Shown here: piece by piece, positions 1-64,000 of the stretch
Layout of the letters: each line of letters starts with the position of its first letter
Position numbering within the stretch: the stretch's first letter is position 1
Assembly (NCBI GenBank): GCA_017461365.1
Contig: JAFTYG010000008.1
Location: 81,908 to 145,907, forward strand
Direction of reading: 5' to 3'
Length of the DNA: 64,000 nucleotides
From: Clostridia bacterium
GTDB taxonomy: Bacteria; Bacillota; Clostridia; Oscillospirales; CAG-272
The notes under the pieces: generated by a model
Told to the model about the DNA's origin: nothing
Seen by the model: the letters and a program-made list of their open reading frames with translations, nothing else
Databases searched by the model: none
Program-made: the position numbers and the translations under genes

Positions 1-1
1 T

Positions 2-757
2 CTTGCAGATAACAAGGGCGATGCGTTTGTCAGCACGGGAAACACGGGCGCGCTGTTTACGGGCGCTAATCTTATTGTTCGCAGAATAAAGGGAGCTCGG
101 CGTTCCGCTATTGCGGCTCTTTTGCCGATGCAGCCCCCTGTTCTTCTTATTGATTCGGGCGCGAACATTGCCGTTACTCCCGAATATTACGACTATTTTG
201 CCGTAATGGGCTCGGTATATATGAAAAAAATGATGGGTGTTGAGAACCCTCGCGTGGGGCTTCTCAACAATGGCGCCGAGGAGCATAAGGGAACAGACAC
301 GGTGCGCGAGGCGTATGAGCTGCTGTCGTCCGACACGATGATAAATTTTGTCGGTAACGTTGAAGGCAATCGCGTTATGGAGAACTGCTGTGACGTGCTC
401 GTTTGCGACGGATTTTCGGGCAACATCCATCTGAAAACGATGGAGGGCATGGGCAAGCTTGCGCTGTCGGCTCTCAAGGGGCTGTTTACGAAAAATCTGC
501 GCACGAAGCTCGCCTATCTGCTCGTCAAGCCATATGTCTCCGATCTGAAGAAGAATTTTGATGCTTCGGAGTACGGCGGCGCGCCTATTCTCGGCATATC
601 GAAGCCTGTTATAAAGGCTCACGGCTCGTCTAATGCGAAGGCGTTCAAGAATGCTATCCGTCAGGCGGTGGCTTGCGCGGAGAACGATCTGACTGCCGAT
701 ATTGCTGAGGCTCTTGCGGCTCGCCGTGAGGCGTCGGGCAAGTCGGACGAAGAATGA
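2..757 (+). CDS. plsX: Phosphate acyltransferase PlsX, 5'-truncated by the window edge
   Basis: Frame 2 is open from base 2. The translation (DAFVSTGNTGALFTGANLIV ... GAPILGISKPVIKAHGSSNAKAFKNAIRQA) matches the conserved PlsX core and C-terminus. It lies immediately upstream of rnc. Confidence 0.9.
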   Translation, partial: LADNKGDAFVSTGNTGALFTGANLIVRRIKGARRSAIAALLPMQPPVLLIDSGANIAVTPEYYDYFAVMGSVYMKKMMGVENPRVGLLNNGAEEHKGTDTVREAYELLSSDTMINFVGNVEGNRVMENCCDVLVCDGFSGNIHLKTMEGMGKLALSALKGLFTKNLRTKLAYLLVKPYVSDLKKNFDASEYGGAPILGISKPVIKAHGSSNAKAFKNAIRQAVACAENDLTADIAEALAARREASGKSDEE

Positions 758-774
758 CAGAGTGAGGTGTTGTA

Positions 775-1485
775 ATGCAACAATCGGATATATCACTTCT
801 TGAGAGATCAATAGGACACGTATTTCGGGATAGAAATATTTTGCGCGAGGCTCTGACGCATTCATCCTATGCGAACGAGATACGCGCCAAGAAAAAGGTG
901 GCGGTTTGCAACGAGCGGCTTGAATTTCTCGGGGATGCGGTGCTGTCGTCTATTGTCAGCGAGTATCTTTACGTTGAATATCCCGATCTGCCCGAGGGCG
1001 AGCTGACGCAACGCAGGAAGGCTGTGGTGCAATCGGCGGCGCTTGCTTCTTATGCGCGCTCTATTGATCTCGGAAGCTATCTTTATCTCGGAAACGGCGA
1101 GGAAAAGGGCGGCGGACGAGAGAGGCAATCGACCTTGGAGAATGCTTTTGAGGCGCTGGTTGCCGCGATCTATCTTGACAGCGGTGAGTATGGCAAGGAA
1201 AACGTGAAGCGGTTCGTGCTGCCTTTTATTGTCAAGGTCTTGAATGAAAATTACAATTCTATAAGCGCAGATCCCAAGACCGAGCTCCAGCAGCTCATTC
1301 AGCAGACCGAGGGGGATTATCTTGAATACGTGACGGTTGGCGAGAGCGGGCCCGATCACAACAAGGTATTTCGAGTTGAGGCGCGGATGAATTCGAACAT
1401 CATCGGCAGGGGCGAGGGACGCTCCAAGCGCGAGGCTGAGCAGAATGCGGCGATGGAAGCGCTGAGGCTTTTCGGTGAGATATAA
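775..1485 (+). CDS. rnc: Ribonuclease III
   Basis: The RNase III signature NERLEFLGDAVL is present. The C-terminal dsRBD (GPDHNKVFRVEA...GEGRSKREAEQNAA) is present. Length is 236 aa. Confidence 0.95.
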   Translation: MQQSDISLLERSIGHVFRDRNILREALTHSSYANEIRAKKKVAVCNERLEFLGDAVLSSIVSEYLYVEYPDLPEGELTQRRKAVVQSAALASYARSIDLGSYLYLGNGEEKGGGRERQSTLENAFEALVAAIYLDSGEYGKENVKRFVLPFIVKVLNENYNSISADPKTELQQLIQQTEGDYLEYVTVGESGPDHNKVFRVEARMNSNIIGRGEGRSKREAEQNAAMEALRLFGEI

Positions 1486-1494
1486 CAAAATAAA

Positions 1495-1536
1495 GCAACG
1501 GTATCGAATCGTTCGGTTCGGTACCGTTGCTTTTTA
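1495..1536. terminator. Bidirectional intrinsic terminator between convergent rnc and a lipoprotein gene
   Basis: A stem gcaacggta/taccgttgc flanks a ~18-nt loop. It has an A-run upstream and ttttt downstream. Confidence 0.7.
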
Positions 1537-1540
1537 GCGT

Positions 1541-2188
1541 TCAGAATGTAATTTTTATTGTATTTTCATCGACTTTTTGGTAGTCGAATTCAATATGGTA
1601 TGTCGTTGAAGTGTAGTAGTTACCGTCTTTCGTAAGTGGTTCGTGGAAAGCTATGAGTTTAATGGCGAAGCCGCCGTTCTCCTCTGTGAGGAGCTCTGTT
1701 GGAACAGTGATCTTTTCGCTATGGTTATAGGTAATACCTTTCCAATAACTTATCGTAAAGCCGTATTCGTCTGAAAAGGCTTCTTCCTCGGAGATCTCTT
1801 TTACAAAATAATGATTTTCAATACTTTTATAATCGGCGATCTCCATATCATTCACAATATCAAGTGAATGCGTTTGATCGCAAATATATAACCCAAAGAA
1901 AACGGTCTCGTATCCTTCTTTTTGATAACGCGATTTCGGATCTGAATTGTATTTTTTATCGTATTCAATGTCGTGTACGCCGTAATATATATCAAAAGTT
2001 ACGTTGTCTTTATCGAAAAAATCGGTATCCGATCTTGCGCCGATCATTATTGGGGCGGGTGTAAACGTATATCCGAAGCCCTTTTCAAACTCGCTTTTTG
2101 GTCTGCACGCTGTTGCGGACAGAACTATTATCAACAGGATGAGCAATATCCTGAAAGTACGTTTTGTTCGCTTATAAGACGGTTTCAC
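1541..2188 (-). CDS. Hypothetical lipoprotein
   Basis: GTG start, 8 nt after an AAGGAGG RBS. The N-terminus MKPSYKRTKRTFRILLILLIIVLSATAC has a basic n-region, a hydrophobic core and a Cys in a lipobox-like context. No family was recognised. Confidence 0.6.
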   Translation of the reverse strand: MKPSYKRTKRTFRILLILLIIVLSATACRPKSEFEKGFGYTFTPAPIMIGARSDTDFFDKDNVTFDIYYGVHDIEYDKKYNSDPKSRYQKEGYETVFFGLYICDQTHSLDIVNDMEIADYKSIENHYFVKEISEEEAFSDEYGFTISYWKGITYNHSEKITVPTELLTEENGGFAIKLIAFHEPLTKDGNYYTSTTYHIEFDYQKVDENTIKITF

Positions 2189-2280
2189 GGTTGCTGCCTC
2201 CTTTTTGTATTATTTAATAACAAAACAGCGCGCAGGAGCGCAGGGACACGCAACGCCCCACATCCTACGCGCTATATTAT

Positions 2281-4245
2281 TTACTTTTTAAGGCTCATGA
2301 TGCCCTTATATTCAAGCAGCTTCATGAAGAGTCCGCCCTGTACGGTACGGTTACGGAAGCTCTTTACAATAAAGGTATCCGCGTCGGGGATATACGTATG
2401 GCTATCGTATGCCTTATGCTCGCTTGTTATCGTCCAATACCAGTCGGTCATGGGTACGCGCGAGGGAGTGATATTGAAGGACTCCCACATGGGCGCTACA
2501 AATTTTTCAAAGTCGTCTCTGCTCTCTGCAAGCGTTGCCGTCCATACGAGCCAGTCGCTCTTTGTATAGGGCTGTCTGTTATCGAGCGGCATACCGTAGG
2601 CGTGCATATGCTTGCGGTAGCTTGCGAATTCGCTTTCGATAACGTTCTTGGGCATGATCTCCGTTCCGAAGAGCTTATCCCACACGATATTGTACTTCAT
2701 CGAGAAGGTATCGGGGCGGTCGAATGCGAGACGGTAGCTTCCGTCCCCGTTTGCCGCTCTCTTTGCCCAATCTGCCGCCATATCGCGCGCGAGCTTCATA
2801 TATTTCTTTTCGTCCTTCTTATTGCCGTTCATTCCGTAGATAATGCCGAGTCCCGCAATACCCATGATAGCCTTCAAGGAGAGGTTACAGTTATGCGCGA
2901 GGTGTCCTGCGAAGTCGTCGGTACAGAGCTGATTTTCGGGATCTCTGCCGTTTTCGATGAGGTATTTTACCCATGCCTCGAGAATGTCCATATGCTCGTT
3001 AGCGAAGGCTGTGCTCTTTGTTGCGATGGCAACTGCCGCTTCCATTACGAGCATATTTCCGCATTCCTCGACGGGCATCTGCTTTTCATAGAGCATAACG
3101 CCGTTTTTGAGTCCGTACACCTGACCGTTGAGAAGGGGGTATCTTCCCGCGTCGTGGGGAGCAAAGTCGTACTTGAGGTCATCCTTCCATTCCTTGGACT
3201 GCGCGTACTTATAGATAGGACGCATCATACCCTTGACGAGCTCGGGGTTGTAGAGGAGGAAGAGGGGGATGGAGGGGTAGCTTACGTCAACGGTAGCCGC
3301 GCATCCGTTGGAGAAGCACTCCTTGGAGATCCAGAGGATCTCTCCATTTTCGTCGATAGCAAGCTTATGAGCCGCTATTGTCTGACGGAATGCAAGCTCA
3401 AGCAGCTCTGCGTACTTTTCGCCGCCCGCTCTGGTTGCGTCGAGGAAGAGCTTGTCGGAGAGCTCTGTGCAGCGCTTCATGTTTGCTTTATAATCTGCGT
3501 GAGCCTTTACTATTTCGTCGGTGATCAGAGCACCGTCTTTATTCCAATAGGTCTTGAGGTGCTTATGGAAGTATTCGACAGACACTATATCGTCATATGC
3601 GAAGGTGATGAGCGCGGAGGACTTTACGGGGAGCTCCGTGCTTACATAGTTCATTCCGTCCTCTGCCTTATATACGCTTGTTGTACCCTCGCTTGTGAGG
3701 TAGAAATATCCCCACTCGGCGCGGAGGTCGTCACCGAAGCGCTTGAGCACCTGCTGATTTTTTCTGCCCATCTTTACGGAATTGAGCTTGCCGAGGCTTA
3801 TCTGCTCGCAATCAACGTCGTCGTCTCCGCGGAGGTTCATGCAGATCTCCTCGGATACGGCTACTTTGACGCTTACCGTATGCTTTTTGCCGTCGATAGA
3901 CTGGCTCTTTATCTCAAGATAGCTTACGGGGCGTGTAAGCAGATAGAGGTCAGAGGGAATGACGGGGGAGGTGAAGATGAGGGTGAGGCGGACGCCGAGA
4001 TCCTCATACACATATGTAGTGGACAGCGCGTTGCAATCCACGGATGCCTGCTTCATTGCGGGGATAGTCTCGTCTGCGCCGATTATTCTTACGGTCTTAC
4101 CGTCGATATTCGCTGTTCCGAGGATGGTGTTGGGGCTTCCTGTCCAATGGACGGTGGTGTTGTCTGTAAGCTTGTCCGCCTGTGACCATACGCTGAAGTT
4201 GGGATCGATGGTGATAAGCGGATATGCGGGGGCTCTCAATCTCAT
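2281..4245 (-). CDS. Glutaminase-A-like (DUF4964/DUF5127/DUF4965/DUF1793-type) protein, probable glycan-active enzyme
   Basis: 654 aa with an AAGGAG RBS. The N-terminus MRLRAPAYPLITIDPNFSVWS and the overall architecture resemble the bacterial glutaminase GtaA-like family, recalled from memory. The long antisense ORF 2398..4185 is rejected. Confidence 0.75.
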   Translation of the reverse strand: MRLRAPAYPLITIDPNFSVWSQADKLTDNTTVHWTGSPNTILGTANIDGKTVRIIGADETIPAMKQASVDCNALSTTYVYEDLGVRLTLIFTSPVIPSDLYLLTRPVSYLEIKSQSIDGKKHTVSVKVAVSEEICMNLRGDDDVDCEQISLGKLNSVKMGRKNQQVLKRFGDDLRAEWGYFYLTSEGTTSVYKAEDGMNYVSTELPVKSSALITFAYDDIVSVEYFHKHLKTYWNKDGALITDEIVKAHADYKANMKRCTELSDKLFLDATRAGGEKYAELLELAFRQTIAAHKLAIDENGEILWISKECFSNGCAATVDVSYPSIPLFLLYNPELVKGMMRPIYKYAQSKEWKDDLKYDFAPHDAGRYPLLNGQVYGLKNGVMLYEKQMPVEECGNMLVMEAAVAIATKSTAFANEHMDILEAWVKYLIENGRDPENQLCTDDFAGHLAHNCNLSLKAIMGIAGLGIIYGMNGNKKDEKKYMKLARDMAADWAKRAANGDGSYRLAFDRPDTFSMKYNIVWDKLFGTEIMPKNVIESEFASYRKHMHAYGMPLDNRQPYTKSDWLVWTATLAESRDDFEKFVAPMWESFNITPSRVPMTDWYWTITSEHKAYDSHTYIPDADTFIVKSFRNRTVQGGLFMKLLEYKGIMSLKK

Positions 4246-4541
4246 AATTGATTCTCCTTTTTTATATGCTTTTTATTTTTACGAGATTATTATATCAAAT
4301 AAGTGTGGAAAAGTCAACAGTAAAAGGAAAAATCGGGAAAGTTAATTGGGTGGGGGAATTTGCCGTGGGGATTTCATTTTTGTGAGGATTTTTATTTTGC
4401 GCGGACGACGGGTGGTTGCCACTACTACCTTGTCTCAGCTAAAACTTTACGTTTCATAGGCTCTCCCCATGGTAGAGCTCCCGCGGAGCGGGCGAGAGGG
4501 AAAGCTGTGATTTTCGCCCTCTCCGCCTCGCAAGCTCGGCA

Positions 4542-4567
4542 CCTCTCCCAGAGGGAGAGGCTTTTTT
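4542..4567 (+). terminator. Orphan intrinsic terminator at the 3' end of a hairpin-rich non-coding element
   Basis: An 8-bp GC-rich stem cctctccc/gggagagg with a 3-nt loop is followed by cTTTTTT. No plus-strand gene lies upstream. Two further hairpins precede it (gctcc/ggagc at ~4476 and ggcgagaggg/ccctctccgcc at 4491-4527). Confidence 0.5.
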
Positions 4568-4941
4568 ATTCCTTCGCTTTTGTCAGGTTTTAGATGAAAC
4601 AAGATACTACGATATGAGTATGCGAACATATCGAATACACATAGCAGTTTACAATAATTGCTGAGTAGGAGTATAGGGCATATGAGATGCTGGATTTCTA
4701 AAAATAATGGTGAAAATTATAAAATCATAATAAATAATTTATATAAACAAAGAGTTATAAGTGAAAAATAATAAAACGAAATTTACAATTTCTAAGTAAA
4801 GGACGTATATTTATAAAAAACGTCATATGAAAAATGCTGAAACATACTTATAATTACGATTAAATAAGTTAAAAAATTGTAAAAAAGAGCGTTAAAACTG
4901 ACCTTTTAATTGTGAATAAAAGATTAAATCGAATAAAGGGC

Positions 4942-4970
4942 TTGAAAAAATCGGTAAAATGAGGTATAAT
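4942..4970 (+). promoter_or_regulatory. Sigma-A type promoter for sufC
   Basis: TTGAAA, 17 nt, TATAAT, about 55 nt upstream of the sufC ATG in an AT-rich spacer. Confidence 0.6.
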
Positions 4971-5023
4971 ATTCTAATGGAATTTTTCTATGTCAAATAT
5001 AAAATTAAAAAGGACGGAAAATA

Positions 5024-5734
5024 ATGCTGGAATTCAGAAACGTATCTTATGCCGCTCCGAACGGCAAGGAGATACTGAAGGATATAAATTTGAAGATAGA
5101 CGATAGGTTCGTTGCTGTTACGGGACCTAACGGAAGCGGTAAATCGACCATGGCGAAGCTGATAGCGGGCATAATTACGCCTAATGAGGGACGTATATTT
5201 ATGGACGGCGTTGATATTACCGATATGTCGATCACTGACAGAGCAAAGAACGGCATAAGCTTTGCCTTTCAACAGCCCGTGCGCTTTAAAGGTATCACCG
5301 TAAAGGATCTTATCTCTCTTGCGGCAGGAAAGAACACTAATATCTCCGAGGCATGCGCGTATCTTTCAGAGGTCGGTCTTTGCGCCAAGGACTATATAAA
5401 CCGCGAGGTTGACGGCTCTTTGTCGGGCGGTGAGCTCAAGCGCATTGAGATCGCCATGATAAACGCGCGGGGAACTAAGCTGTCGGTATTTGACGAGCCT
5501 GAGGCGGGAATCGACCTTTGGAGCTTTAACAACCTTATAAAGGTATTTGAAAATATGTATGAGCGCACAAAGGGAACTATCGTTATAATCTCCCATCAGG
5601 AGCGCATACTCAATATTGCTGACAAGATAGTCGTGCTTGCGGGCGGCACTGTTGCCGAATACGGCGCAAAGGATGACGTATTCCCCAAGCTTATGGACGT
5701 GCAGACGGGCTGTCGCTATACGGCAAAGGTATAA
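5024..5734 (+). CDS. sufC: Fe-S cluster assembly ATPase SufC-like
   Basis: Walker A GPNGSGKST, ABC signature LSGGELKR and Walker B LSVFDEPEAGID are present. Length is 236 aa. A SufB/D-family gene follows directly. Confidence 0.85.
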   Translation: MLEFRNVSYAAPNGKEILKDINLKIDDRFVAVTGPNGSGKSTMAKLIAGIITPNEGRIFMDGVDITDMSITDRAKNGISFAFQQPVRFKGITVKDLISLAAGKNTNISEACAYLSEVGLCAKDYINREVDGSLSGGELKRIEIAMINARGTKLSVFDEPEAGIDLWSFNNLIKVFENMYERTKGTIVIISHQERILNIADKIVVLAGGTVAEYGAKDDVFPKLMDVQTGCRYTAKV

Positions 5735-5744
5735 GGAGGAAGAT

Positions 5745-6662
5745 ATGGATAAGATACAGCAAAAGCTGCTCGAAGAGGTAGCGGGCATACACGAGATACC
5801 CGAGGGGGCTTATTCTCTGCGCATAAACGGAAAGCTCCACGGGAAGAATTCCTCCGAGAATATTGAGGTGGTCAAGAAGGAGGATGCTCCCGGTATTGAT
5901 ATATACGTCAAGGCTGGAACGAAGAACGAGAGCCTCCATATTCCCGTTATCCTTTCACAGACGGGCATCAAGGAGCTTGTGTACAACGATTTTCACATTG
6001 GCGAGGATTGCGACATCACGATAGTTGCGGGATGTGGCATTCACAACGGCGGAGCAGAGGACTCCGAGCATAGCGGAATACATTCATTTTTTGTGTCGAA
6101 AAATGCAAAGGTTAAGTATATAGAGAAGCATTACGGTCAGGGAGACGGAAGCGGAAGGAACGTTATGAACCCTCAGACTTATGTTGAACTTGCTGAAAAT
6201 GCTTATCTTGAAATGGAAACTGCGCAGATAAAGGGCGTTGACTCGACGAAGAGAAGCACAAAGGCGATACTGTCGAAAAATGCAACGCTTATAGTCCACG
6301 AAAAGGTGATGACTCACGGCGAGCAATTTGCCGAGACAGCATTTGAGGTAGAGCTTAACGGCGAGGGCTCGGGCACGCACGTCGTATCGAGATCGGTGGC
6401 GCGTGACCGTTCGTCGCAGAAATTTGTTTCCTGCGTTAAGGGCAATGCGAAGTGCTCTGGACACACCGAGTGTGACGCTATTATAATGGATGATGCGACT
6501 GTCATAGCAGTGCCCGAGATAATGGCGGTCGATCCCGACGCATCTTTGATACACGAGGCGGCTATCGGAAAGATAGCGGGAGAACAGCTTATCAAGCTGA
6601 TGACTCTCGGACTTACCGAAAAAGAAGCTGAGGAAGAGATCGTAAACGGATTTTTAAGATGA
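5745..6662 (+). CDS. SufB/SufD-family Fe-S assembly protein (short, 305 aa)
   Basis: ATG at 5745, 6 nt after AAGGAGGA; the ORF-track start at 5637 overlaps sufC and is rejected. The C-terminal motif HEAAIGKIAGEQLIKLMTLGLTEKEAEEEIVNGF is typical of SufB/SufD. Confidence 0.8.
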   Translation: MDKIQQKLLEEVAGIHEIPEGAYSLRINGKLHGKNSSENIEVVKKEDAPGIDIYVKAGTKNESLHIPVILSQTGIKELVYNDFHIGEDCDITIVAGCGIHNGGAEDSEHSGIHSFFVSKNAKVKYIEKHYGQGDGSGRNVMNPQTYVELAENAYLEMETAQIKGVDSTKRSTKAILSKNATLIVHEKVMTHGEQFAETAFEVELNGEGSGTHVVSRSVARDRSSQKFVSCVKGNAKCSGHTECDAIIMDDATVIAVPEIMAVDPDASLIHEAAIGKIAGEQLIKLMTLGLTEKEAEEEIVNGFLR

Positions 6663-7326
6663 CCGTCTTGTGGCTTGCTGCTGTTGCGGTGAGTTCTTTA
6701 GGCTGAAAGAAAAAAAGAAAACAGAATATGCCGAGGGGCTGTCTTGCGCGATGTGAGGCGGCCTCTTGATTTCTTTTCGGAGTGTAGGATTTTGGTATTT
6801 GCGCTGTGCAGTGGTCACTTTGATGAGTGCGTGAAAAATGGTTGCTCAGAGGCTTGCTTTGGGGCTGTTTGGACTCAAATGTAATAAAATTGAATAAATG
6901 GGAATAAATGTAAAATAAGCGGCGAGAGTTTGTCCTTTTGAACTGTTGAGGGTGAAAAAAATTGAAAACGGCTTGAAAATACGCAAAAAACGCTTTTGTC
7001 GAGGTGTAGAAAATTTGGCTCCAAAATTGTGCAAGGTGCACAAGAATTTTGAAGTTGTTTTTAAACCGGCGAAAAGTTGCGGAGATGGCAGAGGTAAAAA
7101 ATATTTACCATACTGTACCAAAACGAAAGAGGAAATAAAAGTTGAGTAAAAATGTACAAAAATATACGCATTTGGTTTACAGATATGCTTAAATGAGGTA
7201 ATTCTAATTTACCCAAATGTGAACATCAAAATGCAAAATGCAAAAATGACGGTTTTAAAAAAGGCAGATTTTGCCACTCCCGTTTGTGACCGTATTATGT
7301 TTATATGGTGATTTGATTTTGAGTTC

Positions 7327-7355
7327 TTGACTTTTTGACGAAAATGTGGTAAGAT
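7327..7355 (+). promoter_or_regulatory. Candidate promoter of the 14.6-kb ABC-like locus
   Basis: TTGACT, 17 nt, TAAGAT. It would produce a ~265-nt leader before the ATG at 7628. Confidence 0.4.
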
Positions 7356-7627
7356 AACAATACGATTTTACGGCCTTTGGGATATTTGCGTCCCGATCGC
7401 CATCAAAATGGCGCAGAAAGACCCCTGCGTCGGCTTTGAAGTATAGCTTTGGTGTTGTCTTTTGCCTTGTGTGCTTGCAGGTGAAAGTACGCCTGTTGGC
7501 ACTCCGTCGGATCTATGCCTTGATTTCCGTCGGTTACGGCACGAACAAAGGATACTCGAAGTACATTGGTAACAGCCGATGGCAACATCAGGCGAAAAAC
7601 TTCAAAAAATTCACAGGAGGAACTTTT

Positions 7628-10600
7628 ATGAAAAAGGCGAATTTTCTACGAATATCGGCTTTTGCGCTCGCGCTGATCTTTATCATGTCGACCTGCGTGA
7701 TCGCCGTAAGCGCTGACAATTCTTCTACGTCTGACTCTGTGTCGAGTACCACGACCAGCGACATTCAGGAATTGCTCAATGCTATTTCGTACAACGACTA
7801 CATCAGTAATAAAACGGGTGTAGACAAGGCAACGGAAGAGGACGAGGTCACTGTTTCCGCTGTTGAAAACTGGGAGTACGTTCTCAAAAACGGAAATACT
7901 CCCGCAGAAGATGACGACCAGGCAAAGGTGACTGAGGAGTACGGAAAGACAGGTCTTTACATTCCGAGTACGGGAACGGTAACCTGGACAACGACCGCTA
8001 TTACCAAGGCACTGAAATACAATGTGGTCATCGAATACTATCCGGTGGTGAACAAGGCAGCATCTATCGAGAGAGTTCTTTTGATAAACGGCGAGGTGCC
8101 TTTCTCCGAGGCGCGTCAGATGTCTATTGAAAAGGTATGGGCTACAAGCGAGCCTTACGCTGACGTTGATATAAATAACGGAAGCGTTACGCTCAGCGTT
8201 GACGGTAAGGATGCTACAAAGACGGTTGCTGAGTGGATAGCTGAGGCTTCTGCGAACGGCATTGAGGCTGTCGAGACTGAAAAGAAGGTCGGCGGCGAGA
8301 CAAAGCAGGTCCTCAGATACACCATGCCTACGGTGTGGAACGAGACGAACACTGCGTACGTCAACAAGATCGGTATAAGATTTTTCACGACCGATATTGA
8401 TGAAAACGAGATAAGATCGAACCTTGAGGACGATCCCGATTGGTATGAGTACACATTCAAGGACTCCAACGGATTTATGCAGGAGCCCTTCCAGGTAGTA
8501 TTCGAGCCCAACGAGGAGGGTGTTACTGAAATAACTCTCAGATCGGTCAACGAGCCGATAGTTATTTCCGAGATACGCCTTGTGGCTCCAGAGGATACTG
8601 TAACATATGAAGAGTATCTTGCAAAGTATCCGAATGCTCCCAAGGGTACGGGACAGCTCAAGATGGAGGCTGAGTACTTTGCAAATACCTCTTCTCAGAC
8701 CATCTACCCCATTTCCGATAATACAAGTGCTGTTACTTCTCCCGTAGCGGTCGACAGAACGATCCTTAACACGGTGGGCGGTGACAAGTGGCAGTCTGCG
8801 GGACAGTGGATCGAGTATTCCTTCACTGTTACGAGCACCGGTATGTATCAGATAGTTCCGCGCTTCAAGCAGAATCTGCTTGACGGTATGTACACGTCGA
8901 GAATGTTGTACATCTACAGCAGCGACGGAGAGTACGACGGACTTCCTTTCGAGGAGGCGGGCAGACTTAAGTTCGACTATTCCAGCGACTGGCAGGCTGC
9001 TCCCCTTACGGACGGCAACACCGTATTCGAGTTCTATTTTGAAGAGGGTGTTACATACACGCTTCGCTTTGAGATCTCGCTCGGTAAGATGGGCGACATC
9101 GTAAGACGAGTTCAGGAGGCTCTTGACTCGATAAACGATGACTATCTTAATATATTGAAGCTTACAGGCTCGACTCCCGACGAATACCGTGACTACGGAT
9201 TTTACAGAGTTATGCCTGACACGATGGTCGACATGATCATTCAGTCCGACGAGCTTGAGGCTATCTCGGCAGAGCTTACTGCTGAAGCTGAGGTAAAGAG
9301 CTCGATGACGGCTACGCTTGACAAGGTTGCGAGACTCCTTGACCAGATGGGTAAGGACGAGGACGAGGTTGCAAAGAACCTCGAGCAGCTCAAAACCTAC
9401 ATCGGTTCGCTTGGTACTTGGCTCTCCGATGCAAAGACGCAGCCCCTTGTATTTGACTACATCTGCATTCAGTCTTCCGAAGCTGAGCTTCCCAAAGCGA
9501 AGGCGAATATTTTTGAGGCTCTCTGGCACGAGATCAAGGGCTTCGTCACCAGCTTCTTCCGTAACTACGACCGTATGGGTGCTATGACCGAGACGGCGGG
9601 CGAGGAGTCTGTTGAGGTATGGCTTGCTTACGGACGCGACCAGACGCAGGTTATCCGCGGACTTATAAACAACGACTTCACCTACCACGGCGGAGATCCC
9701 ATAAACCTTAAGCTCGTATCGGGCGGAACGCTTCTGCCCTCGATCCTGTCACAGCAGGGACCTGACGTTTACATCGGTCTCGGACAGGGAGACGTTATCA
9801 ACTACGCTATCCGCGGAGCGCTCGTATCTATCGACGATATTCCCGAGCATGAGGAATATAAAGATAATGAAGCGAAGTTCTTTGAGGAGTTCGGTATGAC
9901 TCCCGAGGAGTTCTACGCTGAGTATGAGGATTCGAGAAGCGACTTCAACGAAGCGGCTATGATGGTTCTTGAGATCGAGAACGAGTTTGGTGAGCTTCAC
10001 TGCTACGGACTTCCCGAGACTCAGAACTTCAGCATGATGTTTGTCCGCGAGGACATTCTTGCAGAGCTTAACATCGAGATCCCCAAGACGTGGGACGACG
10101 TTAAGAAGGCGATCCCCGTGCTTCAGGCTAACAACATGCAGATAGGAATGCACAACGACAGTAAGATATTCCTTTACCAGAACGGCGGAGAGCTCTTTGC
10201 CGATGACGGTATGAGAATAAACCTTGACTCGAACGTTGCTCTTGAAGCCTTCACAACGATGTGTGACTTCTTTACGATGTACTCGTTCCCCTATTCCTAC
10301 GATTTTGCTAACCGTTTCAGAACGGGTGAGATGCCTATAGGATTTGCAACCTACACATCCACATACAACCAGCTCAAGGTATTCGCTACCGAGATCGAGG
10401 GACTCTGGTCCTTCTACCCGATGCCCGGTGTTATGGATGCGGAGGGCAACATCAACAACGCATCTGTTTCGTCTGTATCGGCTATAGTAATGATCGTCGG
10501 ATGTGATAACAAGTCGGGCGCGTGGGACTTCATGCGTTGGCACGTTGACGACCAGTGCCAGATAGACTACTCAAAGGAAATGGTAGCTATTCTCGGTCCT

Positions 10601-11233
10601 TCCGCTAAGCACGCAACCGCTAACGAGTCTGCTCTCAAGAGCTTGCCTTGGACGGCTGACGAGCTTGAGCAGCTTGAATATCAGTTCAACAATCTCGCAT
10701 CTATTCCTAACTACCCCGGTAACTACATAGTTGACCGTTACCTTAAGTTCGCGTTCCTTGATGCATACAATGACAATTTGGATCCCGCAAAGGCTATTGA
10801 GTCTTACGTATCCATCATCAACAAGGAGATCGCGCGTAAGCGTGAGGAGTTCAACCTTGAGACACTTCAGTATGGCGACGACGTTTGCCCCACTCTTGCT
10901 AACAAGCGTCTGAGACAGGCTGAGGCTGAGCTCACAAAGTTCAAGAGCTCGTCGGCTTACAGCAGCAGCTATGACGAAACCTACAATATTATAATGAAGC
11001 TTATTGCCAGCCACGAAACGGAGGATTACGCATCGCTCAACGAGCTTGCGGATGCTCTTGAGGAGCAGGTAAAGGCTAATGGCGGCGCGACATACACCGC
11101 AGCCGTAGAGATCGCCGCAAGCAACGATAAGGGCGGAGAGAACAACTCCAATCCTTACGTTTCGGCAGTTCTTGCGATCGAGTATATGAGAGACGCGGCT
11201 AACGCGCTTAAGATATACGAGAATTACAAATAA
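7628..11233 (+). CDS. Giant secreted ABC substrate-binding protein (family-1-like SBP domain) with a ~650-aa N-terminal extension
   Basis: ATG at 7628 after a GGAGGA RBS. Signal peptide MKKANFLRISAFALALIFIMSTCVIAVSA. The C-terminal ~540 aa resemble sugar SBPs (VEVWLAYGRDQTQVIRGLINNDF..., WDDVKKAIPVLQANNMQIGM). The N-terminal part contains CBM6/35-like stretches (MEAEYFAN...GGDKWQSAGQWIEYSFTVTSTGMYQIVPRF) and a coiled-coil linker. Confidence 0.8.
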   Translation: MKKANFLRISAFALALIFIMSTCVIAVSADNSSTSDSVSSTTTSDIQELLNAISYNDYISNKTGVDKATEEDEVTVSAVENWEYVLKNGNTPAEDDDQAKVTEEYGKTGLYIPSTGTVTWTTTAITKALKYNVVIEYYPVVNKAASIERVLLINGEVPFSEARQMSIEKVWATSEPYADVDINNGSVTLSVDGKDATKTVAEWIAEASANGIEAVETEKKVGGETKQVLRYTMPTVWNETNTAYVNKIGIRFFTTDIDENEIRSNLEDDPDWYEYTFKDSNGFMQEPFQVVFEPNEEGVTEITLRSVNEPIVISEIRLVAPEDTVTYEEYLAKYPNAPKGTGQLKMEAEYFANTSSQTIYPISDNTSAVTSPVAVDRTILNTVGGDKWQSAGQWIEYSFTVTSTGMYQIVPRFKQNLLDGMYTSRMLYIYSSDGEYDGLPFEEAGRLKFDYSSDWQAAPLTDGNTVFEFYFEEGVTYTLRFEISLGKMGDIVRRVQEALDSINDDYLNILKLTGSTPDEYRDYGFYRVMPDTMVDMIIQSDELEAISAELTAEAEVKSSMTATLDKVARLLDQMGKDEDEVAKNLEQLKTYIGSLGTWLSDAKTQPLVFDYICIQSSEAELPKAKANIFEALWHEIKGFVTSFFRNYDRMGAMTETAGEESVEVWLAYGRDQTQVIRGLINNDFTYHGGDPINLKLVSGGTLLPSILSQQGPDVYIGLGQGDVINYAIRGALVSIDDIPEHEEYKDNEAKFFEEFGMTPEEFYAEYEDSRSDFNEAAMMVLEIENEFGELHCYGLPETQNFSMMFVREDILAELNIEIPKTWDDVKKAIPVLQANNMQIGMHNDSKIFLYQNGGELFADDGMRINLDSNVALEAFTTMCDFFTMYSFPYSYDFANRFRTGEMPIGFATYTSTYNQLKVFATEIEGLWSFYPMPGVMDAEGNINNASVSSVSAIVMIVGCDNKSGAWDFMRWHVDDQCQIDYSKEMVAILGPSAKHATANESALKSLPWTADELEQLEYQFNNLASIPNYPGNYIVDRYLKFAFLDAYNDNLDPAKAIESYVSIINKEIARKREEFNLETLQYGDDVCPTLANKRLRQAEAELTKFKSSSAYSSSYDETYNIIMKLIASHETEDYASLNELADALEEQVKANGGATYTAAVEIAASNDKGGENNSNPYVSAVLAIEYMRDAANALKIYENYK

Positions 11234-11277
11234 TCACCGTAACTATTCTATAAATACTTTAAGAAGGAGAAAAAAGT

Positions 11278-12225
11278 ATGTCCCCCAAAACGGCAAAGAA
11301 AAAAGCTGTGGCGCGTAAGGATATGTCCAGACTTGCCTGGACATGGAAGGAAATGAAGCGCAACTGGGTAGCCTATCTGATGGTTGCTCCGTACATGCTT
11401 ATATTTACCTGCTTTACGATCTTGCCTGTTGTGCTGTCCATAGTGCTCAGCTTCACAGACTTTAACCTGCTTCAGCTGCCTAATATTGTCTGGTTTGATA
11501 ACTATATCAGACTTTTCCTTGATGATGACATATTCCTCATTGCGGCGCAGAACACGCTGATATTTGCGGCGATAGTCGGACCTGTATCATATTTCATGTC
11601 CCTCCTTATCGCTTGGTTCATCAACGAGCTCTCACCGAAGATAAGAGCTGTCGTAACTCTTATCTTCTACGCTCCCTCAATTTCAGGTCAGGTCTACCTC
11701 GTATGGAAAACGCTCTTCTCGAGTGACTCCTACGGTTGGGCTAATGCTTGGCTTATGGAGCTTGGAATAATTTCAAAAGAAATAGCTTGGTTTGAGGACG
11801 CCGACTACGTTATGCCTCTTTGTATAGTAGTCGCGCTCTGGACCTCGCTCGGTACTGCATTCCTTTCCTTCATCGCGGGCTTGCAGGGTATCGACAAAGC
11901 GCAGTATGAGGCCGGCGCTGTTGACGGTATCAAGAACAGATGGCAGGAGCTTTGGTACATAACGCTTCCCAACATGAAGCCTCAGCTTATGTTCGGTGCG
12001 GTAATGGCTATTACAAACTCCTTTGGTTTCGGCGGAGTCGTTACGGCTCTCTGCGGATTCCCCTCAGTTGACTATGCTGCGCACACCATCGTCCACCATC
12101 TTGAGGACTACGGTTCACAGCGTTTCGAAATCGGTTACTCTTCAACCATCGCAGTTGTGCTCTTCGTGGTAATGATAGGCGCGAATGCTTTGGTAAAGAA
12201 GGTACTTTCAAAGGTAGGATCGTGA
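11278..12225 (+). CDS. Carbohydrate ABC transporter permease (MalF/LplB-like), pair 1
   Basis: AAGGAG RBS, multiple TM segments and the EAA loop LQGIDKAQYEAGAVDGIKNRWQELWYITLPNMKP. Confidence 0.9.
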   Translation: MSPKTAKKKAVARKDMSRLAWTWKEMKRNWVAYLMVAPYMLIFTCFTILPVVLSIVLSFTDFNLLQLPNIVWFDNYIRLFLDDDIFLIAAQNTLIFAAIVGPVSYFMSLLIAWFINELSPKIRAVVTLIFYAPSISGQVYLVWKTLFSSDSYGWANAWLMELGIISKEIAWFEDADYVMPLCIVVALWTSLGTAFLSFIAGLQGIDKAQYEAGAVDGIKNRWQELWYITLPNMKPQLMFGAVMAITNSFGFGGVVTALCGFPSVDYAAHTIVHHLEDYGSQRFEIGYSSTIAVVLFVVMIGANALVKKVLSKVGS

Positions 12226-12226
12226 T

Positions 12227-13102
12227 ATGGCAAGAAAGTTAAGAACAAGAAAACATAAGGTCGTGCTTGCCCGTTCCAGAAGCGGTGACTTCGGTATAAC
12301 GGTCCTGTTGGTACTCCTCGGAGCATTTATGTTCCTTCCTATGTACTACGTCGTTATTCAGTCGCTCAAGCCTCTCGACGAGCTTTGGATGTTCCCTCCG
12401 AGATTTTACGTTACACGTCCGACATTTAAGAACTTTAAGGATCTGTTCACTTTGATGAGCGGAAACCTCGTACCTTTTTCAAGATACATATTCAACACGG
12501 TATTTACATCGGTTGCCGGTACCTTCGGAAACCTGTTCCTCTCCTCCATGGCGGCTTACGCAATGGCTAAGATCAAGTTCCCCGGCGGTAAGATGATGTT
12601 TAAGACGGTAAGAACGTCTCTTATGTTCCACCAGACCGTTACGGCGGTTTGTTGCTTCATTCTTATGAGTGCGTTCAAGATGATCGATACCTATTGGGCT
12701 ATCATAGTTCCCGCGTGGGCTACCTCGCTCGGACTATACCTTATGAAGCAGTTCATGGAGACCGGTGTTACCAACGCGGTGCTTGAGAGCTCGCGTTTGG
12801 ACGGCGCAAGTGAGTTGCGAACATTCTGGACGATAGCGATGCCGATGGTTAAGCCCGCGTGGCTGACGCTTATCGTTTACTGTTTCCAGGATCTCTGGAA
12901 CAAGGGTGCGTCCATCTACATCCACTCCGAGCAGCTCAAGTCGCTCAACTACGCTATCCAGCAGATAACTGCCGGAGGTATCAAGCGTGCGGGCGCCAGC
13001 GCGGCGGCGACGGTCGTCATGATGATCGTTCCTATTCTCGTATTCGTTATATCTCAGTCCAATATCATTGAGACCATGGGATCGAGCGGTATGAAAGACT
13101 AA
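12227..13102 (+). CDS. Carbohydrate ABC transporter permease (MalG/LplC-like), pair 1
   Basis: The start lies 1 nt after the upstream stop. EAA loop ESSRLDGASELRTFWTIAMPMVKP. Confidence 0.9.
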   Translation: MARKLRTRKHKVVLARSRSGDFGITVLLVLLGAFMFLPMYYVVIQSLKPLDELWMFPPRFYVTRPTFKNFKDLFTLMSGNLVPFSRYIFNTVFTSVAGTFGNLFLSSMAAYAMAKIKFPGGKMMFKTVRTSLMFHQTVTAVCCFILMSAFKMIDTYWAIIVPAWATSLGLYLMKQFMETGVTNAVLESSRLDGASELRTFWTIAMPMVKPAWLTLIVYCFQDLWNKGASIYIHSEQLKSLNYAIQQITAGGIKRAGASAAATVVMMIVPILVFVISQSNIIETMGSSGMKD

Positions 13103-13122
13103 TCTTACAGAGGAGGAGAAAA

Positions 13123-15459
13123 ATGAAAAAGATAGCAGCAATTATTTGCGTATTGTTTGCGTTGGTCATGGTTTTGGCTCTCCCTGTAAGTGCGGCAACT
13201 CCTTATCAGACCTATACGTACTCTATAGGCGGAACGGCGCTTTACTCGCCTGACGCTTACGTTCCCTCGAAGAACATCGACGCGACGTATATGGGCCTTG
13301 ATGATGCAGATTTCCTTTGCAAGTATCATAGCGATCTGGCTACTGCCCGCGACAAGCTGGCTGAGACAGAGGCGGTGCTTGCGGAAGCCGCAGAGCTCTA
13401 CGCAACGACTGACAAGAATTATACTCAGGCTCAGTCGGCTTACAACACGGCTAACAAGACATATACCGATCTTTACAAGAGCTACAGTAAAATATCAAGT
13501 CCCTCCGATATAGAGGTTGACGACGAAGGCAACGTATATATCGCGGACACGGGTAACAGTCGAATCATCGTACTCGACCGTTACTACAACGTAAAGTTTA
13601 TCATCGCAAGCTTCCTTAACAGACAGGGAATTATGGACGGTCTGAACAAGCCTAAGGGCGTGTACATAACCTCCGACAAGCCCCTTGAGGATAAGGAAGG
13701 TAAGATATACGTGTGCGACACAGAGGCGTACCGTATAGTTACGTTTGACCGCGAGGGTAACTTTATCGACATCATTCCGAAGCCCGAGTCTGAGCTTTTC
13801 GATTCGAGCTCGGTCTACAAGCCCGTTGCGGTTGCAGTTGATAACTACGACAGACTTTACGTCGTATCCTCAACTACCTACCAGGGTATCATCGTTATGA
13901 CAGAGGCTGGTGAATTCACCGGATTTGTCGGTGCGCAGAAGGTTACTATCTCGGCTTGGGACAGAATTTGGAGAAATTTCCAGACCGAAGAGCAGAGAGA
14001 GCTTTCTCAGTCCTACGTTTCCACCGAGTTCAACAACATAACGCTTACAGGTGACTTTATCTACGTTACCACATCCTCTATTTCGGAGGCGAACGTAATT
14101 TCGTCCTTGACCTCGACCTCGGGTGACTACGCTCCCGTTAAGATGCTGAACGCGTCGGGCGATGAGATCATGAGACGTAACGGCTTCTTCTCTCCCTCGG
14201 GTGAGGTTGACCATGCAAAGGTAAAGACCTCCGACACTATCTACGGAGCATCCACCGTTGTTGACGTTGCCGTCGGCCCTGAGAAGACGTGGTCGATCAT
14301 CGACCAGAAGCGAAGCAAGGTATTTACCTATGACTTTGACGGTAATCTTCTCTTTGCTTTCGGTGATATGGGACGTCAGCTCGGTAACATTTCTCAGAAA
14401 GGTCTTGCGGGTATCGTTTATCAGGGCGACAATATGCTTCTTTTGAACGCTACCGACGCTACTTTCACTGTTTACAACAGAACAGAGTACGGCGACGTAC
14501 TTATTCAGGCGTTGCAAAATCAGAACAACCGTCAGAACGACCAGGCTATCAAGGACTGGAAGGAGATACTGAAGAGAAACTCCAACTTTGACGCGGCGTA
14601 CATCGGAATAGGTAACGCTCTGTCCAATCAGAACAAGTATGAAGAATCTCTTACATACTATAAGGCTGCTTACGACACCGCTAACTACTCCACATCTTAT
14701 GCGGAGCTGAGAAAGACTTGGATCTCCAAGTATATTCTTCTCATTCCCGTATTCGTTATCGCGTTGGTATTTGCAATCAGCAAGTTCCTCGGATATTCGA
14801 AGAAGCTGAACAAGCGTGTTTCTACGTCGAGAGAAAAGCGTACCTTCTGGCAGGAGATCATGTTCGCGTTCCACGTCATATTCCATCCCTTTGACGGTTT
14901 CTGGGATATGAAGCATGAAAAGAGAGGCTCTCTCAGAGCTGCGATAACTATTCTTGCCGTAACGATAGCAGGCTTCTACTATCAGAATATCGGTCAGGGA
15001 TACATTATGAATCCTACGGGCGCTTATTCGACGATATTCTCGACGATAACGAGCGTACTTGTTCCTCTCTTCCTTTGGGTAGTCGCTAACTGGTGTCTTA
15101 CCACGCTGTTTGACGGCGAGGGAAGCTTCAAGGATATTTTCATCGCTACCTGTTACGCGCTGACACCTATGCCCATCATCATGATACCCGCTACTATCGC
15201 ATCGAACTTCATCCTTGCGAGTGAGACCGGAATACTTTCTCTCATCATAACGATAGCGTTTATCTGGGCAGGAATACTTATATTCTTTGGAACAATGGTC
15301 ACACACGATTACTCTATGGGTAAGAACGTGATAACGACTCTTGGAACTATTGTGGGAATGGTAATCATAATGTTTATTGCGATACTGTTCTCCACGCTTC
15401 TCGGAAAGCTCGTAAGCTTTGCTACAAACATAGTGACCGAGCTACAATACCGAATGTAA
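13123..15459 (+). CDS. Membrane protein: signal peptide, coiled coil, NHL-like beta-propeller, TPR, C-terminal Yip1-like multi-TM domain
   Basis: GGAGGAG RBS. Signal peptide ending LPVSA. NHL-like blades are visible (DIEVDDEGNVYIADTGNSRIIVLD; GKIYVCDTEAYRIVTFDREGNF; VAVDNYDRLYVV). TPR-like stretch AYIGIGNALSNQNKYEESLTYYKAAYD. About 6 hydrophobic helices lie in the last 230 aa, with a Yip1-type layout. Confidence 0.7.
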   Translation: MKKIAAIICVLFALVMVLALPVSAATPYQTYTYSIGGTALYSPDAYVPSKNIDATYMGLDDADFLCKYHSDLATARDKLAETEAVLAEAAELYATTDKNYTQAQSAYNTANKTYTDLYKSYSKISSPSDIEVDDEGNVYIADTGNSRIIVLDRYYNVKFIIASFLNRQGIMDGLNKPKGVYITSDKPLEDKEGKIYVCDTEAYRIVTFDREGNFIDIIPKPESELFDSSSVYKPVAVAVDNYDRLYVVSSTTYQGIIVMTEAGEFTGFVGAQKVTISAWDRIWRNFQTEEQRELSQSYVSTEFNNITLTGDFIYVTTSSISEANVISSLTSTSGDYAPVKMLNASGDEIMRRNGFFSPSGEVDHAKVKTSDTIYGASTVVDVAVGPEKTWSIIDQKRSKVFTYDFDGNLLFAFGDMGRQLGNISQKGLAGIVYQGDNMLLLNATDATFTVYNRTEYGDVLIQALQNQNNRQNDQAIKDWKEILKRNSNFDAAYIGIGNALSNQNKYEESLTYYKAAYDTANYSTSYAELRKTWISKYILLIPVFVIALVFAISKFLGYSKKLNKRVSTSREKRTFWQEIMFAFHVIFHPFDGFWDMKHEKRGSLRAAITILAVTIAGFYYQNIGQGYIMNPTGAYSTIFSTITSVLVPLFLWVVANWCLTTLFDGEGSFKDIFIATCYALTPMPIIMIPATIASNFILASETGILSLIITIAFIWAGILIFFGTMVTHDYSMGKNVITTLGTIVGMVIIMFIAILFSTLLGKLVSFATNIVTELQYRM

Positions 15460-15483
15460 ACAGATAGGAGGTAGATTTTAATA

Positions 15484-18400
15484 ATGAAAGTAATAAAGTT
15501 AATATCGACTCTCTTGGCTGTTCTTATGCTTGCGAGCGCGTTTACCATATTGGCGAGCGCTGAAACATCCCAAACAAGCGGTCCTGTATATTCCACCCTC
15601 ACGGGTAACGGAAATTCCCTTATGAAATATGATAAGGAAACCGATACGTACGCGTACAAGACGGGTGAATATCTGGATGCTGAGGGTAAAACTCAGGTAG
15701 TCGATTCTGCGGAAGAAAAGATCGCGCTTATGGACTACCGCTACGGCACCGATAAATATGAGCTGTACGTTGATGCGTACAGCGGAGAAGTAGCCATCCG
15801 TTCGAAGGCTACGGGCGAGACACTTTTCACTAACCCCTACAACATAGGTCAGTCCAAGGCTACCGCATCTGACGGCAGTACGAAGGATGAGATCATGTCC
15901 CAGCTGATAGTTCACTATACTGATGTTAAGGCTGACACAAGCGGTACGCTTTACAGCTACACATGGGCGGCTGTCAGAAAGCAGATATCGGTAATGAACA
16001 TCAAGGGCGGTATTCGTGTAGAATACACCATCGGACGCGAGGAAAGCAAGAGCCTTTTGCCCCGTATGATCGAGGCTACGGCTATGGAAGAGATCTTCGC
16101 TACCATCGAAGCGAACATGGAGGCTGCAATTGCGGCGGGCACGATCGCTGAGAGCAAGGTAAAGGATGAAAGACACAGACTCGAGCAGTTCAAGGCTTAC
16201 TACTCAAGATACAGTCTTGACGATGCGATAAACCAGGAAATGCATGACAAGTACTGCCAGGACTATCCCATCCTTGAGAAGTTCGAGCAGCTTGCAGCGA
16301 CAGATCCCACCTATGAGGGCTTTGCGATCTACGTGCTCGACGAGGCAAACATGGGTGAGCAGACCATCAAGAAGCAGGAGGCTCTTATCAAGGAGTACTG
16401 CAAGGAATACACCTTCCAGGACATGGAAGAGGATCATGCTTACGTAGAGTATGAGGCTGAAACAGAGAACTATCCTCTGTTCAAGATGGCTCTTGAGTAC
16501 ACCGTTGAGGACACGGGACTTGTTGTAAGACTTCCCGCAAACGGTATCCGTTTCAACGAGTCTCTCTACCGTCTCGACTATATCGAGATACTCCCTTACA
16601 TGGGAGCAGGTATGAACCCCAACGAGGGTTACACCTTCTTCCCCGACGGTTCGGGAACGCTCTTTGATTTCCAGGAGATCGCAATTCTCGGAACACGTCA
16701 GCTTATCTCGGGTAAGGTTTACGGTCAGGATTACGCTTACCATGAGGTATCCGGTATGTATGAGGAGGTTATCCGTTATCCCGTTTACGGTGTTTATGAG
16801 AAGGAAAATCTCACAAAGACCGAGACCGACGCTGACGGAAACGAGACTACCGTTGAATACACAAAGGATCGCGGATTTGTAGCGATCGTTGAAGAGGGTG
16901 ACTCTCTTATCGAGCTTTCCTCCTCTCACGGCGGCGTTGCGAGTGAGTACAACACCGTAAGACTTTCGGTGTACCCCAGACCTACCGACTCTTATAACAT
17001 CGCAGATGCTATCTCGGTCGGTTCGAACACCGAGTGGACGGTCGTTTCGGCAAGAAAGTACACGGGCAGCTACAAGGTGCGTTACATAATGCTTACCGAG
17101 GACGAGATCGCCAAGGAGGCTAACGCTAAGGCGATAGCTGAGGGCGGAGTTGCCGAGACTTACTATGAGCCTTCTTACGTTGGTATGGCTCTTGCATACC
17201 GCGACTATCTTGAGAAGGATCTCAAGGTACTTACAAGACTTACATCCGAGGACGTAAGCGATGATATTCCTCTTTACATTGAGGTATTCGGAGCTTTGGA
17301 GACCACGGAAAAATTCCTTTCGATCCCGATCGACGTAATGACGCCTTTGACGACCTTTGAGGACATAAAGACTATGTACACTAACCTCAAGGATCTTGGC
17401 GACAACTCGATCACAAACGTAAACTTCATTATGAAGGGCTTTACCGACGGCGGTCTTACAAGTCCTTCCGTACCGTACAATCTCAAGTGGGAGAGCGCGG
17501 TATCCAAGGAGATGGATTTTGAGGAGCTCACCGAATACGCAAAGCAGGAGGGCTTTGGACTTTTCCCTGATTTTGATTTCGTATTCTACTCCACAAATAC
17601 TCTCTTTGACGGACTCAATGCCAACAAGCATTCCGCAAAGACAATCGACGGACGTTACACAAGTAAGCGTGAATACAGCGCGACAAAGCACACATACGTA
17701 AGCTACTATGAGCTTGCGCTCTCTTCCGCATACTTCAGCCACTTCTATGAGAAGTTCGTACCCAAGTATGAAAAATACTCGCCTATCGGTATTTCAGTAG
17801 CATCTCTCGGATCCTACCTGAACTCCGACTTTGACGAGGATGAGCCTTACAACCGCGCTGACAGCCAGAAGTACACCGAAGAGGCATTCGCTTACATTGA
17901 GAGCGAGCTCGAGGGTACTGAGATAATGACATCGGGCGGTAACGCGTACTCCTGGAAGTACGTTGACCACATCACAGACATCGCACTTGACTCCAGCCGC
18001 TTCTCGATCTCCTCTGCATCTGTTCCTTTCCTCGGAATAGTGCTTCACGGATACATCGAGATCGCAGGTACGCCTATCAACATGGAAGGTAACCTTGACT
18101 ATGCGTTCCTGAAGTCGCTCGAAAGCGGTTCTGCACTGAAGTTCATACTTTCCTACCGCAACACCGAAAAGCTCAAGGATTATGAAACGCTCAGCCAATA
18201 CTACTCTGTGAACTATGACATCTGGTACGATAACGGCAACGGAGATCTCGTTACTATGTATCACGCTCTCAATGACGTTCTCGCGGACGTTCAGACGAGC
18301 ACCATAATCGGTCATGAGTTTATTGAGGGTGTTCGTGTTCCCGACGATGATGAGCTTATGCTTGACGCTGAGCAGGCTATCAAGGACGCTATCGAGTATG

Positions 18401-19815
18401 AGATAGCTCTTGAGAATGCTACAAGCGAGAGCGAAAGAAAGGCTATCTACGAGGCAAGACAGCTTGTTATCAAGGGTAGCGAGATATTGAAGAATGCTAT
18501 CGATCGTACAAACGCAGACAGTCTGATGTCTAAGATCGCGGCTCTCAACGGTATTTACGGTGCTCCCGAGAGCGAACTCAAGGCACGCATCGCTGACGCT
18601 GAGAAGGTGCTTGAGGAATATCAGGCAGTTCAGCAGTTCCATGCTATCTATTCTGATATTTCGACAAATGCATTTGGCGATGCTCACAATACTGTTTACA
18701 AGGTCGAGGATGCTATAAAGGCTTACGAGGCGTACAAGGTTGCGTCTGACGATGCCGACAAGAAGGCAGCTTGGGAAAAATACGCTGCTATTCTCGGCGC
18801 TGATTACTCCGCAAAGCTCGTTGCAATGCTTGATGCTAAGGCTGCTTCCAAGGCGGCTCCCGATGATGCGGCTCTCAAGGCTGCATACGAGGCTGCTACA
18901 GCGGCTCTCAACGGACTCAACGCAGGATATGCTGTTGACGCTTACGATGCTATCAAGGCTATGAAGGAGCTCGAGCCCTACAAGCAGGCTTATATCACTG
19001 CGAGCGCAGGAACCGATGCTGAGGCTACCGCTGCGGCAAAGGCTGCGTTTGAGACTAAGCTTGCAGAAATTTACTCTTCCGAGCTTATTGGAAATTCTGT
19101 TTACAGCATCACATACGGCGGCACTGCAATAGGCGGCTCTCAGTTCAACCGTAATGCTAAGAAGACAGCGTATTCCGAGGCAACAGCAGCTGTTGATGCA
19201 GCTCTTAACGAGCTTTACACAGCGGCAGGTGAGGTAAAGGATGCTCAGGAGCTTCTTGACGAGGTATATACTCTCGCGGCTATCAAGGACGCGCTTGCTC
19301 TCATCAACGAGAAAGAGGCGTTCAGCTCTGAGGAGCGCGCAAAGCTCGTTGCTATCTGCGCAGGGCTTGAGACTTATATGCAGACAAACGCTCTTGCATA
19401 TGATGCTATCTTCGATTACGACGTTATGGATAACATAAACGCCGCTGTTGAGGATTATAAGGCTCTATATGATGCGACTGTTAAGGCAGGAACGCCTCAG
19501 GCTACATTCGATCCGATTAAAGACTACGAAATAGATAAGTTGAATACAGATGTGACCAAGTACTTCACATCTCCCGAGTTCAGCTGGACCGAGAAGATCG
19601 TTGAAGAGGATGAGTCTTCGGTATCCGTCGCAAAGCCCGTACCCAACACTAAGAAATATGAGTCCGACAACAACATGATAGTTCACGAGACGTTTGACAA
19701 CGGAAAGGAATTCCTCCTCAACTTCAACGACTACCGTGTTACTGTTGAACTGAACGGTACGGTTTATACCCTTGACGCTTATGGATACATCGTTATCAAA
19801 GCGGCTAACGCATAA
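15484..19815 (+). CDS. 1443-aa secreted protein of unknown function (possibly DUF5696-like) with an Ala-rich helical C-terminal region
   Basis: AGGAGG RBS. Signal peptide MKVIKLISTLLAVLMLASAFTILASA. No catalytic motif was recognised. The central part alternates strand- and helix-like segments (IEVFGALETTEKFLSIPIDVMTPLTTFEDIKTMY...). Residues ~960-1340 are Ala/Glu/Lys-rich. The DUF5696 assignment is a recollection, not verified. Confidence 0.6.
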   Translation: MKVIKLISTLLAVLMLASAFTILASAETSQTSGPVYSTLTGNGNSLMKYDKETDTYAYKTGEYLDAEGKTQVVDSAEEKIALMDYRYGTDKYELYVDAYSGEVAIRSKATGETLFTNPYNIGQSKATASDGSTKDEIMSQLIVHYTDVKADTSGTLYSYTWAAVRKQISVMNIKGGIRVEYTIGREESKSLLPRMIEATAMEEIFATIEANMEAAIAAGTIAESKVKDERHRLEQFKAYYSRYSLDDAINQEMHDKYCQDYPILEKFEQLAATDPTYEGFAIYVLDEANMGEQTIKKQEALIKEYCKEYTFQDMEEDHAYVEYEAETENYPLFKMALEYTVEDTGLVVRLPANGIRFNESLYRLDYIEILPYMGAGMNPNEGYTFFPDGSGTLFDFQEIAILGTRQLISGKVYGQDYAYHEVSGMYEEVIRYPVYGVYEKENLTKTETDADGNETTVEYTKDRGFVAIVEEGDSLIELSSSHGGVASEYNTVRLSVYPRPTDSYNIADAISVGSNTEWTVVSARKYTGSYKVRYIMLTEDEIAKEANAKAIAEGGVAETYYEPSYVGMALAYRDYLEKDLKVLTRLTSEDVSDDIPLYIEVFGALETTEKFLSIPIDVMTPLTTFEDIKTMYTNLKDLGDNSITNVNFIMKGFTDGGLTSPSVPYNLKWESAVSKEMDFEELTEYAKQEGFGLFPDFDFVFYSTNTLFDGLNANKHSAKTIDGRYTSKREYSATKHTYVSYYELALSSAYFSHFYEKFVPKYEKYSPIGISVASLGSYLNSDFDEDEPYNRADSQKYTEEAFAYIESELEGTEIMTSGGNAYSWKYVDHITDIALDSSRFSISSASVPFLGIVLHGYIEIAGTPINMEGNLDYAFLKSLESGSALKFILSYRNTEKLKDYETLSQYYSVNYDIWYDNGNGDLVTMYHALNDVLADVQTSTIIGHEFIEGVRVPDDDELMLDAEQAIKDAIEYEIALENATSESERKAIYEARQLVIKGSEILKNAIDRTNADSLMSKIAALNGIYGAPESELKARIADAEKVLEEYQAVQQFHAIYSDISTNAFGDAHNTVYKVEDAIKAYEAYKVASDDADKKAAWEKYAAILGADYSAKLVAMLDAKAASKAAPDDAALKAAYEAATAALNGLNAGYAVDAYDAIKAMKELEPYKQAYITASAGTDAEATAAAKAAFETKLAEIYSSELIGNSVYSITYGGTAIGGSQFNRNAKKTAYSEATAAVDAALNELYTAAGEVKDAQELLDEVYTLAAIKDALALINEKEAFSSEERAKLVAICAGLETYMQTNALAYDAIFDYDVMDNINAAVEDYKALYDATVKAGTPQATFDPIKDYEIDKLNTDVTKYFTSPEFSWTEKIVEEDESSVSVAKPVPNTKKYESDNNMIVHETFDNGKEFLLNFNDYRVTVELNGTVYTLDAYGYIVIKAANA

Positions 19816-19832
19816 GAAAGGAGAGGTTGACA

Positions 19833-20795
19833 ATGACAAATCAAATGAGTGTTAAACCTGCAAAGAGAAGAAAAGCAGCCTCTCTTGACAAGAGAAAGGC
19901 GCGCGGCGGATGGCTGTTCGTCGCCCCCTTCGTCATCGGATTTCTGTTTATATATCTTCCTATAATCATTGACTCCATCTCGTACAGCTTCTGTACAATG
20001 AAGGTGCTCGGAGGCGGAGCAAAGCCTGTATTTGAGTTTGTAGGATTTGAGAACTATCACGAAGCGCTGTTTGTAAATCCCGACTACGTCGAGACCTTGC
20101 TGACGGGCTTGCAGAACATGGCGTTCGATATTCCTATGATCCTTATATTCTCGCTCTTTATGGCTGTTCTTCTTAACCAGAAGATGGCGGGACGCGCTGT
20201 TTTCCGTGCTATATTCTTTATCCCCGTTATCCTTGCTACGGGTGTTATGGAGTCCATTGAGGCTCAGAACATCATGGGCGACTACATGGAGGAAGCGGGC
20301 GGTATCGACGACGGTTCGGGACAAAGTACCGCCAGTGATATTGTAAGCTCGATGGACGTCGAACAACTATTCGCGGGAATGGCGATAGGTGAAGGTCTTG
20401 TTGAGTACGTTACTACGGCTATCAACAATATCTACAACATCGTTAACCGTTCGGGTGTTCAGATGCTGATATTCCTTTCGGGACTTCAGTCTATCTCTCC
20501 CGCTATTTACGAGTCGGTACAGATCGACGGCGCTTCCGCTTGGGAGACCTTCTGGAAGATCACCTTCCCGATGATAAGCCCGATGATCCTTGTAAACGCG
20601 GTTTATACTATCATCGACTCTTTTACGACCGACTCCAACGTGGTCATGTCCTTTATATCCGAGCAGTACAACCAGCCTAACGGTAACGTTGTCAGCTCGG
20701 CGATGGCGTGGATGTACTTCCTCATTGTTATAGCGATAATCGCTATCGTGGCAGGTATCTTCTCGGCATTCGTATTCTACCAGAGACGAGATTAA
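19833..20795 (+). CDS. Carbohydrate ABC transporter permease, pair 2
   Basis: ATG at 19833, 6-7 nt after AAAGGAGAGG; the TTG at 19827 is less likely. EAA loop LSGLQSISPAIYESVQIDGASAWETFWKITFP. An acidic/Gly-rich loop insertion is present (MEEAGGIDDGSGQSTASDIVSSMD). Confidence 0.85.
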   Translation: MTNQMSVKPAKRRKAASLDKRKARGGWLFVAPFVIGFLFIYLPIIIDSISYSFCTMKVLGGGAKPVFEFVGFENYHEALFVNPDYVETLLTGLQNMAFDIPMILIFSLFMAVLLNQKMAGRAVFRAIFFIPVILATGVMESIEAQNIMGDYMEEAGGIDDGSGQSTASDIVSSMDVEQLFAGMAIGEGLVEYVTTAINNIYNIVNRSGVQMLIFLSGLQSISPAIYESVQIDGASAWETFWKITFPMISPMILVNAVYTIIDSFTTDSNVVMSFISEQYNQPNGNVVSSAMAWMYFLIVIAIIAIVAGIFSAFVFYQRRD

Positions 20796-20807
20796 GGAGG
20801 TGAAAAA

Positions 20808-21935
20808 ATGAACGCACAAAATATTGATAACAAACCCACAGTGAAAAAGAACACGAAAAGAAAAATTCGCGTTGATTTTGAGCGTGCGCCTCTTTGGGAT
20901 AGATTGAAGGCAAAATTCCTTTCACTCTTCTTCTTGAAAAAGGTAGTTTGGTACGTTTTCCGTCTGGTACTGCTGGTCGGTATCTCTTACATCGTTCTGT
21001 TCCCGTTCTTCACAAAGATCGCGGGCTCCTTTATGGCTCCCGAGGACTTCGTTGACGTAACGGTAAGACTTATACCTAAGACATTCTCGGTTGAGATGTA
21101 CACGGCAATATGGGTAGAGCAGGAATATATGTCGGCGTTTATCAACACCTTCTTCCTCTCGGTGAGCACGGCGCTTATACAGACCTTTATCTGCTGTCTT
21201 GTAGCTTACGGACTTGCTAAGTTTAAGTTCAAGGGCAACAAGCTCGTATTCCTGGCGGTCATCCTCTCTTTGACGATACCTCACCAGACCTTGCAGCTCT
21301 CGCTCTTTATGAAGTTCCTTGACTTCGATATTCTCGGAATTGTCAAGTTCTTCAACGGAGGCGGAATTGAGATATTCGGTCATACCTTCTTTGAAGGTCT
21401 GATAGATATTATTCCTTCGTCCACAACGGGAATCTGGTCGAGATTCCAGGACGGCTACGGAGTTACGCTTACGAACTCCTTCTGGCCTCTCATCATCCTC
21501 TCCCTTTCGGGACTTGCATTTAAGAACGGACTTTACATCTTTATGCTTCGTCAGTTCTTCAGAGGCGTTCCCGATGAGCTTGAGGAGTCGGCGTATATCG
21601 ACGGTTCGGGTATTATGCGTACATTCTTTACCATAATCCTTCCTCTGTCGGTGCCTATGATGATAACGGTATTCCTGTTCTCGTTCTCCTGGCAGTGGAC
21701 AGACGAGTTCTACACGGGACTCTTCTTCACCTCCACGACAGATACGTTGCTTATGCCCGATATTATCGGTATCCCCGCGTCGCTCGTAACAGACTACGCA
21801 GGTCAGAACCTGTACTATTCGGCAATACGCAATACCTGCGGACTTATGATAATTGCTCCGTTGATCGTTATGTACCTCTTCTGCCAAAGATATTTGGTTC
21901 AGGGTATCGAACGTTCGGGACTTACCGCAGACTAA
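20808..21935 (+). CDS. Carbohydrate ABC transporter permease, pair 2 (extended, 375 aa)
   Basis: AAGGAGG RBS. EAA loop ESAYIDGSGIMRTFFTIILPLSVP. It has a ~50-aa basic N-terminal extension and an extra loop insertion relative to typical ~280-aa MalG-type permeases. Confidence 0.85.
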   Translation: MNAQNIDNKPTVKKNTKRKIRVDFERAPLWDRLKAKFLSLFFLKKVVWYVFRLVLLVGISYIVLFPFFTKIAGSFMAPEDFVDVTVRLIPKTFSVEMYTAIWVEQEYMSAFINTFFLSVSTALIQTFICCLVAYGLAKFKFKGNKLVFLAVILSLTIPHQTLQLSLFMKFLDFDILGIVKFFNGGGIEIFGHTFFEGLIDIIPSSTTGIWSRFQDGYGVTLTNSFWPLIILSLSGLAFKNGLYIFMLRQFFRGVPDELEESAYIDGSGIMRTFFTIILPLSVPMMITVFLFSFSWQWTDEFYTGLFFTSTTDTLLMPDIIGIPASLVTDYAGQNLYYSAIRNTCGLMIIAPLIVMYLFCQRYLVQGIERSGLTAD

Positions 21936-21945
21936 TACAAATAAA

Positions 21946-21980
21946 AAATCGCTCACCCCGTTGGGGTGGGCGATTTTTCA
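21946..21980 (+). terminator. Intrinsic terminator closing the ABC-like locus
   Basis: A 12-bp stem atcgctcacccc/ggggtgggcgat with loop gttg, followed by TTTT. Confidence 0.8.
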
Positions 21981-22041
21981 TGTATATGATATATGGTGAT
22001 AGTGTTGAATATTCAATTTTGAGTGTAACTATTCAGCTATA

Positions 22042-22243
22042 GCTTCAAATTGGATGTTTATCTTTTTGACTTTGGCAAAAGGCAAGAACTTCGTTCTTGC
22101 GGCGGAATGTTTGATATGTTCGCCCCTACAATCGGTTAGATAAATTCAAACTCCCCGATAATTTCCAATTTGAAGAACACACCGCACGAACCTCGTTCGT
22201 GCCTTTTCGCCAACGGCGAAAAAGATAAACTCAAATTTGAAGC
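22042..22243. repeat. Short (~200 bp) member of the dispersed repeat family, with ~64-bp terminal inverted repeats (MITE-like)
   Basis: The left arm is gcttcaaattggatgtttatctttttgactttggcaaaaggcaagaacttcgttcttgcggcgg. The reverse complement of the right arm (gcttcaaatttgagtttatctttttcgccgttggcgaaaaggcacgaacgaggttcgtgcggtg) aligns at roughly 80% by eye. The centre matches modules of the longer copies at 35.8 and 59.2 kb in reverse orientation. Confidence 0.75.
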
Positions 22244-22265
22244 ATAAATTTTGTGTAATATCTTT

Positions 22266-22310
22266 TCTAAAAAAATTACCCTCCGCCTGAGAATGCCGAG
22301 CGGAGGGTAA
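22266..22310 (-). terminator. Intrinsic terminator of alaS
   Basis: On the minus strand, a stem taccctccgc/gcggagggta is followed by a T-run, directly after the alaS stop. Confidence 0.75.
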
Positions 22311-22318
22311 ATATTCAA

Positions 22319-24949
22319 TTACTTTAATTGACCTTTGAGAATATCAGCCGCGGAGGCGAGTGCTGTGTCGATCTTTGCGATCTCCTGTCCGCCTGCCATC
22401 GCGCTGTCGGGACGTCCGCCGCCCTTACCGCCTGTGAGAGCCGCGACAGCTCCGACGAGCTTGCCTGCGTGCGCTCCTGCCGCTACGGCTTCTTTGCCTG
22501 CGACAGCGATAAAGTTCAGTTTATTTCCGTTTGTCAGTGCGAGGACGGCTACTGCCTTTGCGTCCTTAGCCTTTATATCGTCAGCAAGATTTCTTGCCGT
22601 ATCTACCTGCATATCGTCGAGGCGCGCTGTGATCAGGGAGAGTCCGCCGACCTCTGTTGCAGAGGAAAGGATCGACGCGAGCTTGGTCGACGCGAGCTTT
22701 GCGTTGAGCGCTTCGAGCTCTTTCTTCATAGTATGGAGCTCACTCTGAAGCTGAGCGGCGCGCTTTACAATATCCGCGGGGTTCTGTGTGCGGAGCTCGG
22801 AGGCTGTTTCATTGATTACGGCATCCTTTTGCGCCATAAGCTTGAGCACACCGAGGCCTGTTACCGCTTCGATACGGCGAACGCCTGCCGCAACGGAGGA
22901 CTCGGAAACTATCTTAAACAGACCGATCTTGCCCGTATTATCGCAGTGTGTACCTCCGCAGAGCTCTGTGGAGAAATTACCCATCTTGACCATACGGACA
23001 ACACTGCCGTACTTTTCTCCGAAGAGAGCCATCGCGCCGCTCTTGCGAGCTGTTTCGATGTCTGTTTCGGTGGTGACGATACCGCTTGCGGCAAGGATAT
23101 TCAGGTTTACAAGGCTCTCGACCTTTTCTATCTCCTCGGTCGTAAGGGCGGTGAAGTGTGTGAAGTCAAAGCGGCAGATCTCGTTGCTTACGTAAGATCC
23201 CGACTGCTCTACGTGGTTGCCGAGAACCGTGCGGAGAGCCGCCTGAAGCAGATGGCAAGCCGAGTGGTTACGCTTGATGGCGTCACGTCTTGCGCTGTCA
23301 ATATCAGCCGTTACGGTGTCGCCTACCTTAAGCGTTCCGTTTGCGACGGTGCAAAGGTGGATATAAACGCCGTCGGATTTTTTTGTATCGTAGACGTTTG
23401 CGACAAAGCTGTCGGAGTAGACAGTTCCCGTGTCGCCTATCTGTCCGCCTCCTTCGCCATAGAAGGGTGTGCGGTCGAGGATGACCGAGCAATCTCCGCC
23501 CTCGACGGAGTCAACACTGCCCTCATCCGTAAGTATTGCGATGACCTTGGCGGTGCTTCTGTACTCGGTATATCCCGTAAACTCGGTCTTGGGAAGTCCC
23601 GAGATGAGTGTTTTGGAGCTTTCGTCCCATCCTCCGATATTGGCTCTTGCCTCTCTTGCGCGTGTCTTTTGCTGTTTCATAAGAGCGACAAAGGTATCCT
23701 CGTCGAGCTTGAGCTCGCTTTCAGCGGCGATCTCACGGGTGAGATCTATGGGGAAGCCGAAGGTATCGTAGAGCTTGAATACCTCTTCGCCCGAGATAGT
23801 ATCTTCTCTTGCGGCGAGGGTGTCTCTGATGAGGTTGGAAAGTATGGAAAGACCTGCGTCGATGGTAGCATCGAAGCGCTCCTCTTCCATAGCTATGACC
23901 TTAAGGATATAGTCCTTTTTCTCTCCAAGCTCGGGATATGCGCCAATGTTCTCTCCGATGACTACCTCGCAGAGCTCGCAAAGGAATGCGCGATTGATGC
24001 CGAGGAGCTTACCGAAGCGGCAAGCGCGGCGGAGAATTCTGCGGAGAACGTATCCGCGTCCCTCGTTGGAGGGGATAACACCGTCGCTTATCATAAACGT
24101 AGCGCTTCTGATGTGGTCTGTGACGACGCGGATGGAGATGTCGTCCTTAGCGTCGGCGCCGTATTCCTTGCCTGCGATAGCACAGACGGTATTGAGTATC
24201 TTGCGGACGGTATCGACCTCGAAGAGGTTGTCCACGCCCTGCATTACGCAAGCGAGACGCTCAAGTCCCATACCTGTGTCGATGTTCTTCTGCGCAAGCT
24301 CGGTGTAGTTGCCGTTTCCGTCGTTGTTGAACTGAGAGAATACGTTGTTCCAGATCTCCATAAAGCGGTCGCAGTCACATCCCGGCTTACAGTCGGGCGA
24401 GCCGCAGCCATACTTTTCGCCGCGATCGAAATAGATCTCGGAGCATGGACCGCAGGGGCCTGAGCCGTGCTCCCAGAAGTTGTCTGCCTTACCGAGGCGA
24501 ACTATACGCTCAGCGGGAACGCCGATCTTTTTATTCCAGATCTCAAAGGCTTCCTCGTCGTTTTCGTAGATAGAGGGCCAGAGACGGTCTGCGGGGATCT
24601 CGAGCCATTCGGTGAGAAATTCCCATGCCCACGGAATAGCTTCTTCCTTGAAATAGTCTCCGAAGGAGAAGTTACCGAGCATTTCGAAGTACGTGCCGTG
24701 ACGCGCTGTGTGACCTACGCGGTCAAGGTCGGGGGTACGGATACACTTCTGACAGGTGGTGACGCGGTTGCGAGGAGGTATCTCCTCGCCTGTGAAGTAT
24801 TTCTTCATAGGCGCCATGCCCGAGTTTATCAGAAGTAAGGATTTGTCATTGATGGGGACGAGCGGGAAGGAGGGGAGACGGAGGTGTCCCTTGCTTTCGA
24901 AGAACGAAAGATATTTTTCACGCAGGTCGTTTAAGGAAGTCCATTCCAT
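22319..24949 (-). CDS. alaS: Alanine--tRNA ligase
   Basis: 876 aa. The N-terminus MEWTSLNDLREKYLSFFESKGHLRLPSFPLVP and the editing-domain and C-Ala regions are typical of AlaS. Confidence 0.97.
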   Translation of the reverse strand: MEWTSLNDLREKYLSFFESKGHLRLPSFPLVPINDKSLLLINSGMAPMKKYFTGEEIPPRNRVTTCQKCIRTPDLDRVGHTARHGTYFEMLGNFSFGDYFKEEAIPWAWEFLTEWLEIPADRLWPSIYENDEEAFEIWNKKIGVPAERIVRLGKADNFWEHGSGPCGPCSEIYFDRGEKYGCGSPDCKPGCDCDRFMEIWNNVFSQFNNDGNGNYTELAQKNIDTGMGLERLACVMQGVDNLFEVDTVRKILNTVCAIAGKEYGADAKDDISIRVVTDHIRSATFMISDGVIPSNEGRGYVLRRILRRACRFGKLLGINRAFLCELCEVVIGENIGAYPELGEKKDYILKVIAMEEERFDATIDAGLSILSNLIRDTLAAREDTISGEEVFKLYDTFGFPIDLTREIAAESELKLDEDTFVALMKQQKTRAREARANIGGWDESSKTLISGLPKTEFTGYTEYRSTAKVIAILTDEGSVDSVEGGDCSVILDRTPFYGEGGGQIGDTGTVYSDSFVANVYDTKKSDGVYIHLCTVANGTLKVGDTVTADIDSARRDAIKRNHSACHLLQAALRTVLGNHVEQSGSYVSNEICRFDFTHFTALTTEEIEKVESLVNLNILAASGIVTTETDIETARKSGAMALFGEKYGSVVRMVKMGNFSTELCGGTHCDNTGKIGLFKIVSESSVAAGVRRIEAVTGLGVLKLMAQKDAVINETASELRTQNPADIVKRAAQLQSELHTMKKELEALNAKLASTKLASILSSATEVGGLSLITARLDDMQVDTARNLADDIKAKDAKAVAVLALTNGNKLNFIAVAGKEAVAAGAHAGKLVGAVAALTGGKGGGRPDSAMAGGQEIAKIDTALASAADILKGQLK

Positions 24950-24991
24950 AAAATTAGCCTCAGCTTTCTTAAAAAATCATTATATCATCTT

Positions 24992-25020
24992 ATTATATCA
25001 CTTTGCGAAAATATTGTCAA
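24992..25020 (-). promoter_or_regulatory. Consensus sigma-A promoter of alaS
   Basis: On the minus strand: TTGACA, 17 nt, TATAAT, about 40 nt upstream of the ATG. Confidence 0.65.
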
Positions 25021-25057
25021 TGGATTTAGTTACTTTTCTTTAAAAAAGTAAGCAAAA

Positions 25058-25082
25058 GCAGACCTATAAAAGTCTGCTTTTT
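25058..25082. terminator. Terminator hairpin downstream of the coaW-like gene
   Basis: gcagac, 8-nt loop, gtctc-type stem gtctgc, flanked by A-run and T-run so it is usable in both directions. Confidence 0.65.
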
Positions 25083-25110
25083 ATTTGCTCAGGTGCGTCT
25101 TTGCCGCTTT

Positions 25111-25959
25111 TCATTTGAGCTCCTTATCGGCAAGTGCCGCGCCTATGACCGTTGCGAACTGAGCGTTTTCGGGGATGATGAATTTTACGCCGAAGTTCTT
25201 TTCAAGTCCCTCGAACACTCTTGCGACAGAGGGAAGTGTGGTGAGGTTTCCCGTGAGCACTACCGTTTTTACGTTAAAGCTTCTTGCTGCGAACACCGAC
25301 AGCATAGCGATGGTCTCTGCTACCATATTGGAGATACCGAGCGCTATGTCGTTATTGTTGGCGATGTCCGAGAGCTTTCCAAAGTTCGATGCAGTCAGAT
25401 TTGCGTTTATCTGGAAATTGTTATCCTTGGAGATGTCGCGTATGCGGAGGTCGACGTTTTCGAGATCTCCCTCCGAGGCGAGCTGTTCAAGATGCTCGAT
25501 CGTATCGACTCCGAGCATTCTGCGAGAAAGTCCGAGCAGTGTGCCTCCTCCGACTCCCGTACCTCCGAGGTATTTCATTTCGGTAGCTCCGTTTTTATTT
25601 GCCGCGTAGATGAGCGCTGTACCCGTTCCCATGCTTACGACTATCGCCTCGTCGAGCCCAGATAGATAAAGACCGCCGCGCCCGACACATTCGAATTCCG
25701 AGATCTTACGGCATTCGAGTGAATAGATGGGCTTATCCATATAGGATGCTCCGACTCCTGTCATAAGCACTCGATCTATATCGTCGAGCGCGAGGTCGTT
25801 CTGAAGCGTGAACTTACCGAAAGCTCCGTAGACCGAGGTAATGGCATCGGTGGCTCTGACGAAAAGGGGCTCTATAAGCTCGCTTTTGTTTTCGTTTTGG
25901 CGGAAGCCTACTATCTTTGTGGTGCTTCCTCCAACGTCTATTCCTATAACTGTTCTCAT
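25111..25959 (-). CDS. coaW: Type II pantothenate kinase-like (ASKHA fold)
   Basis: The N-terminus MRTVIGIDVGGSTTKIVGF carries the ASKHA phosphate-1 motif. Later motifs are GGTGVGGGTLLGL and VVLTGNL. Length is 282 aa. The family call is from memory of CoaW proteins. Confidence 0.65.
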   Translation of the reverse strand: MRTVIGIDVGGSTTKIVGFRQNENKSELIEPLFVRATDAITSVYGAFGKFTLQNDLALDDIDRVLMTGVGASYMDKPIYSLECRKISEFECVGRGGLYLSGLDEAIVVSMGTGTALIYAANKNGATEMKYLGGTGVGGGTLLGLSRRMLGVDTIEHLEQLASEGDLENVDLRIRDISKDNNFQINANLTASNFGKLSDIANNNDIALGISNMVAETIAMLSVFAARSFNVKTVVLTGNLTTLPSVARVFEGLEKNFGVKFIIPENAQFATVIGAALADKELK

Positions 25960-26091
25960 ATAAAACCTCCCGAAAAAGGAAAAATTATCAAATTTTACAA
26001 ATATATTATAACATATTCTTGAAAAAAAATCAACTATATGATATAATATTTAGATGAGTGACAAAAATAAACATAAAAAGGACGGAACGTT

Positions 26092-26916
26092 ATGAATTTT
26101 ACAAATCCCAACACCGATATTCTTAATGAAAAGAAGCTGTTTATCTTTGATATGGACGGCACTATCTATCTCGGCGGCAACCCTTTTGATTTTGCTATAA
26201 AGTACATCAAAAATCTTCGCGCAAACGGCAAGAAGGTGCTTTTCTTTACGAACAACGCGTCGCATACAACGCCTTTTTATATGCAGAAGCTTTCGCGTCT
26301 CGGCTTTGAGCCGAGTGAGGATGAGATAATGACCTCGGGCGACGTTACCTATGAATTTCTTAAGAGAAAGAGAGACGGCAAGTCGGTATATCTTGTTGCG
26401 ACCGACGAGCTTTGCGAGGAATACAAGGCTAAGGGAATAAAACTTTTGAGGGGCGATGAGGAGGGCGCTGATATTGTTATTACGAGCTTTGACACCTCTT
26501 TGACCTATGAGAAGCTGAACAATGCGTGCCGTTTCGTTCGCAACGGTGCGGAGTATCTTTCCACGCACCCCGATTTTAACTGTCCCACTGAGAACGGATT
26601 TATTCCCGACAGCGGAGCTATTGCGGCTCTTGTGACGGCATCGACGGGCAAGACTCCCACATATTTCGGTAAGCCCTACAAGGAGACTATCGAAATGATA
26701 GGCGAGGCTACGGGCTACAAGAATGAGGAGATGTGCATCTTCGGTGACAGGCTTTACACCGACATTGCTCTCGGAAAGAAGTTCGGTGTGACGGCGGTGC
26801 TCGTTCTTTCGGGAGAGACGCAGCCTGAGGACGTTGACGCGGCGGCTGTGCCTGACAAGCCCGATTTTGTGTTCGGTTCTCTTGCAGACGTTGACAAGGT
26901 GATGTTCGGAGAATGA
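26092..26916 (+). CDS. HAD-IIA family hydrolase (NagD-like)
   Basis: Motif I FIFDMDGTIY, FFTNNAS, and C-terminal FGDRLYTDIALGKKFGVTAVLVLSGET. Confidence 0.8.
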   Translation: MNFTNPNTDILNEKKLFIFDMDGTIYLGGNPFDFAIKYIKNLRANGKKVLFFTNNASHTTPFYMQKLSRLGFEPSEDEIMTSGDVTYEFLKRKRDGKSVYLVATDELCEEYKAKGIKLLRGDEEGADIVITSFDTSLTYEKLNNACRFVRNGAEYLSTHPDFNCPTENGFIPDSGAIAALVTASTGKTPTYFGKPYKETIEMIGEATGYKNEEMCIFGDRLYTDIALGKKFGVTAVLVLSGETQPEDVDAAAVPDKPDFVFGSLADVDKVMFGE

Positions 26917-27056
26917 CTTTTCGGTTGCTTCGCTACTGGCGAAGCAACCTTGAATTTTGCGTAGATGGAAAAGGAAAACAATTGTATTTGTGTTTGTGCT
27001 ACAAACTCCAATTTATTCTGATTTCTAAATTATATCATATCCCGAAAGGAGAAAAT

Positions 27057-28817
27057 ATGGCATTTGATGCAGGTATGCTTGCGTGTGCGCTATCCGAGAT
27101 ACGCAGGCTGGCTCTCGGCGCGAGAATAGAAAAGGTATATCAGCCCGAGAGGGACGAGATAGTTCTCGGTATGAGAAGTCTTGAGGGCGGAAAGCGTTTA
27201 TCAATAAATGCGGGCTCGGGAAATCCCCGTATCGGCTTTACCGAGACGTCTAAGGAAAATCCTCAAAATCCGCCTATGTTTTGTATGCTTCTGCGCAAAT
27301 ATTTGCAGGGGGCGAAGCTCTCCGAGGTCTCTCAGGCATCCTTTGACCGTGTGGCGTATCTCGGCTTTGACACGCGCGACGAAATGGGCTTTCCCTGCAA
27401 GCGTTATCTTATCGCCGAGCTTATGGGACGGTACAGCAATCTCATATTCGCAGACGGCGACAAAAGGATAATCACGGCTTTGCGTACGGCCGACTTGTCC
27501 TTTGACAGCAAGCGTCAGCTCATATCGGGTATGATCTATGCCGAGCCTCCGAAGCAGGATAAGGATGATCCTCTGACTGTGAGTGAGGAGCGGTTTATGG
27601 CTCTTTGGAATGACGCGCCCGACGAGCGTCCTTGCGACAAATTCATTGTAGGCGCATTTTCGGGCATTGCGCCCGTTGTTGCCCGTGAGATGGTCTTTCG
27701 TTCGACGGGGCACACCGACACGCCCAAGAGATATTGCTTTGCCGACGGTATATGGAAGGAATTTTTTGAGGTCGTCCGCAGAATACGCGAGGAGGATTTT
27801 GAGCCTTGCATGATACTTGACGGCGAGCGTCCCGTGGAATATTCCTTTATTCCTCTTGAGCAGTACGGAAGTATGGAGGTGCGCTCTGTTCCGTCTGCGG
27901 GGAAGCTGTTCGATCTTTATTTTGAGACGCGCGACAAAGAGCAGAGGGTACATCAGCGCGCGTCGGATATACTCAGACTGTTGACGAATGCCGAGAGCCG
28001 TATCCGTCGCAAGCTCGAAGCGCAAAGGGGCGAGCTTGCCGACTGTGAGAAGGGTATCGAATACAAAAAAATGGGCGACATGATAACCGCCAACATTTAC
28101 AGACTCTCGCGCGGCGATAGCTTTGCCGAATTTGAGGATTATGAAAATATGCGCGAGGACGGCAGCTTTCCGAAAATTCGGGTGGAGCTTGACAGCCGTC
28201 TGTCTCCCTCGGCAAACGCGCAGAGATATTACAAGAGGTACAACAAGGCAAAGACCGCAAAGGTCGAGCTCTCAAAGCAGATAAGTCTCGGAGAGAGCGA
28301 GCTTGAATACATTTACACGGTTTTTGAGGCGCTGACGAGAGCCGAGAGTCCTACCGATCTGTCCGAGATACGCGACGAGCTTTACCGCTCGGGCTACGCG
28401 TCGAGGATGAAGAGCTATTCGGCGCACAAGGAGCACAGGCCTCAGGTCATGCAATTCCTGACTCCCGACGGGATGAGGGTGCTTTGCGGCAAGAACAACG
28501 TACAGAACGAATATATCACTCACCGTCTTGCCGAAAAGCTTGATTATTGGTTTCACGCAAGGCAGGTCCCCGGCTCGCACGTTCTTCTTGTGACAGAGGG
28601 CAGAGAGCCGACCGATCTTGATTTTACGACTGCCGCAGAGATCGCCGCTTATTACTCGAAGGCGGAGGGCGCCAACATTGCGGTCGACTATACCTTGGCG
28701 AAGAACGTAAAGAAGCCTGCGGGTGCAAAGCCCGGGTTCGTTATCTATCACACGAATTGGACGGCTTACGTTACGCCGAGCGGTGAAAAAATAGCTTCCC
28801 TGAGAAAGGGAAAATAA
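27057..28817 (+). CDS. rqcH: Ribosome quality control factor RqcH (NFACT/FbpA family)
   Basis: ATG at 27057 after AAAGGAGAA. The NFACT-N start is MAFDAGMLACALSEIRRLALGARIEKVYQPERDEIVL. The DUF814-type region WFHARQVPGSHVLL is present. The 26913 ORF-track start is rejected. Confidence 0.85.
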   Translation: MAFDAGMLACALSEIRRLALGARIEKVYQPERDEIVLGMRSLEGGKRLSINAGSGNPRIGFTETSKENPQNPPMFCMLLRKYLQGAKLSEVSQASFDRVAYLGFDTRDEMGFPCKRYLIAELMGRYSNLIFADGDKRIITALRTADLSFDSKRQLISGMIYAEPPKQDKDDPLTVSEERFMALWNDAPDERPCDKFIVGAFSGIAPVVAREMVFRSTGHTDTPKRYCFADGIWKEFFEVVRRIREEDFEPCMILDGERPVEYSFIPLEQYGSMEVRSVPSAGKLFDLYFETRDKEQRVHQRASDILRLLTNAESRIRRKLEAQRGELADCEKGIEYKKMGDMITANIYRLSRGDSFAEFEDYENMREDGSFPKIRVELDSRLSPSANAQRYYKRYNKAKTAKVELSKQISLGESELEYIYTVFEALTRAESPTDLSEIRDELYRSGYASRMKSYSAHKEHRPQVMQFLTPDGMRVLCGKNNVQNEYITHRLAEKLDYWFHARQVPGSHVLLVTEGREPTDLDFTTAAEIAAYYSKAEGANIAVDYTLAKNVKKPAGAKPGFVIYHTNWTAYVTPSGEKIASLRKGK

Positions 28818-28966
28818 AAATAAAAAAATTTTTAAAAAAATTTTGTCAGAAAAAAAGTATTTTTAAAAAATTCTGCGTATCTTATTTATAAAGGGCAAAA
28901 TTGGGGAGCTTTCGCGTTGTGACGCGGCGGCACAGCCTTTAATCGGCATGAGAAAGGAGAACGTAT

Positions 28967-29989
28967 ATGGAAAGGTCGAATTGCATAAGGGAGCTTTTTC
29001 TTGAAAACGAGCGACAGACCTTGTCGCCCTATGCCTGCCTGACCTCGGAGAGCCGAGGCAGAGAGCAATATCAGACGCCGTGTGAGGTCCGCACAGATTT
29101 TCAGCGTGACCGCGACAGAATACTTCATTCTCAATCATTCCGACGGCTTATGTACAAGACTCAGGTATTCCTCGCCCCCACGGGCGACCATTACCGAACG
29201 CGTATGACGCACACCCTGGAGGTAACTCAGGTGGCGCGTATCATTGCGAGGGGACTGCGGCTCAACGAGGATCTTACCGAGGCGGCGGCTCTCGGGCACG
29301 ACATAGGTCACACGCCCTTCGGTCACGCGGGTGAGTTTGCAATGCAGAAGTGCTACGATCCGTCGTTTACGCACTACAAGCAGAGCTTGCGTGTGGTCGA
29401 GCGTCTTGAAAACGACGGCAAGGGTATGAACCTTACCTTTGAGGTGAGGGACGGTATCGTAAATCACACGGGAAAGAATATGGCGTCGACGCTTGAGGGC
29501 GTTATAGTGAAATACGCCGACAGGATAGCCTATATAAATCACGATATTGACGATGCCTGCCGAGCGGGAATTCTGTCTCCCGACGATATTCCCGTGGGGA
29601 TAAGGAACATACTCGGCAACGGTTATTCGGAGCGCATCAACACAATGGTAACGTCGATAATCAGGGAGAGCACGGGCAAGCCCTACATAAAAATGGAGGA
29701 AGAGGTACAGACTGCGGCGGACGGGCTTCGTGAGTTTTTGTTCGAGAGAGTCTACCGAAATCCCGTGGCGAAGTCGGAGGAGAGCAAGGCTCAGGAGATG
29801 CTCATAAGGCTTTTCGACCACTACGTCAGACATCCCGAGCAGATGCCCGAGCTTTACAGAAACAACTGCGAGACAGAGCCCGTGGAGAGGTGCGTTTGCG
29901 ATTTTCTTTCGGGAATGACCGACAGGTATGCGATAGAGGTCTATTCGGGACTCTACATACCTAAGGTCTGGAAGGGGCCGCAGATATGA
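28967..29989 (+). CDS. dgt: dGTP triphosphohydrolase-like HD-domain protein
   Basis: Motifs TDFQRDRDRILHSQSFRRL, RMTHTLEV and the HD motif GHDIGHTPFGH are present. It sits upstream of dnaG-rpoD. Confidence 0.85.
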   Translation: MERSNCIRELFLENERQTLSPYACLTSESRGREQYQTPCEVRTDFQRDRDRILHSQSFRRLMYKTQVFLAPTGDHYRTRMTHTLEVTQVARIIARGLRLNEDLTEAAALGHDIGHTPFGHAGEFAMQKCYDPSFTHYKQSLRVVERLENDGKGMNLTFEVRDGIVNHTGKNMASTLEGVIVKYADRIAYINHDIDDACRAGILSPDDIPVGIRNILGNGYSERINTMVTSIIRESTGKPYIKMEEEVQTAADGLREFLFERVYRNPVAKSEESKAQEMLIRLFDHYVRHPEQMPELYRNNCETEPVERCVCDFLSGMTDRYAIEVYSGLYIPKVWKGPQI

Positions 29990-31770
29990 TCTCAAGAGAT
30001 ATTATTGACGAGATCGTTTACAGAAACGACATCGAGCAGGTAATAGGAAGCTACGTTACACTCAAACGGGCAGGCTCGAATATGAACGGTCTTTGTCCCT
30101 TTCACAATGAAAAAACGCCCTCGTTTACCGTTTTCCCCGCGACCAAGAGCTTTTACTGCTTTGGCTGCGGAGCGGGGGGCGACGTTATAAGCTTTATTAT
30201 GCGCGAGGAAAATCTCGACTACGTTGACGCTCTCGAATTTTTAGCGGCTCGGGCGGGGATAACCATTCCTCACGACAATGAGCCTCCCGACGAGCACGGG
30301 ATACCCCGAAAGAGGGTATATGAGATGAACCTCGCGGCGGCTCGGTTTTTCAGGGAGTGTCTTTCCGATGAAAAATACGGCAAGGAGGCTATGAGCTATC
30401 TCACCGAAAAGCGACAGCTCAGCATGGCGACGATACGGCATTTCGGGCTCGGGTGCTCTCCCGACAGCGGTTGGGCGCTGACTAACCATATGAAGAGGCT
30501 CGGCTTTAGTGACGAGGAGCTTTCTGCGGGATTTCTGTGCGGTATCGGAAAGAACAGCGGCAAGCCCTACGATTATTTTCGGAACAGAGTTATTTTCCCC
30601 ATAATAGATACCACGGGAAACGTGGTGGCGTTCGGCGGACGTGTGCTTGACGACTCTAAGCCGAAATATCTGAACACGTCAGACACGCCTGCGTTCAAGA
30701 AGAGTAAGCATCTGTTTGCCTTGAATTTTGCGAGACGGTGCTGTTCGGAGCGGATGATACTTTGCGAGGGTTATATGGACGTTATCGCGCTCCACGCCGC
30801 GGGCTTTGAGAACGCGGTCGCGACTCTCGGTACGGCAATCACGTCGGAGCAGGCGAGGATATTTGCCAAGTACACAAAGCAGGTCGTTATCTGTTACGAC
30901 TCGGACAATGCGGGACAGACCGCCGCGCAGAAGGCGATACGGCTGCTCGGTGAGGTCGGCGTTGACGTTCGCGTGCTGAAGCTTGAGGGCGCGAAGGATC
31001 CCGACGAATATATCAAGAAATTCGGAGCGGATGCGTTTCGACGCGCGCTTGAGGGCGGTATTTCGGGCTTTGACTTCAAGCTTGGAAGCATAATATCGCA
31101 ATACAATCTTGCGTTAGCGGAGGACGTTATCAAGGCGTCGGGCGCTGTTTGCTCGATGATCGCCGCTATGCCCTCGCAGGTCGAGCGTGACATAGGCATC
31201 AGAAAGGCGTCGGAGATACTGCGAGTGTCGCCCGAGGCTATGCAGAACGACGTCGAGCACGCAAGAAGGCGGATGCGGAGCGCCGAGAAGAAGAGGGAGT
31301 CCGAGGAGGCTCAGCGGTCGATCCGCAGCTTTGGCGACAGGGTGAACACCGACGCGGCTAAGAACATACGCGCGAGCAGAGCGGAGGAGACCTTGCTCGG
31401 TCTTATGCTCATCTACGACGAATTCCGCGCCGAGGCGGCAAGCGGAGCGGTAGGACTCTCCGCCGACGATTTTGTGACCTCTCTCGGTAGAAGGATATTC
31501 GAGGCTCTTTGCGAGCTTGAACGCTCGGAGAGGGGATTTTCGAAAGCGATGCTCGGGGAGTATTTCAACATCGACGAGCTTGGCAGGATAGAAAAAATAG
31601 AGCAGGAACGCCGCGCGCTTGCGAGAAACGACAAAGAGGTATTTCTTGCGAGCATCGACTCGCTGAAAAAGGAGAGCGGCAAGAGTGAGGGGAACAGCTC
31701 CGATCCGTTTGCCGATCTGAGGCGTATGCAGGCTCTTCACAAGCAGGCTAAGGAAAAAAAGAACGTATAA
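29986..31770 (+). CDS. dnaG: DNA primase
   Basis: Zinc-ribbon motif CPFHNEKTPSFTV...YCFGCGAGGD and Toprim region EGYMDVI...YDSDNAGQ are present. There is a 4-nt overlap with dgt. Confidence 0.95.
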   Translation: MISRDIIDEIVYRNDIEQVIGSYVTLKRAGSNMNGLCPFHNEKTPSFTVFPATKSFYCFGCGAGGDVISFIMREENLDYVDALEFLAARAGITIPHDNEPPDEHGIPRKRVYEMNLAAARFFRECLSDEKYGKEAMSYLTEKRQLSMATIRHFGLGCSPDSGWALTNHMKRLGFSDEELSAGFLCGIGKNSGKPYDYFRNRVIFPIIDTTGNVVAFGGRVLDDSKPKYLNTSDTPAFKKSKHLFALNFARRCCSERMILCEGYMDVIALHAAGFENAVATLGTAITSEQARIFAKYTKQVVICYDSDNAGQTAAQKAIRLLGEVGVDVRVLKLEGAKDPDEYIKKFGADAFRRALEGGISGFDFKLGSIISQYNLALAEDVIKASGAVCSMIAAMPSQVERDIGIRKASEILRVSPEAMQNDVEHARRRMRSAEKKRESEEAQRSIRSFGDRVNTDAAKNIRASRAEETLLGLMLIYDEFRAEAASGAVGLSADDFVTSLGRRIFEALCELERSERGFSKAMLGEYFNIDELGRIEKIEQERRALARNDKEVFLASIDSLKKESGKSEGNSSDPFADLRRMQALHKQAKEKKNV

Positions 31771-31843
31771 TTAACGTATAATTATTATACAAAAATATAT
31801 TATACAGAAAATACAAGAATACATAAATGGAAGGAAATAAAAA

Positions 31844-32965
31844 ATGGCAGAACAGGAAATGAAACAGGAAAAAGGGATAGACTTTGAGTCCCTTATAGAG
31901 AAAGGAAAGCAGGGGAAGCTGTCGAACGACGATATTGAGGAAGCCGTTGAGGAGATGGACTTCAATATCGATACGCTTGACAAGCTCTACGACACGCTTG
32001 AGAACAACGGTATCACGCTGACCGACGATATTCCCGACTCCGAGCTTACCGCTATCGAGTCTGAGGTAGAGGCGTTCGGCACAAGTGAGAATATGGAGCG
32101 CATCCTCGAGCAGGAGGGACTTGCGATAGACGATCCCGTCCGTATGTACCTCAAGGAGATCGGACGCGTTCCGCTTCTTACCGCCGAGAGAGAGAAGGAG
32201 CTTGCCGAGATAATGAACGGCTGTGACGACGAGGAGTTGAGGAAGGAGGCAAAGGACGAGCTTGTAAACGCAAACCTCCGTCTTGTTGTCAGCATTGCAA
32301 AGAGATACGTCGGAAAGGGAATGTTCTTCCTCGATCTCATTCAGGAGGGCAACCTCGGACTTATGAAGGCTGTGGACAAGTTCGATTACAGCAAGGGATA
32401 CAAGTTCTCCACCTATGCGACGTGGTGGATAAGACAGGCGATAACAAGGGCTATCGCTGATCAGGCGAGAACCATCCGTATTCCCGTTCATATGGTCGAG
32501 ACGATCCACCGTGTGTCCAAATATTCGAGACAGATGCTTCAGGAGCTTGGGCGCGAGGCTACCGCTGATGAGATCGGTGAAAAGATGGGTATGAGCCCCG
32601 ACAAGGTAAGGGAGATAATGAAGATAGCTCAGGATCCCGTATCTCTCGAGACGCCTATCGGTGAGGAGGAGGACAGCCACCTCGGAGATTTCATTCCCGA
32701 CGACGATACTCCCGCGCCTGCTGACGCGGCGGCTTCGACAATTCTGCGCGAGGTCATAGAGAAGGAGCTTCACACGCTTACTCCCCGTGAGGAGCACGTT
32801 ATCAAGCTTCGCTTCGGCCTTTACGACGGACGTACAAGAACGCTTGAGGAGGTCGGCAAGGAGTTCGACATCACACGTGAGCGTATAAGACAGATAGAGG
32901 CAAAGGCGCTTCGTAAGCTCAGACACCCCAGCCGCGCAAGACATCTTCGCGGATTTTTGGACTAA
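31844..32965 (+). CDS. rpoD: RNA polymerase primary sigma factor
   Basis: Region 2 ([54 protein letters not shown]) and region 4 ([31 protein letters not shown]) are present. Confidence 0.97.
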
Positions 32966-33139
32966 AATCGTTACTTTGTCCAAAATACGGTCGGACTGTT
33001 TGGTGAATGTAATGATTTAAATGTGACAATTATAGAAAATACAGATCTTGAATTGTGTAAAATGATGGTTTTTTGGGAAGGTTTGTAAGTCAAACCGTCC
33101 AAAAAACGTCGCGCCGAGAGTCGGTCACAAAAAATTCAC

Positions 33140-33168
33140 TTGACAATTCGGGGAAAAAAGTGTAAAAT
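33140..33168 (+). promoter_or_regulatory. Promoter of the orphan SBP lipoprotein gene
   Basis: TTGACA, 17 nt, TAAAAT, about 65 nt upstream of the ATG. Confidence 0.55.
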
Positions 33169-33231
33169 ATTATAGTACCTAAAATGTCATAATTATATTT
33201 TTATGAGAAAAGTTTCAAAGGGGGAAACGAT

Positions 33232-35019
33232 ATGAGTAAGAAACTCATTTGCCTGTTTTTGGGCTTGATAATGCTTCTCAGTGTATGTCTTACCGCGTGC
33301 GGAGAGAAGGATGATGAAACGGCTGTAAATAATATCGGAACTAAGGCATCCGAGAATGCCGAAACGCTTGCTATGTATCTTATGAGCGAGAAGCCCGTTG
33401 ATGCGGATACCGTTGCAGAGATCGAGGAGGCTGTCAACAAGATAACCGAAAACAAGTTCAAGACAAGACTTAAGCTTTACTACTACACCGAGGAAGAGTA
33501 TTACGCAAAGCTCGAAGCCGCTTTCGCTGAGAGAGACGAGCGCAAGGCTAACGGTACTCTTGTATCCTCTAAGACCGAGGCTGAGACGGGTGAGGACGAG
33601 ACGTTCGTAAATGAATACGGTATCGTCGAGATCAAGTACCCGACCGTTACGGGCTATCAGGTAGATATTTTCTACATGGGCGGCAAGGAAATGTACGACA
33701 AGTACAAGGCTGACGGTAGACTTCAAAGACTTGACGACGAGATCAACAGCTCGTCGAAGGATCTGACAACGAATATTCCGAGCCAGTATCTTTCCAACAT
33801 CAAGTCTCTTAATAAGGGAACTTACGCTATTCCCACGAGTAAGCCTATCGGTGAATATACATATTTGCTTCTCAACAAGGACGCTATGACACAGGCGTAC
33901 CTCAGAAGCGAGACGGGCTCTACCACATATGAGGGCTACACGTCTCTCACCTGCGATATGGTCAAGGAGTTTCTTGAGCTTGTAGATACCGACAGTGAGC
34001 TTTCGAAGAATTACTATCCTCTTTACACAAATCTTGAGTCTATCGAGCTTATGCTCAGCAACCTCAAGTATTGGGGCGTCGACGATGAGGGCTTGCTTTC
34101 CGAGGCGTTCTCGGTTCTCGGCGGATACTACGGCGCAAACGACGATTATCTTGATGCCAACAAGTACGCTAAGCTCGAAAATCTCTTTGAGAACGAGCAG
34201 TTTATCAGCGATATTACCACACTCATGCAGTATAAATTTGACGGCTACTACACCGCAGAAGAGGGCCAGCAGGAGTTTGCCGTTGGTTACGTTAAGGGCG
34301 GTAAGGAGGTCGTTGAGCAGTACGGCGAGGACTATGAACTCGTTGTAGTTGAATATCCGAGACTTACAGAGGAAGAGCTCTACTCCGATATGTTCGCTGT
34401 TTGCTCTTACACCTCTAACACAGGAAGAGCGATGAAGATACTTACTCTTCTCAACACTGACGCCAACTTCCGCAACCTTGTTCTTTACGGAATTGAGGGT
34501 GTTCACTATCAGCTCGTTGACACGGGTGTTGACAATGAATACGGCGAGGATATTATGGCTGTCGAGAGATTTGAGACGGGTGAGAACAAGTATATGATGG
34601 ACGTCAACAAGACGGGTAACACGTTTATCGCATATCCTCTTGTAGGCGAGTCCGCTACTCTCAAGGGCTACGGTATCGTTCAAAATCAGGAGGCAAAGGT
34701 ATCGCTTGATCTCGGCTTCTCGCTTGACGCGTGCGGCTATGAGGTGGACGTTGAGTCCTTGAAGGCGGTCAAGGCGCTTTCGGATGAGATACTTGCGGGA
34801 CTTAAGGCTTGCAATACCGAGGCTGAGCTTGAGGCGTTTATAAAGAGCGCAAAGGAGAAAATTGCTGCATCCGAGGCGGTTCAGGCGCACGTTGGTTGCG
34901 AGCTTGGCGCGGATGCTGAGCACGAGGACGACGGAACATCTAAGGACTCCGAGGACCGTTGCGGTTCGATAAGCTGCTGCTACGAATCGTGGCTCAAGGA
35001 TAATGACATAATTAAATGA
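33232..35019 (+). CDS. Orphan large extracellular solute-binding lipoprotein (LplA-like)
   Basis: Lipobox LSVCLTAC-G. At 595 aa it has the size and motifs of LplA-type SBPs (YAIPTSKPIGEYTYLLLNKDAM, LVLYGIEGVHYQLVD). No permease or ATPase gene is adjacent. Confidence 0.7.
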   Translation: MSKKLICLFLGLIMLLSVCLTACGEKDDETAVNNIGTKASENAETLAMYLMSEKPVDADTVAEIEEAVNKITENKFKTRLKLYYYTEEEYYAKLEAAFAERDERKANGTLVSSKTEAETGEDETFVNEYGIVEIKYPTVTGYQVDIFYMGGKEMYDKYKADGRLQRLDDEINSSSKDLTTNIPSQYLSNIKSLNKGTYAIPTSKPIGEYTYLLLNKDAMTQAYLRSETGSTTYEGYTSLTCDMVKEFLELVDTDSELSKNYYPLYTNLESIELMLSNLKYWGVDDEGLLSEAFSVLGGYYGANDDYLDANKYAKLENLFENEQFISDITTLMQYKFDGYYTAEEGQQEFAVGYVKGGKEVVEQYGEDYELVVVEYPRLTEEELYSDMFAVCSYTSNTGRAMKILTLLNTDANFRNLVLYGIEGVHYQLVDTGVDNEYGEDIMAVERFETGENKYMMDVNKTGNTFIAYPLVGESATLKGYGIVQNQEAKVSLDLGFSLDACGYEVDVESLKAVKALSDEILAGLKACNTEAELEAFIKSAKEKIAASEAVQAHVGCELGADAEHEDDGTSKDSEDRCGSISCCYESWLKDNDIIK

Positions 35020-35026
35020 TCAAAAT

Positions 35027-35066
35027 ATATCAAGACCGACTCTTCACAGTCGGTCTTGATATATTT
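35027..35066 (+). terminator. Terminator hairpin after the SBP lipoprotein gene
   Basis: A 15-bp stem atatcaagaccgact/agtcggtcttgatat with a 6-nt loop. The T-tract is weak (atttat). Confidence 0.6.
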
Positions 35067-35077
35067 ATGGGGGTAAG

Positions 35078-35713
35078 ATGAAGTACGACCGTATAATATG
35101 GGATTTTAACGGGACTATTCTTGACGACGTGGAGACGGGGATACTGTCGGTAAACAAGCTGCTCTCCGACAGAGGATTGCCAACAATCGGGAGCAAGGAG
35201 CATTATCGGAGTGTTTTTTGTTTTCCGATAAAGGACTATTACGCAAAGCTCGGCTTTGATTTTGAGCGTGAGCCTTATGAGGTGATCGCGCCGCTTTGGG
35301 TGGAGCAGTATATGATAAACGTCAAAGATGCTCCGATCTTTTCGGATATAAGAGATGCGATCGGTTTTTTTGACGCGCGTGGGATACCGCAGACGCTTTT
35401 GTCCGCGACCGAGCTTACGATGCTCAAAGGTCAGCTTGACGACCTCGGGCTTTCGGGAGCCTTTTGCGAGGTGTTGGGGCGGGATGACATTCACGCCGCT
35501 TCAAAGGAGGGGATAGCGCGCGAGTGGCGCTCGCGTCATAGAGAGGAGCGTACGCTGATGATAGGCGACACCGATCACGATCTTCAGGTGGCGAGGGCGA
35601 TCGGTGCGGATTGCGCGCTCATATGCCGCGGGCACCAATCGGGGGCGTATCTTGAGACACTTGGGACGAGGGTGTATTCTACGGTGGCGAGCTTGATAGA
35701 AGATATTGAATAA
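35078..35713 (+). CDS. HAD-IA hydrolase (phosphoglycolate phosphatase-like)
   Basis: Motif I IIWDFNGTILDD and motif IV MIGDTDHDLQVARAIG. Length is 211 aa. Confidence 0.75.
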   Translation: MKYDRIIWDFNGTILDDVETGILSVNKLLSDRGLPTIGSKEHYRSVFCFPIKDYYAKLGFDFEREPYEVIAPLWVEQYMINVKDAPIFSDIRDAIGFFDARGIPQTLLSATELTMLKGQLDDLGLSGAFCEVLGRDDIHAASKEGIAREWRSRHREERTLMIGDTDHDLQVARAIGADCALICRGHQSGAYLETLGTRVYSTVASLIEDIE

Positions 35714-35769
35714 AAAATAGGGGGCTCGTAAGAAATAGCCCCCCTTGCCGTATTATGGATGTTGATAAT

Positions 35770-36161
35770 CTTCAAATTGGAGTTTGTGGGGGAGTTTGGA
35801 TTTAAAATTGCTACGCTTGAATGTGGCACAACAAGAAAACAAACCCCAGCAAATCTAAGGTAAATTTTGCTAACGCAAAAAAGATCCTTCACATGGCTTG
35901 CAAGGTAGCAAGCCGTTCAGGATGACACGTAATACAGTGTGTACGTATTTGTACATACTATTGTCGCATTACTCTCTGTATCTGTCATCCTGAGTTCGAA
36001 CCGCTTATGGGGGGATCTAAAGAAACATTCGAAGGATCTTGCGACGAAGTCGCTTTACTGCACTATCTTCATTGGGGATATATTTACACATATCAAACAT
36101 CCCGCCGCAAGAACGAAGTTCTTGCCTTTTCGCGTAAGCGAAAAAGATAAACTTAAATTTG
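35770..36161. repeat. Dispersed modular repeat, copy B (~390 bp, non-coding)
   Basis: It shares modules with 49869-50278 and 59182-59638. Shared modules are taaggtaaattttgctaacgcaaaaaagatccttcac...gttcaggatgaca; ctgtcatcctgag...ggatcttgcgacgaagtcgctttactgcact; and ggggatatatttaca. The ends are caaattggagttt / aaacttaaatttg (inverted). Confidence 0.8.
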
Positions 36162-36172
36162 TATCTAAAAAA

Positions 36173-36213
36173 GGAGCTATCTCATTTGTTGATGAGACGG
36201 CTCCTTGTGTTTT
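36173..36213 (+). terminator. GGAGCTATCTCA-type hairpin with T-rich tail
   Basis: ggagctatctcat / atgagacggctcc followed by ttgtgtttt. The same hairpin motif recurs at 37738, 49823 and 50296. Confidence 0.55.
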
Positions 36214-36465
36214 ATGAAAGCTCGGAATAATAATTTTTAAGCGCGGTGGAGAGCGCTTTTTTTGCGGGCTCTTTTGCCGCAGAATAGTCGTTGTATGATC
36301 CGCTGACCTCTATGACAAGAGAATATTCTGCGTTTCGGAAACAAGATCGTAAAATTTTTCCTCTTTTCCGCCGCCGAGCAATCCTGTAACGGCGGCTGAA
36401 GCAATACCGCAGGACGTTGCCGAGATTACCGTAGCGCAGAGCAGGACGTTCCCGTTATTTGTTTT
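36212..36465 (-). pseudogene. Possible degenerate, 5'-truncated and frameshifted paralog of the adjacent small lipoprotein gene
   Basis: The minus-strand translation NGNVLLCATVISATSCGIASAAVTGLLGGGKEEKFYDLVSETQNILLS* has a lipobox-like ATSC-G but no start codon. A second frame continues EVSGSYNDYSAAKEPAKKALSTALKNYYSELS*. The SxCG-LL-GG...EEFYELV pattern resembles 36469..36990. Confidence 0.4.
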
Positions 36466-36468
36466 TCG

Positions 36469-36990
36469 TCAGAACTCCGCTTGGAACTTTTTGAGCTCTA
36501 CTGAAAGCGCGTAATCTGCTTCCTGTACGTTCTCAAGGTAGAAGTCATAGGTCTTATTGCTTACGTTCATTACAGCGGTGTAGTAGGTATTGTAAGCAAG
36601 TGTGGTATCGTACGCTTCAGACCAGAATTCTCCTCCGCTGTTAAGCTCCCGGTAAAGCTCGGTGATGCGTTTGTCGTTTTCGTATATGGAATTTACGATC
36701 TCGGAGTTTTCGGTGAATGCCGCCTCTATTGCTTTGTCTATGTTATTGTTGTACGCATCGTCGTAGATACACGAATACCAATTATTAAGCACGTCTCCCG
36801 CAAGGGTATCGAGATGTCCCTTTGACTCGTTGACAAGCTCGTAAAATTCCTCTGCCGCGATACGGTGGCTGTCCGAGTCGTCGAGACCTCCGCTGAGAAG
36901 TCCTATCATCAGAAGCCCGCAGGACGAAGTTGATATGACTATTGTGATTATAAGTATCAGTGCGATGGCTAATTTAAGAAATTTTTTCAT
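36469..36990 (-). CDS. Small hypothetical lipoprotein (173 aa)
   Basis: The start is taken at MKKFLKLAIALILIITIVISTSSC-G (lipobox). The ORF-track N-terminal extension to 37356 overlaps the divergent gene and is rejected. Confidence 0.6.
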   Translation of the reverse strand: MKKFLKLAIALILIITIVISTSSCGLLMIGLLSGGLDDSDSHRIAAEEFYELVNESKGHLDTLAGDVLNNWYSCIYDDAYNNNIDKAIEAAFTENSEIVNSIYENDKRITELYRELNSGGEFWSEAYDTTLAYNTYYTAVMNVSNKTYDFYLENVQEADYALSVELKKFQAEF

Positions 36991-37153
36991 AATGATACAC
37001 CTCTTTCGTTGTGTTTTCGGCAGCTTTTGCCACCGTCCGATCTTATTATAACTCAAAATGCAGAATATGTCAAGAGTTTTTCTGTGTGTCGGAGTCTTTA
37101 CAAATCGGCTTTCTTGTGATATAATGTAAAAAAAGAAAAAAGGAGAATTTATT

Positions 37154-37696
37154 ATGTCGGAATTTTTGGAGATACTTCCGCCGATTGCGGTCTGCTTTCT
37201 TGTATGTATCGCAAAGATAGTTGAAATAACGATACAGTCCTTAAAGACCTGTATGATGGTAAAGGGACAACGCCTCAAGGCGGCGGGGCTCGGCTTTCTT
37301 GAATGCTCTATATGGGGACTTGTTATATCGACCATAATCGGAACATTGGGAGACAATATTTTGCTTTTGCTTTTCTACTGCGTGGGTTATGCTACGGGAC
37401 TTTTCCTCGGCTCGACCATTGAAAGCAAGATAGCCCTTGGTACGTCGAACCTTCAGCTTATCGCAAACGACGAAAGCACAGAGAAGATAGTCGGATACTT
37501 AAAGGAACGTGAGCGTGGGTACACTGTTTTTGACGGATACGGCTCTACTGATAAGATGAATATGATATTTATCGTTCTTCCGAGACGCGATGCGACGAAG
37601 GTGTTAAAGGAGATTCGCACGCTTTGCGACAACAAGGTGTTCGTTGTGGCGTCGGACGTCAGCAAATATGCGGGCGGATACGGAACGGTGAAATAA
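37154..37696 (+). CDS. UPF0316/DUF2179-family membrane protein
   Basis: AAAGGAGAA RBS. Three N-terminal TM segments are followed by the DUF2179-like domain (GYTVFDGYGSTDKMNMIFIVLPRRDATKVLKEIRTL). Confidence 0.75.
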   Translation: MSEFLEILPPIAVCFLVCIAKIVEITIQSLKTCMMVKGQRLKAAGLGFLECSIWGLVISTIIGTLGDNILLLLFYCVGYATGLFLGSTIESKIALGTSNLQLIANDESTEKIVGYLKERERGYTVFDGYGSTDKMNMIFIVLPRRDATKVLKEIRTLCDNKVFVVASDVSKYAGGYGTVK

Positions 37697-37733
37697 TCTG
37701 TTTATGAAAATCCAATTTAAAAGGCTTTCACGC

Positions 37734-37773
37734 AAAAGGGGCTATCTCACGTGTTAATGAGATTGCCCCTTTA
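37734..37773. terminator. Bidirectional terminator between UPF0316 (+) and dapB (-)
   Basis: ggggctatctca / tgagattgcccc (one mismatch), flanked by AAAA and TTT. Confidence 0.7.
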
Positions 37774-37781
37774 AGTAAAAT

Positions 37782-38546
37782 TTATCTTCCGTTTATAAGG
37801 TCGGACATATCGTAAAGTCCTGCGCTCTTATTTGCGAGGTATTTAGCCGCGCGGAGCGCTCCGTTTGCGAATATCTCTCTTGACGCCGCCTGATGTGTGA
37901 TCGAGACGGTCTCGTTGGTTCCTGCGAATATTACCTCGTGTTCACCGACGATCGTGCCGCCGCGGACGGAATGTATGCCGATCTCAGCCTTGTCGCGCGC
38001 CTTACGCACCGAATGACGGTCATAAACGTATTCTGTCTCTGCTCGCTCACCCTTTATGGCGTCTGCTATCATTATAGCGGTTCCGCTCGGAGCGTCGAGC
38101 TTCTGATTGTGGTGCTTTTCTATTATCTCAACGTCAAAGCTCTCACCAAGAGTCGCCGCCGCGTTCTTGCAAAGCTCGATAAGCAGATTTATGCCGATAG
38201 ACATATTTCCCGATGAAAATACGGCTACCTTACTTGAAGCGTCTGTCATGATCGCCTTTTCTTCATCGGTGTGTCCCGTTGTTGCCACGACGATAGGTGT
38301 GCCCGTTTCTACGGAATATTTTGCAAGTGTGGGGAGGGCGGTATGGTGGGAAAAATCTACGATGACGTCTGCCTTTTCGGGAACGTCGAATATTGTCTGA
38401 TATACGGGGAACTTACAAGCGGGGGCTACCGCGTCTGCGTTGACGTCGATACCCGCAAGTATGCGGCATTCGGTGTCTGTTTCAGCGGCGCGTACGATCG
38501 CCTGTCCCATCTTTCCTCCGCATCCCGAAAGAATTATATTGACCAT
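37782..38546 (-). CDS. dapB: 4-hydroxy-tetrahydrodipicolinate reductase
   Basis: The N-terminal Rossmann motif SGCGGKMG and the motif EIIEKHHNQKLDAPSGTA are present. Confidence 0.95.
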   Translation of the reverse strand: MVNIILSGCGGKMGQAIVRAAETDTECRILAGIDVNADAVAPACKFPVYQTIFDVPEKADVIVDFSHHTALPTLAKYSVETGTPIVVATTGHTDEEKAIMTDASSKVAVFSSGNMSIGINLLIELCKNAAATLGESFDVEIIEKHHNQKLDAPSGTAIMIADAIKGERAETEYVYDRHSVRKARDKAEIGIHSVRGGTIVGEHEVIFAGTNETVSITHQAASREIFANGALRAAKYLANKSAGLYDMSDLINGR

Positions 38547-38581
38547 TTTACGTATTCCTTTCTTTTAGCGTGAGCGAAGGA

Positions 38582-39475
38582 TCAGATAAGGTTGTGAGCC
38601 TTCATTACAGCGATGAGCTTTTCCTTGTTGCCGTCGTCCATTTCGCAGAGAGGAAGTCTCATCTCGTCAGAGCACCATCCGAGCAGAGCTGCGGCGGTCT
38701 TTACGGGAACGGGATTTACCTCGCAGAAGAGGGTATTTATGAGCTTTAAGTACTTGAGCTGGAGAGCCGCGGCATTCTTGAAGTTTCCGTCGAGGCAGAG
38801 CTGTGTCATATCGTGAGTCTCACGGGGAAGAATGTTGGAGAGCACCGAAATAACGCCCTTACCGCCGAGCGACATAATGGGAACTATCTGGTCGTCGTTG
38901 CCGGAGTAAATATCGAAGCTGTCTCCGCACTCTGCGATAAGCTCTGCAATCGAGCTGATGTTGCCGGACGCTTCCTTTACAGCCACGATGCGCTCATGCT
39001 TTGCGAGCTCCTTATATACGGGCAGAGAAATGTTACAGCCCGTACGCGAGGGAACGTTGTAGAGGATTATCGGCTTATTTGTCTTATCGGCGGTCTCAAG
39101 GAAGTTCTTTATAAGTCCCTTGGGTGTTGCCTTGTTATAGTAGGGGGTGACGAGAAGAAGCGCGTCTGCTCCGACCTCACAGGCATACTGAGAGAGCTCG
39201 ATGCCGTATGCGGTATCGTTTGAGCCTGTGCCCGCGATAACGGGGACTCTGCCCTCGACCTTCTCAACTACGTACTTGATGCACTCGCAGTGCTCCTCAT
39301 GTGTAAGAGTTGCCGCCTCGCCCGTTGTGCCTGCAACTACGATGGCGTCGATGCCTCCCGAGATCTGATCCTCGATGATCTTGCCGAAGCTGTTATAATC
39401 GATAGCTCCGTCCTTGAAGGGTGTGATGATGGCGGTTGCCGCGCCTGTAAAAATGCTCTTTTTTAGCTTGCTCAT
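38582..39475 (-). CDS. dapA: 4-hydroxy-tetrahydrodipicolinate synthase
   Basis: The start is taken at MSKLKKSIFTGAATAIITPF. The motifs GTTGEAATLTHEEH and the active-site region AVKEASG are present. The ORF-track extension to 39703 runs through the riboswitch and is rejected. Confidence 0.95.
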   Translation of the reverse strand: MSKLKKSIFTGAATAIITPFKDGAIDYNSFGKIIEDQISGGIDAIVVAGTTGEAATLTHEEHCECIKYVVEKVEGRVPVIAGTGSNDTAYGIELSQYACEVGADALLLVTPYYNKATPKGLIKNFLETADKTNKPIILYNVPSRTGCNISLPVYKELAKHERIVAVKEASGNISSIAELIAECGDSFDIYSGNDDQIVPIMSLGGKGVISVLSNILPRETHDMTQLCLDGNFKNAAALQLKYLKLINTLFCEVNPVPVKTAAALLGWCSDEMRLPLCEMDDGNKEKLIAVMKAHNLI

Positions 39476-39523
39476 GGTAAAATTCCTTTCTTGAACTTGA
39501 AAATTTGAAGAAATCCATATAAA

Positions 39524-39776
39524 AAATAAAAAAACCGGTTGAAAACCAGCTGTAATTGTACTATAATATAAGCATAGCCCCTCGGGTGTATGCAAATCCT
39601 GCGCAATAACAGATAGCTCTCCATCAAATAATGATGACAGTCTGCAAGCTATTCGCCAGTCAGACCGGTACACACGCCTACCGAAAACGTATGCCCTCGG
39701 CACTACGCCCTCACGTCACATCTCAAGCGGCTCGGAAACCTTGATGTGGCGCAGTGACACAGCGCACCTCTACCAT
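39524..39776 (-). promoter_or_regulatory. Lysine riboswitch (L-box) with terminator-type expression platform
   Basis: The minus strand reads GGTAGAGGTGCGC...GTGCCGAGG...CTGTCATC...GATGGAGAGCTA, matching L-box landmarks. It is followed by ctggttttcaaccggTTTTTTT, and it sits upstream of dapA-dapB. Confidence 0.7.
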
Positions 39777-39798
39777 AATTATATGTATCTTTGACATA

Positions 39799-39827
39799 AT
39801 CATAGCATATAAAGACGATTATGTCAA
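39799..39827 (-). promoter_or_regulatory. Promoter upstream of the L-box
   Basis: On the minus strand: TTGACA, 17 nt, TATGAT, about 20 nt upstream of the riboswitch 5' end. Confidence 0.55.
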
Positions 39828-39890
39828 TAACTTTTTGAAAATTTTTATTATATTTTTTGTTTTGCGTGATCGCAACGGAAGGAAAAAAGC

Positions 39891-40961
39891 ATGACTATTA
39901 TAAACGACAAGAAGCACACCGATCTCAAGACGTCGGATTTTTACTACGATCTGCCCGAGGAGCTTATAGCTCAGCATCCTGCGGAGAAGCGCGACCATTC
40001 GCGTCTGATGGTGCTCCACAGAGACAGCGGAGAGGTCGAGCACAAGCATTTTTACGATATTATAGATTATCTCCGTCCCGACGACGTGCTCGTTATAAAC
40101 GACTCGAAGGTCATTCCCGCGAGAATATACGGACACGCTGAGGGCAGAGAGGAGGCTGCTCTTGAGCTGCTTTTATTGAGACAACGCGATCTTGACACGT
40201 GGGAGTGTCTTGTAAAGCCCGGAAAGAGGGCGAGGATAGGCTCGCGCTCTGTCTTTGGCGGCATACTTTTCGGAGAGGTCGTTGACATTGTTGAAGAGGG
40301 CAACAGAATAATAAAATTTACATACGACAAGGAAAAGTACGCCAACATCTACGATATACTGTCGGTAGTAGGTATGATGCCTCTGCCGCCCTATATTACC
40401 GAGCAGCTCGGTGATAATTCGCGATACCAGACGGTCTACGCAAGGGAAGAGGGCTCGGCGGCAGCACCCACTGCGGGTTTGCATTTTACGCCCGAGCTGT
40501 TGCAGAAAATAAGAGATAAGGGTGTGGCTATCGCTCCCGTAATGCTTCACGTCGGACTTGGCACGTTCCGTCCCGTAAAGGCTGAGCGGATCGACGAGCA
40601 CATCATGCACACCGAATATTTCAGCGTATCTAAGGAAAGCGCGGATATTATCAACGAGAGAAAGGCGCGCGGCGGACGGCTCATTTGTGTGGGTACGACC
40701 TCATGCCGTACAATTGAGAGCGTTGCGGATGAGGACGGGCATATTCCCGAGATGTGCGGAGATACGGGGATATTTATTTACCCCGGTTATAAATTCAAGG
40801 CGGTGGACGCTTTGATAACGAATTTCCACCTGCCCGAGAGCACTCTGCTTATGCTTGTGTCGGCGTTGTATGACAAGGAGAAGATAATGGAGGCTTACGG
40901 CACCGCCGTAAAGGAAAAATATAGATTTTTCTCCTTTGGGGATGCGATGCTGATTGTATAA
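39891..40961 (+). CDS. queA: S-adenosylmethionine:tRNA ribosyltransferase-isomerase
   Basis: The N-terminus [31 protein letters not shown] and the motifs [10 protein letters not shown] and [10 protein letters not shown] are present. Confidence 0.95.
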
Positions 40962-41135
40962 AATCCGCAATACTGCGTTGTCGGGCGACGCGGTCGGCTC
41001 GAAGTAGGTAACTACACCTTCGCCTTCCTTGCGCCCTTACGCCTTGCCTTGCGAATTTTCTACTAACCAGCATACTCGTCTTATATCCCGTACACATCGT
41101 GGATGCGATGTTTATAAAATAATTTTATCTGTCTA

Positions 41136-41164
41136 TTGACAAATCAAAATAAATTTTATATAAT
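41136..41164 (+). promoter_or_regulatory. Perfect consensus sigma-A promoter
   Basis: TTGACA, 17 nt, TATAAT, 70 nt upstream of the hypothetical ORF. Confidence 0.6.
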
Positions 41165-41235
41165 GAATATGTGAATAGGGGACGGCACCCATAACAAAAA
41201 ACTGTATTCACGTTATTGCTGATCTTTATAAGGGG

Positions 41236-41853
41236 GTGACACCCATCGAAAAAAACGTTATTGTAGTAGATGAGCAGGGAAACGAATATGAAGCGACCTA
41301 CCCAAAGAGGGCTCGCGGTCTTGTGAAAAACGGCAGGGCACGCTTCGTAGATGAGAATAAGATATGCCTTGCGTGTCCGCCGAATGAAAATTTGGAGGAT
41401 AAAAAAATGGAAGAAAATATAACCAATCCCACAGGTTTAACGGAAAAAGAGGTTTTTGATCAGATAGTTTTGTTGCAAAAGCAGTTGACCGAAAATTCCC
41501 CTACCTCGTTGCATCGTTTGAGTGAGGCTCTTTATGATGCTCGCGGAGAAGGAGAGGGCTCGTGCTTGACCGATGATCAGGTTTCGGAAATATGCAAGGT
41601 GTTTGCGCAACGCGAGGAAACGCTGAATCAAATGTTGAATCTTTATCGCAGTATGTATATCGATCTAAAAAAACAGAAGCAGGAAGAAAAGAAGGCGGAG
41701 CCGGAAAGTGAAGATACGTTAAAGCGTCGTAAGGAATTTCTGGCATTTGTCCGTGACACCTCCATAGCTATTGCAGGTGCATCAAGCCCGGGCGCACCGG
41801 GTTTTCTTCCCGATTTTGAAAAAATATGGAAAACTGTTTTTCTTGGTCAGTGA
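41236..41853 (+). CDS. Hypothetical soluble protein; start uncertain (GTG 41236 or ATG 41407)
   Basis: The frame is open from 41236, but that GTG abuts its only RBS-like sequence. ATG 41407 has GGAGGA 7 nt upstream. No TM segment, no recognised domain, and a Lys/Glu-rich central segment. Confidence 0.45.
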   Translation: MTPIEKNVIVVDEQGNEYEATYPKRARGLVKNGRARFVDENKICLACPPNENLEDKKMEENITNPTGLTEKEVFDQIVLLQKQLTENSPTSLHRLSEALYDARGEGEGSCLTDDQVSEICKVFAQREETLNQMLNLYRSMYIDLKKQKQEEKKAEPESEDTLKRRKEFLAFVRDTSIAIAGASSPGAPGFLPDFEKIWKTVFLGQ

Positions 41854-41981
41854 TACATAATTGTTAAAAATCAAGGATGATTTTTCCCCCGAGAATAAAT
41901 TTCTCGGGGATTTTTATAACATATTTTATACATAATATGCGCACAAACAATACATATGTGTTTGAAATTTTGCATAATGTG

Positions 41982-42010
41982 TTGACAAATCGGAGATAAT
42001 ATGCTATACT
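41982..42010 (+). promoter_or_regulatory. Promoter of the dinJ-yafQ pair
   Basis: TTGACA, 17 nt, TATACT, 22 nt upstream of the antitoxin ATG. Confidence 0.6.
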
Positions 42011-42032
42011 GTTATCGAAAGGAGTTGATATT

Positions 42033-42305
42033 ATGGCTAAAGTATCTGCTAATATCAGTATCGATGCTGAAACAAAAGCAAAGGCTCAGATCATGTTGGC
42101 TGATCTGGGAATGGATCTTTCTACCGCGGTGAATATTTTTTTGAAACAGATGTTATACGAGGGTGGAATTCCCTTTGCTATTACCAGAGATATTCCTAAC
42201 AAGCTTACGCTGGCGGCAATAGAATCGGCGGAAAAAAGGGAAAACACATATGGTCCATTTGACAGTGTAGATTCAATGATGGAGGCGTTGAATGCTGAAG
42301 ATTGA
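42033..42305 (+). CDS. dinJ: Type II antitoxin, RelB/DinJ family
   Basis: SANISIDAETKAKAQIMLADLGMDLSTAVNIFLKQMLYEGGIPF is a typical DinJ ribbon-helix-helix N-terminus. It overlaps the toxin gene by 14 nt. Confidence 0.85.
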   Translation: MAKVSANISIDAETKAKAQIMLADLGMDLSTAVNIFLKQMLYEGGIPFAITRDIPNKLTLAAIESAEKRENTYGPFDSVDSMMEALNAED

Positions 42306-42570
42306 ATTCACCTGTCAATTCAAAAAAGACTATAAGCTTGCCGTTAAGCGCGGATGCTCTCCCGAAGAACTGATGAAGGTGGTGTCGATTCTGGCGGATG
42401 AACAACCGCTTCCTGAGAAATACAGGGATCATGCCCTTGAAAATTCCCGTAATTATAGAAATGTTCGCGAATGTCATATCAAACCGGATTGGCTTTTGAT
42501 ATACAAAATCTACGATGATCGGCTGATACTTGAGCTTATCAGAACGGGAACACACAGTGATTTGTTTTGA
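42292..42570 (+). CDS. yafQ: Type II toxin, YafQ/RelE-family mRNA interferase
   Basis: FKKDYKLAVKRG...PLPEKYRDHALENSRNYRNVRECHIKPDWLLIYKIYDDRLILELIRTGTHSDLF matches the YafQ C-terminal pattern. Length is 92 aa. Confidence 0.85.
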   Translation: MLKIEFTCQFKKDYKLAVKRGCSPEELMKVVSILADEQPLPEKYRDHALENSRNYRNVRECHIKPDWLLIYKIYDDRLILELIRTGTHSDLF

Positions 42571-42573
42571 TGT

Positions 42574-42612
42574 TTACCGATTGGCTTGTGAAAGTTTGCC
42601 AATCGGTAAAAT
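42574..42612 (+). terminator. Hairpin after yafQ
   Basis: A 12-bp stem ttaccgattggc/gccaatcggtaa. The T-tract is poor. A second hairpin, gactgtc/gacagtc, follows at ~42620. Confidence 0.45.
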
Positions 42613-42676
42613 CTTATAGACTGTCTCAAACGGGACAGTCCCTATTCACAATACGGATATTAAAAAGGACATATAA

Positions 42677-43618
42677 ATGACAAAAATTTTAGCTATCGTA
42701 GGGCCGACGGCGAGCGGAAAGAGCGCGCTTGCTCTGGCGCTTGCGAAAAAACTTGACGGCGAGATAATCTCTTGTGACTCGATGCAGGTCTATCGCCGTA
42801 TGGACGTCGGAACGGCAAAGCCCACAAAGGAAGAACAGGCAGAGGTGAGGCATCATCTCATAGACGTTGCCGAGCCCGATGAGAGCTTCTCTGCGGCGGA
42901 CTACGTTGCTCTTGCCTCGGCGGCTGTCGAGGATTGCGCAAGCCGTGGAAAGCTGCCGATAGTCTGCGGAGGCACGGGGCTTTATCTTGACGCGCTTCTT
43001 CGCGGAAGTGACCTCGCTCCGAACACGACGGATGCTTCTGTGCGATCGGAGCTTATGGCGTATGCCGAGAGGGAGGGCGCAGAGGCTCTTTGGCGGGAGC
43101 TTGAAAGGATAGATCCCGACAGCGCGGCGGCGACGCATCAGAACAACGTAAAGCGTGTTGCGAGAGCCATTGAGATATATCGCGTCAGCGGAGTGACAAA
43201 GACAGAGCTTGACAGAAGATCGAGAGAGTGCGGCGACAGGTACGACGCCTGTGTTATCGGTCTGCGGTATGCCGACAGAGATGCTCTCTACGACAGAATA
43301 AACCGACGGGTGGATATGATGCTTTCCGAGGGACTTGTCGAGGAGACGCGCGGGCTTCTTGCCGCAGGCGTATTTGAAAAGAACGCTACGGCGGCTCAGG
43401 CGATAGGGTACAAGGAGATATTGCCCTATCTTCGCGGCGACGTGGCTCTTGATGTCGCCTCCGAGGATCTCAAGACGGCGACACGAAGATATGCCAAAAG
43501 GCAGATGACGTGGTTTTCGGCAAAGAGCTACGTCCATTGGCTTGACGTAGACTATATGAGTAAAAAAACATTTGAAGAGATTGTAAATAATGCGGAGAAG
43601 CTATTTAAAAAAATTTAA
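42677..43618 (+). CDS. miaA: tRNA dimethylallyltransferase
   Basis: P-loop GPTASGKS and the motifs DSMQVYRRMDVGTAKP and HHLIDV are present. Confidence 0.95.
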   Translation: MTKILAIVGPTASGKSALALALAKKLDGEIISCDSMQVYRRMDVGTAKPTKEEQAEVRHHLIDVAEPDESFSAADYVALASAAVEDCASRGKLPIVCGGTGLYLDALLRGSDLAPNTTDASVRSELMAYAEREGAEALWRELERIDPDSAAATHQNNVKRVARAIEIYRVSGVTKTELDRRSRECGDRYDACVIGLRYADRDALYDRINRRVDMMLSEGLVEETRGLLAAGVFEKNATAAQAIGYKEILPYLRGDVALDVASEDLKTATRRYAKRQMTWFSAKSYVHWLDVDYMSKKTFEEIVNNAEKLFKKI

Positions 43619-43673
43619 TTTTATGGTAAAATATAAAGGTATGTAACGTGAATATTCTAAGGAGGCGAGCGGC

Positions 43674-44903
43674 GTGAAGAGCAAGTCGGGCTTTATACAG
43701 AAAATAGCTATCGGCGTTGTATGCGTTGTTATCTTCTCGTACACGGTATATCACGTTGCGAGTATTTTCGGAGAGGATATTTCTACGTATGCCGCAGGAA
43801 TTACGACCGAAAGGACCGCTCTTTCTTACAACGGGTACCTGTTCCGCGACGAACAGCTTCTCACCTCGTCCAATACGGGAGTTGTCGACTATAAGGTAGC
43901 CGACGGCACGAAGGTCAGCGAGGGACAGCAGGTGGCTGTGGTGTATAGCGAGAGCAGGAGCAAGCAAAACAGAATATCCGATCTTGACGGACAGATACGC
44001 ATACTTGAGGAAAGCATTGAGGGGATGTCTGAAAATACGGATATTGTGGCTGTGAGAGCTCAGAACAGCGACACCTACGACGCTATAGTAAAGCTTCTTG
44101 CCGCGTCCGAGACGGGGGGGCTGTCATATCAGGCAGAAAAGCTGCTTGTCGGAATGAACAGAGCTTCGGCTATTTCGGGCTCGGGGGAGAGCGACGCTAA
44201 CGAGACGCTTGAGGCGCTTTACGCAGAGCGGGAAAGGATATTTTCCGAGAGCGGAGACGGCGAGATATGCGAGACTCCGAGCAACGGATATTTCTTCTCG
44301 GGTGCGGACGGATGTGAGGAGTATTTCACTATGTCGGCTCTTAAAGATCTTACGGTCGGGAGCTTTGCCGAGCTTGTGGCTTACGCAGAGAGCGCAGAGA
44401 CTCCCGAGGATGCGTACGGACGGCTTACCGACAGCAGTGAGTGGGGAATAGTTCTTCCCATCGGAGCGTCCGATAAGAAATATTTTACGGCGGGAAACAC
44501 CTATTCGGCGCTTTTCTCCGAAAATAACCAGACGAGTATTCCTCTTTATCTTGAAAGAGTGATAGAGGAGGGCTCTGAGGTCGTTCTTCTGGTATTCAGC
44601 TGTGACCGTCAGCCCGAGAATTTCTCGTTTAACAGATGTCAGAGCGTCAGCCTTACTCTGTCGACCGTCAGCGGTATATACGTTCCCAAGTCGGTCGTAG
44701 TTAAGGATGACGGAAATAAGGGCGTATATATTCTTCGCGGAAGTGTGGTGCATTTCAGATATATCGAGGTCATCTACGAGGGAAGCGACTACTATCTTGT
44801 TGCCGCGAATGCCGAGCATACCGAGGATAGGACCTATCTGCGCTCCAACGATATGATAATTCTTAACGGAAAAAATTTGTTTGACGGAAGGGTGCTTGAT
44901 TGA
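43674..44903 (+). CDS. HlyD/membrane-fusion-protein-like membrane-anchored protein
   Basis: GTG start after AAGGAGG. It has one N-terminal TM segment and a lipoyl-like hairpin (GVVDYKVADGTKVSEGQQVAVVY). A coiled segment and a C-terminal beta-barrel-like region (VYILRGSVVHFRYIEVIYEGSDYYLV) follow. Confidence 0.55.
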   Translation: MKSKSGFIQKIAIGVVCVVIFSYTVYHVASIFGEDISTYAAGITTERTALSYNGYLFRDEQLLTSSNTGVVDYKVADGTKVSEGQQVAVVYSESRSKQNRISDLDGQIRILEESIEGMSENTDIVAVRAQNSDTYDAIVKLLAASETGGLSYQAEKLLVGMNRASAISGSGESDANETLEALYAERERIFSESGDGEICETPSNGYFFSGADGCEEYFTMSALKDLTVGSFAELVAYAESAETPEDAYGRLTDSSEWGIVLPIGASDKKYFTAGNTYSALFSENNQTSIPLYLERVIEEGSEVVLLVFSCDRQPENFSFNRCQSVSLTLSTVSGIYVPKSVVVKDDGNKGVYILRGSVVHFRYIEVIYEGSDYYLVAANAEHTEDRTYLRSNDMIILNGKNLFDGRVLD

Positions 44904-44904
44904 T

Positions 44905-45603
44905 ATGAGCTTTGAATATCTTGACAGAAATACCGAGGCTGTACGCGAAAAAATCGCGCAGGCTGAGGAGGCGGCGGGAAGAGAGCGCGGAAGCGTTATG
45001 CTTTTAGCGGCTGTAAAGTACGCCGAGGCAGACGAGATAGACTATCTTCACAGACAGCTCGGTATCAAGGACTTGGGAGAGAACCGAGTTCAACAGCTTC
45101 TCGCTCACTATGAGGCTCTTCCCGAAAGAGAAGATATAAACTGGCATTTTATAGGAACTCTTCAGACCAACAAGGTAAAGTATATTATCGATAAGGTCTG
45201 TATGATACACTCTCTTGACTCCGAAAGGCTTGCCGCCGAGATCGATAGGCAGGCGAAAAAGCACGGCAAGGTGATGGACGTGCTTGTTGAGATAAACTCG
45301 GGCGAGGAGGAGAGCAAGAGCGGACTTGCCCCGCGTGAGGTGGAGGATTTTTGTCTGTCGCTCGGAAAATATGAGAACATCCGACTTCGCGGATTTATGA
45401 CGATGGCGCCGAAATGTGAGAAAAGTGAAGAATATTTAAAATATTTTCAACAAACTTACGCCGAAGTCCTTGACATTTGGACAAAAAAATTGCATAATAT
45501 AGATAGGCCCATAATTTCGATGGGTATGAGCGGAAGCTTTTGCGAGGCGATAGCTTGCGGCTCGGACATAGTCAGAATAGGCAGAAGCCTTTTTGTAAAA
45601 TAA
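44905..45603 (+). CDS. yggS: YggS/YlmE-family pyridoxal-phosphate homeostasis protein
   Basis: LLAAVKY (PLP lysine), HFIGTLQTNKVKYI and RGFMTMAP are present. ATG at 44905, 1 nt after the upstream stop. Confidence 0.9.
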   Translation: MSFEYLDRNTEAVREKIAQAEEAAGRERGSVMLLAAVKYAEADEIDYLHRQLGIKDLGENRVQQLLAHYEALPEREDINWHFIGTLQTNKVKYIIDKVCMIHSLDSERLAAEIDRQAKKHGKVMDVLVEINSGEEESKSGLAPREVEDFCLSLGKYENIRLRGFMTMAPKCEKSEEYLKYFQQTYAEVLDIWTKKLHNIDRPIISMGMSGSFCEAIACGSDIVRIGRSLFVK

Positions 45604-45646
45604 AAGAAAAATAAAAAAATAAAAAACATAAAAAATGGAGGACACT

Positions 45647-46057
45647 ATGGGACTTTTCAAGAAGAATACCGAAAACTACACAAACAACCCCTACGAGGAC
45701 GATTTTGACAACGGCTTTACCACTGACGAGGTGGTAGACGACGGATTTTCTTCCGACGTACAGCCCGTTCCCGCAGAGCCTGAGGTATTTGCTCCCGCGG
45801 CTCCCGCGCTCAAGATCGTTAACCCCAAGGAGTATAAGGACGCAATAGAGATCGCAAATCTTCTCATCAACGGCAACACCATTCTTCTCAACATTGAGAG
45901 CATCGCAAAGGAGCAGGCTATCCGTCTTCTTGACTACCTCAACGGCGCAGTTCACGTTGCGGGCGGCATTATGACAAAGGTCAGCAAGACGACTATCGTG
46001 ATCGCTCCCAAGAATGTTGACGTAAGCAGCATTCAGGATATGGTAAGCGGCGACTGA
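45647..46057 (+). CDS. sepF: Cell division protein SepF
   Basis: ATG 7 nt after GGAGG. The conserved C-terminal domain is present (IVNPKEYKDAIEIANLLINGNTILLNIESIAKEQAIRLLDYLNGAVHVAGG). Confidence 0.9.
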   Translation: MGLFKKNTENYTNNPYEDDFDNGFTTDEVVDDGFSSDVQPVPAEPEVFAPAAPALKIVNPKEYKDAIEIANLLINGNTILLNIESIAKEQAIRLLDYLNGAVHVAGGIMTKVSKTTIVIAPKNVDVSSIQDMVSGD

Positions 46058-46099
46058 TCGGATTTTTAAGGGCAACCGATAAATACGACAGGCTTCGAC

Positions 46100-46138
46100 G
46101 GGGATGCCGCATCTGCGCGGCATCCCCGTATGCTTTTT
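46100..46138 (+). terminator. Terminator-like hairpin inside the sepF-yggT interval
   Basis: An 11-bp stem ggggatgccgc/gcggcatcccc is followed within 6 nt by TTTTT. A second hairpin (tcctttgggctc/gagcccccaaggat) plus T7 lies at ~46146-46196. Confidence 0.5.
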
Positions 46139-46212
46139 CAGTCATCCTTTGGGCTCGGACAGAGCCCCCAAGGATAGGGACAGCAGTTTTTTTGCAAGGA
46201 AGGAGATAAATT

Positions 46213-46479
46213 TTGGAAGAGATACTGTATATAATCTCGACGGTAGTTCAGGTCATACTGACCGTTATACAGATCGCTATGCTTTTGCGCGCCATACTTT
46301 CGTGGTTTCCCATAGAGCCGAACGGCTTTACGGAATTCCTGTTCAGCATAACCGAGCCGTTCATATATCCTTTTCGCGCGCTGTTCAACCGTTTGAATTG
46401 GTTTCAGGATATACCTATTGACGTGGCGTTTTCCGCTGCGTATATCGCGCTGTTCATCATAAGCATACTTTTGCCGTAA
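46213..46479 (+). CDS. yggT: YggT-family membrane protein
   Basis: TTG start after AGGAGA. IAMLLRAILSWFP...EPFIYPFR is the YggT hallmark. Length is 88 aa. Confidence 0.8.
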   Translation: MEEILYIISTVVQVILTVIQIAMLLRAILSWFPIEPNGFTEFLFSITEPFIYPFRALFNRLNWFQDIPIDVAFSAAYIALFIISILLP

Positions 46480-46480
46480 G

Positions 46481-47293
46481 ATGGATCTCAGTCGTGATAC
46501 AGAGCTCAGGGCGCTTGCCGCGCGTCTTGACGATCTTGCTTTAAGAGCGGCAAAGGGAGACGTGGGGATTACGCCCTTTCTGTCTCCGCGCGAGCTTCAT
46601 ATGGCGCGTGAATATCTTTCGCGCAATGGGGCGGCATTTGCTTCCTTTGGTGGATACGCGGATGCCGAGAGGCAGAGAGTATATCTTCTGCCCGAATATA
46701 TGGAGGAGATTTCCTCAGATGAGGCGCGCGATGACTTTGAAAATAAAATGTCCGAATACGGATATTCTTTGAATATTTCGCTTCTGAAGATAAGCGGAAG
46801 CGGATACAGACAGCTTACCCACCGCGACTTTTTGGGCTCGGTTTTGGGGCTTGGGATAGAGCGGAGCGTTGTCGGGGACATAGTTGTTCTTGACGGTGGC
46901 AGGGAAGCGGCTGTTTTTTGCGACGGCGCTATATCCGACTTTATTGCGGGTGAGCTTCTTTTTGTGGCTAACGACAAGGTAAAGGTAACGCGAGTGGCGC
47001 TCGGCAGTCTGCTTTTGCCCGAGAAGCGCACGTTGCCTATACACGATACGGTTGCCGCGCCGAGGCTTGACGCGGTGGTGGCGGCTATCTGCTCGCTTTC
47101 GCGTGAGAGGGCGAGGGAGACGGTCGTATCGGGGCTTGTAGAGCTTGACTTTGAAGCCGAGGAACGCCCCGACCGAGCTGTAAATGCGCCTGCTGTTATA
47201 TCGGTACGGGGCTTTGGCAGATACAGAGTTCTTTCTCTCTGCGACAAGACGCGCAAGGGCAGATACAGGCTCGAGGCGGAAAAATACATTTAG
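46481..47293 (+). CDS. ylmH: YlmH-like RNA-binding (S4 domain) protein
   Basis: The position after yggT fits, as does the C-terminal S4-like segment RLDAVVAAICSLSRERARETVVSGLVELD. Confidence 0.8.
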   Translation: MDLSRDTELRALAARLDDLALRAAKGDVGITPFLSPRELHMAREYLSRNGAAFASFGGYADAERQRVYLLPEYMEEISSDEARDDFENKMSEYGYSLNISLLKISGSGYRQLTHRDFLGSVLGLGIERSVVGDIVVLDGGREAAVFCDGAISDFIAGELLFVANDKVKVTRVALGSLLLPEKRTLPIHDTVAAPRLDAVVAAICSLSRERARETVVSGLVELDFEAEERPDRAVNAPAVISVRGFGRYRVLSLCDKTRKGRYRLEAEKYI

Positions 47294-47306
47294 GACGGTT
47301 CTTTTT

Positions 47307-47951
47307 ATGATTTGGACTATTATATGGTTTGCTGTGGCGGCGCTTGCCGTGGCGGTCGATCAGATAACTAAGGTGCTGGCGGTAAAATATCTTGCCGACG
47401 GCTCGGTTACGGTCATTCCGGGTATTCTCAATTTTACATATGTTGAGAACGACGGAATGGCTCTCGGTCTTATGGATGATCAGAGATGGGTATTTATAAC
47501 TCTGTCGACGGTTGCTATTATCGGACTTTCGGTCTATATGATAGGCTGGAAGCCCAAGAGCAAATTTGCCTGCGCGGCGCTCTCACTTATAATCGGCGGC
47601 GGCGTGGGAAATATGATAGACCGCTTTTTTTACGTTGGAATACAGGGGGACACAGTGGGCGAGAAGGTCGTCAGAGACTTTATCGACGTCCGTATGTTCG
47701 GAGAGCTTTGGCCTTGGGTGTTCAACGTGGCTGACGCTTGCGTTTGCGTGGGCGGAGGTATGCTCTTTTTGTGGTGTGTTATATCCATCGTAAAGGAGGC
47801 AAAGGAGGAAAGGGCGGCGAAGCGTGCGGTTAAAGCGACAGCGGAAGGTCTTGCGGACGTGAGCACCGAGGATGCGACAGAAGCCGTGACCGAGGAGAAG
47901 GCCCCCTGTGAGTCTGACAAAGAAAAAGACCAAGAGAAGAATGATGAATAA
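47307..47951 (+). CDS. lspA: Lipoprotein signal peptidase II with an acidic C-terminal tail
   Basis: The start is taken at MIWTIIWFAV. The motifs NDGMALG, GGGVGNMIDR and FNVAD are present. A ~45-aa Glu/Lys/Ala-rich tail follows. Confidence 0.9.
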   Translation: MIWTIIWFAVAALAVAVDQITKVLAVKYLADGSVTVIPGILNFTYVENDGMALGLMDDQRWVFITLSTVAIIGLSVYMIGWKPKSKFACAALSLIIGGGVGNMIDRFFYVGIQGDTVGEKVVRDFIDVRMFGELWPWVFNVADACVCVGGGMLFLWCVISIVKEAKEERAAKRAVKATAEGLADVSTEDATEAVTEEKAPCESDKEKDQEKNDE

Positions 47952-47974
47952 TTGACCTGAACGGAGGTGAGCAT

Positions 47975-48961
47975 ATGTCAGAATATATCGACGCAGAGAT
48001 GCTTGATGAGGGCGGCATAGAGCTCGCCTCTCTTGCGTCAGACGTCGGAAAGCGAGCCGACGCTTTTATAGCCGAGCGGACGGGGCTGACGAGATCGGCG
48101 GTCGTAAGGCTTATAGAAAATCAGAGCATACTTCTTAACGGAAAGCAATTCCCGAAAAATTACAAGCTCAGAGCAGGAGACGTGTTCTCGGTAGATATTC
48201 CCAAGGCGGAGCCCGACGAGGCTGTGCCCGAGGACATTCCGCTTGATATAATTTACGAGGACAGCGACATCATCGTAGTCAATAAGCCAAAGGGAATGGT
48301 GGTGCATCCTGCGGCGGGAAATCCGAGCGGAACTCTTGTAAACGCTCTGCTTTATCACTGCAAGGACAGCCTCTCGGGTATCGGCGGAGTTCTGCGCCCG
48401 GGTATCGTGCACCGAATTGACAAGGACACAGAGGGGCTTCTTGTGGTGGCGAAGAACGACAGCTCGCATCTGTTTCTTGCGGAGCAGATAAAGGAGCATA
48501 AGGTAAGTCGGATATACTACGCCATCGCCACGGGCAACTTCAAGGAGGACAGCGGAACGGTGGACGCTCCGATAGGCAGACATCCCGTTGACCGAAAGAA
48601 AATGGCGGTCATACGCGACGCCGATCGCAAGAGCCGAAGCGCCGTGACGCATTGGAGCGTTATTGAGCGGTTCGGTAGGTACACACTTGTTCGTTGCGAG
48701 CTTGAAACTGGGCGGACACATCAGATAAGAGTGCATATGGCGTATATTGGACATCCGTTGCTTGGCGACGAGGTCTACGGCGGAGGAGGCAGCTCTTTTG
48801 AGGCAAAGCACAAAAAATATATATCGGGGCAGTGTCTCTGCGCCACAGAGCTGAGGCTCACTCATCCGCGGACGGGTGAGGCTATGACCTTTAAGGTTGA
48901 TATGCCAACGGAATTCGTTACGCTTACGGATATTATGCGAAAGGAATATATGGGAGGATAA
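47975..48961 (+). CDS. rluD: RluA-family 23S rRNA pseudouridine synthase (RluD-like)
   Basis: N-terminal S4 domain, catalytic HRIDKDTEGLLVVAKN, and GRTHQIRVHM. Confidence 0.9.
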   Translation: MSEYIDAEMLDEGGIELASLASDVGKRADAFIAERTGLTRSAVVRLIENQSILLNGKQFPKNYKLRAGDVFSVDIPKAEPDEAVPEDIPLDIIYEDSDIIVVNKPKGMVVHPAAGNPSGTLVNALLYHCKDSLSGIGGVLRPGIVHRIDKDTEGLLVVAKNDSSHLFLAEQIKEHKVSRIYYAIATGNFKEDSGTVDAPIGRHPVDRKKMAVIRDADRKSRSAVTHWSVIERFGRYTLVRCELETGRTHQIRVHMAYIGHPLLGDEVYGGGGSSFEAKHKKYISGQCLCATELRLTHPRTGEAMTFKVDMPTEFVTLTDIMRKEYMGG

Positions 48962-48962
48962 A

Positions 48963-49817
48963 ATGGGCGGAAAATTTGACGGTATAGCGATAGTCAGTGA
49001 TATGGACGGCACTTACATAGCAGGCAACGCGGACGGCGACAGACGTAACCGCGAGGCTATAGAATATTTCAAGGCGAACGGCGGACATTTCACCTTTGCT
49101 ACGGGAAGGCCTTTGCCCACGCTTTTGGTTGCCGCTCCCGATGCGGCAGAGATAACAAATCTGCCTGTAATATGCTGTAACGGAGCGTATCTTTATGACC
49201 TGAAGGCGGATAGAGAGATAGCATCGTTTTCGATGGATTACGAGGAAGTGTATGAGCTTCAAAGAAATTTTGCCAAGCTTGAAGCTGGAAAGGAAGAATG
49301 CAAAAATGCGGCAAACGACCACAAGTCGGTATTCTTCAAGCATAAAAAAAATATCGAAGGTGCTATAGACAAATACAGGTGTGAGCACATAAAAGAGGAT
49401 CTTTACGAGATCATGCCCCCCGAAGAATGGAAGGATCACGACATACACAAGGCGATCTTCGTGGGAGACGGCGAAGCGGTAACGAATACGCGTAAGTATC
49501 TTGATCCGCTTTTTGAGGACAGGCTTTGCATTTCGCAAGCGTCTCCGAATTATTATGAATTCAACGCGAACGGAGTGAGCAAGGCGTCGAGTATTCAAAA
49601 GATGTTGAAGCTCATTTTTGGCGATAGAAAAATGACGCTTTGCGTGGCGGGAGATTTTGACAATGACCTTGAAATGCTTAAAAGCGCGGACAGAGCCTAT
49701 TGTCCCGAGAATGCGAACGACAGGGTAAAGGCTGTGTGTCACAAGTGCTTTTGCCATTGTAAAAATGGAGTTATCGCGGATATTATCGAGTATCTTGATA
49801 GAGAGCTTGGAGAATAA
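48963..49817 (+). CDS. Cof-type HAD-IIB hydrolase
   Basis: Motif I IVSDMDGTY, TFATGRP, and C-terminal GDFDNDLEML. Confidence 0.8.
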   Translation: MGGKFDGIAIVSDMDGTYIAGNADGDRRNREAIEYFKANGGHFTFATGRPLPTLLVAAPDAAEITNLPVICCNGAYLYDLKADREIASFSMDYEEVYELQRNFAKLEAGKEECKNAANDHKSVFFKHKKNIEGAIDKYRCEHIKEDLYEIMPPEEWKDHDIHKAIFVGDGEAVTNTRKYLDPLFEDRLCISQASPNYYEFNANGVSKASSIQKMLKLIFGDRKMTLCVAGDFDNDLEMLKSADRAYCPENANDRVKAVCHKCFCHCKNGVIADIIEYLDRELGE

Positions 49818-49822
49818 AAAAC

Positions 49823-49864
49823 GGAGCTGTCTCATAAATGCGTGAGATAGCTCCTTGTTTTTTT
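49823..49864 (+). terminator. Intrinsic terminator (GGAGCTGTCTCA hairpin)
   Basis: A 12-bp stem ggagctgtctca/tgagatagctcc with an 8-nt loop, followed by ttgTTTTTTT. Confidence 0.8.
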
Positions 49865-49868
49865 GTTA

Positions 49869-50278
49869 CAAATTGGAATTTGTCGGTAAGTTAAAGTTGT
49901 AGTTTACAGGCTAATACCCGTTTTTCGTAGTAATCCATTCATTATTTTTTTCTAAGGTAAATTTTGCTAACGCAAAAAAGATCCTTCACTGTGTCTCGCA
50001 AGGTAGCGAGACGTTCAGGATGACAGCTAGTGTATGTTTGGCGATGAACCTATGCATAAATCCATACATAAGGTGCCTGTAATGAACTTTGGCATAAACC
50101 TATTTATTTTATCTCAACTAACCTGTCATCACAGAGCATTTTTGCCGTTGCATTTCGCTAACAGCGAAATAGGCGTATCGGAGTAGAGGATCATTGCGAC
50201 GAAGTTGCTTTACTGCACTATCTCCATCGGGAATATATTTACACTTTTCGCCAACGGCGAAAAAGAAACTCTAATTTA
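49869..50278. repeat. Dispersed modular repeat, copy C (~410 bp)
   Basis: Over ~200 bp (aatacccgttttt...taaggtaaattttgctaacgcaaaaaagatccttcactgtgtctcgcaaggtagcgagacgttcaggatgacag...atctcaactaa) it aligns co-linearly with 59290-59510 at an estimated 80-90% identity by eye. The right end carries the ttttcgccaacggcgaaaaag hairpin module. Confidence 0.8.
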
Positions 50279-50295
50279 TATTACTAATACAATAC

Positions 50296-50327
50296 GGGGC
50301 TATCTCACTTGTTAATTCGACAGCCTC
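50296..50327 (-). terminator. Hairpin downstream of the membrane-protein gene
   Basis: ggggctatc ... gacagcctc (imperfect), of the same GGRGCTRTC motif class. Confidence 0.4.
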
Positions 50328-50335
50328 ATATTTAT

Positions 50336-51115
50336 TTAATATTGTATATCCTTCTGCATACTCTCGTTGCGCCTGACCGATTCGACAAATCCGCTTCCCG
50401 TATAGACGGTATATCCGAATTTTTCCATTCCGTTGCCCGTTGCAAGGAGCTCGCCGTCGCGGTCGCTTTCGTACATCTCGCGGCAGACTGGATTTACTAT
50501 TATCGCTCGGACATATTTTTTTCTGTCTGTCTCGGGCAAAGGCTTAAAATTCGTCCTCAGCATTTTTCGCTTCGGCTTGAATTCGAAAATTATCGTAAAC
50601 TTATTATCAAGCGGATAGCTTACCTTTTCAATAGCCTCGGGGGTTTTGAAGGTCAGCGTGGAATTGTATTTATTTACCGTCAGAAAGTGGGCGTAATAGA
50701 CGTATCTTCCCGTTTCCAATATAAAATCGGGCTCGGCATCGCTCCAAGAAAAGGAGCGAAGTGTCTTTCGGCAGAATTTTATGCGGTATTTCTCTGTCTT
50801 GCAGAGCTTTTTGATCTTTCTTATGAGCTTGTATCTCTTTCGCGGTATTTTTGTGAATATCACGGCGAGAACCGAGAAAACGGCGACAAGAAATACGGTC
50901 GCTACGAGCGCGTCGGCGTACATGAGAAGAGAATAGACGGTTGAAAACACCGCGACACCAAGCACTATAAGGACGAATATGACAACGGCGCGGATGGAAT
51001 AAAATACCACTCTGTCAAGTACGGGATGCTCGCGTCTCCATCTGCCGTACGCTCTGTGCAGAGGCACCTGCTCGTTGTCGTATTCGCTTTGCAATCTATC
51101 CTTGAACCACTTCAT
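50336..51115 (-). CDS. Hypothetical membrane protein (2 TM plus ~160-aa basic cytoplasmic domain)
   Basis: The start lies 3 nt after the GH78 stop, so the two are probably co-transcribed. Two hydrophobic helices are present (VVFYSIRAVVIFVLIVLGVAVF; LVATVFLVAVFSVLAVIF). No domain was recognised. The plus-strand ORF 50309..50944 is rejected. Confidence 0.55.
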   Translation of the reverse strand: MKWFKDRLQSEYDNEQVPLHRAYGRWRREHPVLDRVVFYSIRAVVIFVLIVLGVAVFSTVYSLLMYADALVATVFLVAVFSVLAVIFTKIPRKRYKLIRKIKKLCKTEKYRIKFCRKTLRSFSWSDAEPDFILETGRYVYYAHFLTVNKYNSTLTFKTPEAIEKVSYPLDNKFTIIFEFKPKRKMLRTNFKPLPETDRKKYVRAIIVNPVCREMYESDRDGELLATGNGMEKFGYTVYTGSGFVESVRRNESMQKDIQY

Positions 51116-51118
51116 ATC

Positions 51119-53362
51119 TCAAAGCATAACGGCGTAGGTATAGCATCCGCCGCCGATCCTTTCAGTATATCCGTTGGGCAGAGTGACCTCAGCCTCGACT
51201 CCCTCGGGAACAGTAAATTCAAATGCTATTCTGTCCTCTTTATAATACCAATGGCTCTCTATTCTTCCCGATACCGTCTCAATCGCACATTTTGCAAAGC
51301 CGAGGCGCTTGTCGGGTACGGGTGCGAGGGCTATCTTTTTATATCCTACTTCCGTCTGCTTGACTCCGCAGATCGTTTCGTACATCCATTCTGCAACCGA
51401 GCCGTATGCATAGTGGTTAAAGGAGTTCATATCGGTGCTCCAGAAGCTTCCGTCATCCTTGATGCCGTTCCAGTGCTCCCAAACGGTCGTTGCCCCGTGG
51501 TCTACCGAATAGAGCCAAGAGGGATTTTTGTTCTGGAAGAACAGGTCGTAAGACACGTCGTGCCTGCCGCAATCGGAGAGGGCGTGGAGCACATAGGGCG
51601 CTCCGAGGAAGCCCGTTGCCATTCTGCCGTCAAATTCTTTGATCAATTCGCAGAGCTTATCGACGAGAGCTTTTCTCTCCTCGGGCAGACAGAGATTAAA
51701 TCTGAGTATAAGCGTGATAGCCGTCTGTGTTACTCCGCGTCTGACAGAGTCGGCGGAGGATTTCTTTCCTTCGGGCAATATCTCGGTGAGAGGGAATTCG
51801 TCCTTGGGCATTCCGTTTTCCATAAAATATTCGCGGAAGCGTTTTACTATATTCGTGTAGAGCTCGCGGTATTCGGAGACGTCCTCTCCGAGAACCTCTC
51901 CCGCTTTTACGACAAGCTCGGTGGAGTACGCGTAAAACGCGGTGGCAATGAGGTCGTTGGAGGTAGCTCCGACGTAGGAGTCCTCGCCTGCGTCCATTGC
52001 AAGCCAATCGCCGTAGTGGTATCCCGTGAGCCACAGATATTCCTCGTCGCCCGTCGATCTGATATATCCTACCCAGCGCTTCATCATTTCAAAATTGTCC
52101 GAAAGGAAGGACACGTCGCCGTATATCTCGTAGAGCGTCCACGGAACGATGGTGGCTACGTCGCCCCAGCCTGCCGAGATACGCGTTTTATATCCGTGTG
52201 AAAATCTCTCGGGGCAGACGCCTGCAATAGCTCCGTCCTCGCGCTGCTCGGCTCTCATATCTCCGAGCCATTTTTTGAAAAATCTGCGGACGTCGAAGTT
52301 TATTGCGGCGGTGCGGCAGAATACCTGCGCGTCGCCCGTCCATCCGAGGCGTTCGTCTCTTTGCGGACAATCGGTAGGGATGTCGAGGTAGTTGCCCTTC
52401 TGTCCCCAGATTATGTTGTGGTAGAGCTGATTTATTCTGTCGTTTCCGCAGGCAAAGCGCGCTGTGCGTTCCATTTTTGAGTGAACGACGATCGCGCGGA
52501 AGCCGCCGAGATCTACGTTTTCGGAGGGATATTCGTCGAGTCTGACGTAGCGGAAGCCTTGGAATGAAAAGGCGGGCTTGAAGATGTCCGTCTCTCCGCT
52601 GAGCACGAAAATGACGGGCTCTGTTGCCGAGCGGTAGTTTGCGTTATAGAAATTGCCGTCCTTATCGAGAACCTCTCCGAAGGAGAGAGAGATGCGCTCG
52701 CCTCTGTTTCCTTTGATCTTCAGCGAGACGTAGCCCGTCATATTTTGACCGAAGTCTATGACACGCTCACCCTTGGGAGTAATGATGAGAGCCTCAGGGG
52801 AAAGTATCTCGTTTTCGATTATATCGGCGCCTTCCTGCGGAATAAGAGGAAATGCCTTTGCCGAGACGGCGTTTCCAAGGCATTTCTTTTCGGCAGTCAT
52901 ATCTACCGTCTCGCCGTGGTAGATGTCGGCGTGTGTTACCTCGGTGGTGAACACTTGCCATGACTCGTCGGTGATTATGTATTCTGTCGAGCCGTCGTAA
53001 AGGATTATTTCAAGCTCTGCTACAGCCTCGATAGTGTCGCCCCAAAGATTTTTGGATGTCTTGAGCCCATAGTATCCCACAGCCCAACCGGGAGCTACGC
53101 TTATCTCAATCACGTTGTCTTTCGAAAGCATATCGGTGACGTCATAGGTCTGATACTGTACTCGGTGGTCATAGCTTGTGAGTCCGGGTGTCAGGACCTG
53201 AGAGCCTACCTTTTTTCCGTTAATCGCGGCTCTGTATATACCGAGAGAGGATACGCGGAGGGTGGCTTTTGCGATGCTCCGAGCTTCGGAAAAGCCCTTT
53301 TTGAAGGCAAGCGCCGCGCCCTCGACATTTACGGGGCTTTTGATCCAGTTCTGATGTTTCAT
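51119..53362 (-). CDS. Alpha-L-rhamnosidase, glycoside hydrolase family 78
   Basis: The hallmark IPTDCPQRDERLGWTGDAQVF and an N-terminal rhamnosidase domain pattern are present. Length is 747 aa. No signal peptide is visible. Confidence 0.9.
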   Translation of the reverse strand: MKHQNWIKSPVNVEGAALAFKKGFSEARSIAKATLRVSSLGIYRAAINGKKVGSQVLTPGLTSYDHRVQYQTYDVTDMLSKDNVIEISVAPGWAVGYYGLKTSKNLWGDTIEAVAELEIILYDGSTEYIITDESWQVFTTEVTHADIYHGETVDMTAEKKCLGNAVSAKAFPLIPQEGADIIENEILSPEALIITPKGERVIDFGQNMTGYVSLKIKGNRGERISLSFGEVLDKDGNFYNANYRSATEPVIFVLSGETDIFKPAFSFQGFRYVRLDEYPSENVDLGGFRAIVVHSKMERTARFACGNDRINQLYHNIIWGQKGNYLDIPTDCPQRDERLGWTGDAQVFCRTAAINFDVRRFFKKWLGDMRAEQREDGAIAGVCPERFSHGYKTRISAGWGDVATIVPWTLYEIYGDVSFLSDNFEMMKRWVGYIRSTGDEEYLWLTGYHYGDWLAMDAGEDSYVGATSNDLIATAFYAYSTELVVKAGEVLGEDVSEYRELYTNIVKRFREYFMENGMPKDEFPLTEILPEGKKSSADSVRRGVTQTAITLILRFNLCLPEERKALVDKLCELIKEFDGRMATGFLGAPYVLHALSDCGRHDVSYDLFFQNKNPSWLYSVDHGATTVWEHWNGIKDDGSFWSTDMNSFNHYAYGSVAEWMYETICGVKQTEVGYKKIALAPVPDKRLGFAKCAIETVSGRIESHWYYKEDRIAFEFTVPEGVEAEVTLPNGYTERIGGGCYTYAVML

Positions 53363-53407
53363 TTATTCTTTCCTCCGTTGGACAGAATTAAAATATTTGT
53401 TAAGGTA

Positions 53408-53436
53408 ATTATAACAAATGAAATTGCCATTGTCAA
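53408..53436 (-). promoter_or_regulatory. Perfect consensus promoter of the GH78 operon
   Basis: On the minus strand: TTGACA, 17 nt, TATAAT, about 45 nt upstream of the ATG. Confidence 0.6.
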
Positions 53437-53440
53437 TAGA

Positions 53441-53816
53441 AATGGTTAGAAATCCCATGCATAGTTTTCTTTTGCTTGCTTTAAAATTTGAACAGACAAT
53501 CGGTTGAAATATCCATGGAGAGTTTTCTTTTGCTTGCTTTAAAATTTGAACAGACAATCGGTTGAAATATCCATGGAGAGTTTTCTTTTGCTTGCTTTAA
53601 AATTTGAACAGACAATCGGTTGAAATATCCATGCAAAGTTTTCTTTTGCTTTAAATTTTTTAGAGACAATCAGTTGAATACCCCCTGCAGAGTTTTCTTT
53701 TGCTTTAAATTTTTTAGAGACAATCAGTTGAATACCCCCTGCAGAGTTTTCTTTTGCTTTAAATTTTTTACAGAAAATCAGTTGAATTCCCCCTGCAGAG
53801 TTTTCTTTTGCTTACT
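53441..53816. repeat. Tandem repeat array: 3 x 58 bp, then 3 x 54 bp, plus partial flanking units
   Basis: The landmark caatcGgttgaaat recurs at 53501, 53559 and 53617 (period 58). The landmark caatcAgttgaat recurs at 53671, 53725 and 53779 (period 54). Every unit starts agttttcttttgctt. Whole units repeat, so there are no unique spacers. Confidence 0.95.
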
Positions 53817-53877
53817 TTTCTTTTCTAAAAGAAAAGTAAGTTCATAGAAATTTAACAAAAGAAAATATTGGTGTTTC

Positions 53878-53906
53878 TTGAAAAAAAGGGTACATTGTGA
53901 TAGAAT
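53878..53906 (+). promoter_or_regulatory. Promoter of the decarboxylase/carboxyltransferase operon
   Basis: TTGAAA, 17 nt, TAGAAT with a TGn extended -10, about 80 nt upstream of the ATG at 53989. Confidence 0.6.
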
Positions 53907-53988
53907 ATAAGTAAAATTGGGGTAAAGTTTTTTGAACCGTTTACGGGGAGAATTTCTACTCTTAAATGCACAAAACGGAGGCGGATTT

Positions 53989-55350
53989 ATGGTACAAAAT
54001 GACGAAAAAGCGTATGGCGTATCAAAAGAAAGACTTGAGTCTTTATTTGACAGCGGAACATTTGTTGAGCTTTCCGCGTACACCAAGCGCGCGCAGGGCA
54101 AGGACGAGCCCGAGAGCGTGAGCTGCGGCTACGGCGCAGTGTCGGGCAAGCTCGTATTTGCTTTTGCGCAGGACGGAGAGAGAACTAAGGGAATTTTCAG
54201 CGACAGACACGCTAAAAAGATAGAAGCACTCTATTCCTTGGCTGTAAAGAACGGCGCGCCCGTTGTCGGTATATTCGACAGCAAGGGCGTTTCGGTATAT
54301 GACGGAGCTGAGGCGCTCGCGGCATACGGCAGACTTATGAAGAGCGTATCGGGCGCTTCGGGAATAATACCGCAGATAGCTGTTATAGACGGCGTTTGCG
54401 GAGGCGCGGCGGCTGTCACGGCGGCAATGTTTGACTTTGTCGTAACGGTAAAGGATAAATCAAAGCTCTTTGTAAAGGCACCCTTTACGGTAGGCTCTGA
54501 GGCAAAGAGTACGAAGGCGGGACATTCCTGCTACGATGCTGAGAGCGAGGCTGACGCTATGGCGTTTGTAAAGAAGCTCGTCGGAATGCTTCCATCAAAC
54601 AATGCAGACAGCATATATACCGACAGCGCAGACAGCCTTAACAGACAGGTAGCCGTTGAGGGCGCGGACACCGATACGGTAATATCCGCGATAGCCGACG
54701 GCGGCGAGTTCGTGAGAGTATTCTCGGATTATTCGGATAATATGATATTCGGATTTGCTTCGTTCGGCGGAGTGCTCGCGGGAGTTGTAGCGTCGAACTC
54801 AAAGACCGACGGAGCGATAGATATAAAGAGCGCGAGAGCGGCGGCAAAGCTCATAGGCTTCTGCGACAGCTTCTCAATACCCGTTGTGACTTTGGTTGAC
54901 AGTATCGGTACTGAGACGAACGCGTCTGCCGAGGAGGCGGCGTATGCAGAGGAGCTTGCAAAGCTCGCGTTTGCTTATACGTCGTCGGATAACGCAAAGG
55001 TCACGGTAGTGATGAAGAAGGCTTACGGCTCGGCGTTTACGCTGCTCGGCTCTAAGGCGGTCGGAGCGGATATGGTATTTGCGCTTCCCACGGCTGAGAT
55101 AAGCGTCCTCTCTCCCGAGGCGTCGGTCGCGTTCGTATGGAACGATAAGGTAGGCGAGAAGAGCAGAGAAGAGCTTGAGGCTGAGTGGCGTGAAAAGTGC
55201 GCGTCTGCCGAGGATGCAGCGGATAAGGGCGAGATCGACGATATTATCGATCCCGTTGAGCTTCGCCAAAGAATATGCGCGGCTCTTTCCATGCTTTCGG
55301 CAAAGGCAGAGGGAGCTCCCTCTCGTAAGCATATAAATATGCCCCTTTAA
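53989..55350 (+). CDS. Acyl-CoA-type carboxyltransferase subunit (methylmalonyl-CoA decarboxylase alpha / transcarboxylase 12S-like), short form of 453 aa
   Basis: ATG after AACGGAGG. Crotonase-fold carboxyl-transferase patterns are present (LFDSGTFVELSAY, GYGAVSGKLVFAFAQD, GAPVVGIFDSKGV, AVIDGVCGGAAAV). The second half contains VTLVDSIG...KVTVVMKKAYGSAF. Confidence 0.85.
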   Translation: MVQNDEKAYGVSKERLESLFDSGTFVELSAYTKRAQGKDEPESVSCGYGAVSGKLVFAFAQDGERTKGIFSDRHAKKIEALYSLAVKNGAPVVGIFDSKGVSVYDGAEALAAYGRLMKSVSGASGIIPQIAVIDGVCGGAAAVTAAMFDFVVTVKDKSKLFVKAPFTVGSEAKSTKAGHSCYDAESEADAMAFVKKLVGMLPSNNADSIYTDSADSLNRQVAVEGADTDTVISAIADGGEFVRVFSDYSDNMIFGFASFGGVLAGVVASNSKTDGAIDIKSARAAAKLIGFCDSFSIPVVTLVDSIGTETNASAEEAAYAEELAKLAFAYTSSDNAKVTVVMKKAYGSAFTLLGSKAVGADMVFALPTAEISVLSPEASVAFVWNDKVGEKSREELEAEWREKCASAEDAADKGEIDDIIDPVELRQRICAALSMLSAKAEGAPSRKHINMPL

Positions 55351-55362
55351 ACGGAGGTGCTT

Positions 55363-55782
55363 ATGAACGTTCAGATGCTTGCAGGCTACGCGCTGAGTGT
55401 AGGCGCGGACACAAAATACGAAGCCTTTTCGGGCGCGGCATGGGCTAAGGCGGCAGAGGTAACGCTTATCGGAATGGGAATGGTCTTTGCCGTGCTTCTT
55501 ATCCTTTGGGGCGTGCTGGCTATATTTAAACTCGTATTTAAAAAGGATACAAAAGCTCCCGCAGAGAAAGCGACGGCGGCGGAAAAGACTGCCGCTCCCG
55601 CGCCTGTGACAATGTCGGCGCCTGCCGCTGTTGACGACGGTGAGCTCATAGCCGTTATAACCGCGGCTGTTGCGGCGTACAGAGCCGCAGAGGAGGGAAC
55701 GGACGCCGCCGAAGTTGGCGGATTTCGCGTAGTTTCCTTCAGGAGAGTAAACGCGGGCCGCGCTTGGAATTCCAATAAATAA
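55363..55782 (+). CDS. OadG/MmdD-like small membrane subunit of Na+-translocating decarboxylases
   Basis: ATG 5 nt after GGAGG. It has a single TM segment (VTLIGMGMVFAVLLILWGVLAIF) followed by an Ala/Pro-rich linker and a conserved ELIAVITAAVAAY-type segment. Confidence 0.7.
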   Translation: MNVQMLAGYALSVGADTKYEAFSGAAWAKAAEVTLIGMGMVFAVLLILWGVLAIFKLVFKKDTKAPAEKATAAEKTAAPAPVTMSAPAAVDDGELIAVITAAVAAYRAAEEGTDAAEVGGFRVVSFRRVNAGRAWNSNK

Positions 55783-55807
55783 TTTTTGAAAGGTCAAGGT
55801 ATTAAAA

Positions 55808-56227
55808 ATGAAAACTTACAATATAACCGTAAACGGTGTCACATACGTTGTTGACGTTGAAGAGGTCGGAAGCGTTGCATCCGCTCCCGTAGCGGCTCCC
55901 ACAGCAGCACCCGCGCCCGCTCCCAAGGCGGCTCCCGCGGCTGCTCCCGCAGCAGCTCCTGCGCCTGCACCTAAGGCAGCTCCCGCTCCCGCCGCTCCCA
56001 AGGGAAGCGCAGGCTCGGTAGCTGTAAAGGCTCCTATGCCCGGTAACATTATGAAGATAAACGCTAAGGTCGGAGCTGCCGTTAAGAAGGGAGACGTGCT
56101 CGTCGTTCTTGAGGCGATGAAGATGGAAAACGACATCTGCGCTCCCGAGGACGGAACGGTCGCAAGCATTGAGGTATCTCAGGGCGCGACTGTCGAGACC
56201 GACGCTACGCTTGTTACACTGAACTGA
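55808..56227 (+). CDS. Biotin carboxyl carrier protein (1.3S/MmdC-like)
   Basis: An Ala/Pro-rich linker is followed by the biotinyl domain with VLEAMKMEN (AMKM biotinylation motif). Confidence 0.9.
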   Translation: MKTYNITVNGVTYVVDVEEVGSVASAPVAAPTAAPAPAPKAAPAAAPAAAPAPAPKAAPAPAAPKGSAGSVAVKAPMPGNIMKINAKVGAAVKKGDVLVVLEAMKMENDICAPEDGTVASIEVSQGATVETDATLVTLN

Positions 56228-56275
56228 CGACTTTCCGAAAACTTAACGGTGTAACAAAAAGGAAAGGAGTCGAAT

Positions 56276-57706
56276 ATGCTTGATACGTTAAAAAATTTTT
56301 TGGCGGATACAGGAATATTCAAGCTATTGTCCGAGGAATCCGAAACGATAACCAGCGTTACCGATTTTACGCTTGACGGCGATTGGTGGAAAACGGTGGT
56401 GATGATTCTCATCTCCTTTGTTCTTATCTACCTTGCGATAGGAAAAAAGTTCGAGCCGCTTTTGCTTTTGCCGATAGCGATAGGTATGCTTCTGACAAAT
56501 CTTCCGGGCGGCGAGCTCTTCCATCTCGATCTGTTTATTCCCGAGCAATCTGCGATCGATGCCATAAAGCTGGCGCTTGAGGATAACGTCCTGACAGTAG
56601 CCGAGATAAAGGCGCTTACGGAGCAAGGATTTCCGATCGTTGACGTTCTCAGGGATGCGGATATAGTAAGTCTTGACGTAGTAAATACGTTGATGATAAC
56701 AGAGGACATCACACTTTCCGCCTTCGAGTCGGCAAGAGTGAGCTCGCAGTTCCTTGCGCTCGATATTATCGAGGTCGTTCAATACGGCGGACTTCTCGAT
56801 CTGCTATATCTCGGTGTAAAGCTCGGTATCTATCCCTGTCTTATATTCATAGGCATCGGCGCTATGACGGATTTTACTCCCCTTATAGCAAATCCCAAGA
56901 GCCTGCTTATCGGAGCTGGCGCTCAGCTCGGAGTATTCGTCGCCTTCGGCGGCGCGGTGGTCTCGGGAGTATTCTCACTTGCAGAAGCCGCATCCATCGG
57001 TATTATCGGCGGAGCGGACGGTCCTACGGCTATCACGGTAACAAAAACGCTTGCGCCCTCACTCCTCGGTGCTATCGCTATCGCGGCGTATAGCTATATG
57101 GCGCTCATACCGATGATACAGCCGCCTATTATGAAGCTGTTGACTACGAAGAAGGAAAGACGGATAAGGATGACTACGCTTCGTCCCGTATCGAAGCTGG
57201 AAAAGATACTTTTCCCCATTGTCGTTACGGTGGTCGTTGCTCTTATCGTTCCCGATGCACTTGTGCTTGTAAGCTGTCTTATGTTCGGTAATCTGCTCAA
57301 CGTGTGCGGAGTTACCGACAGACTCTCAAAGACCGCTCAGAATGAGCTTATGAATATTGTCACCATATTCCTCGGTATCACCGTGGGAGCTACTGCAAGC
57401 GCAGAGAACTTTTTGCGCTTTGAGACGCTTCTCATCATTGCGCTCGGACTTGTAGCATTTGCGATCTCTACTGTGGGAGGACTTCTCACGGCGAAGATAA
57501 TGAACTGGCTGTCGGGCGGAAGGATCAATCCCCTTATCGGCTCTGCGGGTGTTTCGGCAGTACCGATGGCGGCGAGAGTTTCCCAAAAGGTTGGTCAGGA
57601 GGAGGATCCGTCCAACTTCTTGCTCATGCACGCGATGGGGCCCAACGTGGCGGGTGTTATAGGCTCTGCCGTAGCGGCAGGTGTGTTCCTGTCAATGTTT
57701 GCTTAA
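56276..57706 (+). CDS. Na+-translocating decarboxylase beta subunit (OadB/MmdB/GcdB family)
   Basis: The motifs KKFEPLLLLPIAIGMLLTNLP, IGIGAMTDFTPLIANPKSLLIGAGAQLG, IGGADGPT and GSAGVSAVPMAARV are present. Length is 476 aa and the protein is polytopic. Confidence 0.9.
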   Translation: MLDTLKNFLADTGIFKLLSEESETITSVTDFTLDGDWWKTVVMILISFVLIYLAIGKKFEPLLLLPIAIGMLLTNLPGGELFHLDLFIPEQSAIDAIKLALEDNVLTVAEIKALTEQGFPIVDVLRDADIVSLDVVNTLMITEDITLSAFESARVSSQFLALDIIEVVQYGGLLDLLYLGVKLGIYPCLIFIGIGAMTDFTPLIANPKSLLIGAGAQLGVFVAFGGAVVSGVFSLAEAASIGIIGGADGPTAITVTKTLAPSLLGAIAIAAYSYMALIPMIQPPIMKLLTTKKERRIRMTTLRPVSKLEKILFPIVVTVVVALIVPDALVLVSCLMFGNLLNVCGVTDRLSKTAQNELMNIVTIFLGITVGATASAENFLRFETLLIIALGLVAFAISTVGGLLTAKIMNWLSGGRINPLIGSAGVSAVPMAARVSQKVGQEEDPSNFLLMHAMGPNVAGVIGSAVAAGVFLSMFA

Positions 57707-57724
57707 TGGAGGTTATAGTTAATA

Positions 57725-59122
57725 ATGTCACAGATAAAAATTACTGAAACTGTACTTCGTGACTCTCATCAGTCACTTATAGCTACGAGAATGACGACTG
57801 AGGAAATGCTTCCCATTCTCGAAAAGCTTGATAATATCGGATACCATTCACTTGAGGCGTGGGGCGGAGCTACCTTTGACTCCTGCCTGCGTTTCCTTAA
57901 CGAGGATCCTTGGGAAAGACTGCGCACTATCCGTTCTCACGTAAAGAACACAAAGCTGCAGATGCTTTTCAGAGGTCAGAATATCCTCGGCTACCGTCAC
58001 TATTCGGACGACGTTGTCGAATACTTTGTGCAGAAGTCTATTGCCAACGGTATTGACATTCTTCGAATATTCGACGCGCTCAACGATCCCCGAAATCTGC
58101 GTACCGCGATAAACGCTACAAAGAAAGAGGGCGGACACGTTCAGGCGGCTATAAGCTATACAACGGGTGAGGTCTACACCACCGAATACTTCACAAGCTA
58201 TGCAAAGACGCTTGAGGAGATGGGCGCAGACTCTATCTGTGTCAAGGATATGGCGGGACTTCTCCGTCCTTACGATGCGTATGAGCTTGTAAAGGCTCTC
58301 AAGGAGACTGTAAAGATACCGATACAGATCCACACGCACTACACCTCAGGTCTTGCTTCTATGACGCTTCTTAAGGCGATAGAGGCGGGCGCCGATATTG
58401 TTGATACGGCTATCTCGCCTATGGCTATGGGTACGTCTCAGCCCCCCACGGAGGCGCTTGTCGCAACCCTTGCGGGCACGGAGTACGACACGGGCATCAA
58501 GCTCTCCGAGCTCGATGAGATAACTAAGTTCTTTACACCTCTGCGCGAAAAATATCTTGCAAGCGGTCAGCTCGATCCCAAGATGCTTAAGGTAGACGTA
58601 AACGCGCTTATCTATCAGGTTCCCGGAGGAATGCTTTCAAATCTTGTTTCGCAGCTCAAGCAGGCGGGCAAGTCGGATAAGCTTACCGAGGTGCTCGAAG
58701 AGGTACCGAGAGTAAGAGCCGACGCGGGCTATCCTCCGCTTGTAACGCCTTCCTCGCAGATCGTAGGTACACAGGCTGTGTTCAACGTTATCGGCGGCGA
58801 GAGATACAAGATGGTAACCAAGGAATTCAAGGGACTTGTTGAGGGACAGTACGGAAAGACTCCCGTTGATATATCCCCCGAGTTTGTTAAAAAGATCATC
58901 GGTGATAAGCCGCAGATCACCTGCCGTCCCGCGGACGCTCTCGCCCCCGAGCTTGACACACTTCGCGAGAAGATAAAGCCCTATATGGAGCAGGAGGAGG
59001 ACGTTCTCTCCTACGCGCTCTTTGAGCAGGTGGCGCTGAAATTCTTCGAGTACCGTAAGGCGAAAAAGTACGGCATTGACGCGGATAACGCAGACGCTGC
59101 GCTTGGAATTCATAACGCGTAA
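57725..59122 (+). CDS. Oxaloacetate decarboxylase alpha / transcarboxylase 5S-like carboxyltransferase (HMGL-type TIM barrel), lacking a biotinyl domain
   Basis: The motifs ITETVLRDSHQSLIATRMTTEEM, EAWGGATFD, FRGQNILGYRHY, IFDALND, KDMAGLL and HTHYTSGLA are present. It ends at 465 aa with no AMKM motif. Confidence 0.9.
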   Translation: MSQIKITETVLRDSHQSLIATRMTTEEMLPILEKLDNIGYHSLEAWGGATFDSCLRFLNEDPWERLRTIRSHVKNTKLQMLFRGQNILGYRHYSDDVVEYFVQKSIANGIDILRIFDALNDPRNLRTAINATKKEGGHVQAAISYTTGEVYTTEYFTSYAKTLEEMGADSICVKDMAGLLRPYDAYELVKALKETVKIPIQIHTHYTSGLASMTLLKAIEAGADIVDTAISPMAMGTSQPPTEALVATLAGTEYDTGIKLSELDEITKFFTPLREKYLASGQLDPKMLKVDVNALIYQVPGGMLSNLVSQLKQAGKSDKLTEVLEEVPRVRADAGYPPLVTPSSQIVGTQAVFNVIGGERYKMVTKEFKGLVEGQYGKTPVDISPEFVKKIIGDKPQITCRPADALAPELDTLREKIKPYMEQEEDVLSYALFEQVALKFFEYRKAKKYGIDADNADAALGIHNA

Positions 59123-59135
59123 AACAGACGAATAA

Positions 59136-59173
59136 TCAAAAGGTTGGCTGAAAAGCCAACCTTTTGATTTTTT
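59136..59173 (+). terminator. Strong intrinsic terminator of the decarboxylase operon
   Basis: A 13-bp stem tcaaaaggttggc/gccaaccttttga with a 6-nt loop, followed by TTTTTT. Confidence 0.9.
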
Positions 59174-59181
59174 GGGATATT

Positions 59182-59638
59182 AAATTGGATGTTTGTCTTT
59201 TTCGCCGTTGGCGAAAAGGCACGAACATAGTTCGTGCGGTAGGTGCGGTTAATTGGAGTTTATCGGGGAGTTGAAGTTACATTTACAGAATAATACCCGT
59301 TTTTTGTGATAATCCATTCGTTCTTTTTTATAAGGTAAATTTTGCTGACGCAAAAAAGATCCTTCACTGTGTCTCGCAGGGTAGCAAGCCGTTCAGGATG
59401 ACAGATAGTGTAGGTTTGGCGATGAACGTATGCATAACTCCATATATAAAGTGCTCGTAATAAACTTTGGCACATACCTATTTTCTTTATCTCAACTAAT
59501 CTGTCATCCCGAGCCCGAACCGTTTATAGGGGCATCTAAAGAAATATTCGAGGGATCTTGCGACAAAGTCGCTTTACTGAACTGTCCTCATCGGGGATAT
59601 ATTTACGCATATCAAACACATTGATAAACTTCAATTTA
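59182..59638. repeat. Dispersed modular repeat, copy D (most complete, ~455 bp)
   Basis: The left end is aaattggatgtttgtctttttcgccgttggcgaaaaggcacgaacatagttcgtgcgg, a double-hairpin module also found at both ends of 22042-22243. Modules shared with copies B and C follow. The right end is gataaacttcaattta. Confidence 0.8.
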
Positions 59639-59662
59639 CAGTGTTCATCATACAAATTTTTC

Positions 59663-60475
59663 CTATGCTTTCCCGCATTTTCTTCTGTATTCGCTCGGTG
59701 TCATTCCCGTGGTTGCCCTGAATCTTCTGCTGAAATAATTTATATCGTTAAATCCCACGCGGCAGGCTATCTCCCCGACGCTCAGCGCCTCTCTTTCAAG
59801 AAAATTCTTTGCGTGGCTTATTCTTACCTCGTTTATATATTCCATAACGCTTGTATCTCCGCGCTCCTTGAACATATGCGAAAAATATGATGCGCTCAAA
59901 TAGAATTGCTTTGCGAGGCTTTGAACGCTCAGCTCCTCGTCGTAGTGCAGATCTATATATTCAATGACCGAATTAAAGGTATCGAGGCGGCGAAAATGCT
60001 TTTTATATTCGGCTTCGTTGAGCACCGAGCTTACGTACTTCTCCGCGATCAGATTGAAAAATTCATACAGCATCCGCTTTACGGCGGTAATATTTTTAAA
60101 TCCGCCCTCCCGTGTTTTCTCTATGACGGATTTGAGGAGTCTTTCACATTCGCCGTTATTTATTATATGCTCGAATATTACGTATTCGTTGCCTATAAGA
60201 TTGTGAAAAAAGTCGGTATTTATATGTATGCAGTAATATGTCGTCCCCTCACCGTTTATGCTTCCCGTATGGAGCTCGTTTCCGTTGATCATAACGATCT
60301 CGCCTTGCTTCACCGAAAGCTCTTTGAGGTCGCATAGGACGGTACCCGTTCCTTTTGTAAATAACAGTATTTCGATCTCCTCATGCCAATGAACGCGCGA
60401 GCCTCTATGGTCGACAAACCTTTGTATTCTTACGGGATAGGACGACATCGGAAGAGCTTCGTAGGTCGTTTTCAT
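59663..60475 (-). CDS. AraC-family transcriptional regulator (cupin sensor plus HTH)
   Basis: A C-terminal double HTH is present (SVQSLAKQFYLSASYFSHMFKE...VGEIACRVGFNDINYFSRRFRATTGMTPSEYRR). The N-terminal region is cupin-like. It is divergent from an oxidoreductase gene. Confidence 0.85.
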   Translation of the reverse strand: MKTTYEALPMSSYPVRIQRFVDHRGSRVHWHEEIEILLFTKGTGTVLCDLKELSVKQGEIVMINGNELHTGSINGEGTTYYCIHINTDFFHNLIGNEYVIFEHIINNGECERLLKSVIEKTREGGFKNITAVKRMLYEFFNLIAEKYVSSVLNEAEYKKHFRRLDTFNSVIEYIDLHYDEELSVQSLAKQFYLSASYFSHMFKERGDTSVMEYINEVRISHAKNFLEREALSVGEIACRVGFNDINYFSRRFRATTGMTPSEYRRKCGKA

Positions 60476-60585
60476 ATTTAAATCCTCTTTTTATACTAAA
60501 CTAAAGCAGTTTTGTGCTATCAATTACTCTCTATATATGATATAATAAAAATCACAAAAAGTCAAGTGTTATAAGGAGATTTTGT

Positions 60586-61881
60586 ATGAACAGAAAAATA
60601 AAGGTCATATTACTCGGCGCAGGAAACAGAGCAGATATATACGCATCCATATGCTTTGAACGCCCCGAGCTTCTGGAGGTCGTCGGAATAGTTGATCCCG
60701 ACGCTGTCAGACGCGAGCTTATGCGAAAGAAGTATAGCGTGCCCTCGGAAAATTGCTTTGATGACGTTTCGGAGCTTGTAAAGAGAGAAAAATTTGCCGA
60801 TGCGGTGATCAACGGAACTATGGATCATCTGCACGTTGAGACGTCTATTCCCGTTTTGGAAAAGGGCTACGATCTGTTGCTTGAAAAGCCGTTTGCGGTG
60901 AATGAGGCTGAGATGAACACGCTCGTAGAGGTGGCGAGAAAATACGGAAGCAAGGTGGTTATCGGTCACGTACTGAGATATACCGATTTTTACCGCTCCA
61001 TAAAGGATCGCGTCCTGGCGGGCGAGATAGGAAAAATAATTTCCATTGAGACCTGCGAGCACGTTAATTATCACCACATGGCAGTATCGTATGTACGCGG
61101 AAAATGGCGTTCCGAGAAGATCTGCTTCGCGCCTATGCTGTTGGCCAAGTCCTGCCACGATATTGACATAATGCTTTGGATGATGAGGGAGACTCAGCCT
61201 GTGGCGGTTGCAAGCTTCGGCTCGGATTTCCAATTTGGCGCGCAAAGAAAGCCCGAGGGGGCAGGGGAGCGTTGTATGGTTGACTGTCCGTACGTTGACG
61301 AATGTATTTTCTCAGCCAAGGCAAATTACCTTGCCGCTCCGAGATGGAAGCACTATGTATGGAAGAGCCTTGAGGGGGATGAAAACCTCACAGACGAAAA
61401 AAAGGCGCGCTCCTTGATGACCGACAATCCTTACGGCAAGTGCGTATGGGGTTTTGAGCGCGACGGTAACGTAGACCATCAGACAGTAATAATAAATTTT
61501 GCAAACGGCGCTACGGGTACGTTCAGTATGATAGGCGGAAGTGCGAAGTCCGAGCGGAACATTCATATTGTAGGTACAAATGGAGAGATCAAAGGAACGT
61601 TTGAGGATTCGAGATATATAGTAAGAAAAATGGTTCCGAGCTCAAAGTCGGGATATGAGGAGACGGTGTACGACCTCAACGAGGGCGGTGACAAGATCGG
61701 TGCGATGGGCGGTCACGGTGGCGGAGATAAGAAGCTCATTCTCGATTTTATCGACTACCTCAACGGCAAGGAGCTGTCGGTCTCCTGCGCTACTCTCGAG
61801 GACTCGGTTATAAGCCACAGAGCGGTATTCAAAGCCGAGGAAGCAAGAAAGAGCGAAAGCATAGTTAAAATATCTACATAA
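60586..61881 (+). CDS. Gfo/Idh/MocA-family oxidoreductase
   Basis: The N-terminal Rossmann motif KVILLGAGNRA and the motif LLEKPFA are present. Length is 431 aa. Confidence 0.85.
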   Translation: MNRKIKVILLGAGNRADIYASICFERPELLEVVGIVDPDAVRRELMRKKYSVPSENCFDDVSELVKREKFADAVINGTMDHLHVETSIPVLEKGYDLLLEKPFAVNEAEMNTLVEVARKYGSKVVIGHVLRYTDFYRSIKDRVLAGEIGKIISIETCEHVNYHHMAVSYVRGKWRSEKICFAPMLLAKSCHDIDIMLWMMRETQPVAVASFGSDFQFGAQRKPEGAGERCMVDCPYVDECIFSAKANYLAAPRWKHYVWKSLEGDENLTDEKKARSLMTDNPYGKCVWGFERDGNVDHQTVIINFANGATGTFSMIGGSAKSERNIHIVGTNGEIKGTFEDSRYIVRKMVPSSKSGYEETVYDLNEGGDKIGAMGGHGGGDKKLILDFIDYLNGKELSVSCATLEDSVISHRAVFKAEEARKSESIVKIST

Positions 61882-61885
61882 CGGA

Positions 61886-61919
61886 GAAATGGCTGTCTCG
61901 CGTGCGAGACAGCCATTTC
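61886..61919. terminator. Bidirectional terminator between the oxidoreductase gene (+) and whiA (-)
   Basis: A 15-bp perfect stem gaaatggctgtctcg/cgagacagccatttc with loop cgtg. Confidence 0.75.
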
Positions 61920-62813
61920 TTATTCTTCTTTCGCCGCTTCCATGAGCTTTCGCAGGCGGCCGTTGAGCCCTGATTTGGTGATGGGCGGAACGTGGAGCAT
62001 AGCAAGCTCGGAGAGTGAGGCGGAGTCGTTTTCGATACGGAGCTTTGCCGTATATCGGAGCTCCTCGGGCAACTGATCTATCTTTCTTGTTTCTATAAGC
62101 GCCTCAATTGCCGATATTTGCTTTTGCGCCGCATCGACCGAGCGCGAGATATTACGCGCCACGCAATTTGTCGCTCGGTTTTCGTTGTTGCGGATGTCAT
62201 GCTCTATCCAACTGTTTGTAACAAGCAGTCCCGTTCTTGCGCATCCTATAAAATACAGTAGATCGGCTATCGCGCCGTTATTTTTGTAATAGAGTCCCAC
62301 GCGCGCGCTTCTCTGTATTCTTCCCGCGCGTCCGACCTTATCCTCAAGTATGCGCCCAATGAAATCTGCGCGCTCTGCGGTGGGGAAGGACAGCTCAAGA
62401 TGGTAGGATCTTTGCGGATCGGTCACGCTTCCGCAAGCGATGAACACGCCGCGCAAGAATGCCGAAAAGCAGCCCTCGCAACGAAAGCCAGCCGCTATAT
62501 GTATCGGGCGGTCGTCGCCGCTGTCGATATTCTTCAGAAAATCGGCAATACCCGACGAAAAAAAGCTGACGGCGTAGGATATGCGCCCCGCTATGTTCTG
62601 TCGGCTTATCTCGGCGTCTGAGCGAAAGACCTTGCCGAGTAGGTCTTTGGCGGCATTTGCAGTTTCCTCTTGCGCAAAGGATGATACGAGACGTTTTTCT
62701 TCATCAGTTCTTTTTGCGCCGTAAAAGAGCCCCAAGGTAAACGCCCGTCTGCAACAGGTCTTTTTTATCGGAAGCGCCGATGCCTCCTTGATTACTTCGC
62801 TTGTAAATGACAT
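61920..62813 (-). CDS. whiA: DNA-binding protein WhiA
   Basis: The N-terminus MSFTSEVIKEA...KKTCCRRAF, LAGLIDADG-like degenerate domains and the C-terminal HTH (SLSELAML...ITKSGLNGRLRKL) are present. Confidence 0.9.
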   Translation of the reverse strand: MSFTSEVIKEASALPIKKTCCRRAFTLGLFYGAKRTDEEKRLVSSFAQEETANAAKDLLGKVFRSDAEISRQNIAGRISYAVSFFSSGIADFLKNIDSGDDRPIHIAAGFRCEGCFSAFLRGVFIACGSVTDPQRSYHLELSFPTAERADFIGRILEDKVGRAGRIQRSARVGLYYKNNGAIADLLYFIGCARTGLLVTNSWIEHDIRNNENRATNCVARNISRSVDAAQKQISAIEALIETRKIDQLPEELRYTAKLRIENDSASLSELAMLHVPPITKSGLNGRLRKLMEAAKEE

Positions 62814-63751
62814 TACTTTATCAACCTGACCTCTCTCTCAAGCGTTACGCCGAAACGCTCGTAAACGGCGGATACTATTTTTTCTTCAAGCTCTGACACG
62901 TCAGCCGCCGTAGCGCCTCCGACGTTTATAATGAAGCCCGCGTGCTTTTTTGAGACCTCCGCGCCTCCGACTCGCAAGCCCTTGAGTCCGCAATCCTCGA
63001 TGAGCTTTCCCGCAAAATGTCCCTCGGGGCGCTTGAAGTAACTGCCCGCGCTCGGAAATTCGAGGGGCTGTTTTTCGCGTCTTTGAACTGCGAGGGAACG
63101 CATTTTTTCTTTTATCTCGTCTCCGTTACCCGCTGAAAGTCTGAGCTCCGCCGAGAGGCAGACGAGGGAGGGGGAGCGCATATAAACGCTGTCTCGGTAA
63201 GAAAAGCCGTGCTCGGTCAGCGTTAAGGTCTCGCCATTTTCGGTATCGAGGGCGGTGGAGCTGACTGTTACGTCGGACATCTGCCCCCCGTAAGCTCCCG
63301 CATTCATATAGACGGCACCGCCGAGACTTCCGGGGATGCCTTTTGCAAATTCAAGCCCCGTAAGCGAGCCTTCCTCTGCCGCCGTGGCAATTGCCGAGAG
63401 AGAAGCCCCTGCCTCTGCGTAAATGCGGTTACCCTCTACGCGCACGCCGCAAAGCCCTTTTGTAAATATGAATACTCCGTCGAGCTCGCCGTCACCGAAG
63501 AGGATATTTGAGCCGTTGCCGATGACGTAAAATTTTTTGCCCGATCTTTTGATCTTGGATATGCAGAAAACAAGCTCGGAGACACTTTTCGGGAATATTC
63601 CGAGCTCTCCTCTGCCGCCTATTCGAAAGCTTGAATATCCTGAGAGCGGAACGTTCTGTTCGCAGGCAATTTTCGCGTCGACTAGCGTTGAATAAAGGTC
63701 ATTTTTCAAGATTGGTATCTCCTTTTGTGAGGATTTGGTAAATTTCGTCAT
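62813..63751 (-). CDS. murB: UDP-N-acetylenolpyruvoylglucosamine reductase
   Basis: The motifs SFRIGG, GNGSNILF, GAGASL, GIPGSLGGAVYMNAGAYG and SYFKRP are present. The stop overlaps the whiA ATG by 1 nt. The ATG at 63751 overlaps the upstream gene by 53 nt, so an in-frame TTG near 63708 is an alternative start. Confidence 0.9.
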   Translation of the reverse strand: MTKFTKSSQKEIPILKNDLYSTLVDAKIACEQNVPLSGYSSFRIGGRGELGIFPKSVSELVFCISKIKRSGKKFYVIGNGSNILFGDGELDGVFIFTKGLCGVRVEGNRIYAEAGASLSAIATAAEEGSLTGLEFAKGIPGSLGGAVYMNAGAYGGQMSDVTVSSTALDTENGETLTLTEHGFSYRDSVYMRSPSLVCLSAELRLSAGNGDEIKEKMRSLAVQRREKQPLEFPSAGSYFKRPEGHFAGKLIEDCGLKGLRVGGAEVSKKHAGFIINVGGATAADVSELEEKIVSAVYERFGVTLEREVRLIK

Positions 63752-64000
63752 AACTTTTTGCGACGTAGGTTATACTGCCCGCGATATTCTCGGGAGCGGT
63801 CTTTTCCGATGGATTATACCAACAGGTGTCGATGCCAAAATTCACACCGCCCTTAATGTCGGAGGACAGAGAGTCTCCGACGATGACAGTACGTTCCTTG
63901 TCAAAGCCCTCGATGCGGCTTGCGACGTATTCGAAAAATTCCTTCTGCGGCTTTTCGATGCCCACACATTCGGAAATAAACACTCCGTCAAAGCAATCGA
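63699..64000 (-). CDS. HAD-IA hydrolase (YjjG-like), 5' part outside the window
   Basis: The frame stays open to the window edge (DCFDGVFISECVGIEKP...VIVGDSLSSDIKGG). These are HAD motifs III and IV. Confidence 0.7.
   Translation of the reverse strand, partial: DCFDGVFISECVGIEKPQKEFFEYVASRIEGFDKERTVIVGDSLSSDIKGGVNFGIDTCWYNPSEKTAPENIAGSITYVAKSYDEIYQILTKGDTNLEK

Follow-up and report, generated by a model that had tools for sequence, protein, structure and literature searches.

A seven-gene operon, encoded entirely on the + strand and spanning positions 7628-21935 of the 64-kb window (the whole stretch of DNA analysed), probably specifies a surface system for glycan capture, processing and import, based on CUT1 importers whose ATPase would be encoded elsewhere. 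A capture, processing and import role for a polymer had been put forward in the initial annotation, and it is supported by the glycoside hydrolase (GH)-like fold of the fifth gene product (g5), the CBM-like module of the first (g1) and the conservation of gene order. From Clostridia to Bacilli, the seven genes are passed on as one cassette. This cassette, which appears to be unstudied, is old in Bacillota and not special to this organism.

The gaps between successive genes g1-g7 measure 44, 1, 20, 24, 11 and 12 nt, and the block is framed by a near-consensus promoter and an intrinsic terminator (Table 1). Of 54 related loci, 41 have the TTGAC-N-TGnTAnnAT promoter pattern about equally far from g1. 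The terminator, AAAAAUCGCUCACCCC-GUU-GGGGUGGGCGAUUUUU, consists of an A-tract, a stem whose 16-nt arms contain one G-U pair and one mismatch, a 3-nt loop and a U-tract, and was picked up by the scan on both strands. Inside the seven-gene block, weak promoter- and terminator-like matches occur at a frequency no higher than in shuffled sequence, and the best reading is that the genes form one transcription unit. Its neighbours in the window are housekeeping genes, SufC/SufBD upstream and AlaRS downstream; no regulator was found among the flanking genes, and no ABC ATPase other than SufC in the 64-kb window (Walker A plus signature motif only in SufC). The layout described initially, namely seven co-directional genes 1-45 bp apart between a single promoter with a long leader and a strong terminator, with no ATPase, recognised CAZyme or regulator, is borne out in all these respects.

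Table 1. Features of the seven-gene operon and its boundaries (positions in the 64-kb window).
Feature	Position	Strand	Basis or remarks
Promoter, sigma-A type	7327..7355	+	TTGACT, 17 nt, TG-extended TAAGAT; consensus scan
Structured 5' leader, ~266 nt	7362..7627	+	Folding z-score, compensatory changes, covariance model
g1, 1201-aa secreted giant SBP	7628..11233	+	AF2, Foldseek, profile, Pfam on isolated segment
CBM35/CBM6-like beta-sandwich module in g1 (residues 342-489)	8651..9094	+	Orthologue profile
g2, MalF/UgpA-type ABC permease, pair one	11278..12225	+	BPD_transp_1; UgpA/GlcT-like NCBIfam
g3, MalG/UgpE-type ABC permease, pair one	12227..13102	+	BPD_transp_1; UgpE/MalG-like matches
g4, 778-aa membrane protein	13123..15459	+	Pfam, hydropathy
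g5, 1443-aa secreted DUF5696 protein, glycoside-hydrolase-like head (predicted)	15484..19815	+	Pfam, AF2, Foldseek
Helical insertion in g5, ~440 aa, Ala/Glu-rich	18349..19668	+	Residues ~956-1395
g6, MalF/UgpA-type permease, pair two, extracellular insertion	19827..20795	+	BPD_transp_1
g7, MalG/UgpE-type permease, pair two, extracellular insertion	20808..21935	+	BPD_transp_1
Terminator hairpin, intrinsic, bidirectional	21944..21979	.	Sequence and inverted-repeat search

The operon encodes two distinct MalFG-type permease pairs. The four ABC permeases and two heterodimers recognised at the outset are confirmed by BPD_transp_1 matches, the best NCBIfam matches being to UgpA/UgpE, MalF/MalG and GlcT/GlcU. 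The EAA loops of g3 (ESSRLDGASELRTFWTIAMP), g6 and g7 are canonical, and that of g2 is an EAG variant, one residue longer than the canonical EAA loop. Between the pairs, g6 and g7 share 26 and 22% identity with g2 and g3, respectively. The g2 permease is 73-95% identical over the 80 loci compared and shares 60 and 42% identity with its Butyrivibrio and Paenibacillus counterparts, respectively, and g3 is 75-92% identical across loci; g6 and g7 have orthologues at unchanged positions in Butyrivibrio (43 and 39% identity, respectively) and Paenibacillus (34 and 25%, respectively). An operon without an ATPase gene is not remarkable here, since MsmX/MsmK-type ATPases are common to Firmicute sugar importers, in which such an arrangement is ordinary (PMC7658222, PMC5730181), and sharing of ATPases is established for these systems (PMC7658222, PMC5730181, PMC4519317). 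In the orthologous Paenibacillus locus, a MalK-type ATPase (ABC_tran, OB_MalK, TOBE_2) is encoded directly upstream. The operon therefore resembles CUT1 importers served by an orphan ATPase, such as B. subtilis MsmX or streptococcal MsmK, in its MalF/MalG-type permeases, its cluster-B oligosaccharide SBP and its lack of an ATPase gene. It differs from them in uniting two different permease pairs in one cassette, in a non-lipoprotein SBP of roughly threefold the usual size with a CBM35-like module and helical bundles, and in two further obligatory partners, the NHL-Yip1 and DUF5696 proteins.

The solute-binding protein g1 is a secreted, oligosaccharide-type CUT1 SBP with a CBM35-like module and no lipid anchor. 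Translation starts at an ATG behind a strong AGGAGG site; the TTG at 7436 offered as a start by the ORF list was rejected as an upstream in-frame artefact. CUT1 SBPs of Gram-positive bacteria are tethered by a lipid anchor (lipobox Cys), whereas the signal peptide of g1 has a VSA cleavage site of the signal peptidase I type and no lipobox; a lipobox-like Cys occurs in only 13 of 120 g1 homologues and is likewise absent from the Butyrivibrio and Paenibacillus orthologues. In the AF2 model (pLDDT 79), the CUT1-type SBP fold spans about residues 607-1074; N-terminal beta-sandwich domains, the CBM35-like module and a helical bundle precede it in that order, and a further helical bundle follows at the C terminus. 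Full-length g1 gave no Pfam match at all, and the SBP domain became visible only when its segment was scanned alone (SBP_bac_8, 4.9e-16; SBP_bac_1, 7e-14). Foldseek matches to oligosaccharide SBPs (TM 0.70-0.77) and a profile match to Lin1841 (E 6e-10) agree with this result and with the one SBP domain noted earlier. To the ~650-aa extension preceding that domain the initial annotation could assign no function. Part of it now has a candidate assignment: a profile of residues 342-489 built from 12 orthologues, including those of Butyrivibrio and Paenibacillus, matched the CBM35 of the cycloisomaltooligosaccharide glucanotransferase 5x7g (E 6e-5) and, more weakly, other CBM35/CBM6 chains (E 0.07-1), while Pfam CBM models did not match the module.

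The membrane protein g4 comprises, in order, a signal peptide, an extracellular NHL beta-propeller, a TPR region (468-522), a TM helix (531-559) and a multi-pass Yip1 domain (583-753), with Pfam matches to Yip1 (1.5e-17), NHL (2.6e-9) and TPR. It has more than 4000 homologues, and among the 120 matches listed all carry Yip1 and nearly all also NHL and/or TPR. Its position is conserved in all loci, the protein being fused here and in Paenibacillus, whereas Butyrivibrio has separate NHL and YIP1 genes. The proposal that it is a membrane-anchored partner of the system is supported. The closest parallel lies in YknWXYZ of Bacillus, in which the Yip1 protein YknW, a known ABC-transporter assembly factor, modulates YknXYZ assembly (PMC4887032); both systems pair an ABC transporter with a co-encoded Yip1-domain membrane protein in a proposed organising role. 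YknYZ, however, belongs to the MacB-type exporters and has a membrane fusion protein, whereas the permeases described here are MalFG-type importers, and Pfam detected neither a membrane fusion protein nor a MacB-type permease in the operon. Furthermore, unlike in YknW, the Yip1 domain of g4 is fused to a large NHL-TPR ectodomain.

Across 80 species-level genomes of related gut Clostridia, every informative locus has this same gene order and strand, and the order is also kept in the cultured Butyrivibrio fibrisolvens and Paenibacillus cellulosilyticus, with gene-for-gene orthologues of 23-60% identity. In many species of the clade the locus is flanked by SufBD and AlaRS, and the conservation of g2/g3 equals or exceeds that of AlaRS (73-95 and 67-82% identity, respectively), which is unusual for accessory nutrient loci. 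Together with the conserved near-consensus promoter, the lack of a regulator and the long helical projection on g5, these features would suit a housekeeping role in the envelope, in which g5 would trim a glycopolymer on the surface of the cell itself (a wall polysaccharide, a capsule or an S-layer glycan) and the importers would recycle the fragments. We consider such a role unlikely; foraging accommodates the CBM35-like module and the oligosaccharide-type SBP just as well. The B. fibrisolvens cassette resides on the plasmid-like replicon pNP243, where it adjoins a signal-less GH43, a histidine kinase and response regulator of a sugar-type two-component system, and two ordinary SBPs with a lipobox Cys that come after the g6/g7 pair, as in a typical nutrient locus; the P. 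cellulosilyticus copy is also on a secondary replicon, a plasmid.

Import of a foraged glycan, the preferred reading, invites comparison with Gram-positive polysaccharide utilisation loci (gpPULs) such as the bifidobacterial extracellular GH101 with its GNB/LNB ABC importer, which likewise couple an extracellular GH-like enzyme to an SBP-dependent importer. The Butyrivibrio locus is gpPUL-like in full, with a cytoplasmic GH43 and a two-component regulator added to the cassette, so that transporter, CAZyme and regulator are all present. The locus in the window, in contrast, has the transporter but no regulator and no recognised CAZyme, and the core of the cassette is fixed and ancient, not mosaic. 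To our knowledge, described gpPULs contain no Yip1/NHL membrane component. As a separate observation, the locus looks like core genome in this clade, given its SufBD-AlaRS setting, missing regulator and strong promoter, and this speaks against the preferred reading.

By sequence, g5 is outside every characterised family. Pfam assigned it to DUF5696 (E 1e-122) and to no GH family, even at E 10; PDB sequence searches with the single sequence and with a profile returned no match, and no literature on DUF5696 was found. This failure to link DUF5696 to any GH family by sequence counts against the proposed function. At the level of the AF2 model (residues 28-1000; pLDDT 80, pTM 0.72), however, the head is predicted to have a GH129-like/GH31/GH36-type fold, with a beta-sandwich, a TIM barrel and C-terminal beta strands. 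The top Foldseek match was the GH129-like 3,6-anhydro-D-galactosidase DagB (5opq, E 4e-18, TM 0.57), followed by the GH129 enzyme NagBb (5wzr, 8e-12), GH31 YihQ (1e-10) and then GH36 and GH97; in addition, the last 54 residues resemble a GH C-terminal domain (Glyco_hydro_42C, 6.6e-4). The three-part plan, which in DagB comprises an N-terminal beta-sandwich, a TIM barrel and a C-terminal beta domain (PMC5698469), is common to modelled g5 and the GH129/DagB enzymes, and a conserved Asp after predicted strand 4 may be a further point in common, the likeness to GH31 and GH36 being looser. Against these similarities stand an identity of ~10% with no HMM or profile link, an extra helical subdomain in the N-terminal part of g5, the 440-aa helical insertion found in this clade, and the secretion of g5 and its placement in a transporter cassette; its catalytic pair is putative. 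The insertion is clade-specific, lies within a beta-hairpin of the DUF5696 C-terminal domain and varies in length and sequence among relatives. The orthologues in Paenibacillus and Butyrivibrio, of 757 and 839 aa, lack it, and there the flanks HEFIEG and IVHETFDNG adjoin each other; within the insertion, the profile search gave nothing beyond coiled-coil noise.

Invariant Asp, Glu, His and aromatic residues persist in DUF5696 down to 23% identity, among them D782, located after predicted barrel strand 4 and unchanged from the window to Paenibacillus; such a pattern is seen more typically in active sites than in scaffolds. This argues against g5 being a dead, GH-shaped binding or scaffold protein, with g5 and g4 acting only as receptors or organisers and ready-made oligosaccharides being imported. 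In favour of such a protein are the missing sequence link to GH families, the lack of an assignable acid/base residue, the low model confidence around one conserved acidic loop (confidence is <50 around residues 827-838), and the 22 long family members that carry no other known domain; overall, we regard it as rather improbable. D388, D416 and D502, all among the best-conserved acidic residues, lie in the beta-sandwich and not in the barrel. This need not count against catalysis by g5, because DagB also requires Asp202, from the N-terminal region of the partner monomer (PMC5698469). The earlier view of the 1443-aa protein as an unrecognised glycan-active enzyme stands as regards its modelled GH architecture and its position outside characterised families, and its catalytic activity is putative. 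Chance juxtaposition of two unrelated permease pairs and unrelated surface proteins is hardly conceivable and effectively refuted by the identical order and position-specific orthology in the sampled genomes and two distant genera, the 1-44 nt gaps, and the single conserved promoter and single strong terminator at the ends of the block.

In the glycan import system favoured here, g5 would cleave an extracellular glycan, probably at an alpha-linked bond and in exo-type fashion. The CBM-like module of g1 would hold the polymer, and g1 would hand the oligosaccharide to g2/g3, with g6/g7 serving as a second translocon for another product. By analogy, g4, the sole membrane-anchored ectodomain protein, may tether and organise g1 and g5 beside the permeases, and energy would come from a shared MsmX/MsmK/MalK-type ATPase encoded elsewhere. 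More tentatively, and with considerable doubt, the cassette might represent a class of Gram-positive surface importer not described before, in which an NHL-TPR-Yip1 membrane scaffold would hold a non-lipidated, CBM-bearing giant SBP and a DUF5696 enzyme of a new GH family against two different ABC translocons. Such a utilisome-like supercomplex would be fixed and passed on as a unit throughout Bacillota, and in the gut clade it would be a constitutive core function under a new structured leader RNA.

The leader between promoter and g1 contains hairpins at ~7379-7394, 7410-7431 and 7576-7591 and two conserved single-stranded motifs, UUUGAAGUAUA (7435-7445) and GGUGUUGYC (7451-7459), and ends in the AGGAGG ribosome-binding site. 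In this clade, the strong conserved promoter would drive the operon, and the conserved structured leader may tune it in place of a neighbouring regulator. The leader had no Rfam match. Its folding z-score is -3.2, and compensatory changes were found in all three hairpins, with 89% of cells paired versus 77% in shuffled controls (0/500) and pairing falling to 30-45% once the partners are slid. A covariance model located the element once per locus, upstream of g1 only, in the closer relatives only.

The initial annotation had described seven closely spaced, co-directional genes framed by one candidate promoter and one terminator and devoid of a nucleotide-binding subunit, and this anatomy was borne out. 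All seven ORFs (g1 to g7) lie on the + strand, separated in order by gaps of 44, 1, 20, 24, 11 and 12 nt, between a promoter-like site and a hairpin placed between an A-tract and a U-tract. A longer g1 ORF with a TTG start at position 7436 was rejected as an artefact of the ORF rule. Both flanks are housekeeping, with SufC and SufBD upstream and, on the opposite strand, AlaRS downstream; no ABC ATPase other than SufC was found within the 64-kb window. The Suf genes form a minimal pair (5024-6662), consisting of SufC (236 aa) and a short SufBD-core protein, called here as a 341-aa ORF overlapping SufC and in relatives at about 305 aa, and the arrangement of Suf pair and then cassette is conserved among relatives. 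Stop-free antisense ORFs on the - strand at 7646-9688 (680 aa), 13870-15306 (478 aa), 16204-17742 (512 aa) and 20922-21956 (344 aa) sit within g1, g4, g5 and g7, respectively; their translations are of low complexity and rich in Arg, Ser and Val, and they look like by-products of the sense-strand codon pattern, not genes.

Features of the seven-gene locus, with amino acid identity of the orthologues in Butyrivibrio fibrisolvens D1 and Paenibacillus cellulosilyticus
Feature	Coordinates	Strand	Description	Butyrivibrio	Paenibacillus
Promoter-like site	7327-7355		TTGACT-17-TAAGAT, TG extension		
g1	7628-11233	+	Giant solute-binding protein, 1201 aa; ATG behind AGGAGG site	34%	28%
g2	11278-12225	+	Permease, 315 aa	60%	42%
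g3	12227-13102	+	Permease, 291 aa	57%	32%
g4	13123-15459	+	NHL-TPR-Yip1 protein, 778 aa	31-43%	27%
g5	15484-19815	+	DUF5696 protein, 1443 aa	25%	23%
g6	19827-20795	+	Permease, 322 aa	43%	34%
g7	20808-21935	+	Permease, 375 aa	39%	25%
Hairpin	21944-21979		Between A-tract and U-tract		

Homologues of g5 number more than 1700 in a set of 5.8 billion proteins, all unnamed or "hypothetical" and originating from gut Clostridia MAGs. A search for close relatives in one genome per GTDB species returned 375 species, 80 loci of which were compared. The order and strand g1-g2-g3-g4-g5-g6-g7 were kept in every one of these loci with enough contig, down to 43% g5 identity, and the SufBD and AlaRS neighbours were also retained at many of them. 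More distant cassettes, located by tblastn with the DUF5696 core against annotated plasmids, are present in two cultured organisms. Plasmid pNP243 of B. fibrisolvens D1 carries a divergent histidine kinase and response regulator, followed by a GH43 enzyme without signal peptide, a giant solute-binding protein (SBP, 977 aa), two permeases, an NHL protein, a YIP1 protein, a DUF5696 protein (839 aa), two permeases and two ordinary SBPs with classic lipoboxes. The P. cellulosilyticus plasmid encodes, in order, a "UgpC" ATPase of the MalK type (ABC_tran, OB_MalK and TOBE_2 domains), a giant SBP (986 aa), two permeases, an NHL-YIP1 protein (719 aa), a DUF5696 protein (757 aa) and two permeases. The best match of each window protein is the protein at the corresponding position in both distant loci, and the two permease pairs were thus distinct already in the common ancestor. 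The cassette is therefore an old, co-inherited unit of Bacillota and no local accident. The conserved neighbourhood on which the initial annotation had made its reading depend was thus recovered, and a chance juxtaposition of g1 to g7 is excluded by a gene order shared between the 80-locus set and two distant cultured genera.

Pfam and NCBIfam assigned g2 and g6 to UgpA/MalF-like and g3 and g7 to UgpE/MalG-like permeases, confirming the four ABC permeases in two pairs recognised earlier. Identity between the two pairs is only 22-26%, and g6 and g7 contain extracellular insertions. Across the species of the 80-locus set, g2/g3 are 73-95% identical, compared with 67-82% for AlaRS and 71-92% for SufBD in the same species, a constraint unusually strong for sugar permeases; the values for g6/g7 are 54-93%, mostly 56-81%. 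The predicted NHL/TPR/Yip1-like nature of g4 was likewise supported, by Pfam (NHL, TPR and Yip1 domains; Yip1 1.5e-17) and by hydropathy, according to which a signal and a large ectodomain precede a single transmembrane helix, with the multi-pass Yip1 domain behind it. More than 4000 g4 homologues were found, with conserved domain architecture among those listed. In Butyrivibrio, the counterpart is divided between two proteins, an NHL protein with a transmembrane helix at its end and a separate YIP1 protein, which argues that the NHL and YIP1 parts of g4 work together. The only bacterial precedent for a Yip1 protein associated with an ABC transporter found in the literature searched is YknW, which modulates assembly of the YknXYZ transporter (PMC4887032); nothing relevant was found on Yip1/NHL/SBP combinations in the searchable literature.

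Neither Pfam nor NCBIfam gave a match for full-length g1 (1201 aa) at E 0.01, whereas a 487-aa segment scanned on its own reached 4.9e-16 and 7e-14 for SBP families in Pfam, indicating that long multidomain proteins may conceal clear domain matches in full-length scans. The proposed SBP domain is also evident in the g1 model (pLDDT 79.4), in which beta-sandwich domains and a helical bundle precede a bilobed SBP fold and another helical bundle forms the C-terminus. The SBP part resembles oligosaccharide binders (TM 0.70-0.77), including those of beta-1,2-gluco-oligosaccharide, cycloisomalto-oligosaccharide, cycloalternan, maltodextrin and acarbose, and its profile matches Lin1841 (6e-10). A profile of residues 342-489, including two distant orthologues, matched the CBM35 of cycloisomaltooligosaccharide glucanotransferase (6e-5) and, more weakly, other CBM35 and CBM6 chains; the N-terminal ~310 aa received no family assignment in the Pfam scan of segments. 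Hydropathy revealed an N-terminal signal sequence only. Unlike normal Gram-positive SBPs, which have a lipid anchor, g1 and its relatives possess a signal-peptidase-I type site and no lipobox; a lipoprotein anchor was therefore rejected, and g1 must be held at the surface by some other means.

The g5 protein, with an N-terminal signal sequence as its only hydropathy feature, belongs to DUF5696 (Pfam, 1e-122), a family of about 3800 (3798) clusters at 50% identity (E up to 1e-3), without a characterised member and with no mention of DUF5696 or PF18952 found in the searchable literature. Neither phmmer with the single sequence nor a 65-sequence profile retrieved a related solved structure from the PDB (coiled-coil noise only), Pfam found no GH family in g5 sub-segments even at E 10, and hhalign against the GH31 enzyme YihQ of E. 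coli gave a probability of 0.1%. In an AlphaFold2 model of residues 28-1000 (pLDDT 79.8, pTM 0.72), the N-terminal beta-sandwich, which has a helical subdomain, is followed by another sandwich and a TIM barrel. Its Foldseek matches in the PDB were the GH129-like 3,6-anhydro-D-galactosidase DagB (5opq, E 4e-18, target TM 0.57), NagBb of GH129 (5wzr, 8e-12), GH31 YihQ (5aed, 1e-10), GH36 alpha-galactosidases and GH97. DagB is built on the same plan, with a beta-sandwich, a TIM barrel and an Ig-like domain at the C-terminus, and its activity requires Asp486, Glu517 and, contributed by the other monomer of the dimer, Asp202 (PMC5698469). The final 54 residues of g5 bear a weak resemblance to a GH C-terminal domain (Glyco_hydro_42C, 6.6e-4) and can be aligned with the C-terminal ends of the short DUF5696 proteins from Butyrivibrio and Paenibacillus, where this segment directly follows an "HE(F/L)" strand; residues 956-1395, an Ala/Glu-rich, clade-specific helical region of variable length, thus represent an insertion into a beta-hairpin. 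Pfam found no anchoring or binding domains in 22 long or distant DUF5696 proteins. Among 146 family representatives, acidic residues are conserved in the sandwich (D388, D416 and D502) and in the barrel (E600, D698, D782/D784, D793 and E880), of which D388, D416, D782 and E880 are identical in all three distant orthologues. Enzymes related by fold carry their nucleophile after barrel strand 4, and D782, located just after predicted strand 4 of the g5 model, would occupy this position. The modelled GH-type fold, combined with the lack of a sequence link to GH families, fits the earlier suggestion of an unrecognised glycan-active enzyme, and there is a realistic chance that DUF5696 represents a new glycoside hydrolase family. 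Together with the fixed partner genes, this fold gives DUF5696 a concrete, testable function.

The g1 promoter is conserved at 41 of 54 loci, with 5' UTRs mostly of 220-320 nt. The window leader (7362-7627) folds better than its shuffles (z = -3.2). A naive alignment of 29 leaders yielded no consensus fold, whereas a tighter set of 21 relatives did, revealing three hairpins with compensatory changes (89% of cells paired, compared with 77% for shuffles, 0/500, and 30-45% with slid partners; double changes in 13 of 15 pairs) and the strongly conserved unpaired motifs UUUGAAGUAUA and GGUGUUGCC. Matches to the corresponding covariance model are confined to closer relatives, with a single one per locus, always upstream of g1. 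The leader is a candidate cis-regulatory element. Conserved blocks also occur at 6990-7046 and 7096-7112, within the spacer of ~660 nt that separates the Suf terminator from the promoter, and might represent operator sites or a small RNA; GTGTAGAAAATTTGG...AAATTGTGCAA..TGC(A/G)CAAAAA is common to the window and three related loci (L001, L064 and L069), and the palindrome GGTAAAAAATATTTACC to the window, L001 and L002. Another, perfect palindrome, TTGTGCAAGGTGCACAA (7027-7043), was rejected as an operator, being absent from all 85 loci. Rfam gave no match in the leader or spacer; its only gathering-level match in the window is a lysine riboswitch (RF00168, 68 bits, E 1e-15) at 39606-39780 on the - strand, upstream of a 373-aa ORF (38582-39703).

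Overall, the locus belongs with the CUT1-type ABC importers and has unusual accessory parts that are conserved and unstudied; the Yip1/NHL membrane protein, the unanchored giant SBP and the second translocon are components not known for sugar ABC importers. The reading with the best support is a system that captures, processes and imports a glycan, and the conserved cassette, the GH-shaped g5 model and the SBP with its CBM35-like module uphold the similar interpretation of the initial annotation. In such a system, g5 would be the extracellular enzyme, acting with g1 and two importers, g4 would organise the components at the membrane, and transport would be energised by a shared ATPase whose gene lies elsewhere. 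The fold relatives of g5 act on alpha-linked sugars, and the GH43 gene hints at arabinose- or xylose-containing plant glycans in Butyrivibrio. Shared ATPases are routine in such import systems (PMC7658222, PMC5730181, PMC4519317). The main alternative, a housekeeping envelope role, is suggested by the core-genome placement, strong promoter and unusually conserved g2/g3 of the window clade; a second would make g5 non-catalytic. In the uncultured gut Clostridia that carry this window, the cassette has the look of a core trait with strong expression, and may therefore reveal what these organisms, abundant in the animal gut, live on. Its presence in the culturable P. cellulosilyticus and B. fibrisolvens makes genetics and biochemistry feasible.

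Two further observations concern genes near the cassettes. In the window, 3.4 kb upstream of the locus and on the other strand, a 654-aa protein (2281-4245, - strand) with GtaA six-hairpin (E 4e-126), DUF5127 and DUF4964 domains is glycosidase-like, of the (alpha/alpha)6 "glutaminase A" type. Immediately downstream of the cassette in Paenibacillus, positions 15874-25097 of the plasmid locus (L085) encode four LLM-class flavin-dependent oxidoreductases in a row, along with two additional SBPs and an NADPH-dependent oxidoreductase.
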